DNA from: Chloroflexota bacterium
Lineage (GTDB): Bacteria > Chloroflexota > Anaerolineae > Anaerolineales > Villigracilaceae
Assembly: GCA_016234495.1 (NCBI GenBank)
Contig: JACRBI010000052.1
Span: 13,789-77,788, forward strand
Length of the DNA: 64,000 nucleotides
Reading direction: 5' to 3'
Part shown: positions 1-64,000 of the stretch, piece by piece
Layout of the letters: the number at the start of each line of letters is the position of its first letter
How positions within the stretch are numbered: the stretch's first letter is position 1
Made by a program: the position numbers and the translations under genes
Notes under the pieces: generated by a model
The model's database searches: none
What the model was told of the DNA's origin: nothing
The model's input: the letters and a program-made list of their open reading frames with translations, nothing else

Positions 1-1
1 G

Positions 2-139
2 CGCAAAAACGTGGATGAATATCTGGATGAGATCACCATCGAGTCATGCGGAAAGAGCCGCGTTTATCTTGGCGGCCTGGCTGAGACACTTCACCGGCGA
101 AACCTGCGTACCCTTTACCGCCAGATGAATGGCGAATGA
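2..139 (+). CDS. 3' end of a protein running in from the left edge (hypothetical)
   Basis: Manual translation of frame 2 gives RKNVDEYLDEITIESCGKSRVYLGGLAETLHRRNLRTLYRQMNGE*, open from the window edge. Confidence 0.5.
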   Translation, partial: RKNVDEYLDEITIESCGKSRVYLGGLAETLHRRNLRTLYRQMNGE

Positions 140-239
140 AGAACCAGAGTTTGAAATAACAAAAGATGTTGCAAGCTCGTTTGGTGAGCCTGCAACATCT
201 TGCATAATGGGGTTATTTTTTTCAACAGGAGAGCATGAA

Positions 240-692
240 TTGAAAACCATTCTTGAAAAATCGCGTTATCTTGCCATCATAGGAGTGATCTCCCTCTTGA
301 TCGCTGCGCTCGCTGCTTTTGCGTGGGGGACGCTGAAAACCATCAACACAGCCCTGCTCGTGATTCAATCCGCGGGAAAAAATGCGGGCATCACGATAAA
401 CCTGATCGAGATCGTGGACAGTTTCCTGATCGCGACAGCCATTTTGATCTTCGCTGCGAGCTTATATGAATTATTCATTGGCACACTGGTACTCCCAGAT
501 TGGATGCTTGCGCACAACTTGTACGAACTCAAAGCCAAGCTGAGCAGTATGATCGTGCTGGTAATGGCTGTAAAGTTTCTGGAAAAATTACTGGAACTTA
601 AAGATACGGAAGCCCTTTTGCAAACAGGAATCGCAACGTCTTTGGTTTCTGCGGTGCTGATCGCGTTTGGATATTTTGGGAAGAAGGATTAA
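240..692 (+). CDS. YqhA/UPF0114-family membrane protein
   Basis: Four hydrophobic segments; ..IEIVDSFLIA..IFAASLYELFI..P.W...NL..LK.KL pattern; TTG start at 240 follows GGAGAG. Confidence 0.75.
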   Translation: MKTILEKSRYLAIIGVISLLIAALAAFAWGTLKTINTALLVIQSAGKNAGITINLIEIVDSFLIATAILIFAASLYELFIGTLVLPDWMLAHNLYELKAKLSSMIVLVMAVKFLEKLLELKDTEALLQTGIATSLVSAVLIAFGYFGKKD

Positions 693-711
693 CTTTTCTT
701 ACAAAGGTCAC

Positions 712-1287
712 ATGCGCAAGTATTATCAATTTTCATCTGGAATGCCCCCCTACCAGCAAGGCGGACTCGATTCACTCTGCGGCTTGTACAGCATCATCAA
801 CGCCGAGCGGATCATCAACCATTCATCCGATGAAGATACCCAGCAATTATTTGATGACCTGATCCATTACCTCTCCCGCCGCGGGTTGTTGACCAAGTTT
901 CTGATCGGCGGAATCATCCACACCGAAATGCTGGTGATCTTGAATAAGGTAGTCGGCAAGAAACGCATCTCGAATGTCGAAATCCCCTGGCGCGGCATCC
1001 CCAACCCCGACCTGACGAAATTCTGGAAATCCATTCAATATTTTTTAGACGGTACACCCGGCCGCGCGGTCATCCTCGGCTTGCAAGGTTATCACGACCA
1101 TTGGACAGTGATCGAAAGCATCACCAACCGCTCGATCCTTTTATATGACTCAGCATTGATCAAACGCCTGCCGCGTTCATCATGCACCACCGCCTACGAC
1201 ACATGGAAGCGCAAGCATCTGCTCCTACCCGCGCAGACATATTTCCTCTCCAACGAAACCCCGGACATCAGTCAGTTTGATTATTAA
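712..1287 (+). CDS. Hypothetical protein with papain-like cysteine peptidase motif order
   Basis: QQGGLDSLCGLYSIINA ... HDHWTVI ... LLYDS (Q, C, H, D order). Confidence 0.6.
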   Translation: MRKYYQFSSGMPPYQQGGLDSLCGLYSIINAERIINHSSDEDTQQLFDDLIHYLSRRGLLTKFLIGGIIHTEMLVILNKVVGKKRISNVEIPWRGIPNPDLTKFWKSIQYFLDGTPGRAVILGLQGYHDHWTVIESITNRSILLYDSALIKRLPRSSCTTAYDTWKRKHLLLPAQTYFLSNETPDISQFDY

Positions 1288-1388
1288 AAGGGAGGTTGCC
1301 TGTCAGTCAAAACGGCATCCCCGCTTGTTAATGCGTTCAGCAAAATAATCAAATGATAAAAAAAATCAAAAATCTTAAAGGTGAAAAT

Positions 1389-1865
1389 ATGTCAAATCTT
1401 GATAAAGTCGAAAAGCTGGCGACAGGCATTAATCGATTGCAGACTGGCTGCATGTTAATCTTCTTCAACCTGCTTTTTACAGGTTTTTGTTTATGGGGAG
1501 TCTACATGTTATATGTGGCAGTGCAATTGGAAACAAAGGGAGTAATTACCGACGGCATTGTCGTCGAAATGAAACCCTCAACCTCCGACGGGACCACAAC
1601 CTACACACCCATTGTCGAATTTCAAGTTAACGGCCAAACCTATTCATTCAAAGGCGGCATTTCGTCCAATCCGCCGAAATACAGCGTGGGAGATCGCGTG
1701 GAAGTGCGTTTCGATCCCGACAACCCCGAGACCGCACAAATAGACAAAAATGTTGAGCGATGGCTCGCGCCAGTCATCCTCATCCCATCCATGATCATCG
1801 TAGCCGTCATTCTAAACTTCTTCTTGATCCGCGCTTGGCGGCGCGGCGAATCGCTGAATACCTAA
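1389..1865 (+). CDS. DUF3592-domain membrane protein
   Basis: TM + TDGIVVE..YTPIVEF..G.V.V.FDPDNP + C-terminal TM. Confidence 0.75.
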   Translation: MSNLDKVEKLATGINRLQTGCMLIFFNLLFTGFCLWGVYMLYVAVQLETKGVITDGIVVEMKPSTSDGTTTYTPIVEFQVNGQTYSFKGGISSNPPKYSVGDRVEVRFDPDNPETAQIDKNVERWLAPVILIPSMIIVAVILNFFLIRAWRRGESLNT

Positions 1866-1892
1866 CTTCGATTGTGATCAACAAACTCCCTC

Positions 1893-1921
1893 TTGACCAA
1901 TCCTCACCCCTCGCATAGAAT
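1893..1921 (+). promoter_or_regulatory. sigma70-type promoter of the aspartate kinase leader
   Basis: TTGACC-17 nt-TAGAAT. Confidence 0.8.
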
Positions 1922-1931
1922 AGCGCCCAAT

Positions 1932-2018
1932 ATGCACAACTACTGTTTCGGCACTATGATGACCATGACCACTACCTCCGGTAAATTCCGTGAGGCCTTT
2001 GTGCTTGGTCAGAAGTAG
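1932..2018 (+). CDS. Thr/Met-rich attenuation leader peptide (28 aa, MHNYCFGTMMTMTTTSGKFREAFVLGQK)
   Basis: Manual translation; TMMTMTTT run; lies between the promoter and a terminator upstream of aspartate kinase; below the ORF track length cut-off. Confidence 0.8.
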   Translation: MHNYCFGTMMTMTTTSGKFREAFVLGQK

Positions 2019-2046
2019 CCGAAATACAGGTTATCTCGAAACACAC

Positions 2047-2077
2047 AACGCCTCACAGAAATGTGGGGCGTTTTTGT
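2047..2077 (+). terminator. Attenuator terminator
   Basis: AACGCCTCACA-GAAA-TGTGGGGCGTT followed by TTTGTT; 5' arm GCCTCAC is also complementary to GTGAGGC at 1990-1996 (antiterminator). Confidence 0.85.
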
Positions 2078-2078
2078 T

Positions 2079-2125
2079 ACCCCACCCCCAACCCCTCTCC
2101 AAGATTTGATCTTGGGGAGGGGAGA
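2079..2125. repeat. CCCTCTCCC/GGGGAGGGG-type palindromic repeat (related copy at about 48148-48200)
   Basis: CCCCTCTCCCAAGAT..ATCTTGGGGAGGGG inverted repeat. Confidence 0.65.
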
Positions 2126-2138
2126 AAAGGAGAATGCC

Positions 2139-3560
2139 ATGTCAAAAACACTCGTCATGAAATTTGGAGGGACATCCGTCGGCTCGGTGGCTGCGCTCGT
2201 CAGCGCCACAGAGATCATTCGCGATGCAAAGAAGGATTGGGACAGAGTCGTCGTCGTGACATCGGCCATGTCTGGAGTGACGAACCTGCTATTAGACTCT
2301 GCCGCATCCGCTTCGCAAGGGAAAGTGGATACACTTCCAGCAGCAGAGTCAGCGCTGAGAGAAAAACACTTCGCCGCCGCCGATGCGCTCATCAAAGATG
2401 AAAAACTTCGCGAGCAGACAAAATCCGAAATCAACGCGCTCATCCTCTCACTCGTGGATTTGTGCAAAGCCATTGCCGTACTCGGCGAAGCCAGCCCGCG
2501 CGCGATGGACGCAGTGGCCTCTCTCGGCGAAAGAATGAGCGTCCGCTTGCTGGGCGCAGTCGCGAATGCGGCAGGCATCCAGGCCAAAGCCATCGACTCG
2601 ACCGAGTTCGTCATCACCAATGCACATTACCAGAACGCGCACCCCGATTTCAAGGTCACGACCGAAAAGACGCGGGAAATTTTGAATCCATTAATGAATG
2701 CGGGCGTCATCCCAATTACAACGGGCTTTATCGGCGCAACGCCTGAAGGCACAATTACAACTTTGGGACGCGGCGGCAGCGATTATTCCGCCGCCATCAT
2801 CGGCGCAGTTCTCCCCGCGGATGATGTCTGGATCTGGACAGATGTGGACGGCGTGATGACCACCGACCCGCGCATTGTGCCGGAAGCGGTCACCCTGCCT
2901 GAGATCAATTACAGCGAAATCGCGGAACTCGCTTATTATGGCGCGAAGGTTTTGCATCCCAAGACCATCCGCCCTGTGCTAGATGCGGGCATTGGCCTGC
3001 GGATTTGCAACACGTTCAACCCCAGTCACCCCGGCACGCGCTTGATTGCCAATGTCAAAAGCAACGGCAAAGTGGATGGAAAAGTCATCAAGGCTGTGAC
3101 CGCCATCCGCAGGCAGAGGTTGATTACCATCGAAGGGCGCGGTATGCTGGGTGTGCCCGGCGTCGCGGCGCGTGCCTTCGGAGCAGTGGCATCCACGGGC
3201 ACAAGCGTTCCGCTCATCACGCAGGCCTCATCGGAACAGTCCATTTGTTTTGCTGTACCATCCGAACTTGCGCCGACAGTTTTATCCGCGCTTGAAAAGG
3301 CCTTCGCCGCTGAAATCACCGATCAGGATATTGACCGCGTCTGGTCCACCGAGGACATTTCGATCATCACCGTCGTCGGTGCAGGGATGCGGCATACGCC
3401 CGGCGTTTCGGGCCGCGTGTTCAGCAAACTCGGCAATGACGGAGTCAACGTGCTTGCCATCGCGCAAGGTTCTTCGGAAGTGTCCATCTCGCTCGTCGTC
3501 GAAGCGGCGGATACGGAGAATGCGGTCAAGGCGTTGCATGAACTTATTGTTGCAGGTTAA
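2139..3560 (+). CDS. lysC: Aspartate kinase with two C-terminal ACT domains
   Basis: VMKFGGTSV, VVVTSAM, TTLGRGGSDYSA, WTDVDGVMTTDPR; AGGAG RBS before ATG 2139. Confidence 0.95.
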   Translation: MSKTLVMKFGGTSVGSVAALVSATEIIRDAKKDWDRVVVVTSAMSGVTNLLLDSAASASQGKVDTLPAAESALREKHFAAADALIKDEKLREQTKSEINALILSLVDLCKAIAVLGEASPRAMDAVASLGERMSVRLLGAVANAAGIQAKAIDSTEFVITNAHYQNAHPDFKVTTEKTREILNPLMNAGVIPITTGFIGATPEGTITTLGRGGSDYSAAIIGAVLPADDVWIWTDVDGVMTTDPRIVPEAVTLPEINYSEIAELAYYGAKVLHPKTIRPVLDAGIGLRICNTFNPSHPGTRLIANVKSNGKVDGKVIKAVTAIRRQRLITIEGRGMLGVPGVAARAFGAVASTGTSVPLITQASSEQSICFAVPSELAPTVLSALEKAFAAEITDQDIDRVWSTEDISIITVVGAGMRHTPGVSGRVFSKLGNDGVNVLAIAQGSSEVSISLVVEAADTENAVKALHELIVAG

Positions 3561-3620
3561 AAAGTTTACAAGTTTGAAAGTTAAAAACCTGCTAACTTTC
3601 AAACGTTTCAACATTCAAAC
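3558..3620. repeat. Compound palindrome of 8-nt AAGTTTGA-like units (family also at 22352-22429, 23972-24037, 27318-27363)
   Basis: AAGTTTACAAGTTTGAAAGTT...AACTTTCAAACGTTTCAACATTCAAAC. Confidence 0.8.
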
Positions 3621-3635
3621 ATTGAAGGAGTCATC

Positions 3636-4691
3636 ATGAATCAAATCCCCGTTGCAGTTCTCGGCGCGACAGGTTCTGTCGGCCAGCGATTTATTTCGTT
3701 GCTGGATAATCATCCGTGGTTCAAGGTGGTCGCGCTCGCGGCGTCTGACCGTTCGGTTGGGCAGCCATACGCCAAAGCCGCGCGCTGGGTGTTGGACGAC
3801 CCGATGCCCGCCTATGCGCGTGACATGGTCATCGTCCCCGCCAGTGTTGACGCGGTGCAGGCGAAGATTGTTTTCTCGGCATTGCACACAGAAATCGCAA
3901 ACGAACTCGAACCGCAGTTTGCCAAAGCTGGAGCGGCGGTCTGCTCGAATGCGTCATCGTATCGGCGCGGCGAAGATGTGCCGCTGCTGCTGCCCGAGAT
4001 CAACGCGGAGCATATTCAACTCGTCAAGCAGCAGCGTAAGAATCATGGCTGGAGCGGGTGCATCGTCACCAACCCGAACTGTACCAGCACAGGTTTAACA
4101 ATTGCACTCAAGGCATTGGACGAATCCTTTGGTGTGAAAAAAGTTTTCATGGTTTCGTTGCAAGCGCTTTCGGGAGCTGGCTACCCTGGCGTGCCGTCGC
4201 TCGACATCATGGATAACATCATTCCCAACGTGGGCAATGGCGGCGAAGAAGAAAAAGTGGAATGGGAGCCGCGCAAGATGCTCGGCAAATTCAACGAGAA
4301 TAAAATTGACATGGCTGATATTCAATTCAGCGCGCACACCAATCGCGTGGCTGTGATAGATGGTCATACCGTGTGTGCGAGCGTGGCATTGGATAAACCC
4401 GTCGAGCCAGAGGTTGCGATTCAAGCGTTACGCGACTATGCCGCAAAACCGTCAGCGAGGGAATTGCCTTCGACGCCCAAACCAGTCATCGAGGTCAGAG
4501 ATGAAGCGGATCGTCCCCAGCCAAGACTCGATCGATTAACAGGGAAAGGCATGACGACGGTGGTTGGCCGCGTGAGGCGCGATCCCATCCTTGATTTGAA
4601 ATTCGTAGTCCTATCCCACAACACGATCCGCGGCGCAGCGGGAGCGTCCATTTACAATGCGGAGTTGTTGGTGAATGAAGGTCTCTTGTAG
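3636..4691 (+). CDS. asd: Aspartate-semialdehyde dehydrogenase (archaeal/fungal-like subtype)
   Basis: VAVLGATGSVGQ, TNPNCTS, QALSGAGYPG, SHNTIRGAAG. Confidence 0.95.
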   Translation: MNQIPVAVLGATGSVGQRFISLLDNHPWFKVVALAASDRSVGQPYAKAARWVLDDPMPAYARDMVIVPASVDAVQAKIVFSALHTEIANELEPQFAKAGAAVCSNASSYRRGEDVPLLLPEINAEHIQLVKQQRKNHGWSGCIVTNPNCTSTGLTIALKALDESFGVKKVFMVSLQALSGAGYPGVPSLDIMDNIIPNVGNGGEEEKVEWEPRKMLGKFNENKIDMADIQFSAHTNRVAVIDGHTVCASVALDKPVEPEVAIQALRDYAAKPSARELPSTPKPVIEVRDEADRPQPRLDRLTGKGMTTVVGRVRRDPILDLKFVVLSHNTIRGAAGASIYNAELLVNEGLL

Positions 4692-4735
4692 GTCACGTTT
4701 TCAACGTGACGTCACGCTACAAGCGTGACCTACAA
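4686..4735. repeat. GTAG-type REP-like palindrome (relatives at 6330-6358, 25370-25398, 29891-29951, 35222-35283, 37821-37850)
   Basis: TTGTAGGTCACG...CGTGACCTACAA perfect 12-bp arms, overlapping the asd stop codon. Confidence 0.7.
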
Positions 4736-4743
4736 TTTCACAC

Positions 4744-4773
4744 TTGACACAATCATGAACCATATGATATAAA
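4744..4773 (+). promoter_or_regulatory. sigma70-type promoter upstream of the SAM riboswitch
   Basis: TTGACA-18 nt-TATAAA with extended TGn. Confidence 0.7.
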
Positions 4774-4792
4774 CCGCAAAATTAAATATTCG

Positions 4793-4911
4793 CTCTTATC
4801 CAGAGAAGCTGAGGGACCGACCCTTTGACGCTTCGGCAACCAAACGAAAGTTCAGGTGCCAAATTCGGCAAATAGGAATGGCGCAAGTCATTCATATCTG
4901 GAAGATGAGAG
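4793..4911 (+). ncRNA. SAM-I (S-box) riboswitch aptamer
   Basis: CTCTTATCCAGAG..GAGGGAC..GACCCT..GGCAACC..GGTGCCAAATTC..GATGAGAG, upstream of methionine genes. Confidence 0.95.
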
Positions 4912-4925
4912 GATGGTGTAGACGT

Positions 4926-4961
4926 ATACCTCTTCTTGTACTTTCAGAAGAGGTATTTTTT
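4926..4961 (+). terminator. Riboswitch-controlled intrinsic terminator
   Basis: ATACCTCTTCT-loop-AGAAGAGGTAT + T run. Confidence 0.85.
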
Positions 4962-5032
4962 CCCCCTAAAGGGGGTAATAACAATATCTCTTCTGAAGGG
5001 CGGATAAACATTATTCAAGAGGAGAAAATAAA

Positions 5033-6322
5033 ATGTCCACAAATGATCGCAAGTTAGGCTTTGCCACCCGCCAGCTTCACGCGGGCTATTCCCCCGACCC
5101 CACTACAGGGAGCCGCGCCGTGCCGTTGTATCAGACAACGAGCTATCAATTCAAGAACACCGAACACGCCGCGAATCTGTTCGCACTCAAAGAGTTGGGA
5201 AATATTTACACGCGTTTGATGAACCCGACCACCGATGTGCTCGAACAGCGCATTGCTTCGCTCGAAGGCGGAGTCGCAGCCCTCGCTTCGAGTTCGGGTC
5301 ATGCCGCGCAGGCGCAGGCGATCTTTACGCTGTGCAACGCGGGCGACCATATCGTGACATCCTCCCGTTTGTACGGCGGGACATACAGCCAGTTCAAGTA
5401 CAGCCTGCCCAAGTTGGGAATCGACGTGACCTTTGTTGACCCCTCCGACCCGAAGAATTTTGAAGCGGCGATCCAGCCGAACACAAAAATCATTTACGGT
5501 GAGACATTGGGCAACCCCGATATTTCCGTCTTCCCGTTTGAGGAAGTTGCGGCGATCGCGAAAAAGCATAATCTCGTATTGTTCATTGATAACACCTTCG
5601 CCACGCCGTACTTGTTCCGTCCGTTTGAATGGGGCGCAAATGTGATCACGCATTCCACAACCAAGTTCATCACCGGCAATGGGACTTCCATCGGCGGCAT
5701 CATCGTGGACGGCGGCAACTACGATTGGACGAGCGCGAAGTTCCCCAACTTCAACACCCCCGACCCGTCTTATCACGGGCTGGTGTACTCCTCCATTGCT
5801 GCGGCGGGACTTCCCCCCTTCGCGATCAAAGCTCGTGTGCATGTGCTGCGTGATATCGGCGCGTGCCAGTCACCGTTCAATTCATGGCAGACCTTGCTCG
5901 GCATCGAAACGCTCAACCTGCGCATGGATCGTCACACGCAGAACGCGCAAGCCGTGGCTGAATTTTTGGAGAAGCACCCGAAGGTCAACTGGGTCAAGTA
6001 TCCCGGGCTCAAGAGTCACCCCGATTACGACCGCGCGAAGAAATATCTTCCAAAGGGCGTCGGCGCGATGATGGGCTTCGGGGTCAAAGGCGGGCTGGAA
6101 GCAGGCAGGAAGTTCATCGAGAGTCTGCAACTGTTCAGCCACGTTGCTAATGTCGGCGACTCGCGCAGCCTTGCCATTCACCCGGGTTCCACCACGCACA
6201 GCCAGTTGACCGAAGAACAGCAGGTCACCGCCGGCGTCAGCCCGGACTTCGTGCGTCTCTCCATCGGTCTCGAGGATATTGATGATATTCTCTGGGATTT
6301 GGATCAGGCGCTCAACGCGTAA
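5033..6322 (+). CDS. metY: O-acetylhomoserine aminocarboxypropyltransferase (sulfhydrylase)
   Basis: [22 protein letters not shown] (PLP Lys), [13 protein letters not shown]. Confidence 0.93.
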
Positions 6323-6375
6323 TTATTATGTAGGGGCGAAGCAATGCTTCGCCCCTACTACAACGCCATAAAATC

Positions 6376-7296
6376 ATGCCTGTAAAAATACCCTCCACCC
6401 TTCCCGCCCGTACTGTTCTCGAAAACGAGAACATCTTCGTCATGGATGAAGACCGCGCCATCCATCAAGACATCCGCGCCCTGCGTGTTGCGATTCTGAA
6501 TCTCATGCCCACCAAGATCGCCACCGAGACGCAGATCCTGCGCCTGCTATCCAACTCCGCGCTTCAAGTTGAAGTGACACTCCTTCACACGGCCACATAC
6601 GAATCCAAAAACACCGACGCCGATCATTTGCTGGAACACTACGTCACATTTGAAGATGTAAAGCATGAAAAATTCGACGGCCTCATCGTCACCGGCGCGC
6701 CTGTCGAGCAGATGCCCTTCGAGGAAGTGGATTACTGGAATGAACTGACTCAGATTCTCGATTGGGCTGAGACGAATGTTGAATCCAATTTTTATATTTG
6801 CTGGGGAGCGCAAGCCGCGCTATTTCACAAATACGGCGTCCCCAAATATGACCTCCCAAATAAGATGTTCGGTGTCTACGAGCACCGCATCCTTTCCTCG
6901 ACCGAAAGCCTGCTGCGCGGTTTCGACGACATTTTCCTCGCCCCGCACTCCCGTCACACCGAGATCCGCCGCGCCGACATTGAAAAGATTCACGACCTGC
7001 AAATCCTCGCCGAGTCAGATGAAGCTGGCGTGTACATCGTCGGCACGAAGGATGGGCGGCATCTCTTCATCACCGGCCACTCGGAATATGATCCGCTCAC
7101 CCTCAAAGGCGAATATGACCGCGATGTGAACAAGGGACTGCCCATCCACGTCCCGCAAAATTATTATCCAAAGAATGACCCAACCCAACCTCCAAATGTT
7201 CGTTGGCGCGGACATGCTAATTTATTGTATGCAAACTGGTTGAATTATTACGTCTATCAAGTCACACCGTACGACCCGAATGAAATCCCAAAATAA
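6376..7296 (+). CDS. metA: Homoserine O-acyltransferase, MetA family (acetyl-type signature)
   Basis: ILNLMP, TGAPVE, ICWGAQA, TGHSEYD. Confidence 0.93.
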
Positions 7297-7309
7297 TGAA
7301 GGGTCACCC

Positions 7310-8353
7310 CTACGCGGTTAATTTGATCAGTGCCGCGCACAACACACCCACCGCTTTTTGATAATCCTCCAAATTGATGTGCTCGTTTGGCGTATGGTCC
7401 AGCGCAGAATCACCGGGACCATAAACAAGAGCGGGACATTTCCACACCGGGGCGACGATGTTTAGGTCAGCGGTTCCTGTTTTATAGACGAAACGCGGCT
7501 CCCCGCCCTGTGAGCGGATTCCGCTTAAGAAAGCACGCACCAGCGGAGTATTTTTCCCGCAATCCCACGCAGGGATGGCGAAACCAATTGGCTCGACCTG
7601 CGTTTGCGGCTCGTGAGTGACCATGTTTAGAATCTCGTACCAATCACTGGGCGAAACGGACACAGGCAATCGGACTCCCACCTTTAATCGCGCCCATTGA
7701 TCAAAATCATTCGAGTCTGAATCCATGCCGCGCAAGGTGAGTAATAATTTATCAAACACCTTTTGCTTTTCAGCGTTGAATGAATCCACGTAGGCTTTGA
7801 CTTTCAGCCACGCATCCACCGCCGCTTCCGCCGCGGTCACTTCTCCGCTCGCCGAATGGACTTGTCCGCGCTTGACCGTCACATTTGCCCACGCGCTTCC
7901 TTTATATCCCAGCGCGACTCGATCCCATTGATTCGGTTCGCCGATGATCGCAAAATCAGGCTTGTATTGGGTCGCCACAAATCTCGCGCCTTCGGAATCG
8001 CGCTCCTCCTCCACCGCGCCGATCACAACGAACTGCCAATCATCTTTCGCGCCAACCTTTGCCACCGCATCTACAAAGCACGCCAGCGGACCTTTCGCAT
8101 CGGCAGAGCCGCGCCCGTACAAAACGCCATCATCCACGCGCACGAGAATCTCCCCCGCCACCGTATCAATGTGACCGAGCAACACCACCTGCCGCGCCCC
8201 CTTCCCCATCACGCCGACAGCATTCCCCGCTTCGTCAATGAACGCATCGTCATAACCCAGTGACTTCATCCGCGCCACGAGCCATTCCACCGCGCCGCGC
8301 TCCTGTCCGGAGGGGCTATATTGGGAGACAAGTCCGATTAGTGTTTCGCTCAT
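7310..8353 (-). CDS. lysK: [LysW]-ornithine/lysine hydrolase (M20 family)
   Basis: LLGHIDTV, GRGSADAKG, VEEE, GEPN..LGYKG, YGPGDSALDHTPNE. Confidence 0.88.
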   Translation of the reverse strand: MSETLIGLVSQYSPSGQERGAVEWLVARMKSLGYDDAFIDEAGNAVGVMGKGARQVVLLGHIDTVAGEILVRVDDGVLYGRGSADAKGPLACFVDAVAKVGAKDDWQFVVIGAVEEERDSEGARFVATQYKPDFAIIGEPNQWDRVALGYKGSAWANVTVKRGQVHSASGEVTAAEAAVDAWLKVKAYVDSFNAEKQKVFDKLLLTLRGMDSDSNDFDQWARLKVGVRLPVSVSPSDWYEILNMVTHEPQTQVEPIGFAIPAWDCGKNTPLVRAFLSGIRSQGGEPRFVYKTGTADLNIVAPVWKCPALVYGPGDSALDHTPNEHINLEDYQKAVGVLCAALIKLTA

Positions 8354-8409
8354 TGTGATTCCTGATTCTGGAAAATGGTTGATGGAGAATGGTTTAAATC
8401 CATTTTCCA

Positions 8410-9585
8410 TTAACCATTTATCTCTTGTGTTAAGGCTTCTGCCAAAACATCAACCAGAAGGTCTATTTGTTCGTACGTGATCACCAGCGGCGGCAATAAA
8501 CGAATCACGGTCATACCTGCATTCAAGGCGATGATCTTTTTCTCCTGCAACGTCTTGAGATATGGCGCGACCTTCTGCTTCATTTCAATACCGATCATCA
8601 AGCCAAGTCCGCGCACTTCGCGGATGTTCGGAGATTGAATTGCGCGCAATTTCTCCATCAAATATGCGCCCTTCGCCGCGGCTTGAGCAGGCAGGTCTTC
8701 GTCGCGCATCACATCCAGCGCCGCATTCGCCGCCGCGCACGAAAGCGGATTCCCGCCAAAGGTGGAGCCATGCACGCCGGGCGTCAGGTTCTTCACGTTG
8801 GGTCCGATCAACACCGCGCCCATCGGCACTCCTCCAGCCAGCGACTTGGCACAGGTCAACAGATCAGGCACAACGTCAAAGTGTTGAACCGCGAACATCT
8901 TGCCCGTGCGTCCAAATCCCGTTTGAATTTCATCCACGATCAACAATGCGCCGCGCTCATCGCAAATATTTCGGGCGGCTTGAATGTATTCGAGCGTAGC
9001 GGGATACACTCCGCCTTCTCCTTGCACCACTTCGAGAATCACTGCGGCGGTTTCTTCGTTCACGGCTTTATCCAACGCTTCGATGTTGTTGTATGAAACA
9101 TGCGAAACGCCGGGCAGAAGCGGCTCAAATCCTTCACGATATTTTTTATTGAATGTCGCCGAGAGCGAGCCGAATGTTCTTCCATGAAATGCGCGCATCG
9201 CGGCGATGAAATTTTTTCGTCTAGTGGAAATTCGAGCGAACTTGAACGCCGCCTCCACCGCTTCAGTGCCCGAGTTGCAAAAGAAGACTCGATCCAAGCC
9301 ATCCATCAGCGACGTAATTTTTTGCATCAACATCGCGCGTTGATCGTTCGGGAAGGTCTCGAACAAAGTCACCAGCGTATTCGCCTGCTTGTAGAGCGCC
9401 TCCGCAATTTTTGGGTGCGCATGACCGAGATTGGCAACGCCGTGCCCCGACGAGCAATCCAAATATTCCACGCCGTCAATATCGAACAACGAAGCGCCTT
9501 GTCCGCGAACGATGGTCAGGGTTTGTTTGGCATACACGCCAGAGGTGTGTTTGTTTTCGATTTCGATTATTTCGTTTGCTTTCAT
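8410..9585 (-). CDS. lysJ: [LysW]-semialdehyde transaminase (class III PLP)
   Basis: [35 protein letters not shown]; operon context. Confidence 0.88.
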
Positions 9586-10403
9586 TGAATCACCGTTCCG
9601 TTTCCTGCCAACGCATTCGATATGGGATTTTGAATTCTTCCATCAGCGATAATGACGCGACTCACGCCGCTTTTGAGCGCTTCCTCTGCGCCTAAAACTT
9701 TTTTCTTCATGCGACCCTGCGCCGCTTCACTCGCCGCCGGCAGTTGACTCTGCGGCAGCAGCCGAATGAGCGTGGTCTCGTCTGGGAAATTTTTCATCAG
9801 CCCCGGCACCGCCGTGAGCAACAGCAGAGTCTCCGCCTTGAGCGCAGACGCCACCATCGCCGCCGCGCGGTCAGCATCCACATTCAACGCCTCGCCTTTT
9901 TCGCTGACCGCCACAGGCGCAATCACTGGCAGGTAACCCATGTTCAGCAACACCATTAACAATTCACCATTAACCCTCTCGATCTTTCCCGTGTAATCAT
10001 CGCGGATAATTTTGCGCTTGCCGTTTTCAATGCTCTGCACAGACTCTTTGCGTATGGCTTGGATTAACTTGCCGTCAAGTCCGCATAGCCCAAACGCGTT
10101 GACTCCCAGCATTTGCAACTGTTCCGTCAACAACGAATTGACCTTGCCATTCACCGCCATCAAAAAGATTTCCAGCGTCTTGCGGTCGGTGTAGCGCGAG
10201 GTATAACCCGAAGGCGAAGTGATCATCTTCGGCGGAGCGCCCAACCCTTCACCAAGCGCGTTCGCTTCAGCCGACCCGCCATGCACAAAGACAAGGCGTT
10301 TGCCCTGTTTCAATAATTCCACGGCGTCGGCACAGATCGCAGAAAAATCCACGCCTTCCGTACCACCAAGTTTAACCACTGTAATAGAAGTATCAGTTAA
10401 CAT
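9582..10403 (-). CDS. lysZ: [LysW]-glutamate/aminoadipate kinase
   Basis: VVKLGG, VHGGS, SPSGYTSRYTD, LNVDADRAA, GRMKKK. Confidence 0.9.
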   Translation of the reverse strand: MLTDTSITVVKLGGTEGVDFSAICADAVELLKQGKRLVFVHGGSAEANALGEGLGAPPKMITSPSGYTSRYTDRKTLEIFLMAVNGKVNSLLTEQLQMLGVNAFGLCGLDGKLIQAIRKESVQSIENGKRKIIRDDYTGKIERVNGELLMVLLNMGYLPVIAPVAVSEKGEALNVDADRAAAMVASALKAETLLLLTAVPGLMKNFPDETTLIRLLPQSQLPAASEAAQGRMKKKVLGAEEALKSGVSRVIIADGRIQNPISNALAGNGTVIQ

Positions 10404-10422
10404 AATTCCTGTTCCTAATTTT

Positions 10423-10498
10423 GAAAGGATGAAGGATGAAATATGAAGGATGAATTTTTGCATTCAGTTTTCATCCTTCATCCTTCTGTCTTCATCCT
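10423..10498. repeat. Compound palindrome of 7-nt GGATGAA units
   Basis: GGATGAAGGATGAA..TTCATCCTTCATCC. Confidence 0.8.
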
Positions 10499-11532
10499 TA
10501 AATTGGATGAAGACCCATAAACTCCAGCCCCGTCGTCTCATCCCAACCCATCATCAAATTGAGACACTGAACCGCCGTCCCAGACGCGCCCTTCATGAGA
10601 TTATCAATCGCGCACATTGCCACGATATGACCGTTGCTCTCATCCAGTTCAAAGCCGAGGTCGGCGTAGTTTGAGCCAGCGAGAATCTTCGGTTCAGGGA
10701 CGCGGTAAATCCCCCGCTGTTCCTTCACCACGCGCACGAAGAGATTTTCATTCGCCACGGCACGATACGCCTTCCACAAATCTTTTGTCGCCACGCCAGA
10801 TTTCACTTTGGCGTGAGCCGTCGCCAAAACGCCGCGCACCAAATCCACAGCGGTCATGGTCAGCGAAACATCTTTAACGCCCATCTCTTGAATCACTTCC
10901 GCCGTGTGACGATGACCAAACGCAGAGAACGTCCGTATCACGTTCGCCCGTTCCGCATGAAGCGAACCAGAATTTCCTTCCGCGCCGCCTTCGGAGGAGC
11001 CAACTTTGATTTCAATAAAGATTGGAGAAGATAAGTCCAACAAATCCGCTTTAACGAGCGGCAATAATGCGAGGTTGCTCGCTGTGGCATTGCATCCCAC
11101 CCCGCTGATGTAACTGGCTTTGGAGATTTCTTCGCGATGAAGTTCAGGCAAGCCGTACACAAACTTATTCAACCACTCAGGCGCGGCGTGTTTTTCACCG
11201 TACCATTTTTCGTAGAAGGCAGAGTCTCTTAAACGGAAGTCCGCCGCAAGGTCAATGATGCGCGGCGCAAGTTTTGCATACTGCTCGATGTTATGTTGCG
11301 CCTGTCCGTGCGGCTGCGCGAGGAAGAGAACATCCACAGGCTCCAGCGCGGCAGGATCGCTAAACTTGAGTTGAGTCCGCTTGCGAAGATTCGGGTGGAC
11401 TTGATACACATATTCGCCCAAATGCGAGCGTGACGTCACCTGCTTGATCTCCACATTGGGATGCCCAAGCAGAAGGCGCAATAATTCCCCGCCGCCATAT
11501 CCCGAACCGCCGATGATGGATACTGTTGTCAT
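10498..11532 (-). CDS. lysY: [LysW]-glutamyl/aminoadipyl-phosphate reductase (ArgC-like)
   Basis: IIGGSGYGGGELLRLL, GCNAT, GSSEGG, IDNLMKGASG. Confidence 0.9.
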   Translation of the reverse strand: MTTVSIIGGSGYGGGELLRLLLGHPNVEIKQVTSRSHLGEYVYQVHPNLRKRTQLKFSDPAALEPVDVLFLAQPHGQAQHNIEQYAKLAPRIIDLAADFRLRDSAFYEKWYGEKHAAPEWLNKFVYGLPELHREEISKASYISGVGCNATASNLALLPLVKADLLDLSSPIFIEIKVGSSEGGAEGNSGSLHAERANVIRTFSAFGHRHTAEVIQEMGVKDVSLTMTAVDLVRGVLATAHAKVKSGVATKDLWKAYRAVANENLFVRVVKEQRGIYRVPEPKILAGSNYADLGFELDESNGHIVAMCAIDNLMKGASGTAVQCLNLMMGWDETTGLEFMGLHPI

Positions 11533-11552
11533 CAATCATTACTCCTAAATAT

Positions 11553-11636
11553 TTAACCACAAAGGGCACGAAGGTCACTAAGGAAGAACAAAAAACTTGG
11601 TTTTCCCTTTGTGCTCTTTGTGTCCTTCGTGGTTAA
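11553..11636. repeat. Compound palindrome of 9-nt CACRRAG-like units (family also at 40582-40653 and, in frame, 41402-41476)
   Basis: AACCACAAAGGGCACGAAGGTCACTAAGG...CCTTTGTGCTCTTTGTGTCCTTCGTGGTT. Confidence 0.8.
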
Positions 11637-12499
11637 TTTTTTTCTTTCGCCGTCTTCACCACATATTCCACAATCTCCCCCGCAATATCAATGCCGCTCA
11701 ACGGCTGCATCGTGTGGAATTCCATCGTGTGATTGATCTCGTTGACGACGAGTCCCTTTTGTGGATGCTCCACCAAATCCACACCGAGCAAGCCGCCGCC
11801 AACCGCCTTCGATGCGCGCAAACAAATATCCTCGATCTCTGGCGTGATGGGACACAACTCACCGCTTCCGCCGCGCGCCGTGTTCGTGATCCAATGCTCC
11901 GAGTTGCGATACATCGCCGTCAAGACGCGGTCTCCGATCATAATCGCGCGGATGTCACGCCCGGGCTTCTCGATGTATTCCTGAATATAAAACACGGAAT
12001 GCTGCACCGATCCCAGAGTGGATTTATGTTCAAGCACCGCTTCCGCCGCATCACGGTCATTGACTTTCGCCAGCAGTCGTCCCCACGAACCGACGACAGG
12101 CTTCAACACAACGGGATACCCAAACGCTTCAATCGCTTCGAGTGCGGCTTCGGGCGTAAACGCCGTCGCATTGTGCGGCTGCGGAACTCCGTCACGCGCA
12201 AGGGCCGCGCTGGTCATCAACTTGTCGCCGCAAATCTCCGCCACCGAAGCAGTGTTCACCGTCGGCACACCGAAGGCATTCAACAAGCGCAAGGCATACA
12301 ATCCGCTGTTGTAACTGATGCTGCGCTCCAGCACCGCATCATATTGCTTCCAACTTTCGGGTTTATCCAAATCAAAATGGATCGCGCGGTCATCGAGTCG
12401 GTCATAGTCAATGCCGCGTTTTTCCATCGCGCCGAAAATCCATTTCTCTTCGACGCGCACGCGGGAATAAAGGACGCCTATCTTGAGTCTTCTTTGCAT
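11633..12499 (-). CDS. lysX: LysW ligase, ATP-grasp (LysX/ArgX)
   Basis: [48 protein letters not shown]. Confidence 0.92.
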
Positions 12500-12511
12500 A
12501 AATTCTCCATT

Positions 12512-12574
12512 GGATGACCGTAGACCGTGGACGATAGACCGTTCCACTGTCCACGGTCTATCGTCCATCGTCGG
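12512..12574. repeat. Compound palindrome of 7-nt GACCGTA-like units (family also at 31405-31458, 31950-32003, 33915-34012, 52093-52152)
   Basis: GACCGTAGACCGTGGACGATAGACCG...CGGTCTATCGTCCATCGTC. Confidence 0.8.
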
Positions 12575-12745
12575 TTATTCACCCCAATCTTCCTGTTCCA
12601 TCGGCGCGAGTTGAATTGCCGCAGGGTCAACAGACGTCACTTCGAGATCCACGCCGCAATCCGAGCAGACAATGATTTCGCCAACTTCGGTTCCAGCCGC
12701 CAATTCAACTTGGGCTTCACATTCAGGGCAGGTTACAGTAGACAT
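12575..12745 (-). CDS. lysW: Amino-group carrier protein LysW (56 aa), missing from the ORF track
   Basis: Manual translation MSTVTCPECEAQVELAAGTEVGEIIVCSDCGVDLEVTSVDPAAIQLAPMEQEDWGE*; two CxxC and C-terminal EDWGE. Confidence 0.95.
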   Translation of the reverse strand: MSTVTCPECEAQVELAAGTEVGEIIVCSDCGVDLEVTSVDPAAIQLAPMEQEDWGE

Positions 12746-12748
12746 GAT

Positions 12749-14107
12749 TTATTCTCCTTTGATTTTTTGTATTTGATTTTTTACCGATTGAAGACTCGTG
12801 CCTCCAACCGTATTTCTTTTATTGATCGATTCCAGCGGATCAAAGACCTGATAAACATCCGCTTCAAACGGACCGAGAGCCTGATACGCTTCGAGCGGCA
12901 TTTTCTCCAACGATACATTTCTCTCCCCCGCCTCGCGGACGGCTTTTCCTGCCAGCGAGTGCGCTTCTCTAAACGGCACGCCTTTCACCACGAGATAATC
13001 TGCCAGGTCGGTCGCCATCATCGTGGAATCAATCGCGCCACGCATTCGCTCAGGCCTGGCAGTGATCGTCCGCAGTGCGCCAGCAATGACAGGCAGAATG
13101 GCAAGCAAAGTATCCGTCGCCGCGAAAACGGGTTGCTTGTCTTCCTGTAAATCCTTGTCGTAGGTGGACGGCAACCCTTTGAGCGTGGCAAGCAGACCCG
13201 TTAACATGCCAATCAGCGTGCCAGATTTTCCGCGCGTGAGTTCAAACACATCGGGGTTTTTCTTCTGCGGCATGAGGCTTGAGCCAGTTGAAAACGCATC
13301 CGACAACTCGAAGAATCCAAACTCGGCGCTGGTGTACAAAACAATCTGCTCGGCGAGTTTGCTTAAGTGAATTCCAATCATCGTGGCGCAGAATAAATAT
13401 TCGGCGGCAAAATCTCGGTCGGATACGGAGTCGAGGCTGTTTTGCGAAGGCTCGGCAAAGCCAAGCGACTTTGCCAACGCGGCGCGGTCAACGGGGATGG
13501 GTGTGCCTGCGAGCGCGCCAGAACCAAGAGGCAAAACCGAAAGGCGCGGAATTAAATCTGTGAGGCGTGCGCGGTCACGTCCCAGCGGATGAAAGTGACT
13601 CAGCCACCAATGCGAAAGCAGAATCGGCTGGGCGCGTTGCAGATGGGTGTAGCCCGGCATGATGGTTGCGCCTGCAAGTTCGGCTTGCTCGACAAGAGTA
13701 GTTTGCAGGTTGAGGATTGCGGAATTTAATTGTGGAATTGTCTGCAACATCCACATTCTGAAATCAGTGGCGACTTGGTCGTTGCGGCTGCGTCCCGTGT
13801 GCAGTTTGCCAGCGGCGGGTCCGATCAATTCGCCGAGTCTTCTTTCAACGGCAGTGTGGATGTCTTCGTCAGCGGGAGCGAAGATGAACTCACCCGAAGC
13901 GAATTCTCCTTTGACAGTATCCAGCCCGAGGGCGATCGATGCGTGCTCCTCATCCGAAAGAATGCCCGACTTGTGAATCGCATCTGCCCAAGCGATAGAA
14001 CCATCCACATCCTGAATTGCCATGCGCTGATCGACAGGCAGGGACGAGTTGAGCGCCCATGCGAGGTCATCTAGTTTTTGTGAAAAGCGTCCGCCCCAAA
14101 GGGTCAT
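12749..14107 (-). CDS. argH: Argininosuccinate lyase
   Basis: LWGGRF, LHTGRSRNDQ, MPGYTHLQRAQP, TGSSLMPQKKNPD. Confidence 0.96.
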   Translation of the reverse strand: MTLWGGRFSQKLDDLAWALNSSLPVDQRMAIQDVDGSIAWADAIHKSGILSDEEHASIALGLDTVKGEFASGEFIFAPADEDIHTAVERRLGELIGPAAGKLHTGRSRNDQVATDFRMWMLQTIPQLNSAILNLQTTLVEQAELAGATIMPGYTHLQRAQPILLSHWWLSHFHPLGRDRARLTDLIPRLSVLPLGSGALAGTPIPVDRAALAKSLGFAEPSQNSLDSVSDRDFAAEYLFCATMIGIHLSKLAEQIVLYTSAEFGFFELSDAFSTGSSLMPQKKNPDVFELTRGKSGTLIGMLTGLLATLKGLPSTYDKDLQEDKQPVFAATDTLLAILPVIAGALRTITARPERMRGAIDSTMMATDLADYLVVKGVPFREAHSLAGKAVREAGERNVSLEKMPLEAYQALGPFEADVYQVFDPLESINKRNTVGGTSLQSVKNQIQKIKGE

Positions 14108-14116
14108 AGTTACCTC

Positions 14117-14172
14117 GTTGATTAGGTACTTAGGGATTAGGAATCGGTTTTCCTAATTACCTAATTCCTAAT
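14117..14172. repeat. Compound palindrome of GATTAG-type 7-8-nt units (family also at 16595-16618, 28302-28372, 49305-49369)
   Basis: GATTAGGTACTTAGGGATTAGG...CCTAATTACCTAATTCCTAATC. Confidence 0.75.
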
Positions 14173-15439
14173 CCCTTTTGAACTTCGAATAATCGGGCTT
14201 CGGCATATCGAGACCTGAAACAGGCAGACCGTTCATCGCGCGGACTTTCATGCTAAGACCAAACAGGCGAATGAACCCTTCGGCGTGACTCTGGTCGTAA
14301 ACATCTTCCTGACCAAAGGTGGCGAAATCTTCGCGATATAAACTGAACGGAGATTTGCGCCCCGCGCTGATGATGTTGCCCTTGTAAAGTTTGAGTCGCA
14401 CCGTGCCAGTGACGGGGCCTTGCGTGGAGTTGACGAAGGCATCCAACGCTTCGCGCAGCGGCGTGAACCACAGTCCGTTGTACGTGAGTTCGGCATATTT
14501 GACAGCGACGACCTGTTTGTAGTGCAGGGTTTCGCGGTCGAGGATGAGCGACTCAAGTTCGCGGTGGGCATACAAAAGAATCGCGCCGCCCGGAGTTTCG
14601 TACACGCCATGCGATTTCATGCCGACGAGTCGATTCTCCACAAGGTCAACGCGGCCAATTCCGTGCGCGCCGCCGATGGCGTTGAGCGTTTCGACAATTT
14701 TAGCGGGCGAAAGTTTTTCACCGTTAACCGCAATCGGATTGCCGCTCTCGAATTCGATCTCAACGTATTCACCTTCATCGGGCGCATTTTCCGGTGAAGT
14801 GGACATCTGGTACATGATCTCTTCGGGTTCGTTCCACGGGTCTTCGAGCAAACCGCCTTCGTGCGAAAGATGCCAGAGGTTTGAGTCGCGGCTGTAAATG
14901 GATTTGATGGTGGCGGTCACAGGGACGTTGTGCTTCGCGGCATAAGCGATTGCATCTTCGCGCGAGCGAATGTCCCACTCGCGCCACGGAGCGATGATCT
15001 TGAGTCGCGGGTCGAGCGCCATGACAGTCAACTCAAAACGAACCTGATCATTGCCCTTGCCTGTCGCGCCGTGTGCAATCGCATCTGCACCTGTCTCGTG
15101 AGCCACATCCACGAGATGTTTTGCGATTAGCGGGCGAGCCACGGAGGTGCCGAGCAAATATTTATGCTCGTACACCGCGCCCATCTTCAACATGGGAAAA
15201 AGATAATCAGCGGCGAATTCCTCCTTCATGTCGTGGATGATGAACTGGCTCGCGCCGCTCTTGATTGCCTTCTGTTCAAGCCCCGCCAAATCTTCGTCAC
15301 CCTGACCCACGTCCGCGCAGAAACACACCACTTCACAGCCGTAGTTTTCCTTCAGCCACGGCACGATCACGGACGTATCCAGCCCGCCCGAATAGGCGAG
15401 GACAACTTTCTTTACTTGCGGTTTTGACTTTAGACTCAT
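14168..15439 (-). CDS. argG: Argininosuccinate synthase
   Basis: [30 protein letters not shown]; AGGAG RBS before ATG 15439. Confidence 0.96.
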
Positions 15440-15542
15440 TTTTACTCCTTGATTTTTTTGAACCGCGAAGCCCGCCAAGGGCGCCAAGAAAAAATCTTTT
15501 TTTCTCTTCGCGCACTTCGCGCACTTTGCGGTAAGTTGACCT

Positions 15543-15584
15543 AAAAAAGAAATAAAAACAGCCCTCCGAGAAGGAGGGCTGTTT
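15543..15584 (-). terminator. Intrinsic terminator (attenuator) in the argG leader
   Basis: Minus strand AAACAGCCCTCC-TTCTC-GGAGGGCTGTTT followed by a T-rich tail. Confidence 0.85.
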
Positions 15585-15605
15585 GGGTTGACCTGTGACT
15601 ATTTG

Positions 15606-15713
15606 CTAATTCACATCTGCGTTCGTTCCGCCGTCAAAACAAAAAACTCCCGACCTTCTCTGAGAAGTGGGCTTCGGACGACGTGTACGCGGGAGTGCAA
15701 AAAAGCTGGACAT
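15606..15713 (-). CDS. Arg-rich candidate leader peptide (35 aa, MSSFFALPRTRRPKPTSQRRSGVFCFDGGTNADVN)
   Basis: Manual translation; five Arg codons (CGT, CGT, CGT, AGA, AGG) between promoter and terminator upstream of argG. Confidence 0.7.
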   Translation of the reverse strand: MSSFFALPRTRRPKPTSQRRSGVFCFDGGTNADVN

Positions 15714-15723
15714 GTTGGGCGGT

Positions 15724-15751
15724 ATTCTACTCGAAATGTGAAATGAGTCAA
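15724..15751 (-). promoter_or_regulatory. sigma70-type promoter of the arg/lysW operon leader
   Basis: Minus strand TTGACT-16 nt-TAGAAT. Confidence 0.7.
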
Positions 15752-15797
15752 TGATTTTCGCAGGGCAATTTTATATTGACGCTACCAATCGTATAGG

Positions 15798-16586
15798 TTA
15801 TTTTAAAATCTGTTTCATCATCTGTGAGATGGATTGATAGACGGGGGATTCGTCGCCGAGGTCAATCAACGGCTTGCCTGAAAATTCAAACTCAGAGAGG
15901 ATGTCATCTGCGGGGACAGTGCCAAGCAGGGGCAGATCCATTTTTTCGACGAAGGATCTCAACTCGGCGGGCATATCGCCCCGCAGCCTGTTGACTACGA
16001 CATAGGCATTCTCGATGCTGATGTCAAGTTCCTTGCGCATGTCGGCGATGCGTTGGGCAGTGACCAGCCCGCGCTGGGTCGGGTCGCTGACAATGAGCAG
16101 GTGCTGCACATCACGAGTGGTGCGGCGGGAGAGGTGTTCCATGCCTGCTTCATTATCAATGACGACATAAGCATAATGTTTGCTCATATCGTCAATCACT
16201 TCGCGCAAATTATGATTGACCGCGCAATAGCATCCCTGGCCTTCGCCGCGTCCCATTGCGATCAGGTCAAAGCGCGAGCCTTCAGCCAAAGATGTGCGGA
16301 TGTGATAATCGAGATATTCACGCTTGCTCGCGCCGCCGGGCATGGTGCCCATGGCCGCGCCGCCGTTGGTCAATGACGACTTGACCTGCTCCAACATCCC
16401 TTCGCGGATTTCGCCAACCGTCCATTCGAGGTCGAGGCCAAGCACCATGTTGAGGTTCGAGGCGGGGTCGGCGTCAATGGCGAGAATGCTGCCTGGTTGA
16501 TTCTGGGCAAGGTATTTGATGACCATGCCTGCGATGGTGGTTTTGCCAACTCCGCCTTTTCCGGCTAACGCAATCGTTGTGGTCAT
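15798..16586 (-). CDS. cooC: CooC/AcsF-type nickel-insertion ATPase
   Basis: GKGGVGKTT, DADP, GCYC, IDNEAGMEHLSR. Confidence 0.9.
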   Translation of the reverse strand: MTTTIALAGKGGVGKTTIAGMVIKYLAQNQPGSILAIDADPASNLNMVLGLDLEWTVGEIREGMLEQVKSSLTNGGAAMGTMPGGASKREYLDYHIRTSLAEGSRFDLIAMGRGEGQGCYCAVNHNLREVIDDMSKHYAYVVIDNEAGMEHLSRRTTRDVQHLLIVSDPTQRGLVTAQRIADMRKELDISIENAYVVVNRLRGDMPAELRSFVEKMDLPLLGTVPADDILSEFEFSGKPLIDLGDESPVYQSISQMMKQILK

Positions 16587-16594
16587 GTGATCTC

Positions 16595-17368
16595 CTAATC
16601 TCTAATATCTAATCTCTTGAGAATCTTTTCAGCCGCATCTTTGAGCGCCGGCACATGGTCATACACGGGGATGTTGAGTCTGTCGGCTTCCTGCACTTTC
16701 ATATCAGCAGCGAGGAAGCCGAGGACGGGCAAGCCGGGAGTTTCTGTTTCCAGAAATTTTGCTTCATCCTCGTTGCGGACCTTGTTGCCGACAAGATATA
16801 AACGTTTGAGTCCGATGTCATTGGCGAGTTTTTTGATCTGCGCGGCGGTACCGAGACTGCGGCGGGTGGGTTCGACGACAATGAGCATTGCATCCACGAA
16901 GTCAACTGTGGCGCGGCCAAGATGTTCGACGCCGGCGTACATGTCGAGGAGAAGCACATTGTCTTTGCGGAAGAGCAGATGCGTGAACAAGGTTTTGAGC
17001 ATCGCGGCTTCGGGGCAGATGCAGCCGGAGCCGCCAAGTTCCACGCTGCCCATTTCGAGCAGGCGCACACCGCGGTGGAGAATGCTAAATCGTTCGGGGA
17101 TGTCATCAACACGCGGGTTGATGGTGAAGAAGCCGCCGACGGTGCCGGGCTTTGCACCTGTGCGTTCTTCGATGAGCGAGTCCATCTCGGCGATGGGATG
17201 GAGTTGGGCACGCAGTTCTTCGGGGAAGCCTAATGCTCCAGCGAGGCAGGGGCTTGGGTCGGCGTCCACAGCTAAAACGTCACGGCCCTGATCCGCATAT
17301 GCCTGCGCAAGAAGCGCTGTCAGTGTAGTCTTCCCCACGCCGCCTTTGCCAGTGATCGCAAGTTTCAT
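16595..17368 (-). CDS. cooC: CooC-type nickel-insertion ATPase (second paralog)
   Basis: GKGGVGKTT, DADP, GSGCICPE, DMYAGVEHLGR. Confidence 0.9.
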   Translation of the reverse strand: MKLAITGKGGVGKTTLTALLAQAYADQGRDVLAVDADPSPCLAGALGFPEELRAQLHPIAEMDSLIEERTGAKPGTVGGFFTINPRVDDIPERFSILHRGVRLLEMGSVELGGSGCICPEAAMLKTLFTHLLFRKDNVLLLDMYAGVEHLGRATVDFVDAMLIVVEPTRRSLGTAAQIKKLANDIGLKRLYLVGNKVRNEDEAKFLETETPGLPVLGFLAADMKVQEADRLNIPVYDHVPALKDAAEKILKRLDIRD

Positions 17369-17572
17369 AACTTCATATTACAACGCATTCTATAAAAGAA
17401 AGCGGGCTATTCATCCTGAATTTGGATGACACTAATAACTTTTATCCATATTTCAAGTGACAATAGGCACAAGGAAGTTGTACAGGCAAAATGCTAGAAT
17501 GATATGAGTAAGAGTTCATATCTTTAGCGGTGTCTTCGCGCAAGTCATCATCCTGTTTGAGGAGGTGTTTGT

Positions 17573-17959
17573 ATGGAGGCCAAATCGTTCGAAGCGCCTG
17601 CGCTTTACGGAGACCATCATGTTTCCGAGGTGAGGCGGATATTGCTTGAGTTGACGGGGGTCAGTGATGTGTATGCGAGCAGCGCCTTTCAAGTTATCGA
17701 AGTCCAGTACGATCCGGAGAAAATCAAAGCCGAGCAGATCAGCGCATGTTTGGAAGCGGCGGGTTATCTCGGCGAAGTTCCGATGCTGACCGAGACAGGC
17801 GTCGCGGCTGAGAAGATTGGCGGAGATCATTTCTTCCGGCATACCGCCGTTTATGAAACTGTCAAAGAGACTGTTTCCTTTGCCCAGCGCGTGGACTATA
17901 GCGGACGCCCGCTCTGGCCCTGCCCGGGCATGGGTCCTGTCAAAATGATTGACGAGTAA
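17573..17959 (+). CDS. HMA-fold protein with atypical YGDHH metal loop; candidate Ni chaperone
   Basis: Pattern ..ALYGDHHV.EV...L..L.GV..V...........YDP.......I...L..AGY; first gene of the CODH/ACS operon. Confidence 0.6.
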   Translation: MEAKSFEAPALYGDHHVSEVRRILLELTGVSDVYASSAFQVIEVQYDPEKIKAEQISACLEAAGYLGEVPMLTETGVAAEKIGGDHFFRHTAVYETVKETVSFAQRVDYSGRPLWPCPGMGPVKMIDE

Positions 17960-17972
17960 CTGGAGGTGAATC

Positions 17973-19985
17973 ATGCCAAAGAAACGAGAGATTAAAGATT
18001 ATTCAACTGACCCAGCCGCACAGCAGATGTTGATCCGCGCGGATGAGTTGGGAATTGGCACAGCTTTTACCCGCGCAGACGCCATGGTTCCGTGCAATAT
18101 CGGTGGCGCTGGGATGTGCTGCAAGCAATGCGGCATGGGTCCCTGCCGTTTGACCAAGAGCGGCGACACCGGCGTATGCGGCGCGACCATCGACACGATT
18201 CAAGCCCGCAACCTGACGCGCGCAATTGCGGCAGGCGGTGCGGCTCACTCCGACCACGGGCGGGACATGGCGTTCCTGTTGAAGGCGGCTGCCGAAGGAA
18301 AAGCCGAAGGCTACATGATCCGCGATGTGGCAAAACTGCGGATGGTGGCTGGCTATTACAACATCAAGGTGGATGGCCGCAAACCCGAAGAAATTGCGAA
18401 TGATCTGGCTGATCTGTATATTTCGCAATTCGGTCAGCAGCGCGGCGAGATCGTCCCTGCCATCCGCGCGCCCAAAAAGAGACAGCAGCTCTGGCGCGAA
18501 CAAAACGTCTGGCCGCGCGGCGTGGATCGTGAAGTGGTCGAGGCGCTGCACCGCACACACATCGGCGACGACCAGGACCCCGCTCACATTTTGAATCATG
18601 CGATTCGCACCGCGCTGGCCGACGGCTGGGGCGGCTCGATGATCGCAACTGACATCTCGGATATTTTGTTCGGCATACCTGCGCCGATTTTAGGTCAGGC
18701 GAATCTCGGCGTTATTAAAGAAGACATGGTCAACGTGGTGGTGCATGGTCACGAACCTTCGATGAGTGAAATGCTGGTCGCAGCGTCACAAGACCCGGAG
18801 ATCATTGATTATGCAAAGGCGGCCGGCGCGAATGGGATTCAACTTTCGGGAATCTGCTGTACCGCAAACGAAATCCTGATGCGGCAGGGCATCCCTGCGG
18901 CGGGCAACTTCCTGCATCAGGAACTCTCGATCATGACGGGCGCAGTCGAAGCGATGGTCGTGGATGTGCAGTGCATCATGCAGGCGCTGGTCGGTTTGGC
19001 GCAGAACTTCCACACCAAGATCATCACCACTTCACCAAAGGTCAAGATCAAGGGCGCGACACATATTGAATTTGACGAACATCACGCGCTAACCGTTGCA
19101 AGGAATATTCTCAAAGTTGCAATTGATAATTTCAAGAACCGCGACAACAACAAAACACGCATTCCGCAAATCAAAGAAGATTTGATCCCCGGCTTCTCGC
19201 ACGAATATATCAACTACATGCTCGGAGGCTCGTACCGCGCATCCTTCCGCCCGTTGAACGACGCCATCATGACCGGGCGCATTCGCGGCGTGGCGGCGAT
19301 TGTCGGATGCAACAATCCGCGCTCGTCGCAGGATTATTTGCATAACGTGGTCGTGAAGGAATTGCTCAAACAGGATGTGCTGGTGGTGCAGACCGGCTGC
19401 GGCGCGATCTCGTCAGCCAAACTCGGTCTCATGTTGGGCGAAGCAGGCCTGAGCGAAGTCGGAAACGGCTTGCGCGAAATCTGCGAAACGGTGGGAATCC
19501 CGCCAGTCCTGCACATGGGTTCGTGCGTTGACAATACCCGCATCCTGACCGTGTTGACTCAAATGGTGGAAGACGGCGGACTCGGCGATGATATTGACCA
19601 GGTTCCGGCGGTCGGTCTTGCTCCCGAATGGATGAGCGAAAAAGCGCTGGCGATCGCGGCGTACGTGGTTGCTTCGGGCGGATATGTCATCTTCGGCGGC
19701 GCATCACCTGTGAGCGGCATGGAACGAGTCGATGACAGCGACGAAGTGCTGCACTACATCAGCGAAGGCTGGGAAAAACTATACGGCGGCAAGCTGGAGT
19801 TTATTCCCGATCCGCAAAAGATGATCGAAGCCACGCTCGCGCACATTGACAAGAAACGCGCCGCGCTTGGCCTGCCTGAATATGACCCTGATAAATTTGG
19901 CAAATCTGGCGACGCAAAGATGAATGCGCTCGAAGCGATGCCAATTGCGCAGAGACGCGAAGCGATTTACGGAGTAGTCGAATAG
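17973..19985 (+). CDS. cooS: Anaerobic Ni-Fe carbon monoxide dehydrogenase catalytic subunit (AcsA/CooS)
   Basis: CCKQCGMGPC, VHGHEP, GICCTANE, DVQCIM, GCNNP, TGCG, MGSCVDN, WMSEKA. Confidence 0.95.
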   Translation: MPKKREIKDYSTDPAAQQMLIRADELGIGTAFTRADAMVPCNIGGAGMCCKQCGMGPCRLTKSGDTGVCGATIDTIQARNLTRAIAAGGAAHSDHGRDMAFLLKAAAEGKAEGYMIRDVAKLRMVAGYYNIKVDGRKPEEIANDLADLYISQFGQQRGEIVPAIRAPKKRQQLWREQNVWPRGVDREVVEALHRTHIGDDQDPAHILNHAIRTALADGWGGSMIATDISDILFGIPAPILGQANLGVIKEDMVNVVVHGHEPSMSEMLVAASQDPEIIDYAKAAGANGIQLSGICCTANEILMRQGIPAAGNFLHQELSIMTGAVEAMVVDVQCIMQALVGLAQNFHTKIITTSPKVKIKGATHIEFDEHHALTVARNILKVAIDNFKNRDNNKTRIPQIKEDLIPGFSHEYINYMLGGSYRASFRPLNDAIMTGRIRGVAAIVGCNNPRSSQDYLHNVVVKELLKQDVLVVQTGCGAISSAKLGLMLGEAGLSEVGNGLREICETVGIPPVLHMGSCVDNTRILTVLTQMVEDGGLGDDIDQVPAVGLAPEWMSEKALAIAAYVVASGGYVIFGGASPVSGMERVDDSDEVLHYISEGWEKLYGGKLEFIPDPQKMIEATLAHIDKKRAALGLPEYDPDKFGKSGDAKMNALEAMPIAQRREAIYGVVE

Positions 19986-20078
19986 TCTGCTAGTCCACTA
20001 GTCCGCTAGTCTTCTAGTCATTGACGAGAGGACTGCGACTAGGAGACCAGAAGACAAGGAGACTAGGAGAGAGACTAA
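19983..20078. repeat. Compound palindrome of 8-nt CTAGTC-type units
   Basis: CTAGTCCACTAGTCCGCTAGTC...GACTAGGAGACCAG..GACTAGG. Confidence 0.75.
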
Positions 20079-20080
20079 CT

Positions 20081-22351
20081 ATGTCAAAATATATCGCAAC
20101 CAGAGCAATTCGCGGCGCAAATGCGCTCGTCACCGAAGCCGATGTGATGCTCAACAAGGCATTGGCTGAAAAAGGCGCAGACACGCCCGTATCCTTCCCA
20201 AACACAGCCTACTACCTCCCCACCATTCTCGGCATGACGGGCAAGTCCATCGAAAAGATCGGCGACTTGAAGGCTGTCATGGATTACACGCGCGGACTTT
20301 TACATCCCGTCCCGGCTGGCAAGCATTGGACTCCCTATCTGGGCGAGACGTTGGACTCAGGCATGGCGACCCTGCTCGCGGCAGAGACGATCGAAGCCAT
20401 CCGCTTCATTTATGGACTTCAGCCTGAATCTGTTTCCGACGACTTTATCCTCTCTGGAGGTACAAGCTACGGCGGCGCAAACGGGCATGGTCATCTCAAT
20501 GGACCGATTGACGACATTCAACTCCGCTCGTGGGGCATTCAACTCGTTGACGGACGTATGCCCGGCTTCGCCGCAATTGTCGGCTGCGCCAAGAACAATG
20601 CGACCGCAGTCAAGATCGTGCGCGAGTTGCAGCGCCGCAACATTTTGACCTTCCTCTCCGGCAATGTGAATGGACGCAGCATCATCCACCAATTGCAGGA
20701 AGAAGGCGTGGAACTTGGCTACAACACTTTCACCGTCCCATTTGGAACTGACACCATCTCGGCGATCTACGCGCTGGGGTTTGCCACCCGTTCCGCGTTG
20801 ACCTTCGGCGGGATGAAACCCGGCATGTCGCGCGAGATTTTGCTCTACAACAAGGAGCGCGTCTTCGCGTTCGTGCTTGCGCTCGGCGAAGTGGACGATT
20901 TGAAATATGCCGCCGCCGCTGGCGCGATCAACTTTGGCTTCCCCGTCATCGCGGATACGGTCATCCCTGAAATTTTGCCAACAGGCATCACGACCTACGA
21001 GCACGTTGTCTCGATGCCGTTCGATGCAATTGACGGCAAGGACGATCTTGAAAAAGCGGAAAGACTCGTGCAGAAGTGCATCGAAATTCGCGGCGTGAAA
21101 GTGAAAGTATCCAACGTGGATGTGCCCGTGCCGTACGGTTCAGCCTTTGAAGGCGAGGTTGTCCGCAAGGCGGATCTGCGCGTGGAATTCGGCGGCAAAC
21201 ACGCCCGCTGTTATGAATATCTGCACATGGCGAAATTAGATGATGTCACCGACGGCAAGATCGAAGTCATCGGACCTGATTTCTCGCAGGTTGCCGCTCA
21301 AGGTTACATGGACATGGGCATCGTCATCAAGGTTGCGGGGCGGCAAATGCAGCAGGATTTTGAGCCTGTGCTGGAGAGGCAAGTCCACTATTTTGTGAAC
21401 GGTGCGAGCGGAATTCAACATGTCGGTCAGCGTGATATCGCGTGGATCCGCATCTCGAATGCTGCGGCAGACAAAGGGTTCAGCCTTGAATCGTTTGGCA
21501 AAATCCTGCATGCCAGATTCCATGAAGACTTCGGCGCGATCGTGGATAAAGTTCAAGTCACCATTGTCACCGATCCCGCGCTCCACGCTGAATGGCTGGA
21601 GAAGGCGCGCGCCGCGTATGACTTCCGCAACAAACGCCTCGCGGACCTGACCGATGACAAAGTGGATGAGTTCTACTCTTGCACGCTCTGTCAATCGTTC
21701 GCGCCGAATCATGTCTGCGTGGTTTCGCCTGAACGCCTCGGCTTGTGCGGCGCATACAACTGGCTGGACTGCAAGGCCTCGTTCAGCATTAATCCAACGG
21801 GACCCAACCAACCGATCAAATTAGGCAAACTGATTGATGACAGAAAAGGCTATTGGCAGGGCACCAATGATTACGCGGCGCTGGGTTCGCATGGTGTGGT
21901 GCAGGAAGTGTCGATGTATTCCATCATGGAAAACCCAATGACCGCCTGCGGATGTTTTGAATGCATCGTGATGCTCATCCCCGAAGCCAACGGTGTGATG
22001 GTGCTCAGCCGCGAAGATACGGCAATGACTCCCGCCGGCATGACCTTCTCCACCCTTGCGGGCATTGCGGGCGGCGGGATGCAAACCCCGGGCGTGATGG
22101 GCGTGGGCAAGTTCTATCTCATCAGTCCCAAGTTCATTTCATCGGACGGCGGTTTCAAGCGCATCGTGTGGATGTCGTCTGTGCTGAAGAACAGCATGGC
22201 AGACGAATTCAAGGCAGTTTGCATCCGCGAAGGCGACCCGGACTTTATGGAAAAGATCGCCGATGATCGCAGTGCGACCACGGTTGATGAGCTGCTTGCG
22301 TGGCTCGAAGCGCACAACCATCCTGCCATGGCGATGGAGCCGATGTTCTAA
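20081..22351 (+). CDS. acsB: Acetyl-CoA synthase (bacterial type, with N-terminal domain)
   Basis: YSCTLCQSFAPNHVC, RLGLCGAYNWLD, PMTACGCFEC, GGGMQTPG. Confidence 0.95.
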   Translation: MSKYIATRAIRGANALVTEADVMLNKALAEKGADTPVSFPNTAYYLPTILGMTGKSIEKIGDLKAVMDYTRGLLHPVPAGKHWTPYLGETLDSGMATLLAAETIEAIRFIYGLQPESVSDDFILSGGTSYGGANGHGHLNGPIDDIQLRSWGIQLVDGRMPGFAAIVGCAKNNATAVKIVRELQRRNILTFLSGNVNGRSIIHQLQEEGVELGYNTFTVPFGTDTISAIYALGFATRSALTFGGMKPGMSREILLYNKERVFAFVLALGEVDDLKYAAAAGAINFGFPVIADTVIPEILPTGITTYEHVVSMPFDAIDGKDDLEKAERLVQKCIEIRGVKVKVSNVDVPVPYGSAFEGEVVRKADLRVEFGGKHARCYEYLHMAKLDDVTDGKIEVIGPDFSQVAAQGYMDMGIVIKVAGRQMQQDFEPVLERQVHYFVNGASGIQHVGQRDIAWIRISNAAADKGFSLESFGKILHARFHEDFGAIVDKVQVTIVTDPALHAEWLEKARAAYDFRNKRLADLTDDKVDEFYSCTLCQSFAPNHVCVVSPERLGLCGAYNWLDCKASFSINPTGPNQPIKLGKLIDDRKGYWQGTNDYAALGSHGVVQEVSMYSIMENPMTACGCFECIVMLIPEANGVMVLSREDTAMTPAGMTFSTLAGIAGGGMQTPGVMGVGKFYLISPKFISSDGGFKRIVWMSSVLKNSMADEFKAVCIREGDPDFMEKIADDRSATTVDELLAWLEAHNHPAMAMEPMF

Positions 22352-22430
22352 ACCAGGTTGGCAAGTTTGAAGGTTGTAAGGTTTGAAAGTTAAACCTGTA
22401 AACTTTTCAACTTGCCAACTTTCAAACCCA

Positions 22431-22928
22431 ATGAAATCCCTCCTCGTCCGTGACCTGATGACCGTCGGTGTGCCAACCTGCAAATGGGACTCTCCGATCG
22501 TGGATATTGCCCGCTTCCTGCTGGAGAAGAACGTCGAAGCAATGTGCGTGCTGGATGCGGAAGGTCATGGCATCGGCGTGGTCAGCGTGGATGAATTGGT
22601 CTGGGCATACGCGCGCGAAGGATATGAAACGCTTATCGCGGAAGACATCATGAGCGAAGGCGTGCCCGAACTGCCAACAGACATTCCCCTCGCCCTCGCC
22701 GCGCAAATGATGAAGGACAAGGGGATTCGAATCGCATACATGCTGCATAACTCCGCAGGCATTATCTATCCTGCGGCTTTTATTTCCTATCGTCATATCT
22801 TAAGACACATGGCCGCGAGAGATGAAAAAGACTTGAAGGATTTAGGTCTCGCGGCAGAACGTAAAACGCCGATCGAGCAATTTATTGAAAGAAGAGACGA
22901 AGCGAGGAAAAGAGCTGGATTAATCTAA
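22431..22928 (+). CDS. CBS-domain protein
   Basis: VRDLMT..VPT, two CBS-like repeats (AEDIMS..VP.L). Confidence 0.75.
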   Translation: MKSLLVRDLMTVGVPTCKWDSPIVDIARFLLEKNVEAMCVLDAEGHGIGVVSVDELVWAYAREGYETLIAEDIMSEGVPELPTDIPLALAAQMMKDKGIRIAYMLHNSAGIIYPAAFISYRHILRHMAARDEKDLKDLGLAAERKTPIEQFIERRDEARKRAGLI

Positions 22929-23010
22929 TGTCATTGCGAGCGCACTTCGCGAAGTAATCCTCTTTTAGTTGGAGATTGCTTCGGCGGAAGCCCACCGCCT
23001 CGCAATGACA
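22929..23010. repeat. TGTCATTGCGAG..CTCGCAATGACA repeat (copies at 51321-51361, 63330-63421)
   Basis: Perfect terminal inverted repeat; internal GAAG(T/C)AATC / GATTGCTTC arms shared between copies. Confidence 0.8.
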
Positions 23011-23031
23011 TAATGACTCAAGGAGGCACCA

Positions 23032-23976
23032 ATGCCCATCGAAATTCCAAAAGATAAATGGCCGGGAAGCATCAAGAAAGTCACACTTGGCGCGACGAGC
23101 GCGGAGGGCGGCACACGCGCAAAGTCTGTCACTGTCGGCGGAGAGACGACCCTGCCGTACCTGCATTTTGAAGCGCCGACTCCCAACAAGCCGGTCATCG
23201 CCATTGAGATCAAATCGCACAGGCCTGATGACTGGTCGCCGCTGCTGGGCGAAGTCTGGGGTGACGCGATGAACGATCCCGCTCAATGGGCGAAGAAAGC
23301 CGAAGAAGCAGGAGCAGACATCATCGTCCTCGCGTTGACGCTGGCAGATTCTCCCGAAGATGCGGTGCGAATCGTCAAATCCGTTTTAGCCGCGACGGGA
23401 CTCCCGCTCATCGTCTGGGGACCGGGACAGGCTGAAAAAGATAACGACCTGCTCGTGCCAATCGCCGAAGCGACCAAAGGCGAAAAGCTCATGCTTGGCA
23501 TTTGCGAGGACAAAAATTACCGCACCATTGTCGCGACCGCGATGGCGAATGGACATGTCATTCAAGCCCGCACGCCGATGGATGTGAACCTTGCCAAGCA
23601 GCTTAATATTTTGATCACCGACATGGGCCTGCCCGCCGACCGCATCATGATGGACCCGACAACCGGCGCGCTTGGCTATGGAATTGAATATGGTTATTCA
23701 GTGATGGAACGATTGCGACTCGCCGCATTGCAGGGCGACTCGATGACTCAACTTCCGATGATCGTCACGCCCGGCTTCGAAGCCTGGAAGGCAAAGGAAT
23801 CCAAGGTCGGCGATGGCGTGCCCGAAGCGTGGGGCGATTGGAAATTCCGCGCCATTCATTGGGAAACGCTGACGGCTGTCGCGCTGGTTGAATCAGGCGC
23901 GGACATTATCGTGCTGCGGCATCCTGAATCGGTGAAACGAGTCAAGGAAACGATTGAAGAACTAATCGCAGTTTGA
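23032..23976 (+). CDS. acsD: Corrinoid iron-sulfur protein small subunit
   Basis: TRAKSVTVGGE, DVNLAKQLN, MDPTTGALGYGIEY. Confidence 0.93.
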   Translation: MPIEIPKDKWPGSIKKVTLGATSAEGGTRAKSVTVGGETTLPYLHFEAPTPNKPVIAIEIKSHRPDDWSPLLGEVWGDAMNDPAQWAKKAEEAGADIIVLALTLADSPEDAVRIVKSVLAATGLPLIVWGPGQAEKDNDLLVPIAEATKGEKLMLGICEDKNYRTIVATAMANGHVIQARTPMDVNLAKQLNILITDMGLPADRIMMDPTTGALGYGIEYGYSVMERLRLAALQGDSMTQLPMIVTPGFEAWKAKESKVGDGVPEAWGDWKFRAIHWETLTAVALVESGADIIVLRHPESVKRVKETIEELIAV

Positions 23977-24048
23977 AAGTTTGCAGGTTCACGGGTTTGA
24001 ACGTTCAAACTTTCAAACCTGCCAACCTTTCAACCCAAGGAGATAACC

Positions 24049-25371
24049 ATGGCATTAAGCGGTATTCAAATCTACAAACTCCTCCCGCAGACCAACTGCA
24101 AGGAATGCGGTTTTCCCACCTGCCTCGCCTTCGCGATGAAACTGGCCGCCAAGCAGGTTGAACTCGGTTCGTGCCCGTACGTCAGCGACGCATCCAAAAA
24201 ACAGCTCGCCGAGTCTGCCGCGCCGCCGATTCGACTCATCACGCTCAAGGCTGGCAGCGAAGTTAAAGCGGGCAACGAAGTCGTGATGTTCCGCCACGAA
24301 AAAACTTTTTACAACAAGCCCGGCTTGTTCGTGCGCGTCAAAGCATCTGACCCCGAGCTAGCCGCGAAAGTTGCAAAGGCGGATGCGTACAAGGTCAATT
24401 ACGTCGGCATGGATTTCACGATTGACGGATTCGCCGTCGAAGCGGATGGCGGGGATTTTGTCAGGGCGGTAAAAGCCGTTCGGGACACGACCAAACGTCC
24501 GTTAATTTTGATCGCAGATGACGCGCCGCTTCTGGACTCCGCCCTGAGTCTGCTCGCTGGCGAATCGGCATTGATCTACGCCGCAGAATCCTCCAGCTAT
24601 GAACCGTTGGCTGATCTTGCAAAGAAACACAAATCCGCGCTCGTCCTCAAAGCAGACTCGTTCGATGCATTCGCCGACCTGACGCAAAAAGTTCAAGCCA
24701 AAGGTGTGGAAGATATGGTGCTTGATCTTGGCGGAAAGAATCTCGGTGAGTGGTTGACGCGTTCAACACAGGCACGCAGACTTGCCATCAAAGCAAATCA
24801 ACGCGCAGTGGGCTACCCGACGATTTTCTTCGCGGGACAAAACGGGCCGGAAAAAGAAGCCGTCTATGCGGCGCAGGCCATCGCAAAATATGCGGGCTTC
24901 GTTGTGCTGGATACCTTCACGCCCGAACTTGCTTACGCGCTGCTGGTCTTGCGCGAAAACATTTACACCGATCCGCAAAAACCAATTCAGGTTCAGCCCG
25001 GCATTTACGAGATCAACTCGCCCAATGCCGACAGCCCGGTCTTGGTCACGACCAACTTCAGCATCACCTACTTCTCGGTTGCCAACGAAGTGGAAGGCTC
25101 GGGCTTACCCGCCTGGCTCGTCGTCACCGACGCGGAAGGCATGTCTGTGTTGACTGCGTGGGCGGCGGGCAAATTCGATGCGGAACGAATTGCCAAAGCC
25201 ATCAAAGGTTTTGACGTTGCCAGCAAGGTCAACAAGAAGCGAATCGTTTTGCCGGGTCATGTGGCTGTCCTTTCCGGCGAACTCGAAGAAGAACTCGCTG
25301 GCTGGGAAATCCGCGTTGGTCCGCGCGAGGCGGTGGATATTCCGGCGTTTATGAAGCAGGCCTTGAATTGA
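24049..25371 (+). CDS. acsC: Corrinoid iron-sulfur protein large subunit
   Basis: LPQTNCKECGFPTCLAFA..CP, VTTNFSITYF, SVLTAWAAGKF. Confidence 0.95.
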   Translation: MALSGIQIYKLLPQTNCKECGFPTCLAFAMKLAAKQVELGSCPYVSDASKKQLAESAAPPIRLITLKAGSEVKAGNEVVMFRHEKTFYNKPGLFVRVKASDPELAAKVAKADAYKVNYVGMDFTIDGFAVEADGGDFVRAVKAVRDTTKRPLILIADDAPLLDSALSLLAGESALIYAAESSSYEPLADLAKKHKSALVLKADSFDAFADLTQKVQAKGVEDMVLDLGGKNLGEWLTRSTQARRLAIKANQRAVGYPTIFFAGQNGPEKEAVYAAQAIAKYAGFVVLDTFTPELAYALLVLRENIYTDPQKPIQVQPGIYEINSPNADSPVLVTTNFSITYFSVANEVEGSGLPAWLVVTDAEGMSVLTAWAAGKFDAERIAKAIKGFDVASKVNKKRIVLPGHVAVLSGELEEELAGWEIRVGPREAVDIPAFMKQALN

Positions 25372-25408
25372 GCAGGGGCGGGGTAACCCCGCCTCTACAA
25401 CCCCGAAC

Positions 25409-27328
25409 ATGCAACACACCGTCTCCTTCACACACGAAGAAAAACAATCCAGCGTCTCGGTTCCAACCGGGACAATGCTGTCTGATGCCGCGCATCTCGC
25501 GGGTGTTGAGATCGGTCAGCCGTGCGGCGGGCAGGGACGCTGTGGCCGTTGCGCGGTGCTGGTGACGGATGGAAATGTTCGGCGGCGAAGCACGCTGAGA
25601 TTATCACCCGCCGATGTTGAGCAGGGATATGCGCTCGCCTGTCAGACCGTTGTGGAAGGCGATGTCCTCATCAATGTCCCGCCGCAGGAAAAGATCGAAC
25701 GGCGGCTCACGACCGACCGTGTCGTTGCGGAAGTCACCATCCCTGCGGATTATGACTTTGACCAGCATCAAAGCATTCACCGTGTCTATCTCGAACTGAC
25801 TCCGCCGACAATGGAGGATCAAACCGACGATTGGGCGCGCCTGCAAACTGCTCTGCGGACTCAAGCGAACATCCCCGAAGTTACCTGCTCGCTGCACTTC
25901 CTGCAAACTTTGGGAAAAACATTGCGCGATGGCGAGTGGCAGGTGACGCTTGTCGTTGACAGGGACATGGAATTCCCCGAAAAACCAGTGCGCCTGATCG
26001 AAGTATTCCCCGGCCGCGTGGACGATTACTCTCCGCTTTGGGGCTGCGCCATCGACATTGGCACAACAACCGTCTCGCTCTGGCTGGTGGATCTGGTCAG
26101 CGGGCATGTCCGGGCGCAGGTCGCGGAATATAACGGGCAGATCGCGCGCGGCGAAGATGTCATTTCGAGAATCATCTATTCGGGCAAGGCAGGCGGCGAA
26201 CAGGAAATGCGTCAGCTCGTGCTGGATACGATCAACGAGTTGGTCGAGACCGCCTGCAAGCGGGTCAATGCCAAACCGGAAGATGTGATGAAGGCAACCA
26301 TCTCAGGCAACAGCACGATGATGCATCTTCTGCTTGGGATTCCTGCGGGGAGTATTCGGCTTTCGCCGTTCATCACCGCCGTCAACCATCCGCCTGTTAT
26401 GCTGGCAAAGGAAGTTGGAATCAACATCCATCACGGAGGCGCGGTGGATTGCCTGCCCGGTGTGGCAAGCTACGTCGGCGCGGATATTACAGCGGGCGTG
26501 CTTTCTTCAGGGTTGGAACACGCGGAGCATGTCTCGCTGTTCATTGACGTTGGCACGAATGGCGAGATGGTTTTGGGCAACCGCGACTGGCTGGTCACTT
26601 GCGCGTGTTCGGCTGGCCCTGCGTTTGAAGGCGCGGGAGTCGTCAATGGGATGCGCGCAACACAAGGCGCAATCGAAGAAGTGTGGATCAATGGCGAGAC
26701 TTTTGAACCGACTTACCGCGTGATTGGCGGGGGCAAGCCGAAGGGAATCTGCGGCTCGGGATTAATCTCCCTGCTTGCAGAGGCGTTTCTGACGGGAGTC
26801 ATTGATAAGGCTGGGAATGTTAATTTGATGGCTGGCAATTCGCGGGTCAGGGAGGGGGCGCATGGCGGGGAGTATGTCCTTGCCTGGGGCGCGGAATCCG
26901 AATCGGGCGAAGATATTGTCCTCACGCGCGTCGACATCGACAACCTCTTGCGCGCCAAAGCCGCCATCTACGCCGGGTTTAGCATTCTGGCAGATACGGT
27001 CGGAGTCCCGCTGGAAATGGCAGATCGCGTTTTGGTGGGCGGGTCGTTTGGAAAATATATCAACGTGGAAAAGGCTGTGCAGATCGGTTTGCTGCCCGAC
27101 ATGGAATGGAGCCGATTTGAATTTCTTGGCAACACTTCGGTGAAAGGCGCGTATGCCGCGCTGCTCGACTGGCGTATGCGCGACCGCATTACCGAGATTG
27201 CGAAACGCATGACGTATATTGAACTTTCTGCGGACAATAGTTTTTACGACGCGTTCACGTCCGCATTATTTTTGCCGCATACGGATATGAATAAGTTTCC
27301 GAGTGTGGCGGCAGCGTTGGAACGTTAA
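25409..27328 (+). CDS. acsV: Reductive activator of corrinoid protein (2Fe-2S + ASKHA; RACo)
   Basis: CGGQGRCGRC..LACQ, IDIGTTT, DVGTNGE, CSAGPAFEG, GICGSG. Confidence 0.88.
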   Translation: MQHTVSFTHEEKQSSVSVPTGTMLSDAAHLAGVEIGQPCGGQGRCGRCAVLVTDGNVRRRSTLRLSPADVEQGYALACQTVVEGDVLINVPPQEKIERRLTTDRVVAEVTIPADYDFDQHQSIHRVYLELTPPTMEDQTDDWARLQTALRTQANIPEVTCSLHFLQTLGKTLRDGEWQVTLVVDRDMEFPEKPVRLIEVFPGRVDDYSPLWGCAIDIGTTTVSLWLVDLVSGHVRAQVAEYNGQIARGEDVISRIIYSGKAGGEQEMRQLVLDTINELVETACKRVNAKPEDVMKATISGNSTMMHLLLGIPAGSIRLSPFITAVNHPPVMLAKEVGINIHHGGAVDCLPGVASYVGADITAGVLSSGLEHAEHVSLFIDVGTNGEMVLGNRDWLVTCACSAGPAFEGAGVVNGMRATQGAIEEVWINGETFEPTYRVIGGGKPKGICGSGLISLLAEAFLTGVIDKAGNVNLMAGNSRVREGAHGGEYVLAWGAESESGEDIVLTRVDIDNLLRAKAAIYAGFSILADTVGVPLEMADRVLVGGSFGKYINVEKAVQIGLLPDMEWSRFEFLGNTSVKGAYAALLDWRMRDRITEIAKRMTYIELSADNSFYDAFTSALFLPHTDMNKFPSVAAALER

Positions 27329-27381
27329 AAGGTTGGAACGTTCCAACTTTTCAACGTGCAAACTTGAAAACGGAGGTTGTT

Positions 27382-28305
27382 ATGTACATCATTGGCGAAA
27401 ATATTCACATCATTTCGGAGAAGGTTAAGGAGGCATTGACCAATCGCGACCGTGAATTCTTCATGGATCTGGCGGTAAGGCAGGTGGAGGCCGGCGCGAA
27501 AGCAGTGGACATCAATCTCGGTCCGCGCAAAAAGGATTGGGCGGAGGTCTTCCCTTGGATCGTTGAAACAGTTGAAACGGTGGTGGATGTGCCGCTTTCG
27601 ATTGACACCACCAACGTGGACGGAATGGAGGCCGCGCTCAAGACCATCAAGAAGAATCAGGCGATCTTGAATTCAACATCGGCGGAGCCTGAGCGGCTGG
27701 AAAAAATCCCCGCGCTGGCGAAGAAATACAACGCCAAGGTCATCGCGCTGACGATGGGCACGAGCGGCATCCCCGTCGAAGCGGATGCGCGTGTCAACAT
27801 CGCGGTGGAGACTCTCATCCCGCACATGATGGAAATCGGCTTCAACATGAGCGACCTCATCATTGACCCGCTCGTGTTGACCACCAGCGGATGCCAGCAA
27901 TATTGCCCGCACCTGATCGAGACCGTCCGCATGTTGCAATATGCGTGGGACCCCGCGCCGCAAATTTCGGTTGGCTTGAGCAATGTGTCCAACGCTGTGC
28001 CGAATGAAAATCGTCCGCTGATCAATCGTGTGTATCTTTCCATGTTGATGGGTGTCGGCTTGCAAATGATGATCGCCAATCCGTTCGACAAAGAGCAGAA
28101 CGATGTCATCAAATGGATCGAGTCGAAAGACATGTCCACGCCGCTCGCAAGAATCTATAACAAGATCGCGGAACGAACCGCAAACAGCGAAGAACCGCAA
28201 ATCGAAGACTTTGACTTGAAAGACCCCGATCAATCTGCCATTTGGAAAACCACGCAGATTTTATTGAACAAGGTCATTTACGCGGATGCGTATCTGAATA
28301 ATTAG
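27382..28305 (+). CDS. acsE: Methyl-THF:corrinoid protein methyltransferase (pterin-binding)
   Basis: IIGENI, DINLG, SIDT, LNS, IDPLV, VGLSNVS. Confidence 0.85.
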   Translation: MYIIGENIHIISEKVKEALTNRDREFFMDLAVRQVEAGAKAVDINLGPRKKDWAEVFPWIVETVETVVDVPLSIDTTNVDGMEAALKTIKKNQAILNSTSAEPERLEKIPALAKKYNAKVIALTMGTSGIPVEADARVNIAVETLIPHMMEIGFNMSDLIIDPLVLTTSGCQQYCPHLIETVRMLQYAWDPAPQISVGLSNVSNAVPNENRPLINRVYLSMLMGVGLQMMIANPFDKEQNDVIKWIESKDMSTPLARIYNKIAERTANSEEPQIEDFDLKDPDQSAIWKTTQILLNKVIYADAYLNN

Positions 28306-28388
28306 TGATTAGTGATTAGAGATTAGTGATTAGTAATTTTCCTTCAATCACCAATTACTAATTACCAATCTCCTCCGAAGGAGTTCCC

Positions 28389-29879
28389 ATGCCCATCTTC
28401 ACCCCCGGACGCCGCTGGCAGCCAGCCTACTCGCCGTTTAAAAAAGAATCGTTTGGCGATCTACTTCTTGAAAATGTGGAGTATGCCATCAAAGGCCCCC
28501 TCTTTGGCTGCCGCATGTGCGGCAACTGCATGTTACAAGAGACAGCGTTCATCTGTCCCATGGAATGCCCGAAGGGACTGCGCAACGGCCCTTGCGGCGG
28601 CTCCACACCCGAACATTGCTACGTGGATAAAACCCGCCCGTGCATCTGGTACAAAATTTACGAGCGCTCATTTGCAATGGGACGCGAGGAAAATTTACTG
28701 GAAGTCCTCCCCCCGCTGGACTGGGAAAAGGTCGGCACCGAAACGTGGAAGGATGTTTTCCGTCAGGTCAAAAAGATCGGCACAGGCAAGGTTGTGGGCG
28801 GCTTGCTCTTCAAGCCTGCCAAAGAACGATACGAAACCTGGGATATGGTCTTTCGCGGCGTGCGCGAACCTGAATGGTGGAAAGGTGACGACAAATACCA
28901 CGCTCCAGCCTACGCCGAGCCTGTCTCTGATCTGGAGAGAGGATTCAAATCTGGAGAATTCGTCGTCGCGTGCGAGATCGCCCCTCCGCTTGGCATGTCC
29001 ACAAAAAAATTGATCGAGAACATCAAACTCGTCAAACCATATGTGACCGCCATCAACTTCACCGACAACGCCTCCGCAACTCCGCGCATGACCTCATGGG
29101 CATGCAGTAAATTCGCAATCGAGAATGGCGCTGAACCCGTCATGCAGATCGCCGCGCGCGACAGAACACGCGCCAGCCTGCAGGGCGAAATCCTCGGCGC
29201 AACCGCCATGGGCGTGCGGAATGTTTTGTGCGTCACCGGCGACAGCCCCGTGCTCGCGCCCCAGCCGCGCGGCCGCATGGACATCAACGACATGGACGCC
29301 ATTCAAATGATCTGGATCCTGCGCCGAATGCGCGATGAAGGCCACTACCTCGATGGGCGCGAAATCAAATTCCCGCCGAAATTTTTCCTCGGCGCAGCAG
29401 GCTCACCCTTCGCGTCCGAGCCGAAATTCCAGGCATTGCGCGAGCAGAAGAAGGTCAACGCAGGCGCGCAATTCTTCCAGACCAATCTCGTCTACGACAT
29501 TGACCGCATGGAAGTCTGGCTCAATGAACTCGCCAAACGCAGCATCCTCGACAAGGTCTACATCATGATCGGCATCACCCCGCTCAAGAGTTTCAAGATG
29601 ACCAAGTTCATGACCCAGGTCCCCGGCGTGGTCGTGCCGCAGCCCATCCTCGACCGCATGGAAGCCGCCGACAAGGCCGGCAACGCGCAGGAGGAAGGTG
29701 TGCAAATCGCGCTTGAACTCGCGCGCAAGATCAAAGCCTACGAGAATCAAGGCATCCACGGACTCCACATCATGCCCGTCGGCTGGGAAGACATCGTCCC
29801 GCGCATCGTCACCGAAGCCGATATGCTGCCAAAAGGATTCGCCAGGCCTGAACCGCAAGGCGATATGGTTCCCGCATAA
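28389..29879 (+). CDS. metF: Methylene-THF reductase with fused N-terminal MetV-like Cys-rich domain
   Basis: N-terminal CRMCGNC..CPMECPKGLRNGPCGG..C..C; C-terminal NFTDN, RDR, TGD, GAQFFQTN. Confidence 0.88.
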   Translation: MPIFTPGRRWQPAYSPFKKESFGDLLLENVEYAIKGPLFGCRMCGNCMLQETAFICPMECPKGLRNGPCGGSTPEHCYVDKTRPCIWYKIYERSFAMGREENLLEVLPPLDWEKVGTETWKDVFRQVKKIGTGKVVGGLLFKPAKERYETWDMVFRGVREPEWWKGDDKYHAPAYAEPVSDLERGFKSGEFVVACEIAPPLGMSTKKLIENIKLVKPYVTAINFTDNASATPRMTSWACSKFAIENGAEPVMQIAARDRTRASLQGEILGATAMGVRNVLCVTGDSPVLAPQPRGRMDINDMDAIQMIWILRRMRDEGHYLDGREIKFPPKFFLGAAGSPFASEPKFQALREQKKVNAGAQFFQTNLVYDIDRMEVWLNELAKRSILDKVYIMIGITPLKSFKMTKFMTQVPGVVVPQPILDRMEAADKAGNAQEEGVQIALELARKIKAYENQGIHGLHIMPVGWEDIVPRIVTEADMLPKGFARPEPQGDMVPA

Positions 29880-29984
29880 ACAATCTTCCCGTAAGGGCGA
29901 CCCGCCCAACAGGAGCAAAACATCCTGATAAACATTGAAGGGTCGCCCCTGCGATTAACACCCAAACTTTCCCCCGGAGGGAAC

Positions 29985-30551
29985 ATGTTTCCTGAACAAA
30001 TAAAAACATTTCGTGAAATGGTCACGCTCAAAGATGGAGCGTACATCCTCCTGCGCCCAATGGTTCCTGAAGACAGACAGCGCCTCGTCGAATATTATTC
30101 ATCCGTAAGCGATGAAGACCTGCGTTACTTCCGCGATCATGTCAAAGATCACCAATTGATTCAGGAATGGTGCGACAATCTGGATTATGGAAAAGTCCTG
30201 CCGCTGCTGGCCCTTGCAAAAGACCGCGTGGTTGGAAGCGCATCCCTGCATTTCTTCGACGGCCCCAAACGCCATGTCGGGGAGGTGCGTCTCTTCCTGG
30301 CCAAAGACTTCCGCAAGCGCGGGCTGGGCATGAAGATGATCCGCGCAATGACCGACCTGGCGCGCAAGCAAGGCTTGAGCATTTTGACCGCCGAGATCAT
30401 CACTGACTTCACAAAATTCGTTAAAGCCTTCGAGCAGTTGGGGTTCAAACCCATGTGCGTATTAAACGATTATTTCATGTTCCCCGACGGCGACTTTTGC
30501 GATATTGTCCTCATGATGATGCACCTCCGCCCGAAGATGGATGAATTTTAA
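29985..30551 (+). CDS. GNAT-family acetyltransferase
   Basis: LRPM..ED, acetyl-CoA loop FRKRGLG, FEQLGF. Confidence 0.8.
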   Translation: MFPEQIKTFREMVTLKDGAYILLRPMVPEDRQRLVEYYSSVSDEDLRYFRDHVKDHQLIQEWCDNLDYGKVLPLLALAKDRVVGSASLHFFDGPKRHVGEVRLFLAKDFRKRGLGMKMIRAMTDLARKQGLSILTAEIITDFTKFVKAFEQLGFKPMCVLNDYFMFPDGDFCDIVLMMMHLRPKMDEF

Positions 30552-30553
30552 GT

Positions 30554-30832
30554 ATGACCCTGCGCAGCACCGTCAAGAAGATAACCGGTCAGGATATCTA
30601 CGCCTGCCAGGCATGTAACGATTGCGATATCGGCACTCTGACAGATATGGATATTCCGCTGTCCAGTCTGATTCAACTCATCCTGCTGAACGACGAAGAA
30701 GCGCTTCAATGCCGCACCCTCTGGTCTGATTCTGCACTACAGGCATCGCGCGGCGCCTGTAAACGCGGCCTCGACCTGAGCGCGGTCATGCTCGCCCTGC
30801 GTGAAGAATCCAAAAAGAAGACGGGGGAATAA
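30554..30832 (+). CDS. Small HdrC-like Fe-S protein (one intact CxxCxxC motif)
   Basis: G.DIYACQACNDC..., later C..ACKRGLDL..VM.ALR. Confidence 0.6.
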   Translation: MTLRSTVKKITGQDIYACQACNDCDIGTLTDMDIPLSSLIQLILLNDEEALQCRTLWSDSALQASRGACKRGLDLSAVMLALREESKKKTGE

Positions 30833-30934
30833 ATCTTCAGCGTGGATGTTTAAGTTCTTATCAACACGCGATCATCCCGCCAGAAACGGGAAAGCCAAAA
30901 TGTTAATTCCAACCAGTGAAGGTGGGGTCAGTTC

Positions 30935-31387
30935 TCAGCTTACTGCTTTCTTCACGAGCGCAATGATCTTCGCCTCCTCGGCGGCGGTCAACTTGATCAA
31001 GGCAAAACTGGCCGCCCACATATTGCCTTCATCAAGGTTCGCATCGTGCTGGAAGCCAAAGGTCGCGTATCTCGTGTTGAACTTGCTCGCGGCCTGGAAG
31101 AAACAAATGACCTTGCCATCCTTGTCCGCATAAGCGGGCATCCCGTACCAGGTTTTTGGCATGAGGTCGGGCGCGGCGTTGGTGACTATCTCATGAATGC
31201 GTTTACAGATGGAACGATCATTTGGATCTTTCATCTGAGCGATTGCGGCAAGCACGGCTTTTTCACCTTCCTCTCGGTTCTTGCTTGCACGCGTTTCCGC
31301 TTTTAACTCTTGTAAGCGTGCTTTCATCGCGGCTTTTTCTACATCCGTCAAGCCTTTGGACTTCTCGGTTTCTTTCTTTACGCTCAT
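30935..31387 (-). CDS. DUF1801/YdhG-like protein
   Basis: [29 protein letters not shown]. Confidence 0.75.
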
Positions 31388-31463
31388 GTTGTCTCCTTCA
31401 AATTTTGACGATTGACCACCGACAACAGTCCATAGTCAATCGTCCATAGTCTACCGTCAGACA

Positions 31464-31922
31464 TTACTCTCCATCATACGCCTTTTGCAGGTCGGCAACA
31501 ATGATCTTTTTCATTTTGAGCATGGCGTGCATTACGCGGCTCGACTTCTCCGGGTCGGGGTCGCCCATCAGCTCGCCTAACTGCTTCGGGACGATCTGCC
31601 ACGACAAGCCATACTTGTCCTTCAGCCAGCCGCACATGGATTCTCCTCCCCCATTTGCAATCAACGCGTTCCAGAAATAATCCACTTCGGCCTGATCTTC
31701 GCAGTTGACGAACATCGAAACCGCCTCGTTGAACTTGAAATGCGGACCCGCGTTCAAGCCTAAAAATTCCTGTCCATCCAACTCAAAAGAAACCGAGAAA
31801 GCCCTGCCATCTGGTCCGCGCGAAACTCCAAGCACCTTTGAGTTTTTAAACAGTGACACATAAAAATTCATCGCCTCTTCGGCTTGCGTATCGAACCATA
31901 AAAACGGGGTGATTTTTTTCAT
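31464..31922 (-). CDS. VOC-family protein (PhnB/3-demethylubiquinone methyltransferase-like)
   Basis: KITPFLWFDTQAEEA, FNEAVS, CGWLKDKYGLSWQIVP. Confidence 0.88.
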   Translation of the reverse strand: MKKITPFLWFDTQAEEAMNFYVSLFKNSKVLGVSRGPDGRAFSVSFELDGQEFLGLNAGPHFKFNEAVSMFVNCEDQAEVDYFWNALIANGGGESMCGWLKDKYGLSWQIVPKQLGELMGDPDPEKSSRVMHAMLKMKKIIVADLQKAYDGE

Positions 31923-31982
31923 TTTGATTCTCCTCTTCAAATTATGATCACAGACGGCAGACCGTCGACTGTACTGCACGGT

Positions 31983-32360
31983 CTATCGTCCACGGTCTGC
32001 GGTCTTCTTTTTATTCTCCGCAATATGCGCTTTGATAACCCTCTCGACCAGCTTCATTGGCAGCGGTTCATCGAGCGGAAGTTTGACCGTGCCTTTGCCG
32101 TCGGCATATTTGGATATTTCCTCCTCGAACGCTTCACTCCCAGCCGGGATCGGGTACAGCGATATGTGCTTTTTCCACCCCGCAAAATGGATCAGATTCC
32201 TGCCGTTCAACTCGAAACAGGCAATCTGATAACTGATCTTTTCCTTCGCTTCAGGCGCTATCTTCTTCACCGCCGCGCAGATTTGCCGAAGCCTTTCGTG
32301 CGTCTCAGGCGGGCAAGCCGCAATATACTCATCAATGGATTGGAAATTGGTCTTCGCCAT
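31983..32360 (-). CDS. DUF1801/YdhG-like protein
   Basis: IDEYI, APEAKEKISYQI, HFAGWKKHISLYP, KGTVKLP. Confidence 0.8.
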   Translation of the reverse strand: MAKTNFQSIDEYIAACPPETHERLRQICAAVKKIAPEAKEKISYQIACFELNGRNLIHFAGWKKHISLYPIPAGSEAFEEEISKYADGKGTVKLPLDEPLPMKLVERVIKAHIAENKKKTADRGR

Positions 32361-32373
32361 AAAAACTCCCAGA

Positions 32374-32955
32374 CTAACGAACAGGCTCGTAGCGCTGATA
32401 CAGCACACCCGTAGGAAGAGCCGCAGACTCGATCAACTTCAAATTGACGCGCATCCCATCCGCGAACAACCTTTTGCCGCCGCCCAACACCAGCGGATAC
32501 ACATGCAGAACATACTCATCCACCAGATCATTCGCTATCAGCGCGTGAACAAGCACACTGCTTCCATCCAGCAAAATATTCTTGCCGGGCTGTTCCTTGA
32601 GCCTGCGAATTTCCCCCACCACATCCCCGCTGATGAGGGTCGAGTTCCGCCAGGCTGCCGCAGATTTCAACGAAGTGGATACGACAACTTTACGAATGGC
32701 ATTCATCGCATCGCCAAACGGATCGTTCACCATCGGCTCGAACGCGCCGCCGTGGATTTGCCATGTTTTCCGCCCAAGCAGCAGGGTGTCGGCTTCGCTA
32801 AACGACTGGAAAAAATGTTGGCCGATATCATCGTGCCAATATGGAATGGTCCAGCCGCCGTGGGCAAAACCAAAATCGACATCTTCGTCCGCGCCGCCGG
32901 GCGCTTGTATCACGCCGTCGAGTGTGATGAATTGAGCCACAATCAGTTTTCGCAT
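32374..32955 (-). CDS. Dihydrofolate-reductase-like (RibD C-terminal) family protein
   Basis: ITLDGV, LLLGRKTW, GSSVLV..L...LVDE..L.V.P..LG.GKRLF. Confidence 0.85.
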   Translation of the reverse strand: MRKLIVAQFITLDGVIQAPGGADEDVDFGFAHGGWTIPYWHDDIGQHFFQSFSEADTLLLGRKTWQIHGGAFEPMVNDPFGDAMNAIRKVVVSTSLKSAAAWRNSTLISGDVVGEIRRLKEQPGKNILLDGSSVLVHALIANDLVDEYVLHVYPLVLGGGKRLFADGMRVNLKLIESAALPTGVLYQRYEPVR

Positions 32956-33049
32956 GGGTTCTCCTTTTACCTGTAAACCGCATCAAAGCGGACAAAACCA
33001 CTCATATTTTAGAACATACTTTCTGTTTTTACAAGAGGCAATTAAAAAC

Positions 33050-33080
33050 AAAACCTCCGCCATATGAAGACGGAGGTTTT
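33050..33080 (-). terminator. Intrinsic terminator after pheA
   Basis: AAAACCTCCG..CGGAGGTTTT. Confidence 0.7.
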
Positions 33081-33082
33081 GG

Positions 33083-33895
33083 CTACCCTTTAAATCTCGG
33101 GTACGAACCCAGCACCCGCAAAGTCATCGCGTATTCGCTCAAGTGGTCGAGCGCGCGCTTGGTGGTTTCCTCATGCGCCGCGCCGATGAAATCAATATAG
33201 AAAAGATATTCCCACGGCTTGCCCTGCAAAGGACGCGACTCGATTTTCGTCAGGTCGATATCCCGCAGCGCAAAAACGGACATGGCTTTGAATAACGAGC
33301 CGGGGACATTTTTCAACGTGAACACGATGGAGGTCTTCGCCTCAGACTCAGGGACAGCTGCTTCTCGTCTGACAGCCAGGAAGCGCGTATAGTTTTCCGG
33401 GTTATCCTCGATGCCTTCTTCCAGAATTTGCATCCCGTATAATTCCGCCGCCCGCTTTGACGCAATGGCCGCCACATCCAGCACGCCTGATTCTTTGAGC
33501 ATCTTCACGCTGCCCGCCGTGTCGTAGACCTGCTCCGCTTTGATGCCGTGCGAGCGCAAATATCCCGCGCACTGCCCCAGCGCCTGCGGATGACTGATGG
33601 CCTTTTTTATGTTTTCCATTTTCACACCGGGGTTGACGATCAGGCAGTGGCGCACGCGCAATAAATATTCGCCCACGATGTGCAGGTCGTGCCGCAGAAG
33701 CAGATCATAATTTTGGTGGATGCTGCCCGCCAGCGAATTTTCAATGGGAGCCAGCGCCGCATCGCTTCCACCGCTGACAACTGAATCAAACATCACGTCG
33801 AACGACTCACACGGGACGGTTTCCACGTTTCCAAAATAATTAAATACCGCCTGTTCGCTGTACGCGCCGGGTTCGCCCTGAAAAGATACTTTCAT
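33083..33895 (-). CDS. pheA: Prephenate dehydratase (PDT + ACT, no chorismate mutase domain)
   Basis: FQGEPGAYS, PIENS, SHPQALGQC, NYTRF, LTKIESRP. Confidence 0.93.
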   Translation of the reverse strand: MKVSFQGEPGAYSEQAVFNYFGNVETVPCESFDVMFDSVVSGGSDAALAPIENSLAGSIHQNYDLLLRHDLHIVGEYLLRVRHCLIVNPGVKMENIKKAISHPQALGQCAGYLRSHGIKAEQVYDTAGSVKMLKESGVLDVAAIASKRAAELYGMQILEEGIEDNPENYTRFLAVRREAAVPESEAKTSIVFTLKNVPGSLFKAMSVFALRDIDLTKIESRPLQGKPWEYLFYIDFIGAAHEETTKRALDHLSEYAMTLRVLGSYPRFKG

Positions 33896-34012
33896 AAAAA
33901 CTCCTTTTTGCCGAAAGTCAAAGGTCAATGGTCGAAAGTCAACTGGCTCATGACGATAGACCACAGACCGTTGACCGTATTCCACCGTCTACCGTCCATT
34001 GTCTGTGGTCGG

Positions 34013-35194
34013 TTACTGCTTTTCAGCCCACTCTACGATCTTGCGGAAACCCGCCTCCACATCTTCATCTGAAGCGGCAATGGTCATGCGGATGAATCCC
34101 TCACCCTGCGAGCCAAATGCAGAACCGGGCACCAGCCCCACACCCGCATCCTCCAAAATCTTTTCGCACATCTCAACAGATGACATCTTCAATGCGCGCA
34201 GGTCAAGGAAAAAATAAAACGCTCCCTGCGGGGGAATCACTTTTACCTTGTCGCTTTCGAGTTCGTGTGACAGGCGCAAGACCAATTCGCGGCGGCGCGC
34301 ATATCCCGCCCGCATGTTCACGGTGACTTCCTGCATGGCGGGGTCGGTCAATGCGAAAGCGGCGGCCTTCTGAATGAAAGGAGCAACGCAGGTGATGGAG
34401 TTTTGCCCGGCTTTCAAGGCGTTCTCGATGATGCGGGCGGACGCAGCAAGAAAGCCCACCCGCCAGCCCGTCATGGCGTAGGATTTGGATAAACTATTTA
34501 CCAGTAAAGTTCTTTCTTTTGCGCCTTCGATCGCCGCAGCGGATGTTGGTTTCTCTTCATAAAATAAACTTCCATAGACTTCATCGCTGACAATCCATAA
34601 ATCATGTTTGGCGGCAAAGTCTTGAAGTTTTTTCAAATACTCGCGTGTGGGATATGCGCCTGTTGGATTGGATGGATAATTCAAGACGATGACGCGGGTT
34701 TTGGGAGTGAGCGCTTTCAGCCACGAATCAAAATGTGGGACGAATCCGTTGTCGGCGGGGGCAGGGACGCGGATCACATTTCCGCGCAGCATGGTTGCCA
34801 TATTGGAATGAGTCGCCCACGACGGATCGGGGATGAGCACATCGTCGCCCGGATTCAAAATGGACTGCATGGCGAGGTAATAGGCGTGGATGCCGCCATG
34901 CGTGATGAGAATTTCGGTGTCGGGATTGTAGGAGATGCCTTCGTCGCGAATCAGTTTGTTTGCAACGGCGGTTCGCAGGTCGGGGTAGCCGCGCGAGGGG
35001 CCGTAATGAGTCAGCCCGCTTTGCATGGCTTTCAGGGCAGCCTCAACGATGGAGGGATGTGTTCCAAAGTCAGGGTCGCCGACCTGCAAGCCGATGATGC
35101 TGCGGCCGCCGGCTTTGAGGGCGAGGATGCGGTCGGCCATGGCAACGGTGGCAGACTGGCGGATTAAATCAAATTGTGTGTTGATGCTTTGCAT
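34013..35194 (-). CDS. PLP-dependent aminotransferase class I/II (aspartate aminotransferase-like)
   Basis: GDPDF, NYPSNPTG, SDEVY, SLSKSYAMTGWRVG. Confidence 0.9.
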   Translation of the reverse strand: MQSINTQFDLIRQSATVAMADRILALKAGGRSIIGLQVGDPDFGTHPSIVEAALKAMQSGLTHYGPSRGYPDLRTAVANKLIRDEGISYNPDTEILITHGGIHAYYLAMQSILNPGDDVLIPDPSWATHSNMATMLRGNVIRVPAPADNGFVPHFDSWLKALTPKTRVIVLNYPSNPTGAYPTREYLKKLQDFAAKHDLWIVSDEVYGSLFYEEKPTSAAAIEGAKERTLLVNSLSKSYAMTGWRVGFLAASARIIENALKAGQNSITCVAPFIQKAAAFALTDPAMQEVTVNMRAGYARRRELVLRLSHELESDKVKVIPPQGAFYFFLDLRALKMSSVEMCEKILEDAGVGLVPGSAFGSQGEGFIRMTIAASDEDVEAGFRKIVEWAEKQ

Positions 35195-35320
35195 GAAAAC
35201 TCTTTCGTTTTTATTTACCGTTAGGGGCGACCCACCCGGCGGCAATTAAAATATCTGACCATGAATGAAGGGTCGCCCTTACTATAAAAGGCGGGTGTTT
35301 AATGGGCGTGAGTGTATCAA

Positions 35321-35364
35321 AGAATCAAAAATCCCGTCAACCGGTTGACGGGATTTTTGATTCT
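35321..35364. terminator. 44-bp perfect palindrome, likely terminator of the histidine kinase gene
   Basis: AGAATCAAAAATCCCGTCAACC|GGTTGACGGGATTTTTGATTCT. Confidence 0.7.
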
Positions 35365-35371
35365 CCTTTTA

Positions 35372-36631
35372 TCATGCGAACGGGTGGACAGAATCTTCTT
35401 CGAGTTTTTTCTGCTCGACCGGCAAAACAAAAGTGAAGGTGCTGCCAATGCCTTCCTTGCTGTCAACCCAGATGCGTCCGTCATGCAATTCAACCATGAC
35501 CTTGGCGACGGAGAGACCAAGCCCCATGCCGCCGTGCCTGCGCGTGAGATGTGATTCAACCTGATAGAAGCGTTCAAAGACGTAGGGCAGGTCCTTGGCG
35601 GGGATGCCCACGCCATTATCTTCGACCGCCACTTGAACGTAATCCGGCTGCTGTTCGCCGCGAATGATGACATGCCCGCCTTCGTTTGTAAACGTGAGGG
35701 CGTTCTTCACCAGGTTGCTTAATACGATGGCTGTCTTGCTGCCATCGGCATCTACAAAAAGGTCATCGCCGCGGTTTATTTCCACTTTCAAGGCCACGCC
35801 TTTTTGAAAGGCAATATCACGGAAGGAGGCAGAGACATCCTCGATGATGCGCGCGATGGAAACTTTGCGCTGACGGATGCGCGCGCCGCCCGTCTGGTAA
35901 TTATCAACACTCGCGAGGCTTTCAATGATCTCTTTCAGCTTGGCGGCGTTGCGGATGATGGAGTCGACCTGCTCGGCATGGTCATTGCCGACGAGTTCGC
36001 GCAGAAACGTCGCATGACCGAGGATCAAGCCGAGGGGCGTGCGAAGCTCGTGCGATGTGATCGCGATAAATTCATTCTTCAGCCGTTCAAGGTCACGCGA
36101 CTCATTTTGGGAAGAAACCACGCTGCCTTCCAGTAAATCATTTTGCATGGCGGTCGTTGCCAGCGAAGCCAGAGTCTCGATGACGGTGACATCTTCGTCG
36201 GTGTAATGACCGTCGGCTTTATTGAACACTTCAAACACGCCGACCGGTCTCCCGTGTAATAAAAGCGGAACTCCCAGCAGCGAGCGGGTGACCGAGCCGG
36301 CCATCTCGTCAATTTTGCTATAATGACGGTTATCGTTCTTGACATCATCGATCGCTAGCGGCTTGACATGCAGGAACACCCAGCCAGCGGCGCTTTCATT
36401 CAATGGGACTTTGGCAAGCGTGATCGCGTCGCGGTGAAACCAGGGTACAAATTTAAAGTAAAGTTCCCGCGCTACATCATCGTATTCCATTAACGAAGCG
36501 GACTCGCTTTCCGTCAATTCGGCGGCGGCAGAAAGAATCGACCTCATATAAGTTTCAAGGTCCACCATTGTGCTGAGATTACGCGTTACTTCAAGAAGGC
36601 GTGCAAGGAGTTTGGATTGATCCACAGCCAT
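35372..36631 (-). CDS. GAF-domain sensor histidine kinase (cytoplasmic, orphan here)
   Basis: N-terminal GAF; SHELRTPL, NLVKNALTF, DNGVGI, GGMGLGL. Confidence 0.9.
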   Translation of the reverse strand: MAVDQSKLLARLLEVTRNLSTMVDLETYMRSILSAAAELTESESASLMEYDDVARELYFKFVPWFHRDAITLAKVPLNESAAGWVFLHVKPLAIDDVKNDNRHYSKIDEMAGSVTRSLLGVPLLLHGRPVGVFEVFNKADGHYTDEDVTVIETLASLATTAMQNDLLEGSVVSSQNESRDLERLKNEFIAITSHELRTPLGLILGHATFLRELVGNDHAEQVDSIIRNAAKLKEIIESLASVDNYQTGGARIRQRKVSIARIIEDVSASFRDIAFQKGVALKVEINRGDDLFVDADGSKTAIVLSNLVKNALTFTNEGGHVIIRGEQQPDYVQVAVEDNGVGIPAKDLPYVFERFYQVESHLTRRHGGMGLGLSVAKVMVELHDGRIWVDSKEGIGSTFTFVLPVEQKKLEEDSVHPFA

Positions 36632-36732
36632 TTTTAACCTATAGTAAGATTATACATCACAGGTATATCTGAAATGAAAATTGGGCTGAACATACAAGGA
36701 AATTGCAATTAAATTTCAAGGAGAGCATTTTC

Positions 36733-37818
36733 ATGGCAAATAAAAAAGTACGAGTCGCCATTATTGGCGTGGGGAATTGCGCGTCGTCGCTGGTGCAGGG
36801 TGTGCAGTTTTACAAAAACGCAAAACAGGATGAGACTATCCCGGGCATCATGCACACCCAGCTTGGCGATTATCATGTCGGCGATGTTGAGTTCACCATC
36901 GGCATTGACGTGAATGTCAACAAGGTCGGCAAAGACCTTTCCGAAGCCATCTTCGCCGAGCCAAATAACACCTACAAATTTGCGGATGTCCCTCACCTCA
37001 ATGCGCCTGTCGTGCGCGGCATGACCCATGACGGCCTCGGAAAATATTTAAGCGCGATCATCACCAAGGCGCCCGGCCCCACCGCAGATATTGTGAGACT
37101 GCTAAAAGAAACAAAGACAGACGTCATCATCAACTTCCTGCCCGTCGGTTCTGAAATGGCGACCAAATGGTATGTCGAGCAGGCGCTCGAAGCGGGCTGC
37201 GCTTTTGTAAATGCGATCCCCGTCTTCATCGCATCCTCTGAATATTGGGGCAAGCGTTTCCGCGACGCAGGCCTGCCCATCCTCGGCGACGACATCAAGA
37301 GTCAGGTCGGGGCGACCATTGTTCATCGTGTGCTGACCAGCCTGTTCGTAGATAGAGGCGTGAAGATCGACCGCACCTACCAGCTCAACTTTGGCGGCAA
37401 TACCGACTTCCTCAACATGCTCGAACGCGAACGTTTGGAAAGCAAAAAGATTTCCAAGACCAATGCCGTCACCAGCATGATTCCCTATGAGATTGACCCG
37501 TCCAACGTCCACGTTGGGCCGAGCGATCACGTGCCGTGGCTGACCGACCGCAAGTGGTGTTACATCCGCATGGAAGGCACCACCTTCGGCAACGTTCCTC
37601 TCAACATGGAATTGAAACTCGAAGTGTGGGACAGCCCCAACTCGGCCGGCGTGATGATCGATGCCGTGCGCTGCGCCAAAATCGCACTCGACCGCGAACT
37701 CGCTGGACCGATCGTCGGTCCGTCATCTTATTTTTTCAAGACGCCGCCGCAACAATTCCGCGATGACATCTGCCGCGAAAAAGTGGAAGATTTTATTTCA
37801 GGCAGAAGCGACGAATAA
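36733..37818 (+). CDS. ino1: myo-Inositol-1-phosphate synthase
   Basis: [43 protein letters not shown]. Confidence 0.93.
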
Positions 37819-37870
37819 CTAGTAAGGACACGGCATGCCGTGTCCTTACTTTATTGGTAGAATTCGGCGC

Positions 37871-39031
37871 ATGATAAAAACCCGAATCATCCTTACCCTT
37901 AGCCTGCTCGCTTTGCTATCGGCATCCTGCCAACCCGCAGCACGCTTCGCGACCGCAGATCCGCAAATGGCAATGACCGCCGCGATCCAAACTGCTTTTG
38001 CCGAGATCAGCCAGCCAACTCAAACACCCGTCCCCACCGAAACACCCATCCCCACCGCTACAATTCCGCGCACGCCGCCGGCGCTGCCACCTGCTTTTTC
38101 AACAAATGTCCTACATCCGCTTGACACGCCACATGCCTACATTCAGGATGCTTGTCAACATCTCAAAGCCAAATGGGACCCGAACAATGCCGCGCCCGGC
38201 ACAATTGTGCTGGTGATCATGTTCCACGGCATCCTCAAAGATTCGAGTTCCGCTGACGCCAACGACATCACCGTCAAGGACTTCGACAAATTAATGGGCA
38301 GCCTGAAGGAGCTTGGCTTTGAAGCGATCAACGCCACACAGCTTGCCGATTTTCTGGATTCAAATGCGCTCATCCCTAAACGCTCTGTGGTGTTGACCTA
38401 CGATGACCGACACCGCGCCGAAGCCTACGAACATTTCCGCCCATATTATGAACAATGGGGCTGGCCGGTCATCAACGGCTGGATCAGCGCCTTTGGCGGC
38501 GACGACCAATTCCTGCAAGAAAACGTGAATCTCTCCAAAGAAGGCTGGGTGGATTATCAGGCGCATGGCGTGATACACAACACCAACATCGGCCCGGATT
38601 CAACCGACGAATTCATCCGCAGTGAACTGCAAGGCTCGATTGATAATCTGCAAAAGTATTTTGAAAAGACGCCGGTCGCATACATTTGGCCCGGCGGAGG
38701 ATTCACACCGCGCGGGGCGCAAGTTGCGAGGGAAGTCGGCTATCGCGTGGGCTTCACCATCAATCCGCGTGGACCGATCATGTTTAACTGGATTCCACTC
38801 TCAGATGAGTCAGATCCGGGCCGCCCCTTCTTCATCCCCGAAGGGCCGGTCAATGATCCGCGTTTAACTTTGCCGCGCTACTGGCCGTCGCAGGTGCTGG
38901 CGCAGCTGGATACGATCCGCGTTATGGGCAAGGATGCCGCCGCGTATGCCGAGCTAAACAAAGCCACCGAACTGGAATATTATGATATTGTCTGTTCGCC
39001 CGCTCTTGGCGCAATTCCAGGCATGCCGTAA
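37871..39031 (+). CDS. Polysaccharide-deacetylase-like lipoprotein
   Basis: Lipobox LLSASC; MFHG, LTYDD, QAHG..H, WPGG. Confidence 0.72.
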   Translation: MIKTRIILTLSLLALLSASCQPAARFATADPQMAMTAAIQTAFAEISQPTQTPVPTETPIPTATIPRTPPALPPAFSTNVLHPLDTPHAYIQDACQHLKAKWDPNNAAPGTIVLVIMFHGILKDSSSADANDITVKDFDKLMGSLKELGFEAINATQLADFLDSNALIPKRSVVLTYDDRHRAEAYEHFRPYYEQWGWPVINGWISAFGGDDQFLQENVNLSKEGWVDYQAHGVIHNTNIGPDSTDEFIRSELQGSIDNLQKYFEKTPVAYIWPGGGFTPRGAQVAREVGYRVGFTINPRGPIMFNWIPLSDESDPGRPFFIPEGPVNDPRLTLPRYWPSQVLAQLDTIRVMGKDAAAYAELNKATELEYYDIVCSPALGAIPGMP

Positions 39032-39066
39032 ATTTCCCGCTACAAATATCGTTTACAATCAATGTC

Positions 39067-40149
39067 ATGATAAAGCAAGAAACTCCAATAACCCATATCG
39101 CATTTCGCGTTACAAGCATCCTGACGATCATCTTTATTCTTATCTCCTGCGAACCATTTACCACAACTTCCCTGCAGCAGAATGCAGCCAGCACCACACC
39201 ATCAATCACCGTTGACACGCCCGCTGTGCCGGCGCTTCCCGCCGCATATCAATCTCAATTTCTAAACGCGCTGGATGTGCCGCATAGTTACATTGAAGAT
39301 ACCTGCCAGTATTTGCGCAACAAATGGAATCCTGCGAACGCAAAGCCCGGCACGGTGGTCATGGTCATCATGTTCAAGGAGATTTCCAATCCGCTTGATT
39401 TCCACAAGATCATGCTCGAACTTCAAACCCAGGGTTTTCAAGCGATCAGTACAAAAAAATTCCTTGCATTTATGGAGCGCAATATCAAGATCCCTCCGCG
39501 CTCGGTGTTGCTGATTCAGGATGGGAGTTATGAAGCGCGCAACTTTGACAAGACCTTCCGCGAATATTGGGAAGTATTGGATTGGCCGGTGGTCAACGGC
39601 TGGGTAAGCGAGCCCGGCGCATCCGAAGCTCTCTGGAACGAAAATATTGAACTGGAAAAAGAAGGCTGGGTGGATCATCAGGCAGCAGGCGTGATAAGCG
39701 ACACCATCTTATCTGACGATTCTTCCAAGGCAGTCATCACCCGCGAATTAGACGGCTCGCTGAGCGCATTTGCCGAGCATTACGGCAAGACTCCCTATGC
39801 CTTCATCTGGCCCAACGGCGGGTTTGGACTGCGTCCGGTTCAGGCGGCGCGTCAATTGGGCTACCAGCTTGGGTTCACATCCAACATGCGCGGACCCGTG
39901 ATGTACAACTGGGTTCCGCTTGCAGATCAATTAGACTCGGAGCGCCCGTCGTATATCCCCGAAGGGCCGATCAACGACCCGTTGATGACTCTGCCCCGTT
40001 ACCCGGCGGACGAGGCGCTCAACGCGATTGACGCAGTCCGCGTATCCGGTGACGAATCTGCTGCCTATCAGGAAGCCAACAAAGCCGTTGAAATTAATTA
40101 CTACGATCTGATTTGCAAATCCACACACGGGCCGATTCCAAACCCATAA
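39067..40149 (+). CDS. Paralogous deacetylase-like lipoprotein with degenerate catalytic motifs
   Basis: Lipobox ILISC; shares KWNP.NA.PGT.V.VIMF, WPVVNGW, EGP.NDP..TLPRY with the upstream gene. Confidence 0.68.
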   Translation: MIKQETPITHIAFRVTSILTIIFILISCEPFTTTSLQQNAASTTPSITVDTPAVPALPAAYQSQFLNALDVPHSYIEDTCQYLRNKWNPANAKPGTVVMVIMFKEISNPLDFHKIMLELQTQGFQAISTKKFLAFMERNIKIPPRSVLLIQDGSYEARNFDKTFREYWEVLDWPVVNGWVSEPGASEALWNENIELEKEGWVDHQAAGVISDTILSDDSSKAVITRELDGSLSAFAEHYGKTPYAFIWPNGGFGLRPVQAARQLGYQLGFTSNMRGPVMYNWVPLADQLDSERPSYIPEGPINDPLMTLPRYPADEALNAIDAVRVSGDESAAYQEANKAVEINYYDLICKSTHGPIPNP

Positions 40150-40163
40150 AGGAGATTTCAGCC

Positions 40164-40508
40164 ATGTCTGATTGTATTTTCTGCAAGATCATCAAAGGCG
40201 ACATCCCAGGCACAATCGTATTTCGCGATGAACAGGTGACCGCCTTCCGCGACCTGCACCCCGCCGCGCCGACACACATCCTGCTCGTACCGAACAGGCA
40301 CATCGACTCGGTCAACATGCTTGCAAGCGGGGACGAGCCATTGATCGGTCACCTTTTCACAACAGCAAAACAGATCGCCGCGCAGGAGGGAATCGCCGAG
40401 GGCGGCTACCGCCTGATCATCAACACCAACGCCAACGCCGGTCAAACCGTCTTCCACATCCACTTGCATCTTTTGGGCGGCGCGCCCATGCAGCACCCAA
40501 TGGGATAA
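40164..40508 (+). CDS. Histidine triad (HIT) nucleotide-binding protein
   Basis: DCIFCKI, FHIHLHLLGG. Confidence 0.92.
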   Translation: MSDCIFCKIIKGDIPGTIVFRDEQVTAFRDLHPAAPTHILLVPNRHIDSVNMLASGDEPLIGHLFTTAKQIAAQEGIAEGGYRLIINTNANAGQTVFHIHLHLLGGAPMQHPMG

Positions 40509-40515
40509 AATACCC

Positions 40516-40550
40516 AGCGATCAGCAAAATCTGCTGGTCGCTTTTTTGTT
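40516..40550 (+). terminator. Intrinsic terminator
   Basis: AGCGATCAGCA..TGCTGGTCGCT + T run. Confidence 0.7.
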
Positions 40551-40683
40551 ACATGATGATGTTATCCAGCAGAAAAGCATTCGCCACAGAGATCACGGAG
40601 TCCACAGAGTTTTTAAAATAAAGTTCTCCGTGCCCTTTGTGATCTCTGTGGTAAAACTTGCTCTAATAACTCAAGGAGATTTT

Positions 40684-42135
40684 ATGCCCGAACGAGAAAT
40701 ATATTTATTATCCCCGCGCGCACTCAGCCCTGAGACCATTGCGGTTGCGTTCGCAAAAACATCACGCGCGCCGGAATCATTCCGCGAGATCGCGGCGGAG
40801 TTAAGCGACGAGAAGTCGGCCCAGTTCCACGAGAAATGGGTTGTGGGCTATGGTCACGCCTCTGTTGCCGAACATGCCGTCCTGCATTATGCCTTTGAAA
40901 ATGTTTCGCGCATCGCCATCGAAACCATCGAAAGCAGCCGCCTCGCATCCTACACCGAAAAATCCACGCGCTATCAAAAATGGGGAGCGGACGATTTCAC
41001 GATTCCGCCCGAACTGGACGGACATCCCCTGCGCGATGAGTTCATCTCGACTGTGCGCTTCCTTTTCTCGACCTATGCTGAGTCGCTCGACCCGTTGAAG
41101 AATCTCATCCTCGGCAGGAGTCCGCGCCGCGAGAATGAAACTGACGAAGCCTACGACCGCCGCATCCGCTCGCAATACGTGGACAGATGCCGCTTCATCC
41201 TGCCCGCCGCCGCCAATGCCAACGTCGGCATGACAGCCAACGCGCGCGTAATCGAGATGGTCATCCGCAAGATGCTGTCGCATCCATTGGCTGAAGTGCG
41301 CCAGATCGGTGAAAAGATGAAGGAAGTAGCAAAAGCCGAAACGCCGACGCTGGTCAAGTACGCAGATGCTGTGCCGTATTTTGTGAAAACAACTCAAGAG
41401 CTTAACCACAGAGAGCACGAAGATCACGGAGAAAAACAAAAAAGAATCTCTGTGGACTCTGTGAGCTCAGTGGTGAAAAATGATTGGTGCGAGTTGATTG
41501 ATTACAACAAAGACGGCGAAAACAAAATCCTTGCGGCGGCAATCTATCGCTTCGATGAAATGGCATACGCGGATGCGCTGGCATATGTAAATTCATTAAA
41601 CCAAAACGACCGGGAGAATTTAGCCGCGACCCTGCTTGACAAACTTGGCAGATACGACGTGCCTCTACGCGAGATGGAATATTCCACCTACACCTTTGAC
41701 CTCGTCATGGATCAGGGCGCGTACGCCGAGTTCAAACGTCACCGCATGATGACGCAGACACCGCAGAGACTTTCGACGCGGCTGGGGTACGCGATTCCGC
41801 TGCTCGTAACAGAAGCAGGCTTCGGGTTAAAGTATGAAGCGGCGATGCAATCCGCAATTCAGATGTACGAAAAGTTATATGCGTTCAACCCCGATGTCGC
41901 GCAATATATTGTTCCCAATGGATTCAACCGCCGCGTGCTGGCGCAATTCAATTTGCGTGAGGCGTTTGCGTTCTGTCAACTGCGGAGCGCGGCCAACGCG
42001 CATTTTTCGATCCGACGAGTCGCGCAGAAAATGTACGAGGAAATGGCGCGTGTTCATCCGCTGTTGACGAAGTATATGAAGTTACACAAGGAAACCTGGC
42101 AAGAGCTGGAGAAAAATTATTTTACGCAGGTGTAA
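40684..42135 (+). CDS. thyX: Tandem-domain FAD-dependent thymidylate synthase (ThyX/Thy1-like)
   Basis: YGHASVAEH, SYTEKSTRY, RFILP; second domain FKRHR, NLRE..FCQLR...AHFSIR. Confidence 0.75.
   Translation: MPEREIYLLSPRALSPETIAVAFAKTSRAPESFREIAAELSDEKSAQFHEKWVVGYGHASVAEHAVLHYAFENVSRIAIETIESSRLASYTEKSTRYQKWGADDFTIPPELDGHPLRDEFISTVRFLFSTYAESLDPLKNLILGRSPRRENETDEAYDRRIRSQYVDRCRFILPAAANANVGMTANARVIEMVIRKMLSHPLAEVRQIGEKMKEVAKAETPTLVKYADAVPYFVKTTQELNHREHEDHGEKQKRISVDSVSSVVKNDWCELIDYNKDGENKILAAAIYRFDEMAYADALAYVNSLNQNDRENLAATLLDKLGRYDVPLREMEYSTYTFDLVMDQGAYAEFKRHRMMTQTPQRLSTRLGYAIPLLVTEAGFGLKYEAAMQSAIQMYEKLYAFNPDVAQYIVPNGFNRRVLAQFNLREAFAFCQLRSAANAHFSIRRVAQKMYEEMARVHPLLTKYMKLHKETWQELEKNYFTQV
41402..41476. 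repeat. Palindromic repeat inside the thyX reading frame
   Basis: AACCACAGAGAGCACGAAGATCACGGAGA..TCTCTGTGGACTCTGTGAGCTCAGTGGT; same family as 11553 and 40582. Confidence 0.8.
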
Positions 42136-42193
42136 GAAAAGGCGCAGACCTCCGAGGTTTCGCCGTTTTTTGGCGCCTCGGAGGTCTTTTTAT

Positions 42194-43174
42194 TTAATCG
42201 TCTTCTTCCTTCTTGACCCCAAAAATCGCATCGATCTTTTCAAGCATCTCAGGTGTAATTTTATCCACCACATCGGCCGCTTTCATATTTTCATGCACCT
42301 GTGACACGCGGCTCGCGCCGGTGATGACCGTGCTCACAAACGGATTCTTCAAACACCAAGCCAGCGCCAATTGTGAAAGGGTGCAGCCGAGTTCGTTTGC
42401 AATGGGCTCAAGCGCCTTCACTTTTTCGATCCGCGCCTGATCCTTCAAACGGTTTTGCAGCCACTCGTAACCTTTGAGCGCCCCGCGGCTATCGCTGGGA
42501 ATGCCGTTGTTGTATTTGCCCGTCAACAACCCCGAAGCCAGCGGACTCCAAATCGTCGAGCCGTAGCCATATTCCTTGTAAAAGCGGACATAATCGCCCT
42601 GCATCCGTCCCTGCTCGAACAAATTGTATTGCGGCTGTTCCACCACCGGCTTGTGCAAATGATGGCGTTCAGCAATTTGAATCGCTTCGATGATTTCAGA
42701 AGCCGCCCACTCCGATGTGCCCCAATACATGGCTTTGCCCCACTCAATAATATTGTGCATCGCCCAGACGGTTTCTTCAACGGGAGTGGTCGAGTCGGGG
42801 CGGTGACAGTAGATCAGATCCACATAATCCAACTGCAATCTTTCAAGCGAGCCGTTAATGCCTTCGATGAGCCGTTTGCGATTGAGCGTATTCTTTTCAT
42901 TCACACCGTCATGCAGTCCCCAATAAATTTTTGTGGAAACCAGATAACTGCCCCTGCGCCAGTTCAACTGTTTGAGAGCCGCGCCCATCACGGTTTCCGA
43001 TTTTCCGCCCGCGTACACTTCAGCATTATCAAAAAAATTCACGCCTGAATCATAAGCCGCGGCCATCATCTCAGCCGCAGCTTTTACATCAGCCTGATTA
43101 CTGAACGTCACCCACGAGCCAAACGAAAGTTCACTGACCTGAATCCCCGTCCTGCCGAGAAAACGATATTTCAT
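42194..43174 (-). CDS. Aldo/keto reductase (Kv beta-like)
   Basis: [39 protein letters not shown]. Confidence 0.9.
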
Positions 43175-43239
43175 TGTGCCTCCAATTTTTTTGTATGGCA
43201 AGATTTATCTTGCGGTACTCTCTCCATTATAATCATCCC

Positions 43240-44157
43240 ATGCGAAAAAACCTGCTTCTCCTGATCTTGCTGATCTCCGCATGTGCCTCCCCCAACGCCC
43301 AACCCACAGACGTTTCGCTTCGCCCTTACCTTACCAGCACGCCGAGCCTGACAGCCGCGCCGAACGTGATCGTCATTGACGTGACACCGATTCCAACTTC
43401 AACCCCATTTATTTACACCATCAAATCAGGCGATACGATCAGCAAACTCGCCGAGCAATTTAAAATCTCGCAGGATGAATTAAGGGCGGCGAATCCTGAT
43501 GTCTCTCCGAACAGCATGACCATCGGATCAACTCTTCTCATCCCAGACAGTTCCGCCGCGAAAGCAGACGGGTCGACTCCGACGCCCGCGCCTGCTCCTG
43601 TCACCCAGACAGTCTGCCACCCTTCAGCAGACGGCGGCCTGTGGTGTTTCGCGCTCATCCAAAATGACACGACTGAATTTCTTGAGAATGTCTCCGCGCA
43701 GATCACGCTGCTGGACGAAGGCAATAACGCGCTCACGAGTCAAACCGCGTTCATGCCATTGGATATCATTCCGCCAAATTCGTCGCTGCCGGTTTACGTT
43801 TTCTTCGCCGGCGAATTTCCCGCAGACGTGAATATTCAAGTTCAAGTATTGAGCGCCAACCAACTGCCGCCAAACAATGAGCGCTATTTGCCGGCGACGA
43901 TTCAAAATGCGGTGGCGCAGATCAATGGCCGCAGCGCCCAACTCAGCGGACAGATTCTCCTGCCGGTCGAATCAAAAGCCGCAACAATTGTCTGGGTCGT
44001 GGCTGTGGCTTTCGACAAAGATGGCCGCGTGGTTGGCATCCGGCGCTGGGAGGGCGGAGCGATTCAGCCTGGGGGGAATCTCTCTTTCAGTTTTTTTGTA
44101 TCAAGCCTCGGGTCGGAAATTGATGCGCTGGAGTTCCTCGTCGAAGCAAGGCCGTAG
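43240..44157 (+). CDS. LysM-domain lipoprotein with C-terminal Ig-like (FxLYD-like) domains
   Basis: Lipobox LISAC; YTIKSGDTISKLAEQF..S.DEL.AANP. Confidence 0.8.
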   Translation: MRKNLLLLILLISACASPNAQPTDVSLRPYLTSTPSLTAAPNVIVIDVTPIPTSTPFIYTIKSGDTISKLAEQFKISQDELRAANPDVSPNSMTIGSTLLIPDSSAAKADGSTPTPAPAPVTQTVCHPSADGGLWCFALIQNDTTEFLENVSAQITLLDEGNNALTSQTAFMPLDIIPPNSSLPVYVFFAGEFPADVNIQVQVLSANQLPPNNERYLPATIQNAVAQINGRSAQLSGQILLPVESKAATIVWVVAVAFDKDGRVVGIRRWEGGAIQPGGNLSFSFFVSSLGSEIDALEFLVEARP

Positions 44158-44168
44158 ATTAATTCCTT

Positions 44169-44471
44169 CTACAATTTATCGTCAGTATTATCTTTTTTCA
44201 ATTCTTTATAATTCCCCAAGCGGACGACAAAGCCCAAAATAAAAACGCCGAAAATCAAAAGGAGCAGGCAGCCAAAGCCGAGCAGGGATAAGGTCAGCGA
44301 GAGAGGCGGACCTGACGGTTGGTCAGCGTTGTCAATTACGGGGGTTGGAGCAGGTTCAGTAGACAGTGGAATCACTTGAACAGAAATTGAACGCGGGGAG
44401 GCAAAAATGGTTTGCCCGGGCAAAAGGAATAACCCGATTAATAGCACCAGCATGATTATCTTTACTCGCAT
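44169..44471 (-). CDS. Hypothetical small membrane protein
   Basis: Signal peptide-like N-terminus, Pro-rich linker, C-terminal TM; AGGAG RBS. Confidence 0.55.
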   Translation of the reverse strand: MRVKIIMLVLLIGLFLLPGQTIFASPRSISVQVIPLSTEPAPTPVIDNADQPSGPPLSLTLSLLGFGCLLLLIFGVFILGFVVRLGNYKELKKDNTDDKL

Positions 44472-44661
44472 ATGAATTAACTCCTTTGAGGATGCCCGCC
44501 CACTATATCACCAAACGAAAATCAGCATATATTGATTATGACAAAATTGGGATGTTTCCGTAACATTCATCCACCCCCAAATCTCAGCGTGATTTAATGT
44601 CAGCATGTAAAATGAACCTAGGTTTTTAAGCTCATTTATGATTCCAGCGCAAGAAGGAATC

Positions 44662-44921
44662 TTCACCGCGAAGAAGCGAAGATCGCGAAGAAGAATTTAA
44701 ATTATTCGATTTTAGAGTTCATGTAGCGAGTTCGAAAGAGTGTTTTATTTTGCTACGAATTGCGCGGATTTTCGCTAATTTTTCCATAAAAAATCCGCGC
44801 GAATTAGCGAAATTCGCGGCAATGGTTTGGAACCCTAAACTCAAGTAAATTAACGAAGGTTTTTAATTTCTGGCTGGATTCTTCAAAATCTTAAGACCTT
44901 CTTCGTATGCTTCGCGGTAAA
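44662..44921. repeat. Nested palindromic repeats (outer CGCGAAG family, inner CGAATT/CGCGGATT family)
   Basis: Outer arms ACCGCGAAGAAGCGAAG / CTTCGTATGCTTCGCGGT; inner element about 44749-44822. Confidence 0.6.
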
Positions 44922-44986
44922 AGAGGCTTTTACAGTAGAGTCATTTATCGGCTCTGAAAGTCAAAGAAATTTTATTTGGAGGAACA

Positions 44987-45472
44987 ATGCAACGAAACAA
45001 ATTCATTCTCGGCGGGTTGCTGATACTGGCGGCGGTGGTTTATCTCATCGTTTCGTCCACACAGGCAAGCGCCGAATATTTCATGACCGTTGATGAAATG
45101 ATTGCCAAAGGGGATGTGGCTGTCGGTCAAAGCGCGCGCCTTTCCGGCGCGGTGATCGGCGATACGGTTAAATACGATCCCGCCACGCTCGAACTCACCT
45201 TTGACGTGGCGCATGTCTCCGGCGACAATAACGAGATCGAAGCGCAGGGCGGTCTGGCAAAAGTGCTGGCTGACGCAGTCGCCGACCCCAGCCGTCAGCG
45301 TGTGCCGGTGCTGTACATCGGGCCAAAACCTGACCTGCTGCGCGGCGAAGCGCAAGCCATCATGACCGGCACGCTTGGCAGCGATGGGATTTTCTACGCT
45401 GACGAGCTCCTGCTCAAATGTCCAACCAAATATCAGGAAGCAGTACCCGACCAAGCAGAAGCAAATAATTAG
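44987..45472 (+). CDS. ccmE: Heme chaperone CcmE, CxxxY variant
   Basis: N-terminal TM; ELLLKCPTKYQE. Confidence 0.88.
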   Translation: MQRNKFILGGLLILAAVVYLIVSSTQASAEYFMTVDEMIAKGDVAVGQSARLSGAVIGDTVKYDPATLELTFDVAHVSGDNNEIEAQGGLAKVLADAVADPSRQRVPVLYIGPKPDLLRGEAQAIMTGTLGSDGIFYADELLLKCPTKYQEAVPDQAEANN

Positions 45473-45565
45473 GAAACAGAACCTGACGGGATGAACCTGT
45501 CAGGTTTTGTTTCTCAAACCATTCGAGAAATAATCTTAGGGCTAATAAAAAAAGAAGGACATCTT

Positions 45566-47638
45566 ATGATCGCAGAATTTGGATATGGAATTGCGCTGGT
45601 AAGTTTTATCGTTGCGGTGTACAGCATAGTCGCGGCAGTTTACGGCGCGGCCGCTCCGCGAAAATCCGCCTCCCTTGTGGAAAGCGCGCGGCGCGCCATG
45701 CTGTTGACGTTCCCGCTGATCACGCTCTCTGCGGCGGCATTAATTTATTTACTGGTGAATAATCATTTTGAAGTTTCCTTCGTCTACGAAGTAACCAGCA
45801 TCAGTATGCCCACCTACCTCAAAGTGACCGCCTGGTGGGGCGGACAGGCCGGCTCGCTCCTGTTCTGGTCCTGGCTGCTCGCGGCTTTCGCTTCCGCAGT
45901 CACCCTCCGCAAATGGGACCGCGATATTGAATTCCTGCCGTGGGTCATCATGATCAGCTCGGTCACGCTCGTGTTCTTCCTTGGCATGGTGATCTTCTAC
46001 GAGAATCCATTCACACGCTTCTGGCTTGTAAATGGAAATGTCGAACCGCACATGTTTGCACCCGCCAATGCGACTGTCTTTACACCGCAGGATGGAAATG
46101 GATTGAATCCGCTCTTGCGCCACCCGGGCATGGTCATTCATCCGCCCATGCTGTATCTTGGCTTTGTCTCTTACGTTATCCCCTACGCCTTCGCCATGGC
46201 GGCGCTCATCACAGGCCGCACCGACGACCGCTGGATCCGCCTGACGCGCCGCTGGTCTTTGTGGGCCTGGCTCTTCCTCTCCTTCGGCCTCGTGCTCGGC
46301 GGACGTTGGGCGTACGATGTGCTCGGCTGGGGTGGTTACTGGGGCTGGGACCCGGTTGAGATCGCGGCCTTCATGCCTTGGCTGACCGGCACAGCATTCT
46401 TACATTCCGTCATGATCCAGGAAAAACGCGGTCTGCTCAAACACTGGAACATGATCCTCGTCATCCTGACGTACGCGCTCGTCATCTTTGGTACATTTCT
46501 CACACGCTCGGGCGTGTTGTCATCTGTCCATGCTTTCGCAAACAGCCCGATCGGTCCGCTCTTTATGACCTTCGTCTCCGCCACATTGATCGCGTCCATT
46601 GCTCTGGTCATCTACCGCTGGCCTGACCTGCGCGGCGAGACGGAAATGAAATCCATGCTTTCGCGCGAGGCTTTATTCCTGCTCAACAACCTGCTGTTCA
46701 TGAGCGTGCTGGTGATCTGCTTCTGGGGCGTGATCTTCCCGCTCATCTCTGAATTATTCACCGGCCAAAAAGTGACCGTCGGCCCGCCGTTTTATGAACG
46801 CGCCACCGCCCCGATCTTTGCCGCGTTGATGTTCCTGATGGGAGTCGCTCCGCTTTCTGCGTGGGGACATTCCACCTTGAAGACGCTTGGCCGCGCGATG
46901 TGGAAATCGGCGCTCGCCGCGCTGGTCGTGACCGTTGTCCTGTTTGCCACCTACACAAAGAATTTTATCGCGCTGATAGGCTTCTTCCTGATCGCGCTGG
47001 TACTGCTCGTCACCTTCCAGGAATTTTGGCGCGGCACGCGGGCAAGACAACGATCGCAAAAAGAAAACTTCTTCACTTCCCTCTCGCGCCTGATGGGACG
47101 CAACCGCCGACGCTATGGCGGATACATCATCCACATCAGCATGATGTTGATGGCCATCGGCATTCTCGGAATTGAAATCTTCCAGACCTCCACCCAGGGT
47201 TCGCTGGCTCAGGGCGAAGCGCTGGATATTTCAGGGTACACCATAAAATATCGTGAACTCGCTTCGTGGGATGATCAGGGCAAGGGTGTGAACTTCACCC
47301 GCGCCTCACTCGATGTTTATGAAAATGGCATCTATCTCGGCGAACTTAATCCGCGCATTGATTTCTACTTTGACTCACAACAAAACATGACCATCCCGGG
47401 CAACCGTTCAACCCTCAGGGATGATTTGTATATCCTCCTTGTAGACTGGCAGCCGGTATCCAACATGGGCGCGACCTTCAAGATTTTTGTCAACCCGCTG
47501 GTCAACTGGCTTTGGATCGGCAGCCTGCTCTTTCTGCTCGGCGTGATCTTCGCCGCCTGGCCCGACCGCGACGCAACCGAGGAAACCTCGCGCCGCGGTG
47601 TTACACGGCAGGCAAGTCAAGCCAGCGCAGCGGATTAA
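45566..47638 (+). CDS. ccmF: Cytochrome c synthetase CcmF
   Basis: GLNPLL.HPGM..HPP, WAYDVLGWGGYWGWDPVE (WWD domain), SVHAF. Confidence 0.95.
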   Translation: MIAEFGYGIALVSFIVAVYSIVAAVYGAAAPRKSASLVESARRAMLLTFPLITLSAAALIYLLVNNHFEVSFVYEVTSISMPTYLKVTAWWGGQAGSLLFWSWLLAAFASAVTLRKWDRDIEFLPWVIMISSVTLVFFLGMVIFYENPFTRFWLVNGNVEPHMFAPANATVFTPQDGNGLNPLLRHPGMVIHPPMLYLGFVSYVIPYAFAMAALITGRTDDRWIRLTRRWSLWAWLFLSFGLVLGGRWAYDVLGWGGYWGWDPVEIAAFMPWLTGTAFLHSVMIQEKRGLLKHWNMILVILTYALVIFGTFLTRSGVLSSVHAFANSPIGPLFMTFVSATLIASIALVIYRWPDLRGETEMKSMLSREALFLLNNLLFMSVLVICFWGVIFPLISELFTGQKVTVGPPFYERATAPIFAALMFLMGVAPLSAWGHSTLKTLGRAMWKSALAALVVTVVLFATYTKNFIALIGFFLIALVLLVTFQEFWRGTRARQRSQKENFFTSLSRLMGRNRRRYGGYIIHISMMLMAIGILGIEIFQTSTQGSLAQGEALDISGYTIKYRELASWDDQGKGVNFTRASLDVYENGIYLGELNPRIDFYFDSQQNMTIPGNRSTLRDDLYILLVDWQPVSNMGATFKIFVNPLVNWLWIGSLLFLLGVIFAAWPDRDATEETSRRGVTRQASQASAAD

Positions 47639-47656
47639 TAAGCCCCGGAGTCGTTC

Positions 47657-48148
47657 ATGAAAAAGATTTTTTACACTCTCACTTTTATACTTATTCTTGG
47701 CGTGATGTTCACCGGTGCGGCGTTCGCGCAGGGTGAACTCCCCACTGATGACGAAGTGAACGCAGTCGCACATCAACTGTATTGCCCCGTCTGCCAGAAC
47801 ACGCCGCTCGATGTCTGCCCGACGGACGCCTGCCGTGACTGGCGCGAACAGATCCGCGGGATGCTGGCGGAAGGAAAAACCGAAGATGAGATCCTGCAAT
47901 ATTTTGTCGATCAATTCGGTGACCGGGTTCTATCGGCACCGCCGGTCAGCACGAAATTCAACTGGATCATTTACATCATCCCGCCGCTGATCATCCTCGC
48001 AGGCGCGATCATCCTCTTCCGCTCGCTCAAAGAGTGGACAACGCCCAAAGCAACAGAAGCAGCTGCGGTCGAAGATGGAAGCGGCTCGTCATCCCCATCA
48101 GATGATTATGTGGCGCGTCTTGAGGAAGAGTTGAAGAAACAGAAATAA
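47657..48148 (+). CDS. ccmH: CcmH/CycL thiol oxidoreductase
   Basis: LYCPVCQN, I..ML.EG.TEDEI..YFV..FG..VL. Confidence 0.88.
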   Translation: MKKIFYTLTFILILGVMFTGAAFAQGELPTDDEVNAVAHQLYCPVCQNTPLDVCPTDACRDWREQIRGMLAEGKTEDEILQYFVDQFGDRVLSAPPVSTKFNWIIYIIPPLIILAGAIILFRSLKEWTTPKATEAAAVEDGSGSSSPSDDYVARLEEELKKQK

Positions 48149-48216
48149 ACCCCTCTCCCCTTGCCCCTCTCCCAAAATGGGAGGGGGGTTGGGGTGAGGG
48201 ATTTTTGGAGAATGTT

Positions 48217-48786
48217 ATGACTGAAGAAACAACAAATACAAAACGCGGCTTATCCATTTGGGTGCAAGTTGCCGTCTGGGTCTTTGTGGTGGGCTTGCTC
48301 GGGCTGGTGGCATTTGGCTTGAGACGCGCGCAAAACCCGATGGCAGTCGTTGGAGACCGCGTCCCGGACTTCGACCTTGTTTTTTATGAAGGCTATGAAT
48401 ACAACGGTCAAAAAGAAATGAAACTTTCCGACCTGCAAGGCAAGATTGTGCTGATCAACATCTGGGCTTCGTGGTGCAAACCCTGCGAACAGGAAGCGCC
48501 CGACCTTGAGGAAGCCTGGCAGTTTTACAAAGACAGCGATGACGTGGTCTTCATTGGCGTTGATTACGTGGATACGCCGGCCGGCGCAAATGAATACCTG
48601 ACAAAGTTCAACATCAGTTTTCCAAATGCGCCTGACTTGAAATCGAACATTTCGAGCATCTTAAACCGCCAGATGGGCGTGCCTGAAACTTATATCATTG
48701 ACCGCGAAGGTGTCCTGCAAAATATAAAGATCGGACCCTTTACGTCTGTGGATGAGATCATCTCTGTCATTGAAAGTGTTCGGTAG
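48217..48786 (+). CDS. ccmG: TlpA/CcmG-like membrane-anchored thioredoxin
   Basis: INIWASWCKPCEQE, GVPETY. Confidence 0.82.
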   Translation: MTEETTNTKRGLSIWVQVAVWVFVVGLLGLVAFGLRRAQNPMAVVGDRVPDFDLVFYEGYEYNGQKEMKLSDLQGKIVLINIWASWCKPCEQEAPDLEEAWQFYKDSDDVVFIGVDYVDTPAGANEYLTKFNISFPNAPDLKSNISSILNRQMGVPETYIIDREGVLQNIKIGPFTSVDEIISVIESVR

Positions 48787-48798
48787 GGAAAATCAAAC

Positions 48799-49305
48799 AT
48801 GGAATTAGGTTCAATCTTTCTTATTCTCGCTGTTGCCGTACTCATCGGCATTTATTTATATGTGCCATTCACTGCCCGCGCCCGCCGTGGACGCGCGAGC
48901 GAAACGCTGGAAGTCTCCGCCTTGAAAGCGGAACGCGACCGGGTGATCAACTCGCTGCAAGAATTGGATTTTGACCACAACCTCGGCAAGATCCCCGCCG
49001 AGGATTATCCTGCCCAGCGCGCGCTGCTCCTGCAAAAAGGCGCGGACATCCTGCGCAAACTGGATGAGCTGACTTCGGGAGCGGCTTCTGACAGCAACGT
49101 GGAATCACGGATCGAACAGGCTGCTGCCGCAGTCCGCGCCGATTCATCCGCCACGGTTAAGCCGCTCGACGATGACGATCTCGAATCAATGATCGCCGCG
49201 CGCCGCAAAGAGCACAAGAGCAAGTCCGCTGGTTTTTGCCCGAAATGCGGCAAGCCGGTGCTCGTCACTGATAAATTCTGCCCGTCCTGTGGGAAAGCTT
49301 TGTAA
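48799..49305 (+). CDS. CcmI-like N-terminal region with C-terminal zinc ribbon
   Basis: TM; L.ELDFD..LGKI..EDY; CPKCG..DKFCPSCG. Confidence 0.65.
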   Translation: MELGSIFLILAVAVLIGIYLYVPFTARARRGRASETLEVSALKAERDRVINSLQELDFDHNLGKIPAEDYPAQRALLLQKGADILRKLDELTSGAASDSNVESRIEQAAAAVRADSSATVKPLDDDDLESMIAARRKEHKSKSAGFCPKCGKPVLVTDKFCPSCGKAL

Positions 49306-49391
49306 TTAGCCAGTTAGCGATTGGCGATTAGCAGTTAGCCAATCGCTAAACGCCAACAGCCAAACGCTAAAAATAATCTTTGAGGAATTTA

Positions 49392-51317
49392 ATGAAACTA
49401 CGCCATATCGTTTTAATTACCGCAATCGCAATTTTTCTCGCCGCGTGCAACTTCACCCTCGCCGAGGATGTCACTCCCCCGCCGAATTATGTGCCGCCCG
49501 CCCCTGCGCCAACCATGGGACCATTGTTCCCGCCAAACACACCGGACGTTGAAAACGGCGCGGCGATCTATGTTGAAAAATGCGAACCCTGCCACGGCGT
49601 CACTGGCTTGGGCGACGGTCCGCAAGGTTTACAGCTGCCGGTTTCGGTTGCCGCAATCGGCTTGCCCGCCACCGCGCAAAAGGCATTGCCCTCCGACTGG
49701 TACATTCAGGTAACGCAAGGCAACCTCGAGCGCTTCATGCCGCCGTTCGCAAGTTTGAACGATCAGGAACGTTGGGACGTGGTTGCCTATGCATTAACCC
49801 TGCACACCAGCCCCGATCAAATCGCGCAAGGCAAAACACTCATTGAAGATAGCTGCGCCGATTGCGCGAAAACTTTCAGCAGCCTCGAGATGATGTCGGC
49901 GCTTTCCGAGAATGACCTGATCCAGTTGATGAAAAACGGTCAGGGTGATATCCCCGCTTTTGGAAAATCCTTTACCGATGAAGAAGCCGCCGCCGCTGCC
50001 GCTTATCTGCGGACTTTGACCTTCGCGGCTCCGCCCGCGCCGGTAGCTGTTGCCGCCACCGAGACACCCGTCAGCACTGAGGCGGCGACAACCCCGTCCG
50101 CTGAGACCACGCCAGTTGATGGCACGCAGGCCGCAGTCACGCCAGAAGCGGGTACTGAAGCCGCTGTCACACCTGTTGACGGCACACCTGCCGCAGCGAC
50201 GGAAACCCCAGTCGAAGCGACATTGGCAGAAGGCATGGGCAGTGTCAGCGGTTCGCTGGATAACCAGACGGGCAAGCCGCTGCCAGCCGATATGAAAGTG
50301 ACTCTGCGCGCCATGGAACACGGCAGCGACCCAAGCACCGGGCCGAAAGAGCTTGAGACGTTTGAAGGGCCGGTCAATGCCGATGGGACTTTTGTTTTCA
50401 ATAATGTTCCAGTGCCTGAAAACCGCATTTACATTGCAGATGTGGATGTGAACGGCTCAATTTATCAATCTGGTTTTACGATTGTGAAGGCCGGCGAAAC
50501 GGATCTGGTCATTCCGCCGATCACCATCTTCGAAGGCACATCCGATTATTCGACCTTGCAGATCACATCCCTGCAAATCTACTTTGACTTTGCTGTTGAA
50601 GGTTCGGCGCAGATGTTCTCGGTGTATTCGATTGCGAACATCACCGACAAGACCGTGACAGTGCAGATGACAGGGGCGCAGGATATTCCATTCATTGCCT
50701 TCGCAGAAGGTGCGGAGCCGCTTGGTTTTCAAGCCACGCAGGATACGGCGGCGTTCGTTCAAACAGCAGACGGCTTTGCCATGCCGCCCAGCACATCCAC
50801 CTACGGCCTGATCGCGTTCTCCTCACTCGTCAAAACTGAAAAAATGGAAATCTCGCAAGCCGCGCTGCTGCCCATTGACAATGTCAGCCTGTTCCTGCCC
50901 GAAGGCATGGAAGCAACAGGTGATGGATTAACAGATGAAGGAGTTCAACAGCAGAATGGCGTGAACTATCACGTGTACTCAGCAGGCAGCCTGGAAAAGG
51001 ATGAAAGCGTCAAGTTCACTGTGACCGGCAAGCCGATCTCGGTGGAAGTGAATCCGGATGTTTTGCAGAACAAGACGCTCCTGATCGGCGTCGGCGCGCT
51101 TGGGCTGGTCCTCGTTCTGGCAGGTGTTTGGTTGTTCCTGCGCGAACCAAAGAAAGTGGACGAAACCGACGACGAAGAGAATGAATTTGATGATCCCGAG
51201 TCGCTCATGGATGCCATCATCGCGCTGGACGATCTGCACCGCAGCGGCAAACTGTCTGATGAAGCCTATCAAAAGCGGCGTGACGAGTTAAAGAGCGCGT
51301 TGAAGAGAAGGTCATAA
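49392..51317 (+). CDS. Lipoprotein c-type cytochrome with Ala/Thr/Pro linker, large exported domain and C-terminal TM
   Basis: Lipobox FLAAC; one CEPCH heme motif; MPPF distal Met. Confidence 0.75.
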   Translation: MKLRHIVLITAIAIFLAACNFTLAEDVTPPPNYVPPAPAPTMGPLFPPNTPDVENGAAIYVEKCEPCHGVTGLGDGPQGLQLPVSVAAIGLPATAQKALPSDWYIQVTQGNLERFMPPFASLNDQERWDVVAYALTLHTSPDQIAQGKTLIEDSCADCAKTFSSLEMMSALSENDLIQLMKNGQGDIPAFGKSFTDEEAAAAAAYLRTLTFAAPPAPVAVAATETPVSTEAATTPSAETTPVDGTQAAVTPEAGTEAAVTPVDGTPAAATETPVEATLAEGMGSVSGSLDNQTGKPLPADMKVTLRAMEHGSDPSTGPKELETFEGPVNADGTFVFNNVPVPENRIYIADVDVNGSIYQSGFTIVKAGETDLVIPPITIFEGTSDYSTLQITSLQIYFDFAVEGSAQMFSVYSIANITDKTVTVQMTGAQDIPFIAFAEGAEPLGFQATQDTAAFVQTADGFAMPPSTSTYGLIAFSSLVKTEKMEISQAALLPIDNVSLFLPEGMEATGDGLTDEGVQQQNGVNYHVYSAGSLEKDESVKFTVTGKPISVEVNPDVLQNKTLLIGVGALGLVLVLAGVWLFLREPKKVDETDDEENEFDDPESLMDAIIALDDLHRSGKLSDEAYQKRRDELKSALKRRS

Positions 51318-51375
51318 TCATGTCATTGCCTCGCCGCGAAGATCACGCTCCTCGCAACGACGTATGGAATCATTA

Positions 51376-52074
51376 ATGATCGAAGTCAAAAAACTCGTCA
51401 AACGCTTTGGGCTAAAAACAATCCTGCGCGGACTGAATTTTTCAGTTGAGCCCGGTGAGTTTGTGGCATTGCTCGGCCCCAATGGCGCCGGCAAAACGAC
51501 ATTCCTGCGCATTCTTGCCACGCTCTCGCGCCCGTCGCTGGGCGATGTGAAGATTGCAGGCCACCACCTCCCCGCTGACGCCGCGCAAGTCCGCGCCAAA
51601 TTGGGCGTTGTCTCCCACATGCCTTTGCTATATCCAGACCTGACAGCCGAAGAAAACCTGCGCTTCTATGCCCGCATGTACGGCATAGGAAATATGGAAG
51701 CCCGCATCAGCGAAGTATTGGAAATGGTCGGGCTGGAAAATCGCCGCAAGGATTTAGTCCGCACCTTTTCACGCGGAATGCAGCAGCGACTCGCCATTGG
51801 GCGCGCGGTCATCCACGACCCGGAAGTGATGCTGTTCGATGAGCCTTATACCGGTCTGGATCAGGATGCCTCCGAAATGCTGGATGAGGTGCTGCGCTCC
51901 GTTGCCGCTGAAGGCCGCACCGTGGTCATGACCTCGCACGATCTGGCCCGCGCCGAAGACCTGGCCACCCGCTTTGACATTCTCTCGCGCGGCGTGATCA
52001 CAGCCTCTGCAACGCAAAAAGAATTAAAACAGACAAACCTGCTTGCGTTTTACAAACAGGCACTGGCGGATTGA
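51376..52074 (+). CDS. ccmA: Heme export ABC ATPase
   Basis: GPNGAGKTT, FSRGMQQRL, LFDEP. Confidence 0.9.
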   Translation: MIEVKKLVKRFGLKTILRGLNFSVEPGEFVALLGPNGAGKTTFLRILATLSRPSLGDVKIAGHHLPADAAQVRAKLGVVSHMPLLYPDLTAEENLRFYARMYGIGNMEARISEVLEMVGLENRRKDLVRTFSRGMQQRLAIGRAVIHDPEVMLFDEPYTGLDQDASEMLDEVLRSVAAEGRTVVMTSHDLARAEDLATRFDILSRGVITASATQKELKQTNLLAFYKQALAD

Positions 52075-52820
52075 TGATGGATAAAAAAACAGCGACCATA
52101 GACAGTAGACCGCAGACGATGAACCGCCCATCGTCCATCGTCCATCGTCCATCTTTTGTAAAAGCTACTTTGGCCATTGTGCAAAAAGACCTCTCGGCTG
52201 AGTTTCGTTCATTTGAATTGATCTCCGCCATGCTTGTCTTCTCGCTTTTGGTCATCATTATCTTCAACTTCGCGTTGGAATTGGATATCAAAGTGCGCGA
52301 GTCGGTTACTTCCGGCGTATTGTGGACGACCTTCGCATTTGCGGGCACGCTCGGGCTTAACCGATCCATGTCCGTGGAAAAAGACCGCGGCTGCATGGAC
52401 GGCCTGTTACTCGCACCGGTAGACCGCTCCGTCATTTATTTTGGCAAGGCTATCAGCAATCTTATCTTCATGCTCATTGTGGAAGTAATTGTCCTGCCCG
52501 TTTACAGCATGTTGTATAACGTAAACCTGTTTCGGCTTGACCTGCTCGGGGTGATCCTGCTCGGGTCCATCGGGTATGCGGCCGTTGGCACGCTGCTCTC
52601 GACCATGTCGGCGCAGACGCGCACGCGCGAAGTATTGCTGCCCATTTTGTTATTCCCAGTGGCAATGCCCGTTCTGTTGGCATCGGTCAAAGCCTGCAAC
52701 GGCTTGCTGACCGGCGCAGAATTTTCCGAAGTGCTCACGCCGCTAAATCTTCTCATCGTTTACGATGTCATCTTTATCGCCATCGCATTCATGGTGTTTG
52801 ACTTTGTAGTGGAGGAGTGA
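52074..52820 (+). CDS. ccmB: Heme export permease
   Basis: KDL.AEFRS, EKDRGCMDGLLLAP, LLPILLFP; TGATG coupling to ccmA. Confidence 0.9.
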   Translation: MMDKKTATIDSRPQTMNRPSSIVHRPSFVKATLAIVQKDLSAEFRSFELISAMLVFSLLVIIIFNFALELDIKVRESVTSGVLWTTFAFAGTLGLNRSMSVEKDRGCMDGLLLAPVDRSVIYFGKAISNLIFMLIVEVIVLPVYSMLYNVNLFRLDLLGVILLGSIGYAAVGTLLSTMSAQTRTREVLLPILLFPVAMPVLLASVKACNGLLTGAEFSEVLTPLNLLIVYDVIFIAIAFMVFDFVVEE

Positions 52821-52892
52821 TCTAGGAGAGAGTAAGAAGTAATACGCAGTTGAAATTGCTAACCGCTAATCGCTATATTTACAGGAGTTACC

Positions 52893-53588
52893 ATGCAAAA
52901 TAAACCCGTTCTATTAACCATTCTCGATGCAGCCTCCATTATTGTCCTCGGCATCGCCACGTATCTTGCGCTCGTGTTCGCCCCCACCGAAGCAGTGATG
53001 GGACAAGTTCAGCGTGTTTTCTATTTCCACATCGGCACAGCCTGGGTGGGATTGCTCGGATTCGTGATTGCGGCAGTGGCCGGCGTCGCATATCTCATTA
53101 CAAAAGATTCGCGCTGGGATCGCTTCGAAGTCGCTGCGGTGGAAGTAAGCACTGTCTTCTTCTTCATTACCATCGTGCTTGGCTCGATCTGGGCGCGCCC
53201 CGCCTGGAACACCTGGTGGACGTGGGATCCGCGCCTGACGACCGCCGCCATTACAGAGCTGATCTACATCGCCTACTTCATGCTCCGCAAGGGAATTGAA
53301 GACCCCGAAAAGCGCGCGCGCTTCGGCGCTGTCTACACATTATTGGGCGGTATCAGCGCGCCGATCACCTTCATGGTCATCCGTCTCTTCCGCACCATCC
53401 ATCCGATCGTCATCGGGTCGGCAAATGCCAATCAGGAAAAAATGAGCATGACCGGCGATATGAAGATCGCCTTCTTCTTTGGGCTGTTCGCCTTCACAGT
53501 CATCTTCATTGATTTGATCTGGCACCGCATCCGCCTCGGCAGTCTCGAAGAAAAAGTTGAACAGTTGAAACTCAAAGTTTCAATGTAA
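52893..53588 (+). CDS. ccmC: Heme delivery protein CcmC
   Basis: FYFH, WARPAWNTWWTWDPRLT, RTIHP. Confidence 0.93.
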   Translation: MQNKPVLLTILDAASIIVLGIATYLALVFAPTEAVMGQVQRVFYFHIGTAWVGLLGFVIAAVAGVAYLITKDSRWDRFEVAAVEVSTVFFFITIVLGSIWARPAWNTWWTWDPRLTTAAITELIYIAYFMLRKGIEDPEKRARFGAVYTLLGGISAPITFMVIRLFRTIHPIVIGSANANQEKMSMTGDMKIAFFFGLFAFTVIFIDLIWHRIRLGSLEEKVEQLKLKVSM

Positions 53589-53607
53589 TGATTATTAGGA
53601 GATAAAT

Positions 53608-53796
53608 ATGTTACTTGAAACCACCCCCGACACTTCCGGCTACATGATCGCAGGCTATGTTTTTTCCTTTGTTGTGATGGGCATTTACGTTTTTAGCATG
53701 TATCTTCGGAATGCCAATCTCAAGCGGGATGCCGAAACACTGGAATCTTTACAAGCGGAGGAAGCTAAAAAAGCATCCAGCCCTAAAAAGAAATAA
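53608..53796 (+). CDS. ccmD: CcmD-like small membrane protein
   Basis: 62 aa; YMIAGY TM followed by a charged tail; directly after ccmC. Confidence 0.7.
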   Translation: MLLETTPDTSGYMIAGYVFSFVVMGIYVFSMYLRNANLKRDAETLESLQAEEAKKASSPKKK

Positions 53797-54007
53797 GAAC
53801 TGGACTTTCGCTTGGCATGGTTTGAACGCTTCGCGTTCAGACCTCGAAGCAAAATCGGGAGATTTTCCACTCCAAACAAAAGTTTCATAAGAAAATCCTG
53901 CTCCTTCTGTTTTGGGAGCAGGAAATATGACAAATTCAATCCATTTAAAGTTGAGAATTGCTGTTATCAGAAAGTCCGCTTATAATGTAGGCGGACTTTT
54001 TGATCGT

Positions 54008-55615
54008 ATGACTCGCCGCTGGCTGCTCGGCCTCTTATCCATTCTGATTGCCTTAACCGGCACAGCTTTTACGCGTGCCCTTGCCGCCAACCCTCCGCCT
54101 GGCCCAGACCGTTTTACAGTCATCACCGTGGACTACACCGCCTTCGAATGGTATTTTGCCACCTGGAAGGGATCGAATGTTGTCTGTTCTGTGAAGACAG
54201 ATCACGAAGGTCCCCCCAACCCGGAGGAAGTATATCGGGATTGCGAACTGGCGGTCTACAATAAGTGGGTCTCCCAGCCGCCGTGCATTTACAGAGATTC
54301 AAGTTTGTGCGATGGGTACTACACTTTCCCCGTAAATAGTTGGGCTGCCCAAAAAGAGATTCCGATGCAGCTCCCACCCCCGGCTGCATGGATTTCGCTG
54401 GAAGACTGCCAGCCGGTGCTGAGCACGTCCACCAATATATGCGAAACCACACCGACGCTCGTGATCGCCGGTTACGAACCTGTTCAGAATGAGCGAATCA
54501 TCCGAATCGAAGGGACATATAATGGTCAGCCTTTCGACTGCGACCAGACCGATGTATGCAAATTCCACATCCCTGAAACGGATGTAAAAGGCGTAAGGGT
54601 GGAGTTCTGGGCTTATTCATCTTATGGCGATAGCAGCCTGATTTACAGTGCGCAAGTCCGTGTGCAAAAAGCAAGCGAGAATGATCCCGACCAGGCCTAT
54701 TGGTATGTGGATGTTCTATCTTCGCAATGGGTTGGACAGGCTGTAGCCATGTGCTCCGACTCATGGAATGTGTTCCCGCCGGTTGGCGGACCTCCCGCCT
54801 GGCTGACCACGCCCAAACAAAGCGAAGAACTCAGCAGCGACATTCCCTACACCTACCTCGCGAAAAATTTAATCCTGCAAGGCGCGGTGGATGCAAGTTC
54901 CTGCACCGATGGCGGAATTTCTCCGGACGGCATGGTGAATCAATGCGGGCTGGAAATGGCGCGCGAAGCAGTGACCAACTGGCAAAATCAATTTGATGAA
55001 TTGATCTTAACCACCGCCCGCGAAACAAGCGTACCCGCGCGATTACTTAAAAATCTATTCGCAAGAGAAAGCCAGTTTTGGCCGGGCAGTGGTCAGGCTC
55101 CGGGTGATACGGGTCTGGGTCAACTGACAGAGAACGGCGCAGATACCACCCTGTTCTGGAATCCATCTTTTTATAATCAGTTTTGTGTGCTGGCATTGCC
55201 GGGCGAAACTTGCGGCAAAGGCTACATGCACCTGACCCCGGAAGAAAGACAGGCGCTGCGCCTCGCGCTGGTGACAAGCGTTAACGCAACCTGCAAAGAT
55301 TGTCCGCTTGGGATCGACCTGGCGCGCGCAGATTTTTCAGTCGGCGTTTTTGCGCACAGCATGATCGGAAGCTGCAAGCAGGCGGGACAGGTCATCACAA
55401 ATTACACCGGCAAATCGCCAGGCGATGTAGCCTCCTATGAAGACCTGTGGAAGTTCTCCCTCGTCAATTACAACGCCGGCGGAGGGTGCCTGGCAGAGGT
55501 CATCACCCGCTCGCTTGGCGAAGGCAACACGATTCTCACGTGGGACAACACTTCGCCATTTATCAGCGGCGCATGTGCCGGCGCGCTGGACTATGTGAAC
55601 GACATCAGCAAATGA
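54008..55615 (+). CDS. Exported Cys-rich protein with C-terminal lytic transglycosylase (SLT)-like domain
   Basis: Signal peptide; ARESQF (catalytic E-S), GLGQL, NYNAG. Confidence 0.65.
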   Translation: MTRRWLLGLLSILIALTGTAFTRALAANPPPGPDRFTVITVDYTAFEWYFATWKGSNVVCSVKTDHEGPPNPEEVYRDCELAVYNKWVSQPPCIYRDSSLCDGYYTFPVNSWAAQKEIPMQLPPPAAWISLEDCQPVLSTSTNICETTPTLVIAGYEPVQNERIIRIEGTYNGQPFDCDQTDVCKFHIPETDVKGVRVEFWAYSSYGDSSLIYSAQVRVQKASENDPDQAYWYVDVLSSQWVGQAVAMCSDSWNVFPPVGGPPAWLTTPKQSEELSSDIPYTYLAKNLILQGAVDASSCTDGGISPDGMVNQCGLEMAREAVTNWQNQFDELILTTARETSVPARLLKNLFARESQFWPGSGQAPGDTGLGQLTENGADTTLFWNPSFYNQFCVLALPGETCGKGYMHLTPEERQALRLALVTSVNATCKDCPLGIDLARADFSVGVFAHSMIGSCKQAGQVITNYTGKSPGDVASYEDLWKFSLVNYNAGGGCLAEVITRSLGEGNTILTWDNTSPFISGACAGALDYVNDISK

Positions 55616-55642
55616 AAGCGGACGCAGGCGCGTCCGCTTTTT
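55615..55642. terminator. Bidirectional terminator between convergent genes
   Basis: AAAGCGGACGC..GCGTCCGCTTT. Confidence 0.75.
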
Positions 55643-55669
55643 GATTCGATCTGGGTAGAAAAAATAACC

Positions 55670-56803
55670 TTAATGCACGTGGGTGCAGGGATCTTCTTCC
55701 AGCGGCAGGTTCTTCATCGCAAATCCAAAAGCCATAATGCCAGCCGAGAAGAGACCAATCGTCACGGCCAGTTCCAGAACATGCGGAACGTACGGTTCGC
55801 CCGCCATGCTGACCAAGCCGATATTCAGCCGGTACAGAATCAGCCCAAGCAGGGTCAGCAGGCCGGCGCGGAAGATCCACGGGGAACTCTTGCGGAATTT
55901 CGGGACGAGCAGGATTGCAATCGGCAGGATGATCCCAATCAGGTTTTCCAGAATAAACATGTTGCCCTGGAATGTGCCGCTGAAGATCAGCCCCAATTCA
56001 CCGGCATAGGCGAGGTCGCCCACTTTGATGAGCAGGAGCAATCCCAGCGTAATCAACATGCCGCGGGCGAGTCCCTGAAAAATTTCGTTGCGGACCTGTC
56101 CGCCAAAGACCTGATGTGAAATTGCGCATTCGAAGATCACCATACCAAAACCGACGGCAATGGCCGAGACAAGGAAGATCAACGGAAGCAGGGATGTGTA
56201 CCAAAGCGGATGCATCTTGAAGGGCACAATCAGAAACAGCGACCCCAAAGAGGATTGGTGCATGGTCGAGAGGGTCACGCCGAGAATCACCACCGGGATG
56301 GAAATTTTCTTTACGAACTGCAGCAGGCTTGTCCAGCCGAGCTTCTCGAGCAAGGGCGGGCTGAATTCCAGAAACAAAACCGCAGTGTAGGTCATCACGC
56401 ACATGCCAACCTCAAACAGCGGGGAATGGAGGTTCCAGTAAACGAGCATGTGCCAGATGCGCTGCGGTTGTCCTAAATCCACCAGCAAGGCGAGGATCAC
56501 CATCAGGTAGCCGAGGAAACCGGTCAGCAGGGCCGGGCGCAGTATGGGGCGATACTTCTCGATGTGGAAAATGTGAACGGTCGCCGCGAGAACGAAAGCG
56601 CCAGCCGAGATCGGCACGCCCACGAGCAGATCAAAACTGATCCAGATTCCCCACGGGCGCGAGTCGCTCAAATTGGACACATGGCTAAATCCATCCACCC
56701 AGCGGAACATGGCCGCGAAGGCGCCCAGCGCGGCAAGAAACACCAGGATGAGCGTGCCAATGGAAACCTGTTTCTTGACAACGGGAAGGGTGATGCTCGT
56801 CAT
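55670..56803 (-). CDS. NrfD/HybB/PsrC-family quinol-interacting membrane subunit
   Basis: PWGIWI.FD, VDLGQP.R.W, SPLFEV..C, LSTMHQSSLG. Confidence 0.9.
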   Translation of the reverse strand: MTSITLPVVKKQVSIGTLILVFLAALGAFAAMFRWVDGFSHVSNLSDSRPWGIWISFDLLVGVPISAGAFVLAATVHIFHIEKYRPILRPALLTGFLGYLMVILALLVDLGQPQRIWHMLVYWNLHSPLFEVGMCVMTYTAVLFLEFSPPLLEKLGWTSLLQFVKKISIPVVILGVTLSTMHQSSLGSLFLIVPFKMHPLWYTSLLPLIFLVSAIAVGFGMVIFECAISHQVFGGQVRNEIFQGLARGMLITLGLLLLIKVGDLAYAGELGLIFSGTFQGNMFILENLIGIILPIAILLVPKFRKSSPWIFRAGLLTLLGLILYRLNIGLVSMAGEPYVPHVLELAVTIGLFSAGIMAFGFAMKNLPLEEDPCTHVH

Positions 56804-57672
56804 GACTTCACCTCCTCTTCCGGAGTGGATGTCTTATTTTTGGTGCGCTGATAAACGGCAGACATCGCCCCGCCCACCCCGAAGAATATGGCCGGCACAA
56901 TGTTCAACGCCCATTGAGTGCGATCCGGCAGCGGCTGGGGATCGAGACCCGGCAGGCCAATCGCTTCAAACGGGACACCAGAAAGAATCAGCACCGAAGT
57001 CCCGCCGCCCTCGAATTCGCCATAGACCCGGTCTTCGAAATATTTGCCGGGGTTGACGGAAATTCGCATCTTGGCAATTTCCAGCAGATCGCCGCGCCTG
57101 CCAAAAAGCAAAGCCTGTTTGGGGCAAATATCGGCGCAGGCCGGGCCAGCCTCGCGGTGGTAACACATCTCACATTTGCGAATGAAAGGATACGCCAGCG
57201 ACCAATCATAGCGCGGGACGCCGAAGGCGCAGGCTTGCATACAATAGCGGCAGCCGATGCACTTGTACGCGTCGTAAACCACCGGGCCGTTTTCTATTTT
57301 GTGCAGCGCGCCAACCGGGCACGAGGCCGCGCAGGCCGGGTCTACGCAGTGCATACATTGATATTTGCGGAAAGACTTTTGCGCGCCATCCTCAGATTGG
57401 TACAATTTGATCAACGTGAAGGTGTTCCCGCTCAGGTCGTCCACATTTTCTTCGGGGAGCTTGTTGTAGGCTTTGCAGGCGCGTTCACATTCGCGGCAGC
57501 CGCTGCATTGCGTTGCGTCGTAAAGCAGCGCCCAATGTTCTTCGAGCGGAAGTTCTTCATTGGATGAAGCGCCTGCTGAAACACAAGCATTGGCTGTCAA
57601 AGCCAGGCTGCCGAGACCGGCCCCGGCAATCTTCAAGAATTCGCGGCGGGAGAGATTGGATTTATTTTGCAT
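56800..57672 (-). CDS. Tat-exported 4x[4Fe-4S] subunit (HybA/NrfC-like) with C-terminal TM
   Basis: SRREFLK; CSGCRECERAC, CMHCVDPACAASC, CIGCRYCMQAC, CEMC..CADIC. Confidence 0.9.
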   Translation of the reverse strand: MQNKSNLSRREFLKIAGAGLGSLALTANACVSAGASSNEELPLEEHWALLYDATQCSGCRECERACKAYNKLPEENVDDLSGNTFTLIKLYQSEDGAQKSFRKYQCMHCVDPACAASCPVGALHKIENGPVVYDAYKCIGCRYCMQACAFGVPRYDWSLAYPFIRKCEMCYHREAGPACADICPKQALLFGRRGDLLEIAKMRISVNPGKYFEDRVYGEFEGGGTSVLILSGVPFEAIGLPGLDPQPLPDRTQWALNIVPAIFFGVGGAMSAVYQRTKNKTSTPEEEVKS

Positions 57673-57676
57673 GACG

Positions 57677-58897
57677 TTATTCCTTCCCCTGCGGGTCATT
57701 CTGCTTTGTGGATTTGGAACGGGTCAACCTTGCGCGGAGGCTGGAGAGTACACCCCAAAGTTTTTCTCCCTTTGAGCTGCCTTCCATCTTGCGCGCAGTG
57801 GTGAATTCGAAGACGCCGATGATCGCAGCGACACCCACCAGCCAGTAAGCCCAACTCCAACTACGTTTGGGAGCGGCGACCAGTTTGTTCAAGTCAGTTT
57901 CAGTCAACGCTGGGAAATCTTCGTTCTCCCACGCAATGGTATCCAGTTCTTCGGCAGTGTAGCCGAGAGCCACAAAATCGGCGCGCAGTTTCTCGTCCAT
58001 GATGTGACAGTCGGTGCATTGCGGCGCAGTTTCGAGGCGCGAAACGCGATGGACGACCGGCCAGTTCATCTGGTCTTTGACAAAACTACCCAGCGCTTCA
58101 TGGCTGGTGCCCGTCCGTTCACCCACACTGGCCGAAACCTCGGAGGTGCAGTCGAAGCCCTTGAAGAAGGTGCTGGTATCTTCGTGCTGATAATTGAACA
58201 GGAATGTGTGCGGCACATCCAGGGTGTGGCAGGAGACGCAGGGGATGTTTTCCTGGAGGTGCATTTTGCCGAGAGACTCTTCCATCTCCCCCAAGTCTTC
58301 CGCGCTGTGACAACTTTTGCACATGTCATCCGGGTTATCGAACAACACCTTCTGGCTGTGCGGGTCGTGGCAGTTCACACAGCGGACTTCGTTGGGCGTG
58401 GTATGCCCGGATAAACGAACTTCACCCAGAGTGGTCGGGTGACATGTCCCGCAGTATTCCTCATCTGAGCGCACTGGAATTTCCGCGGGGGGATGCTCCG
58501 CGCTGCCCTGCCCGTGACAGGCCTCGCACGAAACGCCTTCGGCAATGTATTGTTCAGTGTTCGGGTCGTACGTTGCCTTGTGGCACAGGAGGCACTCGTC
58601 AGCATATTCCATGTTAGCCCAGCCTTCCTGAAAAACAGAGTCGTCGAAGGAGTGGGCATGCGGACTTTCCAGCCAGGCATCATGTTTATCCGGGTGGCAT
58701 TCGACGCAGGCCTTTTCGGGTGGAGCGGCTGTCGGCGGCGGAGTGGACTCTGCTACGGGTTGGGAAATGCCGGTTGTCTGCGCGGCAGGCCGGAGGTCGG
58801 TTTGAGCCGATGCAGTGCCGACGAGCAGGATCATGCTTAACAGTCCGATCAGCAATGCGGTGAGAAAAATCTTATTACGATTGAGTCGCATGTTCAT
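57677..58897 (-). CDS. Octaheme c-type cytochrome with signal peptide and C-terminal TM anchor
   Basis: 8 CxxCH: CVECH, CLLCH, CEACH, CGTCH, CVNCH, CKSCH, CVSCH, CTDCH. Confidence 0.9.
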   Translation of the reverse strand: MNMRLNRNKIFLTALLIGLLSMILLVGTASAQTDLRPAAQTTGISQPVAESTPPPTAAPPEKACVECHPDKHDAWLESPHAHSFDDSVFQEGWANMEYADECLLCHKATYDPNTEQYIAEGVSCEACHGQGSAEHPPAEIPVRSDEEYCGTCHPTTLGEVRLSGHTTPNEVRCVNCHDPHSQKVLFDNPDDMCKSCHSAEDLGEMEESLGKMHLQENIPCVSCHTLDVPHTFLFNYQHEDTSTFFKGFDCTSEVSASVGERTGTSHEALGSFVKDQMNWPVVHRVSRLETAPQCTDCHIMDEKLRADFVALGYTAEELDTIAWENEDFPALTETDLNKLVAAPKRSWSWAYWLVGVAAIIGVFEFTTARKMEGSSKGEKLWGVLSSLRARLTRSKSTKQNDPQGKE

Positions 58898-58932
58898 TTT
58901 GCGAACCTCGAAGAACAGGATGTAAAAATTAT

Positions 58933-59850
58933 TTATGAACTGACTGTCAGCGGGTTGGCCATCTCTGAAGTCAGGAACGTCCAAAAGGCGGCTTGTGATT
59001 TTGACTCGGGGCGGCGGCTGTTGTGGCCGATGTAAATATTGCGGCAGATGTTCAAATCGCGCACACGGATGCGGGCAACTTTGCCGGGGCAGATTCGGTC
59101 AACGACCATTTGCGAAACAAATCCAACTCCGAGCCCTTCCTGGACAGAAAGAGCAATCGCTTCAGAATTTCCGAGAGTGATGAGGATACGCAGGTCTGAG
59201 ATCGAAACCTTGTGCTGTTTGAGCGCCTCGGTGACGGCGTGGAATGTGCCGGAAGAGGATTCGCGCATGATGAAGTCTGCATCGAGCAATTCTTCTGCTT
59301 CTATCTCCTCGCGCTGCGCCCATGGGTGACCCAACGGGGTGATGAGGACGATCGGGTCACAGATGAACGAAACAGCTTCGATATCCGGGTAGTTGGCGTA
59401 GTCCATGCTGAAGAGCGCAAAGTGGACTTCCCCATCCACCAGATTTTGCAGGGCGTCGGTCTGGGGCGTGACCTGACAGGTGACCCGCACCTGGGGATGC
59501 CTGTGATGAAAGCTGGTCAACAAGTGCGGGAGGATGTATTTTCCGGGCGTGGTGCTGCACCCAACGATCAGGTGTCCGAAAATCCCTCCTTTTAGTGAAG
59601 CCATTGTTTCGTCAATCCGCATGGACAGCATGACAGCCTCTCTTGCCAGTGGCAGCAAAGCCATGCCGGCATCGGTCAGTTCCAGGTTTCGGCCATTTCG
59701 GAAAAATAACTGCGTGTCGAAATGGCGTTCCAACCCCTGAATGTGCTGGCTGACGCTGGGCTGGGTCATATGCAGCTGCTGGGCGGCCTGAGTGAAATTT
59801 AGCGCCTCTGCCGCGACTACAAAAACGTTGAGTTGATGGACATCTAACAT
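58933..59850 (-). CDS. LysR-family transcriptional regulator (CysL-like)
   Basis: NFTQAA..LHMTQPSVSQHI..LE, LF.R.GR..ELT.AG, RE.SSGT. Confidence 0.92.
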   Translation of the reverse strand: MLDVHQLNVFVVAAEALNFTQAAQQLHMTQPSVSQHIQGLERHFDTQLFFRNGRNLELTDAGMALLPLAREAVMLSMRIDETMASLKGGIFGHLIVGCSTTPGKYILPHLLTSFHHRHPQVRVTCQVTPQTDALQNLVDGEVHFALFSMDYANYPDIEAVSFICDPIVLITPLGHPWAQREEIEAEELLDADFIMRESSSGTFHAVTEALKQHKVSISDLRILITLGNSEAIALSVQEGLGVGFVSQMVVDRICPGKVARIRVRDLNICRNIYIGHNSRRPESKSQAAFWTFLTSEMANPLTVSS

Positions 59851-59919
59851 GGTTATACCTTTCTTGTGAATATTAACACAAAACACATAAGTCTACAAAG
59901 AGTTTAATGGTGTTTCATA

Positions 59920-59970
59920 ATAGTTTAATCTTATTGTACCTGATAAGCAAAAACTATAAGTAAACATTAT
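59920..59970. promoter_or_regulatory. Candidate LysR operator (inverted pair of 15-bp T-N11-A boxes plus a third box)
   Basis: ATAGTTTAATCTTAT (59920-59934), ATAAGCAAAAACTAT (59943-59957), ATAAGTAAACATTAT (59956-59970). Confidence 0.55.
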
Positions 59971-60036
59971 CAATATCACTTGATTGTAGTGTATATTGCT
60001 TATATAATTTGTGAAAAGTTGTACAAGAAGAGGATT

Positions 60037-61491
60037 ATGAAAACCATGAGGCTATTTCGACAGATAAGTTTATTCATCACCACCGCCCTGTTATTTTCAA
60101 GCTGTGCCCCGGCCAGCCCTGTGGATGCCTCCGCCAATCAAACCACTGCCCAACTGGCGGACGTAAAACTTTCCATTCCGGCCGTACTCCAGCCCGAAAT
60201 GGGAACTGGCGAAGGCGCCGGACCGAATGAATGCCTGAACTGCCACTCGGATAAGGATCGCCTGATCGAAACCGCCAAGCCGGTGGTGGAAGCAGCCGAA
60301 AGCGAGTCAAAAGGCGTTGGCTGAGGGGGCGAGGTGGCTCCGTTGGAGCCATGGGAGAAAGTGCTCGTTGACCTCAAGAAGTTCCCCGAGACGGTGCATG
60401 GTCACATTGAATGCACGGCTTGTCATCAGGGAAGCCAATCGTCAGATAAGGAAACAGCCCATAAGGATATGACCGCCCGTCCGAGCGAGGGAGACCCCAA
60501 CGCCTGCGGCGAATGTCACCCGGATGTGGCCGGAGTTTTCTCCAGCAGCCTGCATTCCGATTTGCAGGGATATTGGACAGCCCTGGATGCGCGTTCCGCG
60601 CCGGAGAATCACCCGCCGCTTGAGCAGGCTTTCAATAATCATTGCTCACGCTGTCACACCTCCTGCGGCGACTGCCATGTGTCGCAGCCTGCCAGCGTGG
60701 GTGGCGGCTTTTTCGAAGGACACGTGTTCGCCCGCACCCCGCCAATGACGCGCTCCTGCACGGCCTGCCACGGCAGCCGCGTGGGCAATGAATTCCTCGG
60801 CAAAAATGAGGGCTTCCCCGGCGACGTTCACTTCCGCGACGGGCGCATGAACTGCGTGGATTGCCACAGCGGACATGAACTTCACGGTCAGCCGGCTGAA
60901 TGCACGCAATGTCATACCAGCCCGGAAGCCATGACGATGAAGCCGGCCGATCATCGCTACGATGGCGTGCAGTCCCCCACTTGCGAGTCATGCCACCCCA
61001 ACACCACGGTCGGCAAGGACAACATTGAAATGCACACCGTCCACGGCGCGGATTTATCCTGTCAGATCTGCCATTCGATCACGTACACCAGCTGCGACGG
61101 ATGCCATGTGGCGATCAGCGAAAAGACAGGCAAGCCGTATTTCGAAACCGAGGCAACTTACTTCACCTTCCTGATCGGAAAGAATCCGTTGATCAGTTAC
61201 ACCCGTCCCTACAAGTTTGTGCCGCTGCGGCATGTGCCGGTCGCCGAGGATAGTTTCTCTTTCTACGGCGAGGACCTGCTCCCGAATTTCAACGCAGCCT
61301 CCACCTGGGTCTATGCCACCCCGCACAACATCCAAAGGAACACCCCGCAGGCCGCCTCGTGCAATGCTTGTCATGGCAATGCAAGCTTGTTCCTGACCGC
61401 AGACAAAGTTAATCCCGAGGAGTTGGAAGCCAATCAAAATGTGATCGTTGAGAGAATTCCTGCTCCCGTCGAAGAATCAACACCCAAATAA
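60037..61491 (+). CDS. Probable selenocysteine-containing dodecaheme cytochrome c lipoprotein (484 aa, in-frame TGA at 60322-60324 = residue 96)
   Basis: Track ORFs 59980..60324 and 60334..61491 share a frame and are separated only by TGA (..SKGVG-U-GGEVAPLEPWEK..); lipobox LLFSSC upstream; 1 + 11 CxxCH motifs. Confidence 0.82.
60334..60352 (+). promoter_or_regulatory. Candidate bacterial SECIS hairpin
   Basis: GTGGCTCC-GTT-GGAGCCAT stem-loop starting about 10 nt after the TGA, G-first loop. Confidence 0.7.
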
Positions 61492-61506
61492 CAAGGAGAT
61501 CGAGAA

Positions 61507-63222
61507 ATGACCAAGAAACTGTATTTGCCCATCGTTCTATTGCTGGCACTCAGCATTTTACTGGGAGCCTGCGGAACGCCCGCTGTCGCCACTGAACCGC
61601 CAGTTGTGCAGACCGAACCACCAGTCATAGCCACTGAACCGCCTGTTATCGCCCCCGATGCCCAGGCCCTGTTCACCGACCTCATCGCCAGTCTCCCCGC
61701 AGACAAGGGCTATGGTTCGGTCAAGTCTGCCGCGTTGAATGAAGAACTCGCAGACAAGGCGCCCTTCCTGCTCGACGTGCGCGAAACCGCCGAAGTTGAG
61801 AAGGATGGCTACATCGAAGGCTCGGTCAACATCCCGGTGCGCGAAGTGCTCAACAACCTCGACAAACTGCCCGGCCTCGACGAACCCATCGTAGTCACTT
61901 GCGCCTCCGGTCACCGCGGCGGCATGGTGATGGCATCCCTTAAACTGCTGGGCTACACAAACGTCCGCAACCTGAACGGCGGTTTGAATGCGTGGAAGAA
62001 AGCCGAACTGCCAGTTGTGACCGGCTCCATGCCCGCAGCCCCGGCCGTCGTCGGCACAGCCATCATCGCCGACCAGGCACTATTCGACATGCTCAATGAT
62101 TTCCTCTCGACCCTGCCCGAGGGATTCAACGCTGTAAAATCTGACAAACTCTCTGAAGAACTTGCCAGCGGCACCCTGCCCGCGATCATTGACGTGCGCA
62201 GCAAAGCCGAATGGGACAAGGATGGATACATCGAAGGCTCTGTAAACATTCCGTTCAGCGACCTGTTTGCAAACCTCGACCAGATTCCCGCGGATAAAGA
62301 CGCGCGCATCATCGTGCTGTGCGCATCCGGCCACCGCGGCGGAATCACCATGATGGCCCTGCGCCTGATGGGCTACACAAACGTCATCAACCTGAATGGC
62401 GGCTTGAACGGCTGGAAGTCGGCTGGCCTGCCCGTAAAAGGCTTGGTCGCCGAGATGGCAGCCTTCATCACCAGCCTGCCCGCCGATGCCGGTTTCTACA
62501 GCATCAAATCAGACAAGCTCAACGAACTGCTGGTCGAAACCCCGCCCTTCATTGTGGACGTGCGCGAAGCCTCCGAACTCGAAGCCAATGGCTACATCGC
62601 CGGCGCGATCAACATCCCGATCCGCGAACTGCTGAAGAACCTCGACAAACTGCCGGGCAAGGATCAGAAAATCATCATCACCTGCGCATCCGGTCATCGC
62701 GGCTCACTCGGCATGATGTCGCTGCGCCTGCTGGGATATACGGACGTCGTCAACCTCAACGGCGGAATGAACGGCTGGATCAAGGCTGAATTCCCGGTCG
62801 AGAAGACCGCTCCCGCCGCCCCGACGGCTGGCACCGCTCCCGAAGTGGATGCCGACAAACTGGCTGCTCTCGACGCTTACCTGAGCGCCCTGCCTGAAGG
62901 TTTTGGCGCCGTAAAATCCCCCGATTTCAACACCGAGCTCGTTGCCGGGACAATTCCCTTCATCCTCGACGTTCGCACCCAGGAAGAATGGGACGCTGAC
63001 GGCCACATCGACGGCGCTGTGCTGGTTTCGATCAACGACCTGGCCGCCAACCTGGCCAAACTTCCCGCCGACAAGGCTGCGCCCATCGTTGTCACCTGCA
63101 AGTCCGGGCACCGCGGCGCCATGGCGCAAATGTACCTGCAATTCCTCGGCTACACCAGCATCCGCAACTTAAACGGCGGCATGAACGGCTGGATCGCCGC
63201 CGAACTGCCTGTCGTCAAGTAA
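61507..63222 (+). CDS. Lipoprotein with four tandem rhodanese (sulfurtransferase) domains
   Basis: Lipobox LLGAC; four LDVR/IDVR..E..GYI.G.. blocks with loops CASGHR x3 and CKSGHR; NLNGG.N.W. Confidence 0.9.
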   Translation: MTKKLYLPIVLLLALSILLGACGTPAVATEPPVVQTEPPVIATEPPVIAPDAQALFTDLIASLPADKGYGSVKSAALNEELADKAPFLLDVRETAEVEKDGYIEGSVNIPVREVLNNLDKLPGLDEPIVVTCASGHRGGMVMASLKLLGYTNVRNLNGGLNAWKKAELPVVTGSMPAAPAVVGTAIIADQALFDMLNDFLSTLPEGFNAVKSDKLSEELASGTLPAIIDVRSKAEWDKDGYIEGSVNIPFSDLFANLDQIPADKDARIIVLCASGHRGGITMMALRLMGYTNVINLNGGLNGWKSAGLPVKGLVAEMAAFITSLPADAGFYSIKSDKLNELLVETPPFIVDVREASELEANGYIAGAINIPIRELLKNLDKLPGKDQKIIITCASGHRGSLGMMSLRLLGYTDVVNLNGGMNGWIKAEFPVEKTAPAAPTAGTAPEVDADKLAALDAYLSALPEGFGAVKSPDFNTELVAGTIPFILDVRTQEEWDADGHIDGAVLVSINDLAANLAKLPADKAAPIVVTCKSGHRGAMAQMYLQFLGYTSIRNLNGGMNGWIAAELPVVK

Positions 63223-63239
63223 ACCCAAACTCACAAACC

Positions 63240-63273
63240 AACTGCCCGCGAGTTTCCTCGCGGGCAGTTTTTT
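63240..63273 (+). terminator. Intrinsic terminator ending the multiheme-rhodanese operon
   Basis: AACTGCCCGCGAG-TTTC-CTCGCGGGCAGTT + T run. Confidence 0.85.
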
Positions 63274-63442
63274 ATCAAATTGGTGAATTTTTCTACAATC
63301 ATTTGAATTGTGCTAAACTAGGCACTTGATGTCGTTACGAGGAGCACAGCGACGAAGCAATCTCCACTTTGGTAACAGAATGTTTGCGAATGTAGATTGC
63401 TTCGCTCCGCTCGCAATGACATATTGATTTCAGGAGGCCCTC

Positions 63443-64000
63443 ATGCTTTCACTCATCGAAAAGGTACTCTTCGTCATTGCGACACTCGCCTCACTCTACT
63501 TCACGTATCGCGGTGTTGCGCTCATCATGCAGCGCATCGGCAACGGTCAGGGAAAAATAGATGGGTCGCTGGCAATCAAACGGGTCGGAGAACTCATCGT
63601 CAAAGTGGGATTGTTCCAGCCCGTTTTTCGTTTCAGATTATGGCCGAGTATTTTACACGGGCTGATCGGATGGGGATTCCTTTCTTTTCTTTTGATCAAT
63701 CTCGCGGATCTGATCTACGCCTATACAGGGTTCAAACTTCTGGAGCATACTGGCCTGTTTGGTGACTTGTACCGCCTGCTCGCGGATTTTGCGAATGTCA
63801 TCATCATCGTCGGCATTGTGGCGATGGCAATCCGCCGCTTCATTCTTCGACCTGCGACTCTGTCCACGCGCGAGACGACTCTGCTCAACCCGAAAGCGCG
63901 GATCGGCATCACACGCGACTCAGCCATCGTTGCGACGTTCATCTTCGTCCATAACTCGATGCGCTTATTGGGAGAATCGTTTGGGATAGCGCTGGCCGGT
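63443..64000 (+). CDS. Partial membrane protein resembling the N-terminal TM region of FadF/HdrE-D-like Fe-S oxidoreductases
   Basis: AGGAGG RBS; manual translation MLSLIEKVLF..LFQPVFRFRLWPSILHGLIGWGF..LLADFAN..RRFI.RP; open to the window end. Confidence 0.6.
   Translation, partial: MLSLIEKVLFVIATLASLYFTYRGVALIMQRIGNGQGKIDGSLAIKRVGELIVKVGLFQPVFRFRLWPSILHGLIGWGFLSFLLINLADLIYAYTGFKLLEHTGLFGDLYRLLADFANVIIIVGIVAMAIRRFILRPATLSTRETTLLNPKARIGITRDSAIVATFIFVHNSMRLLGESFGIALAG

Follow-up and report, generated by a model that had tools for sequence, protein, structure and literature searches.

A multi-phylum selenocysteine-containing dodecaheme cytochrome paired with a rhodanese lipoprotein, probably acting on sulfur or selenium compounds

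What is the function of a gene cluster in which a quinone-interacting membrane module stands beside a multiheme cytochrome gene interrupted by an in-frame TGA and a gene for a protein made of rhodanese domains? The question is raised by positions 55670-63273 of a 64,000-nucleotide stretch of DNA (hereafter the window) containing a groundwater Chloroflexi locus, the features of which are listed in Table 1. The layout matched, gene for gene, the map given in a preliminary description of this DNA, and each part of the announced order (NrfD, Fe-S, octaheme, LysR, operator, Sec-dodecaheme, tetra-rhodanese) was found in its place. The terminators said to bound the unit were also recovered, as a strong intrinsic terminator on the right and, on the left, a hairpin forming a candidate terminator; in the same convergent-gene gap, the terminator scan scored a weaker hairpin form at 55626-55639. 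The full ccm operon reported nearby is a system I cluster (CcmF, H, G-like, A, B, C) upstream of the locus, at 45.5-53.8 kb. An identical gene layout was seen again in dozens of species with differing flanking genes, which is far beyond chance. Moreover, Pfam searches and gene inspection revealed no molybdopterin (Mo-bisPGD) catalytic subunit between the terminators or in related loci, in agreement with the Mo-free character first proposed. The presence of a Tat signal, lipoboxes and TM anchors supports the prediction, also made earlier for every enzyme component, that these proteins are extracytoplasmic and tethered to the membrane.

Table 1. Features of the locus (positions counted from the first nucleotide of the window).
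Feature	Position	Strand	Evidence and details
Candidate bidirectional terminator	55617..55640	.	10-bp GC-rich hairpin, read directly; separates convergent upstream gene and NrfD-like gene
NrfD-family integral membrane, quinone-interacting subunit (HmcC/HybB-like), 377 aa	55670..56803	-	PF03916, E 2e-25
Tat-exported 4x[4Fe-4S] ferredoxin-like subunit (HmcB/HybA/FdnH-like), 299 aa	56800..57699	-	SRREFLK, 16 Cys, C-terminal TM helix
Membrane-anchored octaheme cytochrome c	57677..58897	-	8 CxxCH, N-terminal signal/anchor, C-terminal TM helix; probable start ATG 58897
LysR-type regulator, LysR_Se-nearest	58933..59850	-	HTH_1 and LysR_substrate domains
Conserved putative operator	59920..59972	.	ATAGTTT..CTTAT-N8-ATAAG (T-N11-A inside), then ACTATAAG-N6-TTATC
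Sigma-70-like promoter of the cytochrome-rhodanese operon	59980..60008	+	TTGATT-17-TATAAT, 10/12 consensus match
Lipoprotein dodecaheme cytochrome c selenoprotein, 484 aa	60037..61491	+	One frame across TGA, 12 CxxCH, lipobox Cys23
UGA selenocysteine codon	60322..60324	+	TGA conserved among orthologues, frame continuing into 11 heme motifs
SECIS-like hairpin	60334..60352	+	Core stem 60336-60341 : 60345-60350, loop GUU, begins 11 nt past UGA
Lipoprotein with four rhodanese domains, 571 aa	61507..63222	+	PF00581 x4, E 8e-84; lipobox LLGAC
Intrinsic terminator, end of the cytochrome-rhodanese operon	63240..63269	+	13-bp stem, 9 G:C pairs, then TTTTTAT

The reading of the cytochrome depends on its TGA codon. 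This codon is TGA in 81 of the 83 Anaerolineae loci and in 77 of the 79 loci from other phyla (158/162 in total), the two exceptions among the latter (L093 and L146) carrying TGT/TGC. One Cys-type locus with TGT at this site (L089) retains the whole layout, homologues P0106, P0111 and P0117 have Cys at the Sec position, and a distant full-length set (P0149, P0152, P0159, P0161, P0163, P0179, P0187 and P0197) has Cys there too, CGG being invariant. Trp, Leu or Ser occupies the position in a few variants, which implies that the rest of the cytochrome can persist when the redox residue is absent. In bacteria, a SECIS element is a stem-loop that closely follows the UGA (spacer ~11 nt), has G/U in its apical loop and is kept by covariation. 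The hairpin of the cytochrome gene (MFE -22.9 kcal/mol, z -2.8) has these features: a hairpin occurs at the SECIS position in 151 of 156 UGA genes, its stem being present in over 15 compensated versions, and base pairing is kept in 99.5% of the cells in the alignment, including G:C to C:G and G:U replacements. In addition, synonymous sites are frozen at codons +4 to +8 after the UGA, each position using one codon in 78/78 genes.

Taken together, the conservation of TGA, the compensated hairpin, the frozen synonymous sites and the Cys homologues lead us to read this TGA as a genuine Sec codon, as the preliminary description had claimed. Gene callers and RefSeq give either two ORFs or only a fragment of 385-401 aa, labelled 'hypothetical protein', as if the TGA were a true stop and the locus either a pseudogene or a pair of genes, one for a small lipoprotein with a single heme and one for an 11-motif protein that is not exported. 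Such a stop is hardly credible: only with read-through does the C-terminal part, with its 11 heme-attachment motifs, have a signal peptide; reading frame, TGA and compensated hairpin are all kept across phyla; and Cys-coded full-length homologues exist. No tRNA was found within the 64-kb window, and neither the window nor the 83 fetched loci contained SelA/SelB matches. Chloroflexi are known to have the Sec trait (PMC5322559).

Read through, the protein has one CxxCH motif before the TGA and 11 after it, thus 12 hemes, and a signal peptide of the lipobox type. U96 lies within the motif G-V-G-U-G-G, ahead of heme 2, in a loop that is poorly modelled in the predicted structure (pLDDT <50), and, outside the heme motifs, the family has no conserved Cys except at the lipobox and at the Sec site. 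The cytochrome is only weakly similar to MtrC/MtrF and to cytochromes of the DmsE type. No curated model exists for its family, and, by Foldseek, it gave no significant match in a PDB library extending to 2026-04-08, which entries for the Sec-cytochrome MccSep may postdate; a description of the family was not found in the searchable literature. More than 2000 homologues were counted, most of them annotated as ~385-aa fragments beginning right after the TGA. They occur in more than 1000 species genomes of Anaerolineae, Desulfobacterota, Bacillota, Actinomycetota, Phycisphaerae, Nitrospirota and other phyla, many of these genomes coming from oxic-anoxic interface habitats (groundwater, lakes, activated sludge). 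Metatranscriptome contigs gave short and ambiguous matches only. By sequence, the cytochrome is a member of a large, unannotated, multi-phylum selenoprotein family, and the cytochrome-rhodanese pair, present in the phyla listed beside Anaerolineae, is not restricted to monoderm Chloroflexi, a monoderm cell surface having been the setting initially proposed.

The rhodanese gene lies directly downstream of the Sec-cytochrome gene in 76/76 Anaerolineae loci and adjoins it in ~46 of 50 loci across phyla. In this locus, the rhodanese loops read CASGHRG, CASGHRG, CASGHRG and CKSGHRG (C-[AK]-S-G-H-R, each with a predicted catalytic Cys), and four such loops are present in 44 of the 78 orthologues. 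In P0173, P0175 and P0264, the cytochrome is naturally fused to two rhodanese domains, and the Leu variants examined (L090 and L091), having neither Sec nor Cys, are without rhodanese and without LysR. The invariable adjacency, the fusions and this loss of rhodanese support a functional coupling of the two proteins, in line with the earlier claim. The conserved core is this two-gene pair. The six-gene divergon first described is present here but represents one architecture only: the NrfD/Fe-S/octaheme arm is adjacent in 47 of 65 loci, and the other 18 have no quinone arm nearby.

The pair also bears on whether the locus might serve extracellular electron transfer in general, as a conduit that ends on minerals, humics, electrodes or partner cells, with Sec as a heme ligand or potential tuner and rhodanese as an accessory. 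The use of Sec has a high cost, and known enzymes almost always employ it in catalysis. We regard a conduit as very unlikely, because it leaves the near-universal rhodanese, the fusions and the joint loss of rhodanese and the Sec/Cys residue unexplained, even if the weak similarity to cytochromes of the MtrC/MtrF and DmsE types and the existence of Sec/Cys-less variants still adjoining the NrfD arm (L090) speak for it. Anaerolineae are, moreover, rich in multiheme cytochromes, usually read as serving extracellular electron transfer (bioRxiv 10.1101/2021.08.23.457424).

Concerning the membrane arm, the NrfD-like protein scored 90.5 bits against PF03916 (gathering cut-off 25.8) and, among NCBIfam models, 291.6 bits against HmcC (cut-off 550) and 288.9 bits against HybB (cut-off 450), both below equivalog level. 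The Fe-S subunit has a twin-arginine signal, cysteines arranged as four 4-Cys groups and a Fer4_11 match, consistent with a four-cluster ferredoxin; it reached 250 bits with HmcB and 238 bits with HybA, short of the equivalog cut-offs, and, among solved structures, it is closest to FdnH (1kqf_B, E 3e-29) and PsrB (2vpw_B, E 6e-17). The octaheme cytochrome gave generic multiheme Pfam matches only and weak PDB matches. Across loci, the arm is of two non-orthologous types, HmcBC/HybAB in this window and QrcCD/DsrO in most of the others.

A precedent for a Sec multiheme cytochrome with rhodanese is MccSep (ExtKL, GSU2937-2936) of Geobacter sulfurreducens, a Sec polysulfide reductase with five hemes, described in 2026, which reduces polysulfide and selenite with a sevenfold preference for polysulfide and whose gene neighbours encode the rhodanese-like ExtH and the cytochrome/Fe-S proteins ExtM-O (PMC13510729). 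This precedent favours our main reading, to which we give a probability of roughly 55%: the locus would encode a quinone-linked extracytoplasmic redox chain with the Sec-cytochrome and the tetra-rhodanese as its catalytic end, reduction of polysulfide, persulfide or selenite being favoured. In broader terms, the function is most likely that of an oxidoreductase for sulfane sulfur (polysulfide, persulfide or selenite), linked to quinone and coupled to rhodanese, and respiration or oxidation of sulfur or selenium compounds is the probable role of the family. We infer both substrate and direction, and favour the reductive direction by analogy with MccSep and ExtH. The loci without a nearby quinone arm and the Trp, Leu and Ser variants at the Sec site count against this reading, as do the low model confidence of the Sec loop, the ambiguous metatranscriptome matches and the failure to find Sec machinery genes in the window and the fetched loci.

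In the mechanism that we propose for this chain, electrons would be exchanged between the menaquinone pool, the NrfD-like protein, the 4x[4Fe-4S] subunit, the octaheme and the dodecaheme, in that sequence or its reverse. U96 would sit in a flexible Gly-rich loop of the lipid-anchored dodecaheme, the rhodanese protein being likewise lipid-anchored. On the rhodanese Cys, sulfane sulfur derived from polysulfide/S0 or thiosulfate, or else selenium derived from selenite, would be carried as a persulfide, and attack of the Sec selenolate on this persulfide would give an Se-S intermediate. The heme chain would then supply (or remove) two electrons, with release of sulfide and regeneration of the selenolate.

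It should be noted that menaquinol has little reducing power towards polysulfide or thiosulfate, which counts against a reductive chain. The NrfD/Fe-S modules are also most like Hyb, Hmc and Qrc, known quinone reducers, and by this resemblance an oxidative direction would fit at least as well. Sulfide, or the sulfane sulfur of polysulfide or thiosulfate, may be oxidised at the Sec/rhodanese site, with electrons passing via the 12-heme, 8-heme and Fe-S proteins to menaquinone, which would serve energy conservation or sulfide detoxification. Hyd-2 and Qrc pass electrons to menaquinone, and the step from HS-/S0 (~ -270 mV) to menaquinone (~ -74 mV) is downhill, the reverse being uphill. The membrane module agrees best with HybB/HybA and HmcC/HmcB here and with QrcD/QrcC/DsrO in most other loci, and the oxic-anoxic interfaces from which many hosts come point the same way. 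On the other hand, none of the module scores reaches its equivalog cut-off and modules of the NrfD type can run either way, no sulfite- or thiosulfate-handling partner (Sox, SoeABC) was found in the cluster, and MccSep (PMC13510729), the sole Sec multiheme enzyme to have been characterised, works as a reductase. We consider an oxidative run possible, but clearly less probable than the reductive chain.

The regulator introduces selenium into the argument. Its score against NF040786, the selenium metabolism-associated LysR, was 225.3 bits (cut-off 250), the next family following 64 bits lower at 161, and the orthologues in L001 and L003 had the same top family, with 220 and 212 bits, respectively. 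The [AC]CTATAAG box and its flanking dyads are kept in 32 of 42 LysR-cytochrome intergenic regions from different species, and the -35 and -10 elements are position-conserved across loci, so that the operator announced between the two arms is well founded. The LysR_Se-like regulator would switch the operon on at these dyads, possibly according to selenium status; from its resemblance to selenium-status regulators, it may sense selenium availability rather than substrate. The LysR_Se family correlates with Sec-decoding organisms (PMC5322559).

A selenium or tellurium oxyanion could also be the substrate, the locus encoding a selenite/tellurite reductase or a selenium acquisition system in which rhodanese would carry Se as perselenide and LysR_Se would tie the module to selenium status. 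Reduction of selenite by menaquinol is thermodynamically easy, the best family of the regulator points to selenium, and the analogous Geobacter ext operon, whose MccSep reduces selenite, is curated as a selenite/tellurite reduction operon. We nevertheless find this unlikely: MccSep prefers polysulfide, environmental selenite is scarce in view of the cost of a 20-heme chain in so many species genomes, and a LysR_Se regulator encoded next to a selenoprotein may do no more than adjust expression to the supply of Sec.

Our main reading, a sulfane-sulfur chain favoured in the reductive direction, can be set against known systems. In the Hmc/Nhc/Ohc and Qrc complexes of sulfate reducers, as here, a multiheme cytochrome c, a periplasmic four-cluster Fe-S protein and an NrfD-like subunit form a three-part set; HybA/HybB of hydrogenase 2 and HmcB/HmcC are the best NCBIfam matches of the left arm in this window, as are QrcC/QrcD/DsrO elsewhere. 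In contrast to these complexes, the arm scores below their equivalog cut-offs, its octaheme subunit has no specific family, and the operon contains no cytoplasmic HmcF or QrcB-type subunits. In PsrABC/Sud of Wolinella succinogenes and in Phs/Ttr, NrfD-type and 4x[4Fe-4S] subunits (PsrB, 2vpw_B) likewise feed an extracytoplasmic sulfur-reducing subunit, and the rhodanese-fold carrier Sud delivers polysulfide sulfur to Psr. Their catalytic molybdopterin subunit is replaced here by 8-heme and 12-heme cytochromes with Sec, and we rejected membership of Psr/Phs/Ttr because the Mo-bisPGD subunit is absent from the operon and related loci. TsdA, SoxAX and DsrJ (His/Cys-ligated sulfur cytochromes) and mammalian thioredoxin reductase have no sequence relationship with the cytochrome, whose U96 loop is modelled at pLDDT <50; both would resemble it in having, beside a redox cofactor, a chalcogen nucleophile that acts on S-S bonds, and the Gly-Cys-Sec-Gly arm of the reductase also in placing Sec in a Gly-flanked, probably mobile loop.

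The closest parallel is MccSep, for which we used the NCBIfam models NF040886, NF040901 and NF040943, with the MccSep operon of locus L085 confirmed as positive control (NF040886 455 bits, ExtH 301 bits). The Sec-cytochrome had no match to NF040886 at E up to 0.01, nor to 9wt8/9wt9 by phmmer and profile at E up to 10; hhalign against MccSep gave a 61% probability, aligning CxxCH-rich columns only. The rhodanese obtained 16.5 bits with the ExtH model NF040901, against a cut-off of 200. Membership of MccSep/ExtKL was therefore rejected: there is no profile match, hemes number 12 and not 5, Sec lies elsewhere and the rhodanese is not ExtH. Sec is located in a C-terminal Ig-like domain (D-G-U-P) in MccSep and in an N-terminal G-x-G-U-G-G loop here, where a conserved heme-ligating Cys is missing; the present locus is also without a porin (ExtI), its membrane module being of the NrfD type. 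Of the preliminary description as a whole, Sec, the extracytoplasmic siting, the Mo-free character, the coupling and the operator stand, while the six-gene unit, the monoderm setting, the role of the LysR and the novelty of the concept call for revision, the concept having been published for MccSep/ExtKL with ExtH (PMC13510729). MccSep and the present cytochrome are both Sec multiheme cytochromes c with an in-frame UGA and a SECIS hairpin, both are split into two ORFs by gene callers, and both adjoin a rhodanese-domain lipoprotein and cytochrome/Fe-S electron-supply genes in a Mo-free, extracytoplasmic setting. Judged from these sequence comparisons, the present family is not homologous to MccSep, yet it repeats its logic: a Sec-cytochrome, a rhodanese and a membrane electron module.

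Each part that the preliminary description had listed for 55670–63273 was found in this region, as compiled in the following table, with a system I ccm cluster further upstream (45.5–53.8 kb). The TGA of the Sec-cytochrome frame comes after the first CxxCH motif and before the other 11. The stretch that follows it, 385 aa long, lacks a signal peptide and yet carries these 11 heme-attachment motifs; it can be matured only if translated together with the N-terminal lipoprotein portion.

Features of the Sec-cytochrome locus and its divergent arm (window coordinates)
Feature	Position	Strand	Basis
LysR regulator	58933–59850	minus	domain/profile matches
Octaheme cytochrome c	57677–58897	minus	8 CxxCH motifs, hydrophobic anchor at each end
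Tat-exported ferredoxin-like protein	56800–57699	minus	16 Cys in four clusters, C-terminal helix
NrfD-family membrane protein	55670–56803	minus	family match
Promoter-like TTGATT-17-TATAAT	59980–60008	plus	sequence scan
Sec-cytochrome frame	60037–61491	plus	sole interruption is TGA 60322–60324; lipoprotein signal peptide
571-aa lipoprotein with four rhodanese domains	61507–63222	plus	C-x-S-G-H-R loop in each domain
Strong terminator	63240–63269	plus	terminator scan
10-bp hairpin between convergent genes	55617–55640		direct sequence reading

The interpretation of this TGA as a selenocysteine codon, already put forward in the preliminary description, is very well supported by the conservation of the codon, a compensated hairpin and Cys homologues. 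TGA occupies the site in 81 of 83 loci from Anaerolineae species genomes, the remaining two (L064 and L056) having Trp, which was read directly as TGG in L064 and comes from the translation only in L056. Moreover, 77 of 79 loci from other clades and phyla have TGA, one has TGT and one TGC, and C-G-G is invariant at the Sec position in distant full-length homologues. A hairpin, GGCUCC-GUU-GGAGCC, starts 11 nt after the UGA (-22.9 kcal/mol, z -2.8). Its stem cells are paired at 99.5% in 71 distinct Anaerolineae sequences, including G:C to C:G swaps and G:U wobbles. The five hairpin-forming codons are each represented by a single codon in 78/78 genes, and equally conserved residues just outside use 3–5 synonymous codons. 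Across phyla, a hairpin of at least 5 bp is found at the same offset in 151 of 156 UGA genes, with more than 15 distinct compensated stems, and it is decayed where CTG or TCA replaces TGA. No matching family exists in Rfam. A tBLASTn search with E. coli SelA and SelB revealed no Sec machinery in the window or the 83 fetched loci; the Sec trait has been stated for Chloroflexi (PMC5322559).

We also considered whether Trp, Leu or Ser at the Sec site could be a translation-table artefact, which was ruled out for the variants read as DNA (TGG in L064; CTG, TTA and TCA in L090–L092). The two Trp forms, located at about 8271 in L056 and at 8295 in L064, both keep the paired hairpin, in L056 with compensatory changes, and the downstream rhodanese; they may represent a recent Sec loss or a different reading of the site.

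The linkage of cytochrome and rhodanese proposed earlier was borne out by gene adjacency, natural fusions and joint loss. In the Chloroflexota set, mostly Anaerolineae, a multi-rhodanese gene lies directly downstream of the Sec-cytochrome in 76/76 loci. Among 50 well-flanked cross-phylum loci, an adjacent rhodanese on the same strand was detected in 41 by HMM, and tBLASTn added another five; for example, a Desulfobacterales locus (L104) has the cytochrome followed by a 208-aa rhodanese. In three homologues (P0173, P0175 and P0264), the cytochrome is naturally fused to a pair of rhodanese domains. Among the variants, the Cys-type locus L089 retains the rhodanese as part of a full six-gene layout, the Leu-type loci L090 and L091 have lost both rhodanese and LysR, and the Ser-type gene in L092 is an extra tandem copy 5' of a normal Sec copy that has the rhodanese. 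These variants therefore indicate that the redox residue and the rhodanese go together. The upstream L092 copy (833–2272) has TCA and a decayed hairpin; the downstream copy (2602–4041) keeps UGA and is followed by the rhodanese. JGI names many C-terminal cytochrome fragments 'thiosulfate/3-mercaptopyruvate sulfurtransferase' though they have no rhodanese domain, which may stem from name transfer off the fused forms.

The six-gene divergon, proposed as LysR-controlled in the preliminary description, stands in full in the window and in L089, but the NrfD/Fe-S/octaheme arm is not constant. Using 8-kb flanks fetched per locus, we found this arm upstream on the opposite strand in 47 of 65 loci; it is absent within ~6 kb upstream in the other 18. 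A LysR gene adjoins in ~59/65 loci, either divergent or downstream. According to NCBIfam, the window NrfD/Fe-S pair is of the HmcC/HmcB or HybB/HybA type, and most other loci have a QrcD/QrcC/DsrO-like pair only ~30% identical to it. It follows from these two differing types that the quinone module was exchanged while the cytochrome–rhodanese pair stayed. In the LysR–cytochrome intergenic region, a CTTAT-N8-ATAAG dyad, an [AC]CTATAAG box and promoter elements are kept in 32 of 42 species. The regulator resembles LysR_Se (NF040786), which correlates with Sec use and was proposed as a selenium-status sensor (PMC5322559), and it may gate expression on selenium supply. A GTGAAAA element just 3' of the -10 element (60012–60018) is shared by many of the intergenic regions, perhaps marking where the transcript starts or another site of regulation. 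In sequencing-run searches, the window sequence was matched only in DNA runs, from groundwater metagenomes. Metatranscriptome contigs from bioreactor and wastewater matched a Leptofilum locus over only 25–150 nt at 90–95% identity, from which co-expression is not readable.

Several neighbouring genes were also noted. Directly after the rhodanese terminator, a gene starts at 63444 and runs past the window end at 64000. Its product, seen in full in another family locus (L002, 13319–15304), is a 661-aa HdrD/DsrK-type membrane protein with Fer4 and CCG domains. Such a gene lies 3' of the cytochrome–rhodanese pair in ~15 related loci, some of them without the NrfD arm, and could be a second membrane or thiol-disulfide link or mere synteny. 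Within the ccm cluster, between the CcmF/H/G and CcmA/B/C genes, the window (49380–51317) encodes a protein of 645 aa, which has two class I cytochrome c domains and a long linker rich in Thr, Pro, Ala and Glu, as well as a TM helix at the C-terminus and a charged tail; this dihaem cytochrome gene has the same place in L002. A small zinc-ribbon protein gene (48799–49305) lies between it and the gene for a CcmG-like thioredoxin, also within the maturation cluster. The gene that separates the ccm cluster from NrfD (53912–55615) encodes a 567-aa Cys-rich protein, which matches lytic transglycosylases (SLT) only faintly and may have a hydrophobic segment at its N-terminus. A faint-SLT gene of similar size is found at the same place in L002, and an ORF of 552 aa stands there in L030.

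The family is widespread. A protein search retrieved more than 2000 relatives; in nearly all, the called gene is a fragment of ~385 aa that starts directly behind the UGA. Close relatives are present in at least 573 species-level genomes, and the best 80 of these are all Chloroflexota, mostly Anaerolineae. In a profile search of 1.84 billion cluster representatives, 189 clusters matched at E < 1e-30, and a threshold of 1e-3 brought this number to 1147. Moreover, a locus search with distant Cys-type members as query added at least 493 further genomes, spanning Desulfobacterota, Bacillota, Actinomycetota, Phycisphaerae, Nitrospirota and Rokubacteria/Methylomirabilota, with Cys forms in one Methanosarcinales and one Myxococcota genome. 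A G-E-G-U-G-G site is common to all loci of the cross-phylum set. Because gene callers stop at UGA, the members are annotated everywhere as one or two 'hypothetical proteins'. No NCBIfam model covers any clade of the family, and Pfam gave generic multiheme domains only.

The Bacillota include a cultured carrier, Anoxynatronum buryatiense Su22 (L128), whose gene order is rhodanese, Sec-cytochrome, ResB and CcsA. These genes form a compact four-gene cassette (4548–9403 of L128) with its own system II maturation genes, which could be mobile.

As read from the DNA, the loci display export and anchoring signals, predicted Sec decoding, an obligate rhodanese partner, a frequent quinone module and a conserved regulator site. 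In the mechanism we propose, the rhodanese cysteines would carry sulfane sulfur (or selenium). The U96 selenolate, in the Gly-rich loop that connects the N-terminal monoheme part to the 11-heme body, would form a Se-S intermediate with the rhodanese-bound sulfur. Two electrons would be delivered or removed via the heme chain, linked to menaquinone through the octaheme, the Fe-S protein and NrfD. If the lipobox Cys is set aside, which is found in most but not all members, the cytochrome has no second conserved Cys outside the heme motifs, which makes the rhodanese Cys the natural partner thiol of U96. There are 13 conserved non-motif His for 12 hemes, a count that reveals no open or Sec-ligated heme. 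AlphaFold2 with 121 sequences gave a body pLDDT of 72.5 and a pTM of 0.67, with the Sec loop not modelled. The precedent of MccSep, the Sec pentaheme cytochrome ExtKL of Geobacter sulfurreducens, favours the reduction direction; the Hyb/Hmc/Qrc-like membrane modules and redox potentials favour the oxidation of reduced sulfur.

We assign the function with moderate confidence. The boldest interpretation, to which we give a probability of about 0.4, is that of a second, evolutionarily independent and much more widespread family of Sec multiheme cytochromes. Its catalytic chalcogen pair would be split between the Sec of the cytochrome and the persulfide Cys of the rhodanese, giving a Mo-free respiratory sulfane-sulfur (or selenium) oxidoreductase in Anaerolineae, Desulfobacterota, Bacillota, Actinomycetota, Phycisphaerae, Nitrospirota and others. 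If this is true, a large share in the sulfur and selenium cycling of groundwater, sediments and wastewater is unannotated. Should the function fit the constant rhodanese partner, a respiratory or detoxifying activity on sulfur or selenium could be predicted for many abundant uncultured Anaerolineae and for further anaerobes, Sec-heme chemistry would offer a natural case of convergent evolution, and S0/polysulfide reduction in organisms without Psr would become directly testable, with A. buryatiense as an experimental entry point. The family also shows a systematic selenoprotein annotation gap in metagenome-assembled genomes.

To our knowledge, no multiheme cytochrome selenoenzyme was known before August 2026, and MccSep is the sole one described; MccSep excepted, full-text literature searches gave no description of a Chloroflexi or other Sec multiheme cytochrome. 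In its logic, the Geobacter ext operon comes closest; it comprises the rhodanese ExtH, the porin ExtI, ExtJ, MccSep/ExtKL and the cytochrome/Fe-S proteins ExtM-O. We located loci of this type (L085–L087) by a short degenerate DNA pattern and recovered the ext operon in L085, as confirmed with NCBIfam. MccSep reduces polysulfide and selenite and is indispensable for respiration with S0 (PMC13510729). The window Sec-cytochrome does not match NF040886 (NCBIfam), and neither phmmer nor profiles matched it to the MccSep chains (9wt8/9wt9), hhalign aligning heme-motif columns only. It differs from MccSep in heme number and Sec position and has no ligating Cys, and the window rhodanese falls outside ExtH, scoring 16.5 bits where 200 are required. 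Whereas MccSep holds Cys239 and Sec325 within one protein (PMC13510729), the partner thiol would here be a rhodanese Cys on a separate protein. The system appears to work by the logic of MccSep/ExtH with unrelated proteins, and it is much more widespread.

Follow-up and report, generated by a model that had tools for sequence, protein, structure and literature searches.

One reading frame interrupted by a single UGA codon

The 64-kb stretch of DNA analysed here, referred to as the window, carries two consecutive open reading frames with heme-binding motifs, and the question that they raise is whether they are two genes or a single gene whose internal UGA is decoded as selenocysteine (Sec). The initial annotation had favoured a hidden selenoprotein, a 12-heme lipoprotein split by that codon. 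Translation of positions 60037-61491 on the forward strand confirmed that the two are parts of one frame, in which the TGA at 60322-60324 is the only internal stop (context ESKGVG-*-GGEVAPLEPWEK). The frame encodes 12 CxxCH motifs, 1 before the UGA and 11 after it, and the sole export signal, a signal peptide with the lipobox LLFSSC and Cys23, lies 5' of the TGA, as had also been claimed. The open reading frame called from GTG 60334 begins MAPLEPWEKVLVDLKK and a hydrophobic leader is absent. Since the 11 downstream heme motifs need extracytoplasmic maturation and have no signal of their own, the resulting 385-aa product could not be matured alone. Ccm genes are encoded within the window. The features of the gene and its neighbours are listed in Table 1.

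Table 1. Features of the predicted selenoprotein gene and its neighbourhood in the window
Feature	Position	Strand	Remarks
Predicted selenoprotein gene	60037..61491	+	484 codons, TAA stop 61489-61491; single internal TGA; 12-heme c-type cytochrome lipoprotein precursor
Signal peptide and lipobox LLFSS-C	60037..60105	+	Cys23 codon 60103-60105; read from sequence
Heme motif 1, CLNCH, residues 66-70	60232..60246	+	Sole heme motif 5' of the UGA
In-frame UGA, predicted Sec96 codon, motif G-V-G-U-G-G	60322..60324	+	TGA in the window and in 77/80 loci
C-terminal 388 residues, heme motifs 2-12	60325..61488	+	Without own signal peptide; beta-hairpin-rich insert between hemes 11 and 12
SECIS-type hairpin GGCUCC-GUU-GGAGCC	60336..60350	+	5' arm 60336-60341, loop GUU 60342-60344, 3' arm 60345-60350
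Four-domain rhodanese lipoprotein, loops C-[AK]-SGHRG	61507..63222	+	Pfam Rhodanese x4, E = 8e-84
LysR-type regulator, divergent	58933..59886	-	Homolog adjoins the cytochrome-rhodanese pair in 72/80 loci
Octaheme c-type cytochrome, 8 CxxCH	57677..58984	-	N-terminal signal, C-terminal hydrophobic anchor, cytochrome Pfam domains; homolog in 49/80 loci
HmcB/HybA-like 4Fe-4S ferredoxin subunit	56800..57699	-	HmcB E = 2e-74, HybA E = 2e-70 (NCBIfam); homolog in 52/80 loci
NrfD/HmcC-like integral membrane quinone-interacting subunit	55670..56803	-	NCBIfam HmcC E = 1e-86, Pfam NrfD; homolog in 52/80 loci

The UGA codon and its context are conserved among relatives

At least 573 stretches of a species-representative genome collection encode a relative of the cytochrome, and the best 80 of them, all from Chloroflexota, served as the comparison set. 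At the same codon these 80 loci have TGA in 77 cases and TGG in 2, and the remaining one is truncated. The UGA-containing loci come from different Chloroflexota species, the frame is always kept, and the protein context is conserved on both sides of the codon (SE[SN][KE]G[VE]G-U-GG[EDS]VAPLEPWEKV). Cys codons (TGT/TGC) occupy the site in P0106, P0111 and P0117, so that the homologs with Cys or TGA for which a search had been suggested do exist. Among distant full-length relatives, too, Cys occurs here more often than any other residue, and 12 representative clusters have GxGCGG. Some lineages have Trp (TGG; L053, L061, P0075, P0116), Leu, Ser or other non-Cys residues there, indicating that the residue is dispensable for folding and for some scaffold function.

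The export signal is equally general: the upstream fragments of essentially all loci encode a signal peptide with the lipobox Cys, C23 is invariant in all full-length homologs, and every locus keeps the first heme motif in the form C-[LVIM]-x-C-H-x-[DN]-[KQR]. In the homolog alignment, invariant Cys residues occur only in the 12 CxxCH motifs or the lipobox and no other Cys is conserved. About 12 His residues outside the motifs are conserved for the 12 hemes, hence Sec96 need not be a heme ligand. The initial annotation had proposed either such a ligand or a catalytic residue carrying sulfur or selenium, and both roles are putative.

TGA terminates 11 of the 44 long open reading frames of the window, including the neighbouring HmcB-like gene. 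The genetic code is thus standard, and a code with reassigned UGA was rejected. Reads had been named as a check against sequencing error; in the source groundwater run the TGA has a word depth of about 37x and shows no variant, and a contig from an independent aquatic metagenome carries it too, although 10 other positions differ. Breaks between assembly contigs do occur close by, which would fit a sequencing or assembly error, and depth in the source run rises to 120-153 at 60282-60379; both effects arise because the invariant hairpin sequence described below is shared among co-occurring relatives. An error of this kind, or a recent inactivating mutation leaving a pseudogene, is refuted by the conservation data, since the genomes of 77 other species have TGA at this very codon, and its probability is negligible.

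A constrained SECIS-type hairpin follows the UGA

The stem-loop that the initial annotation had placed at SECIS distance after the UGA was located, with its loop starting 17 nt from the codon. It lies wholly inside the codons for V-A-P-L-E-P and can be extended to 8 bp in the window (60334-60352). The fold energy of the single 81-nt sequence is no better than that of shuffled sequences (z = -0.36), therefore the support for the hairpin rests on comparison with relatives. Pairing is intact in 378 of 378 cells from 63 distinct sequences, and the covariation score was reached by none of 500 shuffles, with one pair seen as GC, CG and GU. The change of G-C to C-G (L023, L060, L064 and L073) costs an Ala-to-Pro and a Pro-to-Ala substitution jointly, and the change of G-C to G-U (L044, L045 and L050) keeps the pairing. 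A 17-nt core, GUGGCUCCGUUGGAGCC, does not vary at all. Across 75 distinct sequences, codons +4 to +8 show zero entropy at their third positions, against 0.9-1.9 bits at adjacent sites, and the gene-wide usage of those codons (GTG.45, GCT.13, CCG.41, TTG.21, GAG.37) gives a joint frequency of about 0.002 per sequence. Only one of 8 relatives that have no UGA, a TGT form, retains the hairpin intact; in the other 7 (TGC, TTA, CTG, TCA, TGG) it has decayed.

In the published consensus for bacterial SECIS elements, the apical loop usually lies 16-37 nt after the UGA. The present hairpin resembles bacterial elements (E. coli fdhF type; bSECISearch consensus) in having its loop within these 16-37 nt and a G among the first loop bases, but unlike the E. 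coli fdhF type it is very compact: the conserved stem has 6 bp, the loop is the 3-nt GUU, and a conserved bulged U is lacking. Rfam gave no match to a SECIS family around the UGA, either at gathering thresholds or in permissive mode. The lineage has a second Sec/Cys pair, in a YeeE-like protein, which shows the same hairpin geometry in L046 and has Cys and no hairpin in L056.

No selA, selB, selD or tRNA-Sec gene was found in the window and about 1.7 Mb of flanking DNA, where only about one match would be expected by chance, so the absence of Sec genes from the scanned DNA says little. Within these searches, ARAGORN, run on the window and 60 loci, detected no tRNA-Sec, and E. coli SelA, SelB and SelD used as tblastn queries on the window and every flank had a single match (L017), which is IF-2. 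Sec-type formate dehydrogenases and SelB have been reported in Anaerolineales (PMC4959059).

Selenocysteine insertion compared with re-initiation and other readthrough

Taken together, the conserved UGA, the constrained hairpin, the Cys homologs and the standard code agree with the initial claim, and on this comparative sequence evidence the gene is very probably a genuine selenoprotein gene with the UGA at 60322-60324 decoded as Sec. The pair could otherwise consist of two coupled genes, in which a monoheme lipoprotein of about 95 aa ends at UGA 60322 and translation re-initiates at GTG 60334, behind a GAGGGGG Shine-Dalgarno sequence, to give a 385-aa 11-heme protein. Gene callers in all databases do start proteins of about 385 aa at this GTG, and the Gly-Gly-Glu codons after the UGA are purine-rich and Shine-Dalgarno-like, 4-10 nt before it. 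However, the GGN GGN codons of the supposed Shine-Dalgarno sequence vary freely at their third positions, and neither a ribosome-binding site nor a start codon explains the invariant codons +5 to +8 or the compensatory change of G-C to C-G. Re-initiation does not need the same frame and the identical spacing seen in 77 of 77 loci, continuous Cys-containing homologs exist, and the 385-aa product would face the maturation problem noted above, which together make coupled genes extremely unlikely.

Readthrough could also proceed with another amino acid, if a near-cognate or suppressor tRNA inserted Trp, Cys or Gly and the hairpin merely stimulated readthrough. The four TGG variants and the lack of Sec machinery in the window and its flanks would fit this, but in the Trp and Leu variants the hairpin is gone, as is the partner gene described below, so that these look like loss-of-function branches rather than equivalents. 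Cys, in contrast, is the alternative residue that keeps GxGxGG and, in P0111, the rhodanese partner, which is a hallmark of Sec sites. The hairpin itself has bacterial SECIS geometry, with a G-first 3-nt loop 17 nt past the UGA, the YeeE-like gene pair of the lineage shares this geometry, and the Sec trait is documented in Anaerolineales (PMC4959059). Insertion of a residue other than Sec is thus very unlikely.

A cytochrome family missing from current annotation

The initial annotation had also held that standard annotation splits the gene and that the family is probably undescribed, and both statements were borne out. Database entries for the family, including the RefSeq-derived P0112, are "hypothetical proteins" of about 385-400 aa that start just after the UGA, and the entries seen were either truncated in this way or mislabelled as sulfurtransferases. 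The predicted selenoprotein has no family-level match in NCBIfam (E up to 0.01) or Pfam, and the family is missing from the selenoproteome catalogue of May 2026 (PMC13188914). The model of the octaheme tetrathionate reductases (OTR; TIGR04315) does not match the predicted selenoprotein, and the neighbouring octaheme protein scores 30 bits against its cutoff of 375. Distant relatives match Pfam MtrC/MtrF-like domains. These searches support a large unannotated family in Chloroflexota (Anaerolineae and relatives), with at least 189 representative clusters, that matches no catalogued selenoprotein family.

The structure was modelled with AlphaFold2 on P0111, a natural Cys-type ortholog. A first run with a shallow N-terminal alignment reached a pLDDT of 63 and gave no Foldseek matches, and a second run reached a mean pLDDT of 87, with strands at 370-445 (P0111 numbering). 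The latter model had no Foldseek match at E up to 0.001 in a library that ends on 2026-04-08 and may omit 9WT8, and Foldseek is weak on heme-packed folds.

Comparison with known heme enzymes of sulfur and selenium metabolism

To our knowledge, MccSep, described in 2026, is the only characterised multiheme selenoenzyme. MccSep of Geobacter sulfurreducens (ExtKL, GSU2937-2936) is a Sec-dependent multiheme polysulfide/selenite reductase (PDB 9WT8-9WTC; NF040886) and its gene adjoins extH, which encodes a rhodanese-like lipoprotein (PMC13510729). The initial annotation had described ExtKL as having a rhodanese gene beside it and fewer hemes; this is right, and ExtKL has since been characterised as MccSep, with 5 hemes (PMC13510729). 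The ExtH family is named for selenite/tellurite reduction. Like MccSep, the family studied here comprises exported multiheme c-type cytochromes with a single predicted Sec, encoded by an in-frame UGA with a downstream hairpin; the gene is likewise split in two by annotation, Sec- and Cys-type forms exist, and a rhodanese-family lipoprotein is encoded in the cluster.

The two are nevertheless unalike in sequence and design. MccSep (9WT8 and 9WT9 are present in the PDB sequences searched) was unmatched by sequence at E up to 1 and by profile at E up to 10, and there was no match to NF040886. Here 12 hemes stand against 5, and the predicted Sec is N-terminal, at position 96 of 484, with its GxG-U-GG motif falling between the first two hemes, whereas that of MccSep is the C-terminal U325, in D-G-U-P within an Ig-like domain. 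MccSep also needs the heme-ligating C239 (His/Cys), and the Chloroflexota family has no such conserved Cys, so the active-site chemistry of MccSep cannot be copied here. MccSep occurs in Desulfobacterota and Nitrospirota rather than Chloroflexota. The rhodanese partner of the present cytochrome consists of four generic rhodanese domains and scores 16.5 bits with the ExtH model NF040901, below its cutoff of 200, so it is no ortholog of ExtH. Membership of the MccSep (NF040886), OTR (TIGR04315) and, for the rhodanese partner, ExtH (NF040901) families was rejected, with no match at the cutoffs.

Other enzymes share parts of this design. TsdA and SoxAX are enzymes of sulfur metabolism with His/Cys-ligated heme. 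They and the Sec-type OTR proteins are diheme or multiheme c-type cytochromes in which a chalcogen side chain beside a heme, or bound to it, carries out sulfur redox chemistry, and the cytochrome described here may do likewise, the contact between Sec96 and a heme being putative. Sec-containing members of the OTR family (TIGR04315) have been catalogued (PMC13188914).

A probable rhodanese partner and a membrane module accompany the cytochrome

The gene for the four-domain rhodanese lipoprotein lies directly 3' of the cytochrome gene in all UGA-type loci. It is kept with the Cys variant P0111 and not with the Trp or Leu variants, and in P0173 and P0175 the cytochrome and rhodanese are fused. 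Adjacency, co-loss and fusion suggest that the species handled is sulfane sulfur or selenium, and the membrane-anchored 12-heme Sec cytochrome probably works with this neighbouring sulfur-transfer protein. A general rule that Cys or Sec always comes with an adjacent rhodanese gene fails for P0152, a distant Cys-type relative with no adjoining rhodanese gene.

On the other side of the cytochrome gene, the LysR-type regulator, whose counterpart in L082 has HTH_1 and LysR_substrate domains, is probably the regulator of the cluster. Beyond it, a module of NrfD-like, FeS and octaheme cytochrome subunits adjoins the cytochrome in about 50 of the 80 loci; the HmcB/HybA-like subunit bears a twin-arginine-type leader (RREFLK), and the octaheme cytochrome is probably the electron link from the membrane module to the predicted selenoprotein. 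The cluster encodes no molybdopterin subunit. Variants that have neither Sec nor Cys retain all 12 hemes and the membrane module, suggesting that the scaffold has a Sec-independent role in electron transfer.

A possible reductase of sulfane sulfur or selenium

From this gene context we infer that the cytochrome probably reduces sulfane sulfur or selenium outside the cytoplasm. A more specific assignment, to which we give slightly less than an even chance, is a polysulfide/sulfane-sulfur (or selenite) reductase working in the reductive direction, fed by the rhodanese and with Sec96 as nucleophile. The reductase would be held by its lipid anchor at the outer side of the cytoplasmic membrane. Sec96, whose Gly-rich loop (GxG-U-GG) falls between the first two hemes, would be the catalytic nucleophile and would accept sulfane sulfur or selenium species from the persulfide-carrying four-rhodanese lipoprotein to form an Se-S adduct. 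Electrons of the heme chain would then cleave this adduct reductively, and in most genomes they would come from quinol via the adjacent module of NrfD-like, FeS and octaheme cytochrome subunits.

A comparable logic is known from Wolinella succinogenes, in which the rhodanese-like Sud passes sulfane sulfur to the quinol-fed Psr, an enzyme with NrfD-type and 4Fe-4S subunits. The proposed system would resemble Psr/Sud in combining an extracytoplasmic rhodanese-type carrier with NrfD-type and 4Fe-4S subunits, but its catalytic subunit would be a multiheme selenoprotein instead of a molybdopterin enzyme. It would be a functional analogue, not a homolog, of MccSep and ExtH in Geobacter.

A genuine selenoprotein might also serve another function, a reading that we consider nearly as probable as the specific assignment above: (a) an oxidative one, such as oxidation of thiosulfate or sulfide with electrons passed to quinone and Sec in the role of the heme-ligating Cys of TsdA/SoxAX, (b) mainly reduction or detoxification of selenite or tellurite, or (c) an extracellular electron conduit in which Sec merely tunes one heme. 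NrfD/FeS modules run in either direction, with quinone reduction possible for Hmc and Qrc, for example, so the direction of electron flow is not fixed by the module. Selenite is also reduced by MccSep, the naming of the ExtH family points the same way, and the variants that keep 12 hemes and the membrane module without Sec or Cys, as well as the MtrC/MtrF-like matches of distant relatives, would suit a role in electron transfer. The multi-rhodanese link, in contrast, indicates sulfane sulfur or selenium, and with about 12 conserved His for 12 hemes a Sec axial ligand is not required. These alternatives overlap with the sulfane-sulfur reductase proposed above, and the evidence set against them discriminates neither direction nor substrate.

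It is possible, though doubtful, that the reductase proposed here represents a second, independently evolved class of heme-selenium enzymes, with a 12-heme wire, Sec beside or on a heme, no partner Cys and direct hand-off from a four-rhodanese protein. The family is unrelated in sequence to MccSep, has over twice the hemes and places its predicted Sec differently, and having no heme-ligating Cys of the MccSep type it would allow the cooperation of selenium and heme in the chemistry of chalcogen bonds to be tested independently.

Implications for Chloroflexota

Because the database entries are truncated or mislabelled, metabolic reconstructions of Chloroflexota miss this cytochrome family. The 17-nt conserved hairpin offers an easy signature for repairing the annotation and would give Chloroflexota a defined SECIS element. 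Groundwater, sediments and activated sludge all have abundant Anaerolineae-type Chloroflexota. If the proposed function is true, at least some hundreds of their species would respire elemental sulfur, polysulfide or selenium, a trait so far unrecognised in them, and a sulfur or selenium reductase of this kind would provide a respiratory function for a group that is very abundant and poorly cultured.

Conservation of an in-frame UGA in a multiheme cytochrome gene

Translation showed that the cytochrome gene (484 codons) is a single frame in which TGA is the sole internal stop (ESKGVG-*-GGEVAPLEPWEK). Its product contains 12 CxxCH motifs, of which CLNCH (residues 66-70) alone precedes the TGA and the other 11 follow it. 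The signal peptide and lipobox (LLFSS-C23) are found only at the N-terminus of the pre-TGA part, and the ORF as called from GTG starts MAPLEPWEKVLV and has no leader. The single frame, the upstream export signal and the leaderless 11-heme remainder are thus seen in the sequence as the initial annotation had claimed.

That annotation had also proposed read mapping to exclude an error. In the source groundwater metagenome, the TGA was covered ~37x with zero variants, and it recurred in an independent aquatic-metagenome contig differing at 10 other positions, which rules out sequencing error as its source. TGA terminates 11 of the 44 long ORFs of the window, therefore the genetic code is standard. 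Around the TGA, word depth in the source metagenome rose from ~37 to 120-153 and several contigs begin or end there. Since co-occurring relatives have the invariant hairpin sequence in common, the putative SECIS would act as a short repeat between strains at which assembly graphs break.

Coordinates of the features discussed (window positions unless a related locus is named)
Feature	Position	Strand	Remark
SAM riboswitch RF00162	4793-4911	+	76.9 bits
O-acetylhomoserine sulfhydrylase gene	5033-6322		just 3' of riboswitch
System I cytochrome c maturation cluster	45491-53588	+	7-15 kb upstream of selenoprotein gene
CcmF/NrfE-like	45491-47638	+	System I cluster
645-aa protein with cytochrome c domain	49380-51317	+	amid Ccm genes
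CcmA-like ATPase	51364-52074	+	System I cluster
CcmB-like	52071-52820	+	System I cluster
CcmC-like	52893-53588	+	System I cluster
567-aa protein	53912-55615	+	beside membrane module
Predicted selenoprotein gene	60037-61491	+	12 CxxCH
Region of raised word depth	60282-60379
In-frame TGA (Sec96)	60322-60324
GTG start as called	60334
Hairpin arms	60336-60341 / 60345-60350		perfect pairing
Four-rhodanese-domain lipoprotein	61507-63222		directly 3' of cytochrome gene
YeeE/YedE-like protein, UGA form	L046:4776-5336	+	UGA at 5064
YeeE/YedE-like protein, Cys form	L056:5202-5756	-
Genes in the Trp-variant locus	L061:13065-15211		no rhodanese gene
Tandem duplication	L087:833-5846

A protein search returned 2066 relatives, and almost every one of the top 120 is ~385 aa long, indicating that they are called from just past the same site; the predicted splitting by standard annotation is thereby confirmed. 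An exhaustive profile search yielded 1147 representative clusters (189 at E <= 1e-30), many of which begin at profile positions 102-106, the mark of the split form. A scan limited to a single genome per species detected at least 573 stretches that encode a relative. From these, the 80 best loci, all from Chloroflexota (Anaerolineales, Promineifilaceae, Ardenticatenaceae, Ca. Leptofilum and others), were analysed. The codon at the Sec-aligned position is TGA in 77, TGG in two (L053, L061) and unreadable in one (L074), where the contig stops before the site. The parts before and after the stop are invariably in the same frame, the context SE[SN][KE]G[VE]G-U-GG[EDS]VAPLEPWEKV is kept on both sides, and the upstream part carries a signal peptide, lipobox and heme motif 1 in every case. 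Among close relatives of full length, the residue at the site is Cys in 3, Trp in 2, Leu in 2 and Ser in 1; in distant full-length representatives the commonest state is Cys in GxGCGG (12 clusters). The suggested search of homologs for Cys or TGA at this site thus found both.

The hairpin downstream of the UGA

The stem-loop reported at SECIS distance is a perfect hairpin whose GUU loop starts 17 nt past the UGA. As a single sequence, the 81-nt fold was not more stable than shuffled sequence (z = -0.36). Third-position bases in codons +4 to +8 (GUG GCU CCG UUG GAG; usage elsewhere in the same genes.45,.13,.41,.21 and.37) are invariant across 75 distinct sequences of the UGA type, and synonymous sites immediately outside have entropies of 0.9-1.9 bits. 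The differences seen within the stem all leave it paired: at pair 2, 57 sequences have G-C, 3 have C-G and 3 have G-U, and the C-G form requires an Ala-to-Pro and a Pro-to-Ala replacement at once. All 378 of 378 stem cells are paired, and the covariation score was reached by 0 of 500 shuffles. As a control, the core is broken by substitutions in 7 of 8 relatives lacking the UGA (TGC twice, TTA, CTG, a TCA paralog and TGG twice); the exception is a TGT form, presumably a recent conversion. These sequence comparisons indicate selection on the hairpin at the RNA level, linked to the presence of the UGA.

No Sec machinery genes were found within the 64-kb window or the flanks of related loci. Anaerolineales single-cell genomes and Anaerolinea thermophila are reported to encode SelB, some with Sec-type formate dehydrogenases (PMC4959059). 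In addition, locus L046 encodes a YeeE/YedE-like sulfur-transporter-type membrane protein with an in-frame UGA (GMALTGY-U-PGTCAAGG) and, 18 nt downstream, a 3-nt GGU loop on a 7-bp GC stem, the geometry of the cytochrome hairpin. In L056 the ortholog (79% identical) carries Cys there and lacks the hairpin, and the L046 protein probably represents another selenoprotein of this group of Chloroflexota. Together these lend indirect support to Sec use in the lineage. The initial reading of a hidden 12-heme selenoprotein stands on the UGA, hairpin and Cys-homolog comparisons: the gene very probably encodes a selenoprotein, and its family is widespread and currently mis-annotated.

A probable rhodanese partner and other neighbouring genes

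The rhodanese lipoprotein gene follows the cytochrome gene in the window and at all 77 UGA-type loci. It is also present behind the Cys form P0111 (L082) and absent behind the Trp (L053, L061) and Leu (P0086, P0074) forms. In L087, the full-length Ser paralog P0063, whose hairpin is lost, lies directly upstream of a UGA-type copy called as 93 + 382 aa, and the 585-aa rhodanese protein follows this normal copy. The link between rhodanese and Sec site is therefore specific within this clade; it is not universal across the superfamily, since the distant Cys-type relative P0152 has no adjacent rhodanese gene. Clusters P0173 and P0175 are natural cytochrome-rhodanese fusions with two C-terminal rhodanese domains, which probably explain JGI 'sulfurtransferase' labels. 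P0173 is probably of the UGA type because it starts immediately past the Sec position.

A LysR regulator adjoins in 72 of 80 loci, and an octaheme cytochrome, an HmcB/HybA-like FeS protein and an NrfD/HmcC-like membrane protein in ~50 of 80. The 567-aa protein had no NCBIfam match; in 16 loci without the NrfD/FeS/octaheme module, its homologs are found immediately 5' of the cytochrome-rhodanese pair. The genes downstream of the Trp variant in L061 include a pair encoding small DsrE/DsrF-like proteins and one for a YeeE/YedE-like transporter of the Cys type; sulfur-handling genes remain near this cytochrome. The window also holds a System I maturation cluster and, separately, a SAM riboswitch (see table).

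Comparison with MccSep and proposed function

MccSep (ExtKL), the multiheme selenoprotein of Geobacter sulfurreducens, has five hemes and carries Sec325 (D-G-U-P) in an Ig-like domain at the C-terminus, next to a heme with His/Cys ligation, and is known from Desulfobacterota and Nitrospirota, with Chloroflexota unmentioned (PMC13510729). The initial annotation was correct on the lower heme number and on the adjacent rhodanese gene, which encodes ExtH. Neither the cytochrome's own sequence nor the family profile matched MccSep chains in the searched PDB sequence set, and membership of that family was rejected. All invariant Cys residues of the aligned family lie within heme motifs or the lipobox, which rules out the Sec-plus-Cys relay of MccSep as the mechanism. 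Because ~12 non-motif His are conserved for 12 hemes, there is no need for Sec96 to serve as an axial ligand.

The best PDB sequence match, to 28pb_A 'cytochrome c' (E = 3.9e-7), was partial and the next were weak ones to NrfA-type entries; NCBIfam and Pfam gave only generic c7/c3 domains. A confident AlphaFold2 model of the Cys-type ortholog P0111 (pLDDT 87, pTM 0.81) had no significant neighbour among PDB structures to April 2026 in Foldseek, a method weak on heme-packed folds. None of the heme-related families in the May 2026 prokaryotic selenoprotein catalogue (ExtKL, GSU2204 family, UshA-like proteins and octaheme tetrathionate reductase) matches, and the literature searches turned up no account of it, in agreement with its earlier designation as probably undescribed.

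By analogy, the cytochrome may work like MccSep plus ExtH from outside the MccSep family. Its gene neighbourhood suggests a quinol-linked enzyme on the outward side of the membrane, in which Sec96 would take sulfane sulfur (or selenium) from a rhodanese persulfide and the heme chain would reduce the resulting adduct. We therefore propose, tentatively, that the cytochrome could be a sulfane-sulfur or selenium reductase.

Follow-up and report, generated by a model that had tools for sequence, protein, structure and literature searches.

The open reading frame at positions 61507 to 63222 of the window (the whole stretch of 64,000 nucleotides that was analyzed) codes for a protein of four rhodanese domains, each with a catalytic-type cysteine loop, and directly follows the gene of a multiheme cytochrome c with a putative selenocysteine (Sec). 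The protein would probably, as we propose with modest confidence, act as a lipid-anchored four-site sulfurtransferase, i.e. as the dedicated partner of the upstream 12-heme Sec cytochrome that delivers persulfide for sulfide formation. Since the two genes occur together in dozens of Anaerolineales species, they suggest that these very common bacteria of groundwater and sludge have a respiratory module for sulfur (or selenium) that is as yet undescribed.

Domain structure of the rhodanese lipoprotein

The rhodanese gene is composed of the following parts (the sequencing runs containing the sequence are DNA runs of groundwater origin, with no RNA run among them):

61507–63222, forward strand: rhodanese open reading frame (571 aa, four-domain lipoprotein, predicted)
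61507–61572, forward strand: predicted lipoprotein signal peptide, ending at the lipobox Cys22 (codon 61570–61572)
61573–61656, forward strand: tether rich in Pro, Glu, Thr and Val, with three TEPPV repeats
61657–62019, forward strand: rhodanese domain D1, type A (C132 in CASGHRG, codon 61900–61902)
62071–62439, forward strand: rhodanese domain D2, type B (C272 in CASGHRG, codon 62320–62322)
62440–62802, forward strand: rhodanese domain D3, type A (C393 in CASGHRG, codon 62683–62685)
62851–63219, forward strand: rhodanese domain D4, type B (C531 in CKSGHRG, codon 63097–63099)

A preliminary description of this DNA had proposed a surface lipoprotein with a lipobox, a (TEPPV)x3 spacer, four intact cysteine loops arranged as two similar pairs, and strongly C-ending codons; its coordinates (61507–63222) match those found here exactly, and all of these elements were recovered. 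The basic n-region (K3, K4) is followed by a hydrophobic run and by LLGA-C22, as expected of a type II signal peptide; the signal peptide MTKKLYLPIVLLLALSILLGA-C22, as read from the sequence, fits the PROSITE PS51257 lipobox rule. The lipobox is present in nearly all orthologues and its cysteine is invariant in alignment A1; the window protein is, on these grounds, a predicted lipid-anchored bacterial lipoprotein. The TEPPV repeats of the adjoining tether (at residues 29, 36 and 43) are encoded by a 21-nt tandem repeat (61588–61640); this region is the least conserved segment of the protein (0.56), and the AF2 model has pLDDT values below 50 for residues 19–46.

The remainder of the chain was matched by Pfam Rhodanese (PF00581) in four stretches (E = 7.9e-84, 277 bits versus a cut-off of 22.2), and single domains were matched by the NCBIfam models PspE and GlpE; the only database label of the protein is 'rhodanese-related sulfurtransferase'. 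The AF2 model (pLDDT 88) comprises four alpha/beta domains, and the top Foldseek matches were all rhodaneses. The active-site loop reads CASGHR at C132, C272 and C393 and CKSGHR at C531, i.e. all four loops are of the six-residue C-X4-R sulfurtransferase type. A reading of the fold as an arsenate reductase or phosphatase was discarded because of this loop length: the Cdc25/Acr2 phosphatases and arsenate reductases have a seven-residue C-X5-R loop.

Shared indels and linkers of 16–17 aa reveal the arrangement (D1-link-D2)(D3-link-D4), thus A-B-A-B, each A-B unit consisting of two consecutive domains that both carry the catalytic cysteine. Across the orthologues, identity was 0.56 between D1 and D3 and 0.51 between D2 and D4, compared with 0.46–0.49 for the A-B comparisons. 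When the single domains were clustered (average linkage), lineage and not the type A or B determined the groups. Across the superfamily, the division into A and B is hence no ancient one; it is visible only inside orthologue groups and inside single proteins.

All four catalytic cysteines are kept in 77 of 77 full-length orthologues with identities down to 36%, and their presence can thus not be attributed to chance. The four domains are about equally conserved (0.67–0.73); in the D4 loop, the second residue varies among the orthologues (A, K, Q or G). The best explanation of this pattern is that all four domains are catalytically competent, as predicted from their sequences. The A-B unit occurs in 2, 4 or 6 copies (two- and six-domain versions exist), with a cysteine in every domain; such an amplification with the cysteine always kept is consistent with selection for multivalency.

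As to codon usage, the rhodanese gene has the highest C3 value (0.51) among the 53 open reading frames of the window (z = 2.4), and its NNC/(NNC+NNT) ratio of 0.81 versus 0.56 ± 0.08 in neighboring genes ranks first of 18 (z = 3.0). From this bias we infer a possibly high expression; the family as a whole does not share it, the median z of 62 loci being 0.68.

The partner cytochrome and its predicted selenocysteine

The upstream gene carries an in-frame TGA codon:

60037–61491, forward strand: partner cytochrome gene (484-aa lipoprotein, predicted; 12 CxxCH; in-frame TGA read through)
60322–60324, forward strand: in-frame TGA read as selenocysteine (motif ESKGVG-U-GGEVAPLEPWEK; GVG-U-GG in a glycine-rich loop)
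60334–60352, forward strand: SECIS-like hairpin (8-bp stem, GUU loop), starting 9 nt after the UGA

The translation contains a lipobox (LLFSS-C23) and 12 CxxCH motifs by count, which identify a multiheme cytochrome c, and was matched by Pfam Cytochrome_C7 and c3; all of its cysteines are either heme-binding or part of the lipobox, so that no free cysteine is present. The portion encoded downstream of the TGA lacks a separate signal peptide. A TGA is found at the homologous position in 62 of 62 loci (one per species) and never a Cys codon; the sole non-Sec homologue (locus L102) has Leu at this position, and the rhodanese gene is absent there too. The hairpin folds with −12.9 kcal/mol (centroid). 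Since its folding z-score is weak (only −1.4), the SECIS argument rests on the invariance of synonymous sites: in 62 of 62 species the hairpin has the same third codon positions, while those flanking it vary. The Sec status of the cytochrome is thus supported by the conserved TGA together with these frozen positions. At the gathering threshold, Rfam returned a SAM riboswitch only and no SECIS family. Neither tRNA-Sec nor other Sec machinery was found in the window or in the other fragments covered; this absence is uninformative, because window and fragments hold only 7 tRNAs in all.

With U read as C, the full-length cytochrome matched no NCBIfam family at E ≤ 1e-5 (including NF040886); a comparison of the cytochrome with the PDB gave no match either. 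The sole NCBIfam match of the window cytochrome fragment was a very weak one to ExtM (E = 7e-6), which bears the NCBIfam name of a 'selenite/tellurite reduction operon' cytochrome. A membership in the MccSep, ExtKL, OTR or GSU2204 families was rejected, as there was no PDB or NCBIfam match apart from this local one. In every database entry examined, the public gene call ends at the TGA, and the cut-off product is labeled 'hypothetical' or even 'sulfurtransferase'; in consequence, the Sec cytochrome is missed by metabolic reconstructions.

Operon structure and co-occurrence

Three signals frame the two genes:

59980–60008, forward strand: promoter-like site TTGATT-17-TATAAT (10/12 consensus matches; a consensus match only)
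61493–61498, forward strand: ribosome-binding site AAGGAG, in the 15-nt gap between cytochrome stop and rhodanese ATG
63240–63269, forward strand: intrinsic-terminator-like hairpin (13-bp stem with 9 GC pairs, followed by TTTTAT)

With the terminator-like hairpin 18 nt past the rhodanese stop, cytochrome and rhodanese genes form one bicistronic promoter-to-terminator unit, as predicted from these sites. The preliminary description had connected the rhodanese with the Sec cytochrome, and the co-occurrence of the two genes supports this: of the 77 loci selected by the rhodanese, 66 have the cytochrome gene directly upstream; the other 11 comprise three truncated contigs, seven members of a Psr-linked or two-domain sister clade and one divergent locus. 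In the reverse direction, a rhodanese gene comes next in 20 of the 21 loci selected by the cytochrome, the exception being L102 with its Leu-containing homologue. This two-way synteny spans at least 60 species-level genomes with rhodanese identities down to 36%; within its Anaerolineales clade, the pair is near-universal and strongly conserved.

The wider neighborhood of the pair comprises:

55670–58897, reverse strand: accessory electron-supply module (Pfam, NCBIfam; 58897 is the estimated true ATG of the 8-heme cytochrome)
58933–59886, reverse strand: divergent LysR-family regulator (Pfam HTH_1 and LysR_substrate)
63443–64000, forward strand: start of an HdrD/DsrK-like membrane Fe-S protein gene, which runs past the window end

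Only three neighbor families are near-universal, namely the rhodanese, the Sec cytochrome and LysR, the latter adjoining the pair in 55–57 loci. The accessory (quinol-dehydrogenase) module encodes an 8-heme cytochrome with a C-terminal transmembrane helix, an HmcB/HybA/NrfC-like 4Fe-4S protein with a Tat signal and an HmcC/HybB/NrfD-like membrane subunit; it is situated beside the pair in just 8–14 of 77 loci, in one of which (L110) both are on the same strand. The HdrD/DsrK-like reading frame is 55% identical (E = 2e-67) to L015:11832-13949 (Pfam CCG x2, Fer4); full-length relatives comprise a transmembrane region, a 4Fe-4S dicluster and two CCG domains, and such a gene is located within 3 kb after the pair in 11 of 51 loci. 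Other genes near the pair include one for a cbb3-type-like cytochrome c and a complete ccm system. A role in cytochrome c maturation was dismissed, because ccm genes accompany the pair in only about 16–20 of 77 loci while the pair itself is constant. Among the recurrent neighbors of the pair there was neither a sox, dsr or sqr gene nor a porin gene, and the scanned reading frames adjoining the window pair contained no molybdopterin oxidoreductase.

The PsrA-linked sister clade

The genes of the sister rhodaneses (L071-L074, L065), whose products are 47–50% identical to the window protein, follow directly after those of a PsrA homologue, an FeS subunit and a cytochrome b. The PsrA homologue (E = 3e-296 to Thermus PsrA, PDB 2VPW) contains a TGA where Thermus PsrA has Cys, and is itself predicted to have selenocysteine at this position. 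For the hairpin in the PsrA gene, compensatory changes were considered and dropped: the stem core is identical and the stems differ in length alone, so that no covariation is claimed. Both partner enzymes of the rhodanese family present a Sec or Cys in a Gly-rich loop. As the sister rhodaneses reside behind a polysulfide reductase of PsrA type, the likely substrate points to sulfur.

Proposed function and alternative explanations

In the proposed mechanism, the rhodanese would be located on the outer face of the cytoplasmic membrane, hung on a flexible tether of about 30 residues. Each of its cysteines would be loaded with sulfane sulfur, drawn from polysulfide, thiosulfate or species derived from S0, and hold it as Cys-persulfide; the tethered array would then offer the persulfide groups to the cytochrome's exposed selenolate, whose attack would yield an Se-S intermediate that electrons of the heme chain would reduce to sulfide. 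In some lineages, the electrons might derive from menaquinol via the octaheme/HmcB-like/HmcC-like module. The preliminary description had suggested that a sulfane-sulfur (or selenium) collector feeds the Sec cytochrome; the co-occurrence supports the link to the cytochrome, and the reading as sulfane sulfur gains independent support, by analogy, from the PsrA-linked sister proteins and the ExtH/MccSep cluster of Geobacter (see below). The nature of the substrate (sulfur or selenium), the handover of persulfide to Sec, the reductive course of the reaction and a contact between the two proteins are our inferences.

The scheme might be generalized, tentatively and with some doubt on our part, to a 'persulfide-to-selenol relay' in which multi-site rhodanese lipoproteins serve enzymes with an exposed selenocysteine and the selenol would take the Cys-persulfide of the rhodanese as its true substrate. 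One rhodanese family would, on this equally tentative reading, dock onto two respiratory enzymes unrelated to each other, the 12-heme Sec cytochrome and the Sec PsrA, with ExtH/MccSep as a third instance.

A role in selenium or tellurium handling appears unlikely: the rhodanese would bind selenium from selenite as the perselenide Cys-S-Se(−), and the cytochrome would be a selenite/tellurite reductase for the purpose of detoxification, respiration or selenium acquisition. Rhodanese can reportedly carry selenium, as Ogasawara and colleagues are said to have found in 2001, and the very weak ExtM match of the cytochrome fragment (E = 7e-6) would agree with this role. Furthermore, MccSep also reduces selenite (PMC13510729), and the Geobacter ext cluster has been tied to selenite/tellurite reduction and ExtH localization (PMC5877670). 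However, the sister rhodaneses are linked to a PsrA-type polysulfide reductase; selenium oxyanions are trace compounds in groundwater, yet the pair is near-universal and strongly conserved in its clade; and an array with four to six sites for binding would suit a substrate available in bulk.

Less likely again is a function without any substrate delivery, i.e. as an in-trans resolving thiol or redox guardian: the rhodanese cysteines would engage the exposed Sec in selenenyl-sulfide bonds and resolve these again, and so provide the 'second chalcogen' (the internal Cys239 in MccSep) or keep the extracytoplasmic selenol reduced. The coincident loss of Sec and rhodanese in L102 and the Sec or Cys in the Gly-rich loop of both partner enzymes would fit, as would the absence of a spare cysteine in the cytochrome, whereas the MccSep mechanism needs Cys and Sec (PMC13510729). 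On the other side, L102 is a single case, and 4–6 copies as well as a full loop with a conserved His-Arg cradle for anionic sulfur would be superfluous to a mere thiol. Thermus-type PsrA, moreover, works with Cys, and we know of no such resolving-thiol requirement for it.

An operation in the oxidative direction, in which the Sec cytochrome would oxidize sulfide or thiosulfate like TsdA or SoxAX, pass the electrons to the heme chain and quinone pool and have its sulfane product accepted or shuttled by the rhodanese array, is distinctly improbable. HmcBC- and NrfCD-type modules can run in either direction, and the cbb3-type-like cytochrome c gene together with the full ccm system nearby would be in line with it. 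The chemistry of MccSep has indeed been discussed as the reverse of that of TsdA/SoxAX (PMC13510729). Both pairing precedents, Psr/Sud and MccSep/ExtH, are nevertheless reductive, and sox and sqr are absent among the recurrent neighbors. Anaerolineales, besides, are mostly anaerobic heterotrophs. Finally, the single-domain PspE and GlpE matches and the bare database label might suggest a generic thiosulfate:cyanide sulfurtransferase outside the cytoplasm, with a PspE-like role in housekeeping or detoxification, whose adjacency to the cytochrome is functionally meaningless. This reading is hardly credible in view of the two-way synteny, which extends over at least 60 genomes at species level and to rhodaneses of only 36% identity, the predicted single transcription unit of both genes and the joint loss of Sec and rhodanese in L102.

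Significance

In groundwater, sediments, anammox reactors and activated sludge, the Anaerolineales rank with the most abundant bacteria, and what they can respire is poorly defined. The pair would give them a selenium-dependent route to reduce sulfur, polysulfide or selenium species. If the persulfide relay holds true, these bacteria would possess an S0/polysulfide respiration that depends on selenium and escapes current annotation, since every database entry examined cuts the cytochrome off at the TGA. In 2026, Geobacter MccSep provided the first demonstration that a Sec multiheme cytochrome can act as a polysulfide reductase (PMC13510729); the window pair would extend this principle to a second, unrelated cytochrome family and a different phylum. 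The MccSep study leaves open which sulfur-transfer components feed the enzyme (PMC13510729); the rhodanese-cytochrome pair offers a concrete answer for such a Sec multiheme reductase.

Comparison with known systems

With the classical tandem rhodaneses (bovine Rhod, 1RHD; Azotobacter RhdA, 1E0C; SseA, 1URH) the window protein shares the fold and the six-residue Cys loop; in contrast to their combination of an inactive N-terminal domain lacking the catalytic cysteine and an active C-terminal domain, all four of its domains are of the active type. Among PDB entries, those that match best in sequence and fold are the Pseudomonas aeruginosa thiosulfate sulfurtransferase 1YT8 (sequence E = 1.3e-20, Foldseek E = 1.2e-21) and 6MXV, a two-domain rhodanese of Francisella (E = 6.3e-23). 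1YT8 likewise contains four rhodanese domains in one chain, but has the Cys loop in alternate domains only, according to the alignment; as the global TM-score is only 0.19 (Foldseek), the inter-domain arrangement is either different or unresolved. Both proteins lack a lipobox, and we know of no cytochrome partner for either.

PhsE of Desulfitobacterium hafniense, reportedly a tandem rhodanese with two active sites (so Prat and colleagues are said to have stated in 2012), resembles the A-B unit in that both domains have a catalytic cysteine. It differs by its location in a phs/psr molybdoenzyme operon, whereas the window protein consists of two A-B units and is encoded after a cytochrome gene; only the sister clade shares with PhsE the position behind a Psr/Phs-type molybdoenzyme. 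Sud of Wolinella succinogenes is an extracytoplasmic rhodanese whose active cysteine hands polysulfide sulfur to a respiratory reductase. Extracytoplasmic location (predicted for the window protein) and active-type cysteine are common to both, and D4 matches Sud (PDB 1QXN) with E = 1.8e-6; Sud, however, is a soluble single-domain periplasmic homodimer that serves the molybdenum enzyme Psr, in contrast to a predicted lipid-anchored single chain with four sites, encoded after a Sec cytochrome gene.

The closest precedent is the pairing of ExtH in Geobacter, where a rhodanese-family lipoprotein is likewise encoded with a Sec multiheme cytochrome: the extHIJKL cluster combines the rhodanese lipoprotein ExtH (GSU2940) with ExtKL/MccSep (PMC6148476, PMC5877670, PMC13510729), and MccSep is a Sec multiheme cytochrome and polysulfide (and selenite) reductase essential for S0 respiration (PMC13510729, PMC6148476, PMC5877670). 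In Microbacterium, ExtH has been treated as a cytochrome (PMC12227724). MccSep possesses 5 hemes, a Sec in a C-terminal Ig-like domain (DG-U-PT) and a His/Cys-ligated heme, whereas the window cytochrome has 12 CxxCH motifs, an N-proximal GVG-U-GG and no free cysteine for a His/Cys heme ligand. The Geobacter cluster further includes the porin ExtI and ExtJ and belongs to a diderm organism, in contrast to the tight two-gene operon of a Chloroflexota member with both proteins predicted to be lipid-anchored. ExtH, to which the window protein is likened by description, has a size of 49 kDa, compared with 571 aa and four active-type domains. From the ExtH/MccSep precedent, the window pair differs in cytochrome family, phylum and number of domains.

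Gene organization and co-occurrence

The four-domain rhodanese lipoprotein is encoded directly downstream of the multiheme cytochrome; the 15-nt gap between cytochrome stop codon and rhodanese ATG contains AAGGAG, and the pair is framed by a promoter-like site and a terminator hairpin:

59980-60008, promoter-like site of the pair
60037-61491, multiheme lipoprotein cytochrome (lipobox LLFSS-C23, 12 CxxCH motifs)
60322-60324, in-frame TGA of the cytochrome gene, motif ESKGVG-U-GG(D/E)VAPLEPWEK
61507-63222, + strand, rhodanese lipoprotein, single ORF of 571 aa
63240-63269, terminator hairpin of 13 bp followed by a T-run

The association of both proteins proposed in the preliminary description was found at the gene level in both directions. 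When loci were selected by the rhodanese, 66 of 77 had the cytochrome gene directly upstream (the other 11 comprise three contig truncations, seven members of a sister clade of related rhodaneses and one divergent locus), and among the 21 cytochrome-selected metagenome loci with at least 500 nt of downstream sequence, 20 had a rhodanese gene directly downstream. The sole testable locus without it, L102, also harbors the only cytochrome homologue with Leu at the selenocysteine (Sec) position (one uninterrupted ORF, 5746-7101, HFG-L-GGDIDPIEPWKK); Sec and the rhodanese are lost together in this single case. In an unbiased census of neighboring families at 80 loci, three were near-universal: the rhodanese (74), the cytochrome (65) and a LysR regulator (57). 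The rhodanese is very probably a dedicated partner of the Sec cytochrome.

Domain architecture and conservation of the rhodanese lipoprotein

A type II (lipoprotein) signal peptide, MTKKLYLPIVLLLALSILLGA-C22, forms the N-terminus and is followed by a Pro/Glu/Thr/Val-rich spacer (residues 23-50; TEPPV at positions 29, 36 and 43) whose coding sequence is a 21-nt tandem repeat (61588-61640). Four PF00581 rhodanese domains were assigned by Pfam (E = 7.9e-84), with the catalytic loops CASGHR at C132, C272 and C393 and CKSGHR at C531; common indels and two linkers of 16-17 residues reveal a [D1-link-D2][D3-link-D4] layout. The lipobox, the threefold TEPPV spacer, the four Cys loops, the paired layout and the C-ending codons of the preliminary description were hence all confirmed, coordinates included. 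The AF2 model (mean pLDDT 88.4, pTM 0.68) is confident and shows four alpha/beta rhodanese domains, with residues 19-46 disordered; the predicted disorder fits a flexible tether.

The protein family is large and tightly conserved. It has over 120 clusters at 90% identity, each of approximately 574 aa and with 63-96% identity, and those that are named originate from Anaerolineales/Chloroflexota. Scanning of species-representative genomes gave 78 loci, and Cys was present at all four loop positions in 77/77 full-length orthologues (the few misses of the loop regular expression stem from G-to-A changes in the loop or from C-terminal frameshifts immediately past the Cys). Conservation was about equal in the four domains (0.67-0.73), tether and linkers being most variable; judged from the alignment, none of the domains is decaying. 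Even partners of only 36-38% identity retained the lipobox and the four loops, with alternating CGSGWR/CGSGHR/CGSGWR/CGSGHR.

Within the orthologue group, identity was highest for domains at the same position (0.60-0.70), followed by D1-D3 (0.56) and D2-D4 (0.51), and lowest between type A (D1, D3) and type B (D2, D4) domains (0.46-0.49), which indicates that the A-B-A-B architecture is older than the divergence of these species. An exhaustive profile-free search retrieved relatives with two, four and six rhodanese domains. P0121 and P0132, both with six domains, show 83-92% identity among their A copies and 63-93% among their B copies (A versus B in P0132: only ~36%), so that the A-B pair is regarded as an amplifiable module. 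Superfamily-wide, the domains grouped by lineage and not by A/B type; the amplifications were therefore lineage-specific or have been homogenised. Every copy of the amplified module retains its Cys, the pattern that selection for multivalency would produce, and on these comparisons the conserved four-Cys pattern is not due to chance.

The upstream cytochrome as candidate selenoprotein

TGA was present at the Sec position of the cytochrome in 62/62 loci and a Cys codon in none. An 8-bp hairpin with a GUU loop begins 9 nt past the TGA; its folding energy by itself is unremarkable. Within the hairpin, third codon positions do not vary in any of the 62 species (62/62 invariant), in contrast to the freely varying ones on either side. 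This shows that the RNA itself is under selection, as a bacterial SECIS should be. As c-type cytochromes need export for heme attachment and the post-TGA part possesses no signal peptide, read-through of the TGA would be required. Public database entries contain only this 385-aa post-TGA fragment, labeled 'hypothetical protein' or, in JGI, 'thiosulfate/3-mercaptopyruvate sulfurtransferase'.

The full-length cytochrome gave no NCBIfam match at E <= 1e-5 and no meaningful relative in the PDB. It is consequently placed outside the three Sec cytochrome families of a 2026 review, ExtKL NF040886, GSU2204 NF041027 and OTR TIGR04315 (PMC13188914), and the 12-heme protein appears to represent an uncatalogued selenoprotein family.

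Sister clade and PsrA-type polysulfide reductase

Rhodanese lipoproteins of the sister clade (47-50% identity to the window protein; two or four domains, all with Cys) occur without the cytochrome. At five loci (L065, L071-L074), the gene is positioned directly downstream of those for a molybdopterin oxidoreductase, a 4Fe-4S subunit and a cytochrome b. L076 likewise has a PsrA/PhsA-like gene, a more distant one, upstream of its rhodanese gene. The catalytic subunit of the five loci has thiosulfate reductase PhsA as best NCBIfam model and matches the solved polysulfide reductase PsrA of Thermus thermophilus (2VPW/2VPZ) at E = 3e-296. This gene linkage connects the rhodanese family with respiration of polysulfide or thiosulfate by a line of evidence in which the cytochrome has no part.

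The PsrA homologue itself contains a conserved in-frame TGA, GAGG-U-[AG][SA]xPGEEAGLPPGPTGK, followed by a hairpin, in L065, L071, L073 and L074, the last providing the example:

3060-5432 (L074), PsrA homologue, TGA at 4338-4340, GAGG-U-...PGEEAGLPPGPTGK

Thermus PsrA has a Cys at the exactly aligned position (AAGG-C-SGPSGG). The homologue may thus be a Sec-containing PsrA, a protein absent from the 2026 selenoproteome review. Given the TGA in glycine-rich loops of cytochrome and PsrA homologue, both enzyme partners of the rhodanese family would carry Sec there. In L014, genes for NrfC, NrfD and a PsrA/PhsA-like protein whose loop region contains Cys (PGG-C-LS) are located at 1013-5133, ~3.5 kb upstream of the pair; some genomes accordingly hold both putative sulfur reductase types side by side.

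Codon usage and further neighboring genes

C occupies 51% of third positions in the rhodanese gene, the highest value among 53 window ORFs, and its fraction in two-fold NNY codons is 0.81 versus 0.56 +/- 0.08 in neighboring genes (z = 3.0). The bias is strong in the window organism and one close relative, with a weak trend over 62 loci (median z = 0.68); the high expression that had been read from it is putative. The second-highest value (0.47) belongs to a methylenetetrahydrofolate reductase/homocysteine methyltransferase-like ORF (28389-29879), so that C-richness is not confined to the rhodanese gene. A SAM riboswitch (RF00162, 76.9 bits; 4793-4911) precedes a 429-aa ORF (5033-6322).

Genes for an octaheme cytochrome and for HmcB/NrfC-like and HmcC/NrfD-like proteins adjoin the pair in the window and accompany it in only 8-14 loci. 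In L110 they share one strand with the Sec cytochrome and a six-domain rhodanese, within a one-strand array (182-12444) of a 678-aa multiheme cytochrome, FeS protein, NrfD, split-called Sec cytochrome (117 + 360 aa), 820-aa six-domain rhodanese, 807-aa multiheme cytochrome and cytochrome b, which looks like a complete respiratory module around the pair. Other neighbors in the window are:

45491-47638, CcmF
47657-48148, CcmH/NrfF-like
48205-48786, ResA/CcmG-like thioredoxin
49380-51317, 645-aa protein with cbb3-type cytochrome c domains
51364-53796, CcmA, CcmB, CcmC, CcmD
53912-55615, 567-aa Cys-rich secreted or membrane protein
63443-64000, HdrD/DsrK-like membrane Fe-S protein (start only, continuing past the window end)

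The complete System I cytochrome c maturation region (45491-53796) lies upstream of the pair in ~16-20 of 77 loci. The gene for the 567-aa protein, which had no family match (sub-threshold SLT match only), is conserved in 16-17 loci, with the ccm genes on one side and the cytochrome-rhodanese region on the other. Full-length relatives of the HdrD/DsrK-like protein possess a TM region, a 4Fe-4S dicluster and two CCG domains; its gene follows the pair, or the LysR gene of the pair, in 11 of the 51 loci with enough downstream sequence, and the protein may constitute a fourth component with thiol/disulfide chemistry.

Proposed function

The best-supported reading is that of a tethered, multivalent persulfide carrier: the four Cys would load sulfane sulfur and present it to the selenolate of the partner cytochrome, which would reduce it through its heme chain. 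Within the reach of sequence evidence, the sulfane-sulfur collector of the preliminary description is supported; the full reading, including sulfane sulfur as cargo and the reductive direction, we hold to be somewhat better than an even chance. Handling of selenium or tellurium is an unlikely alternative cargo, slightly less credit is given to the rhodanese acting in trans as resolving thiol for Sec, and operation in the oxidative direction ranks just below that. That the protein is a generic sulfurtransferase of meaningless synteny is highly improbable beside the two-way co-occurrence.

Comparison with known systems

The best PDB relatives of the rhodanese are the four-domain thiosulfate sulfurtransferase of P. 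aeruginosa (1YT8), in whose alignment only alternate domains have the Cys loop, and the two-domain Francisella protein 6MXV. For D4, a match to Wolinella Sud (1QXN) was obtained at E = 1.8e-6. The global TM-score to 1YT8 is 0.19, and the domain arrangement is therefore not common to both or not resolved.

One lineage is already known to combine a rhodanese lipoprotein with a Sec multiheme cytochrome: the extHIJKL cluster of Geobacter sulfurreducens encodes the 49-kDa rhodanese-family lipoprotein ExtH, the porin ExtI, ExtJ and the Sec-containing pentaheme cytochrome ExtKL (PMC6148476, PMC5877670). In 2026, ExtKL was characterised under the name MccSep: it reduces polysulfide (and selenite), S0 respiration requires it, and its catalytic Sec325 is situated beside a His/Cys-ligated heme (PMC13510729). 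Full-text literature searches retrieved no paper describing the cytochrome-rhodanese pair of the window in Anaerolineae or Chloroflexi. The window pair follows the same logic with different parts: the cytochrome has 12 hemes instead of five and an N-proximal GVG-U-GG instead of a C-terminal DG-U-PT site, and, unlike in Geobacter, there is no free Cys and no porin, both proteins are lipid-anchored and the host belongs to the Chloroflexota. The protein is a rhodanese lipoprotein serving a Sec respiratory enzyme, a known kind in a different form.
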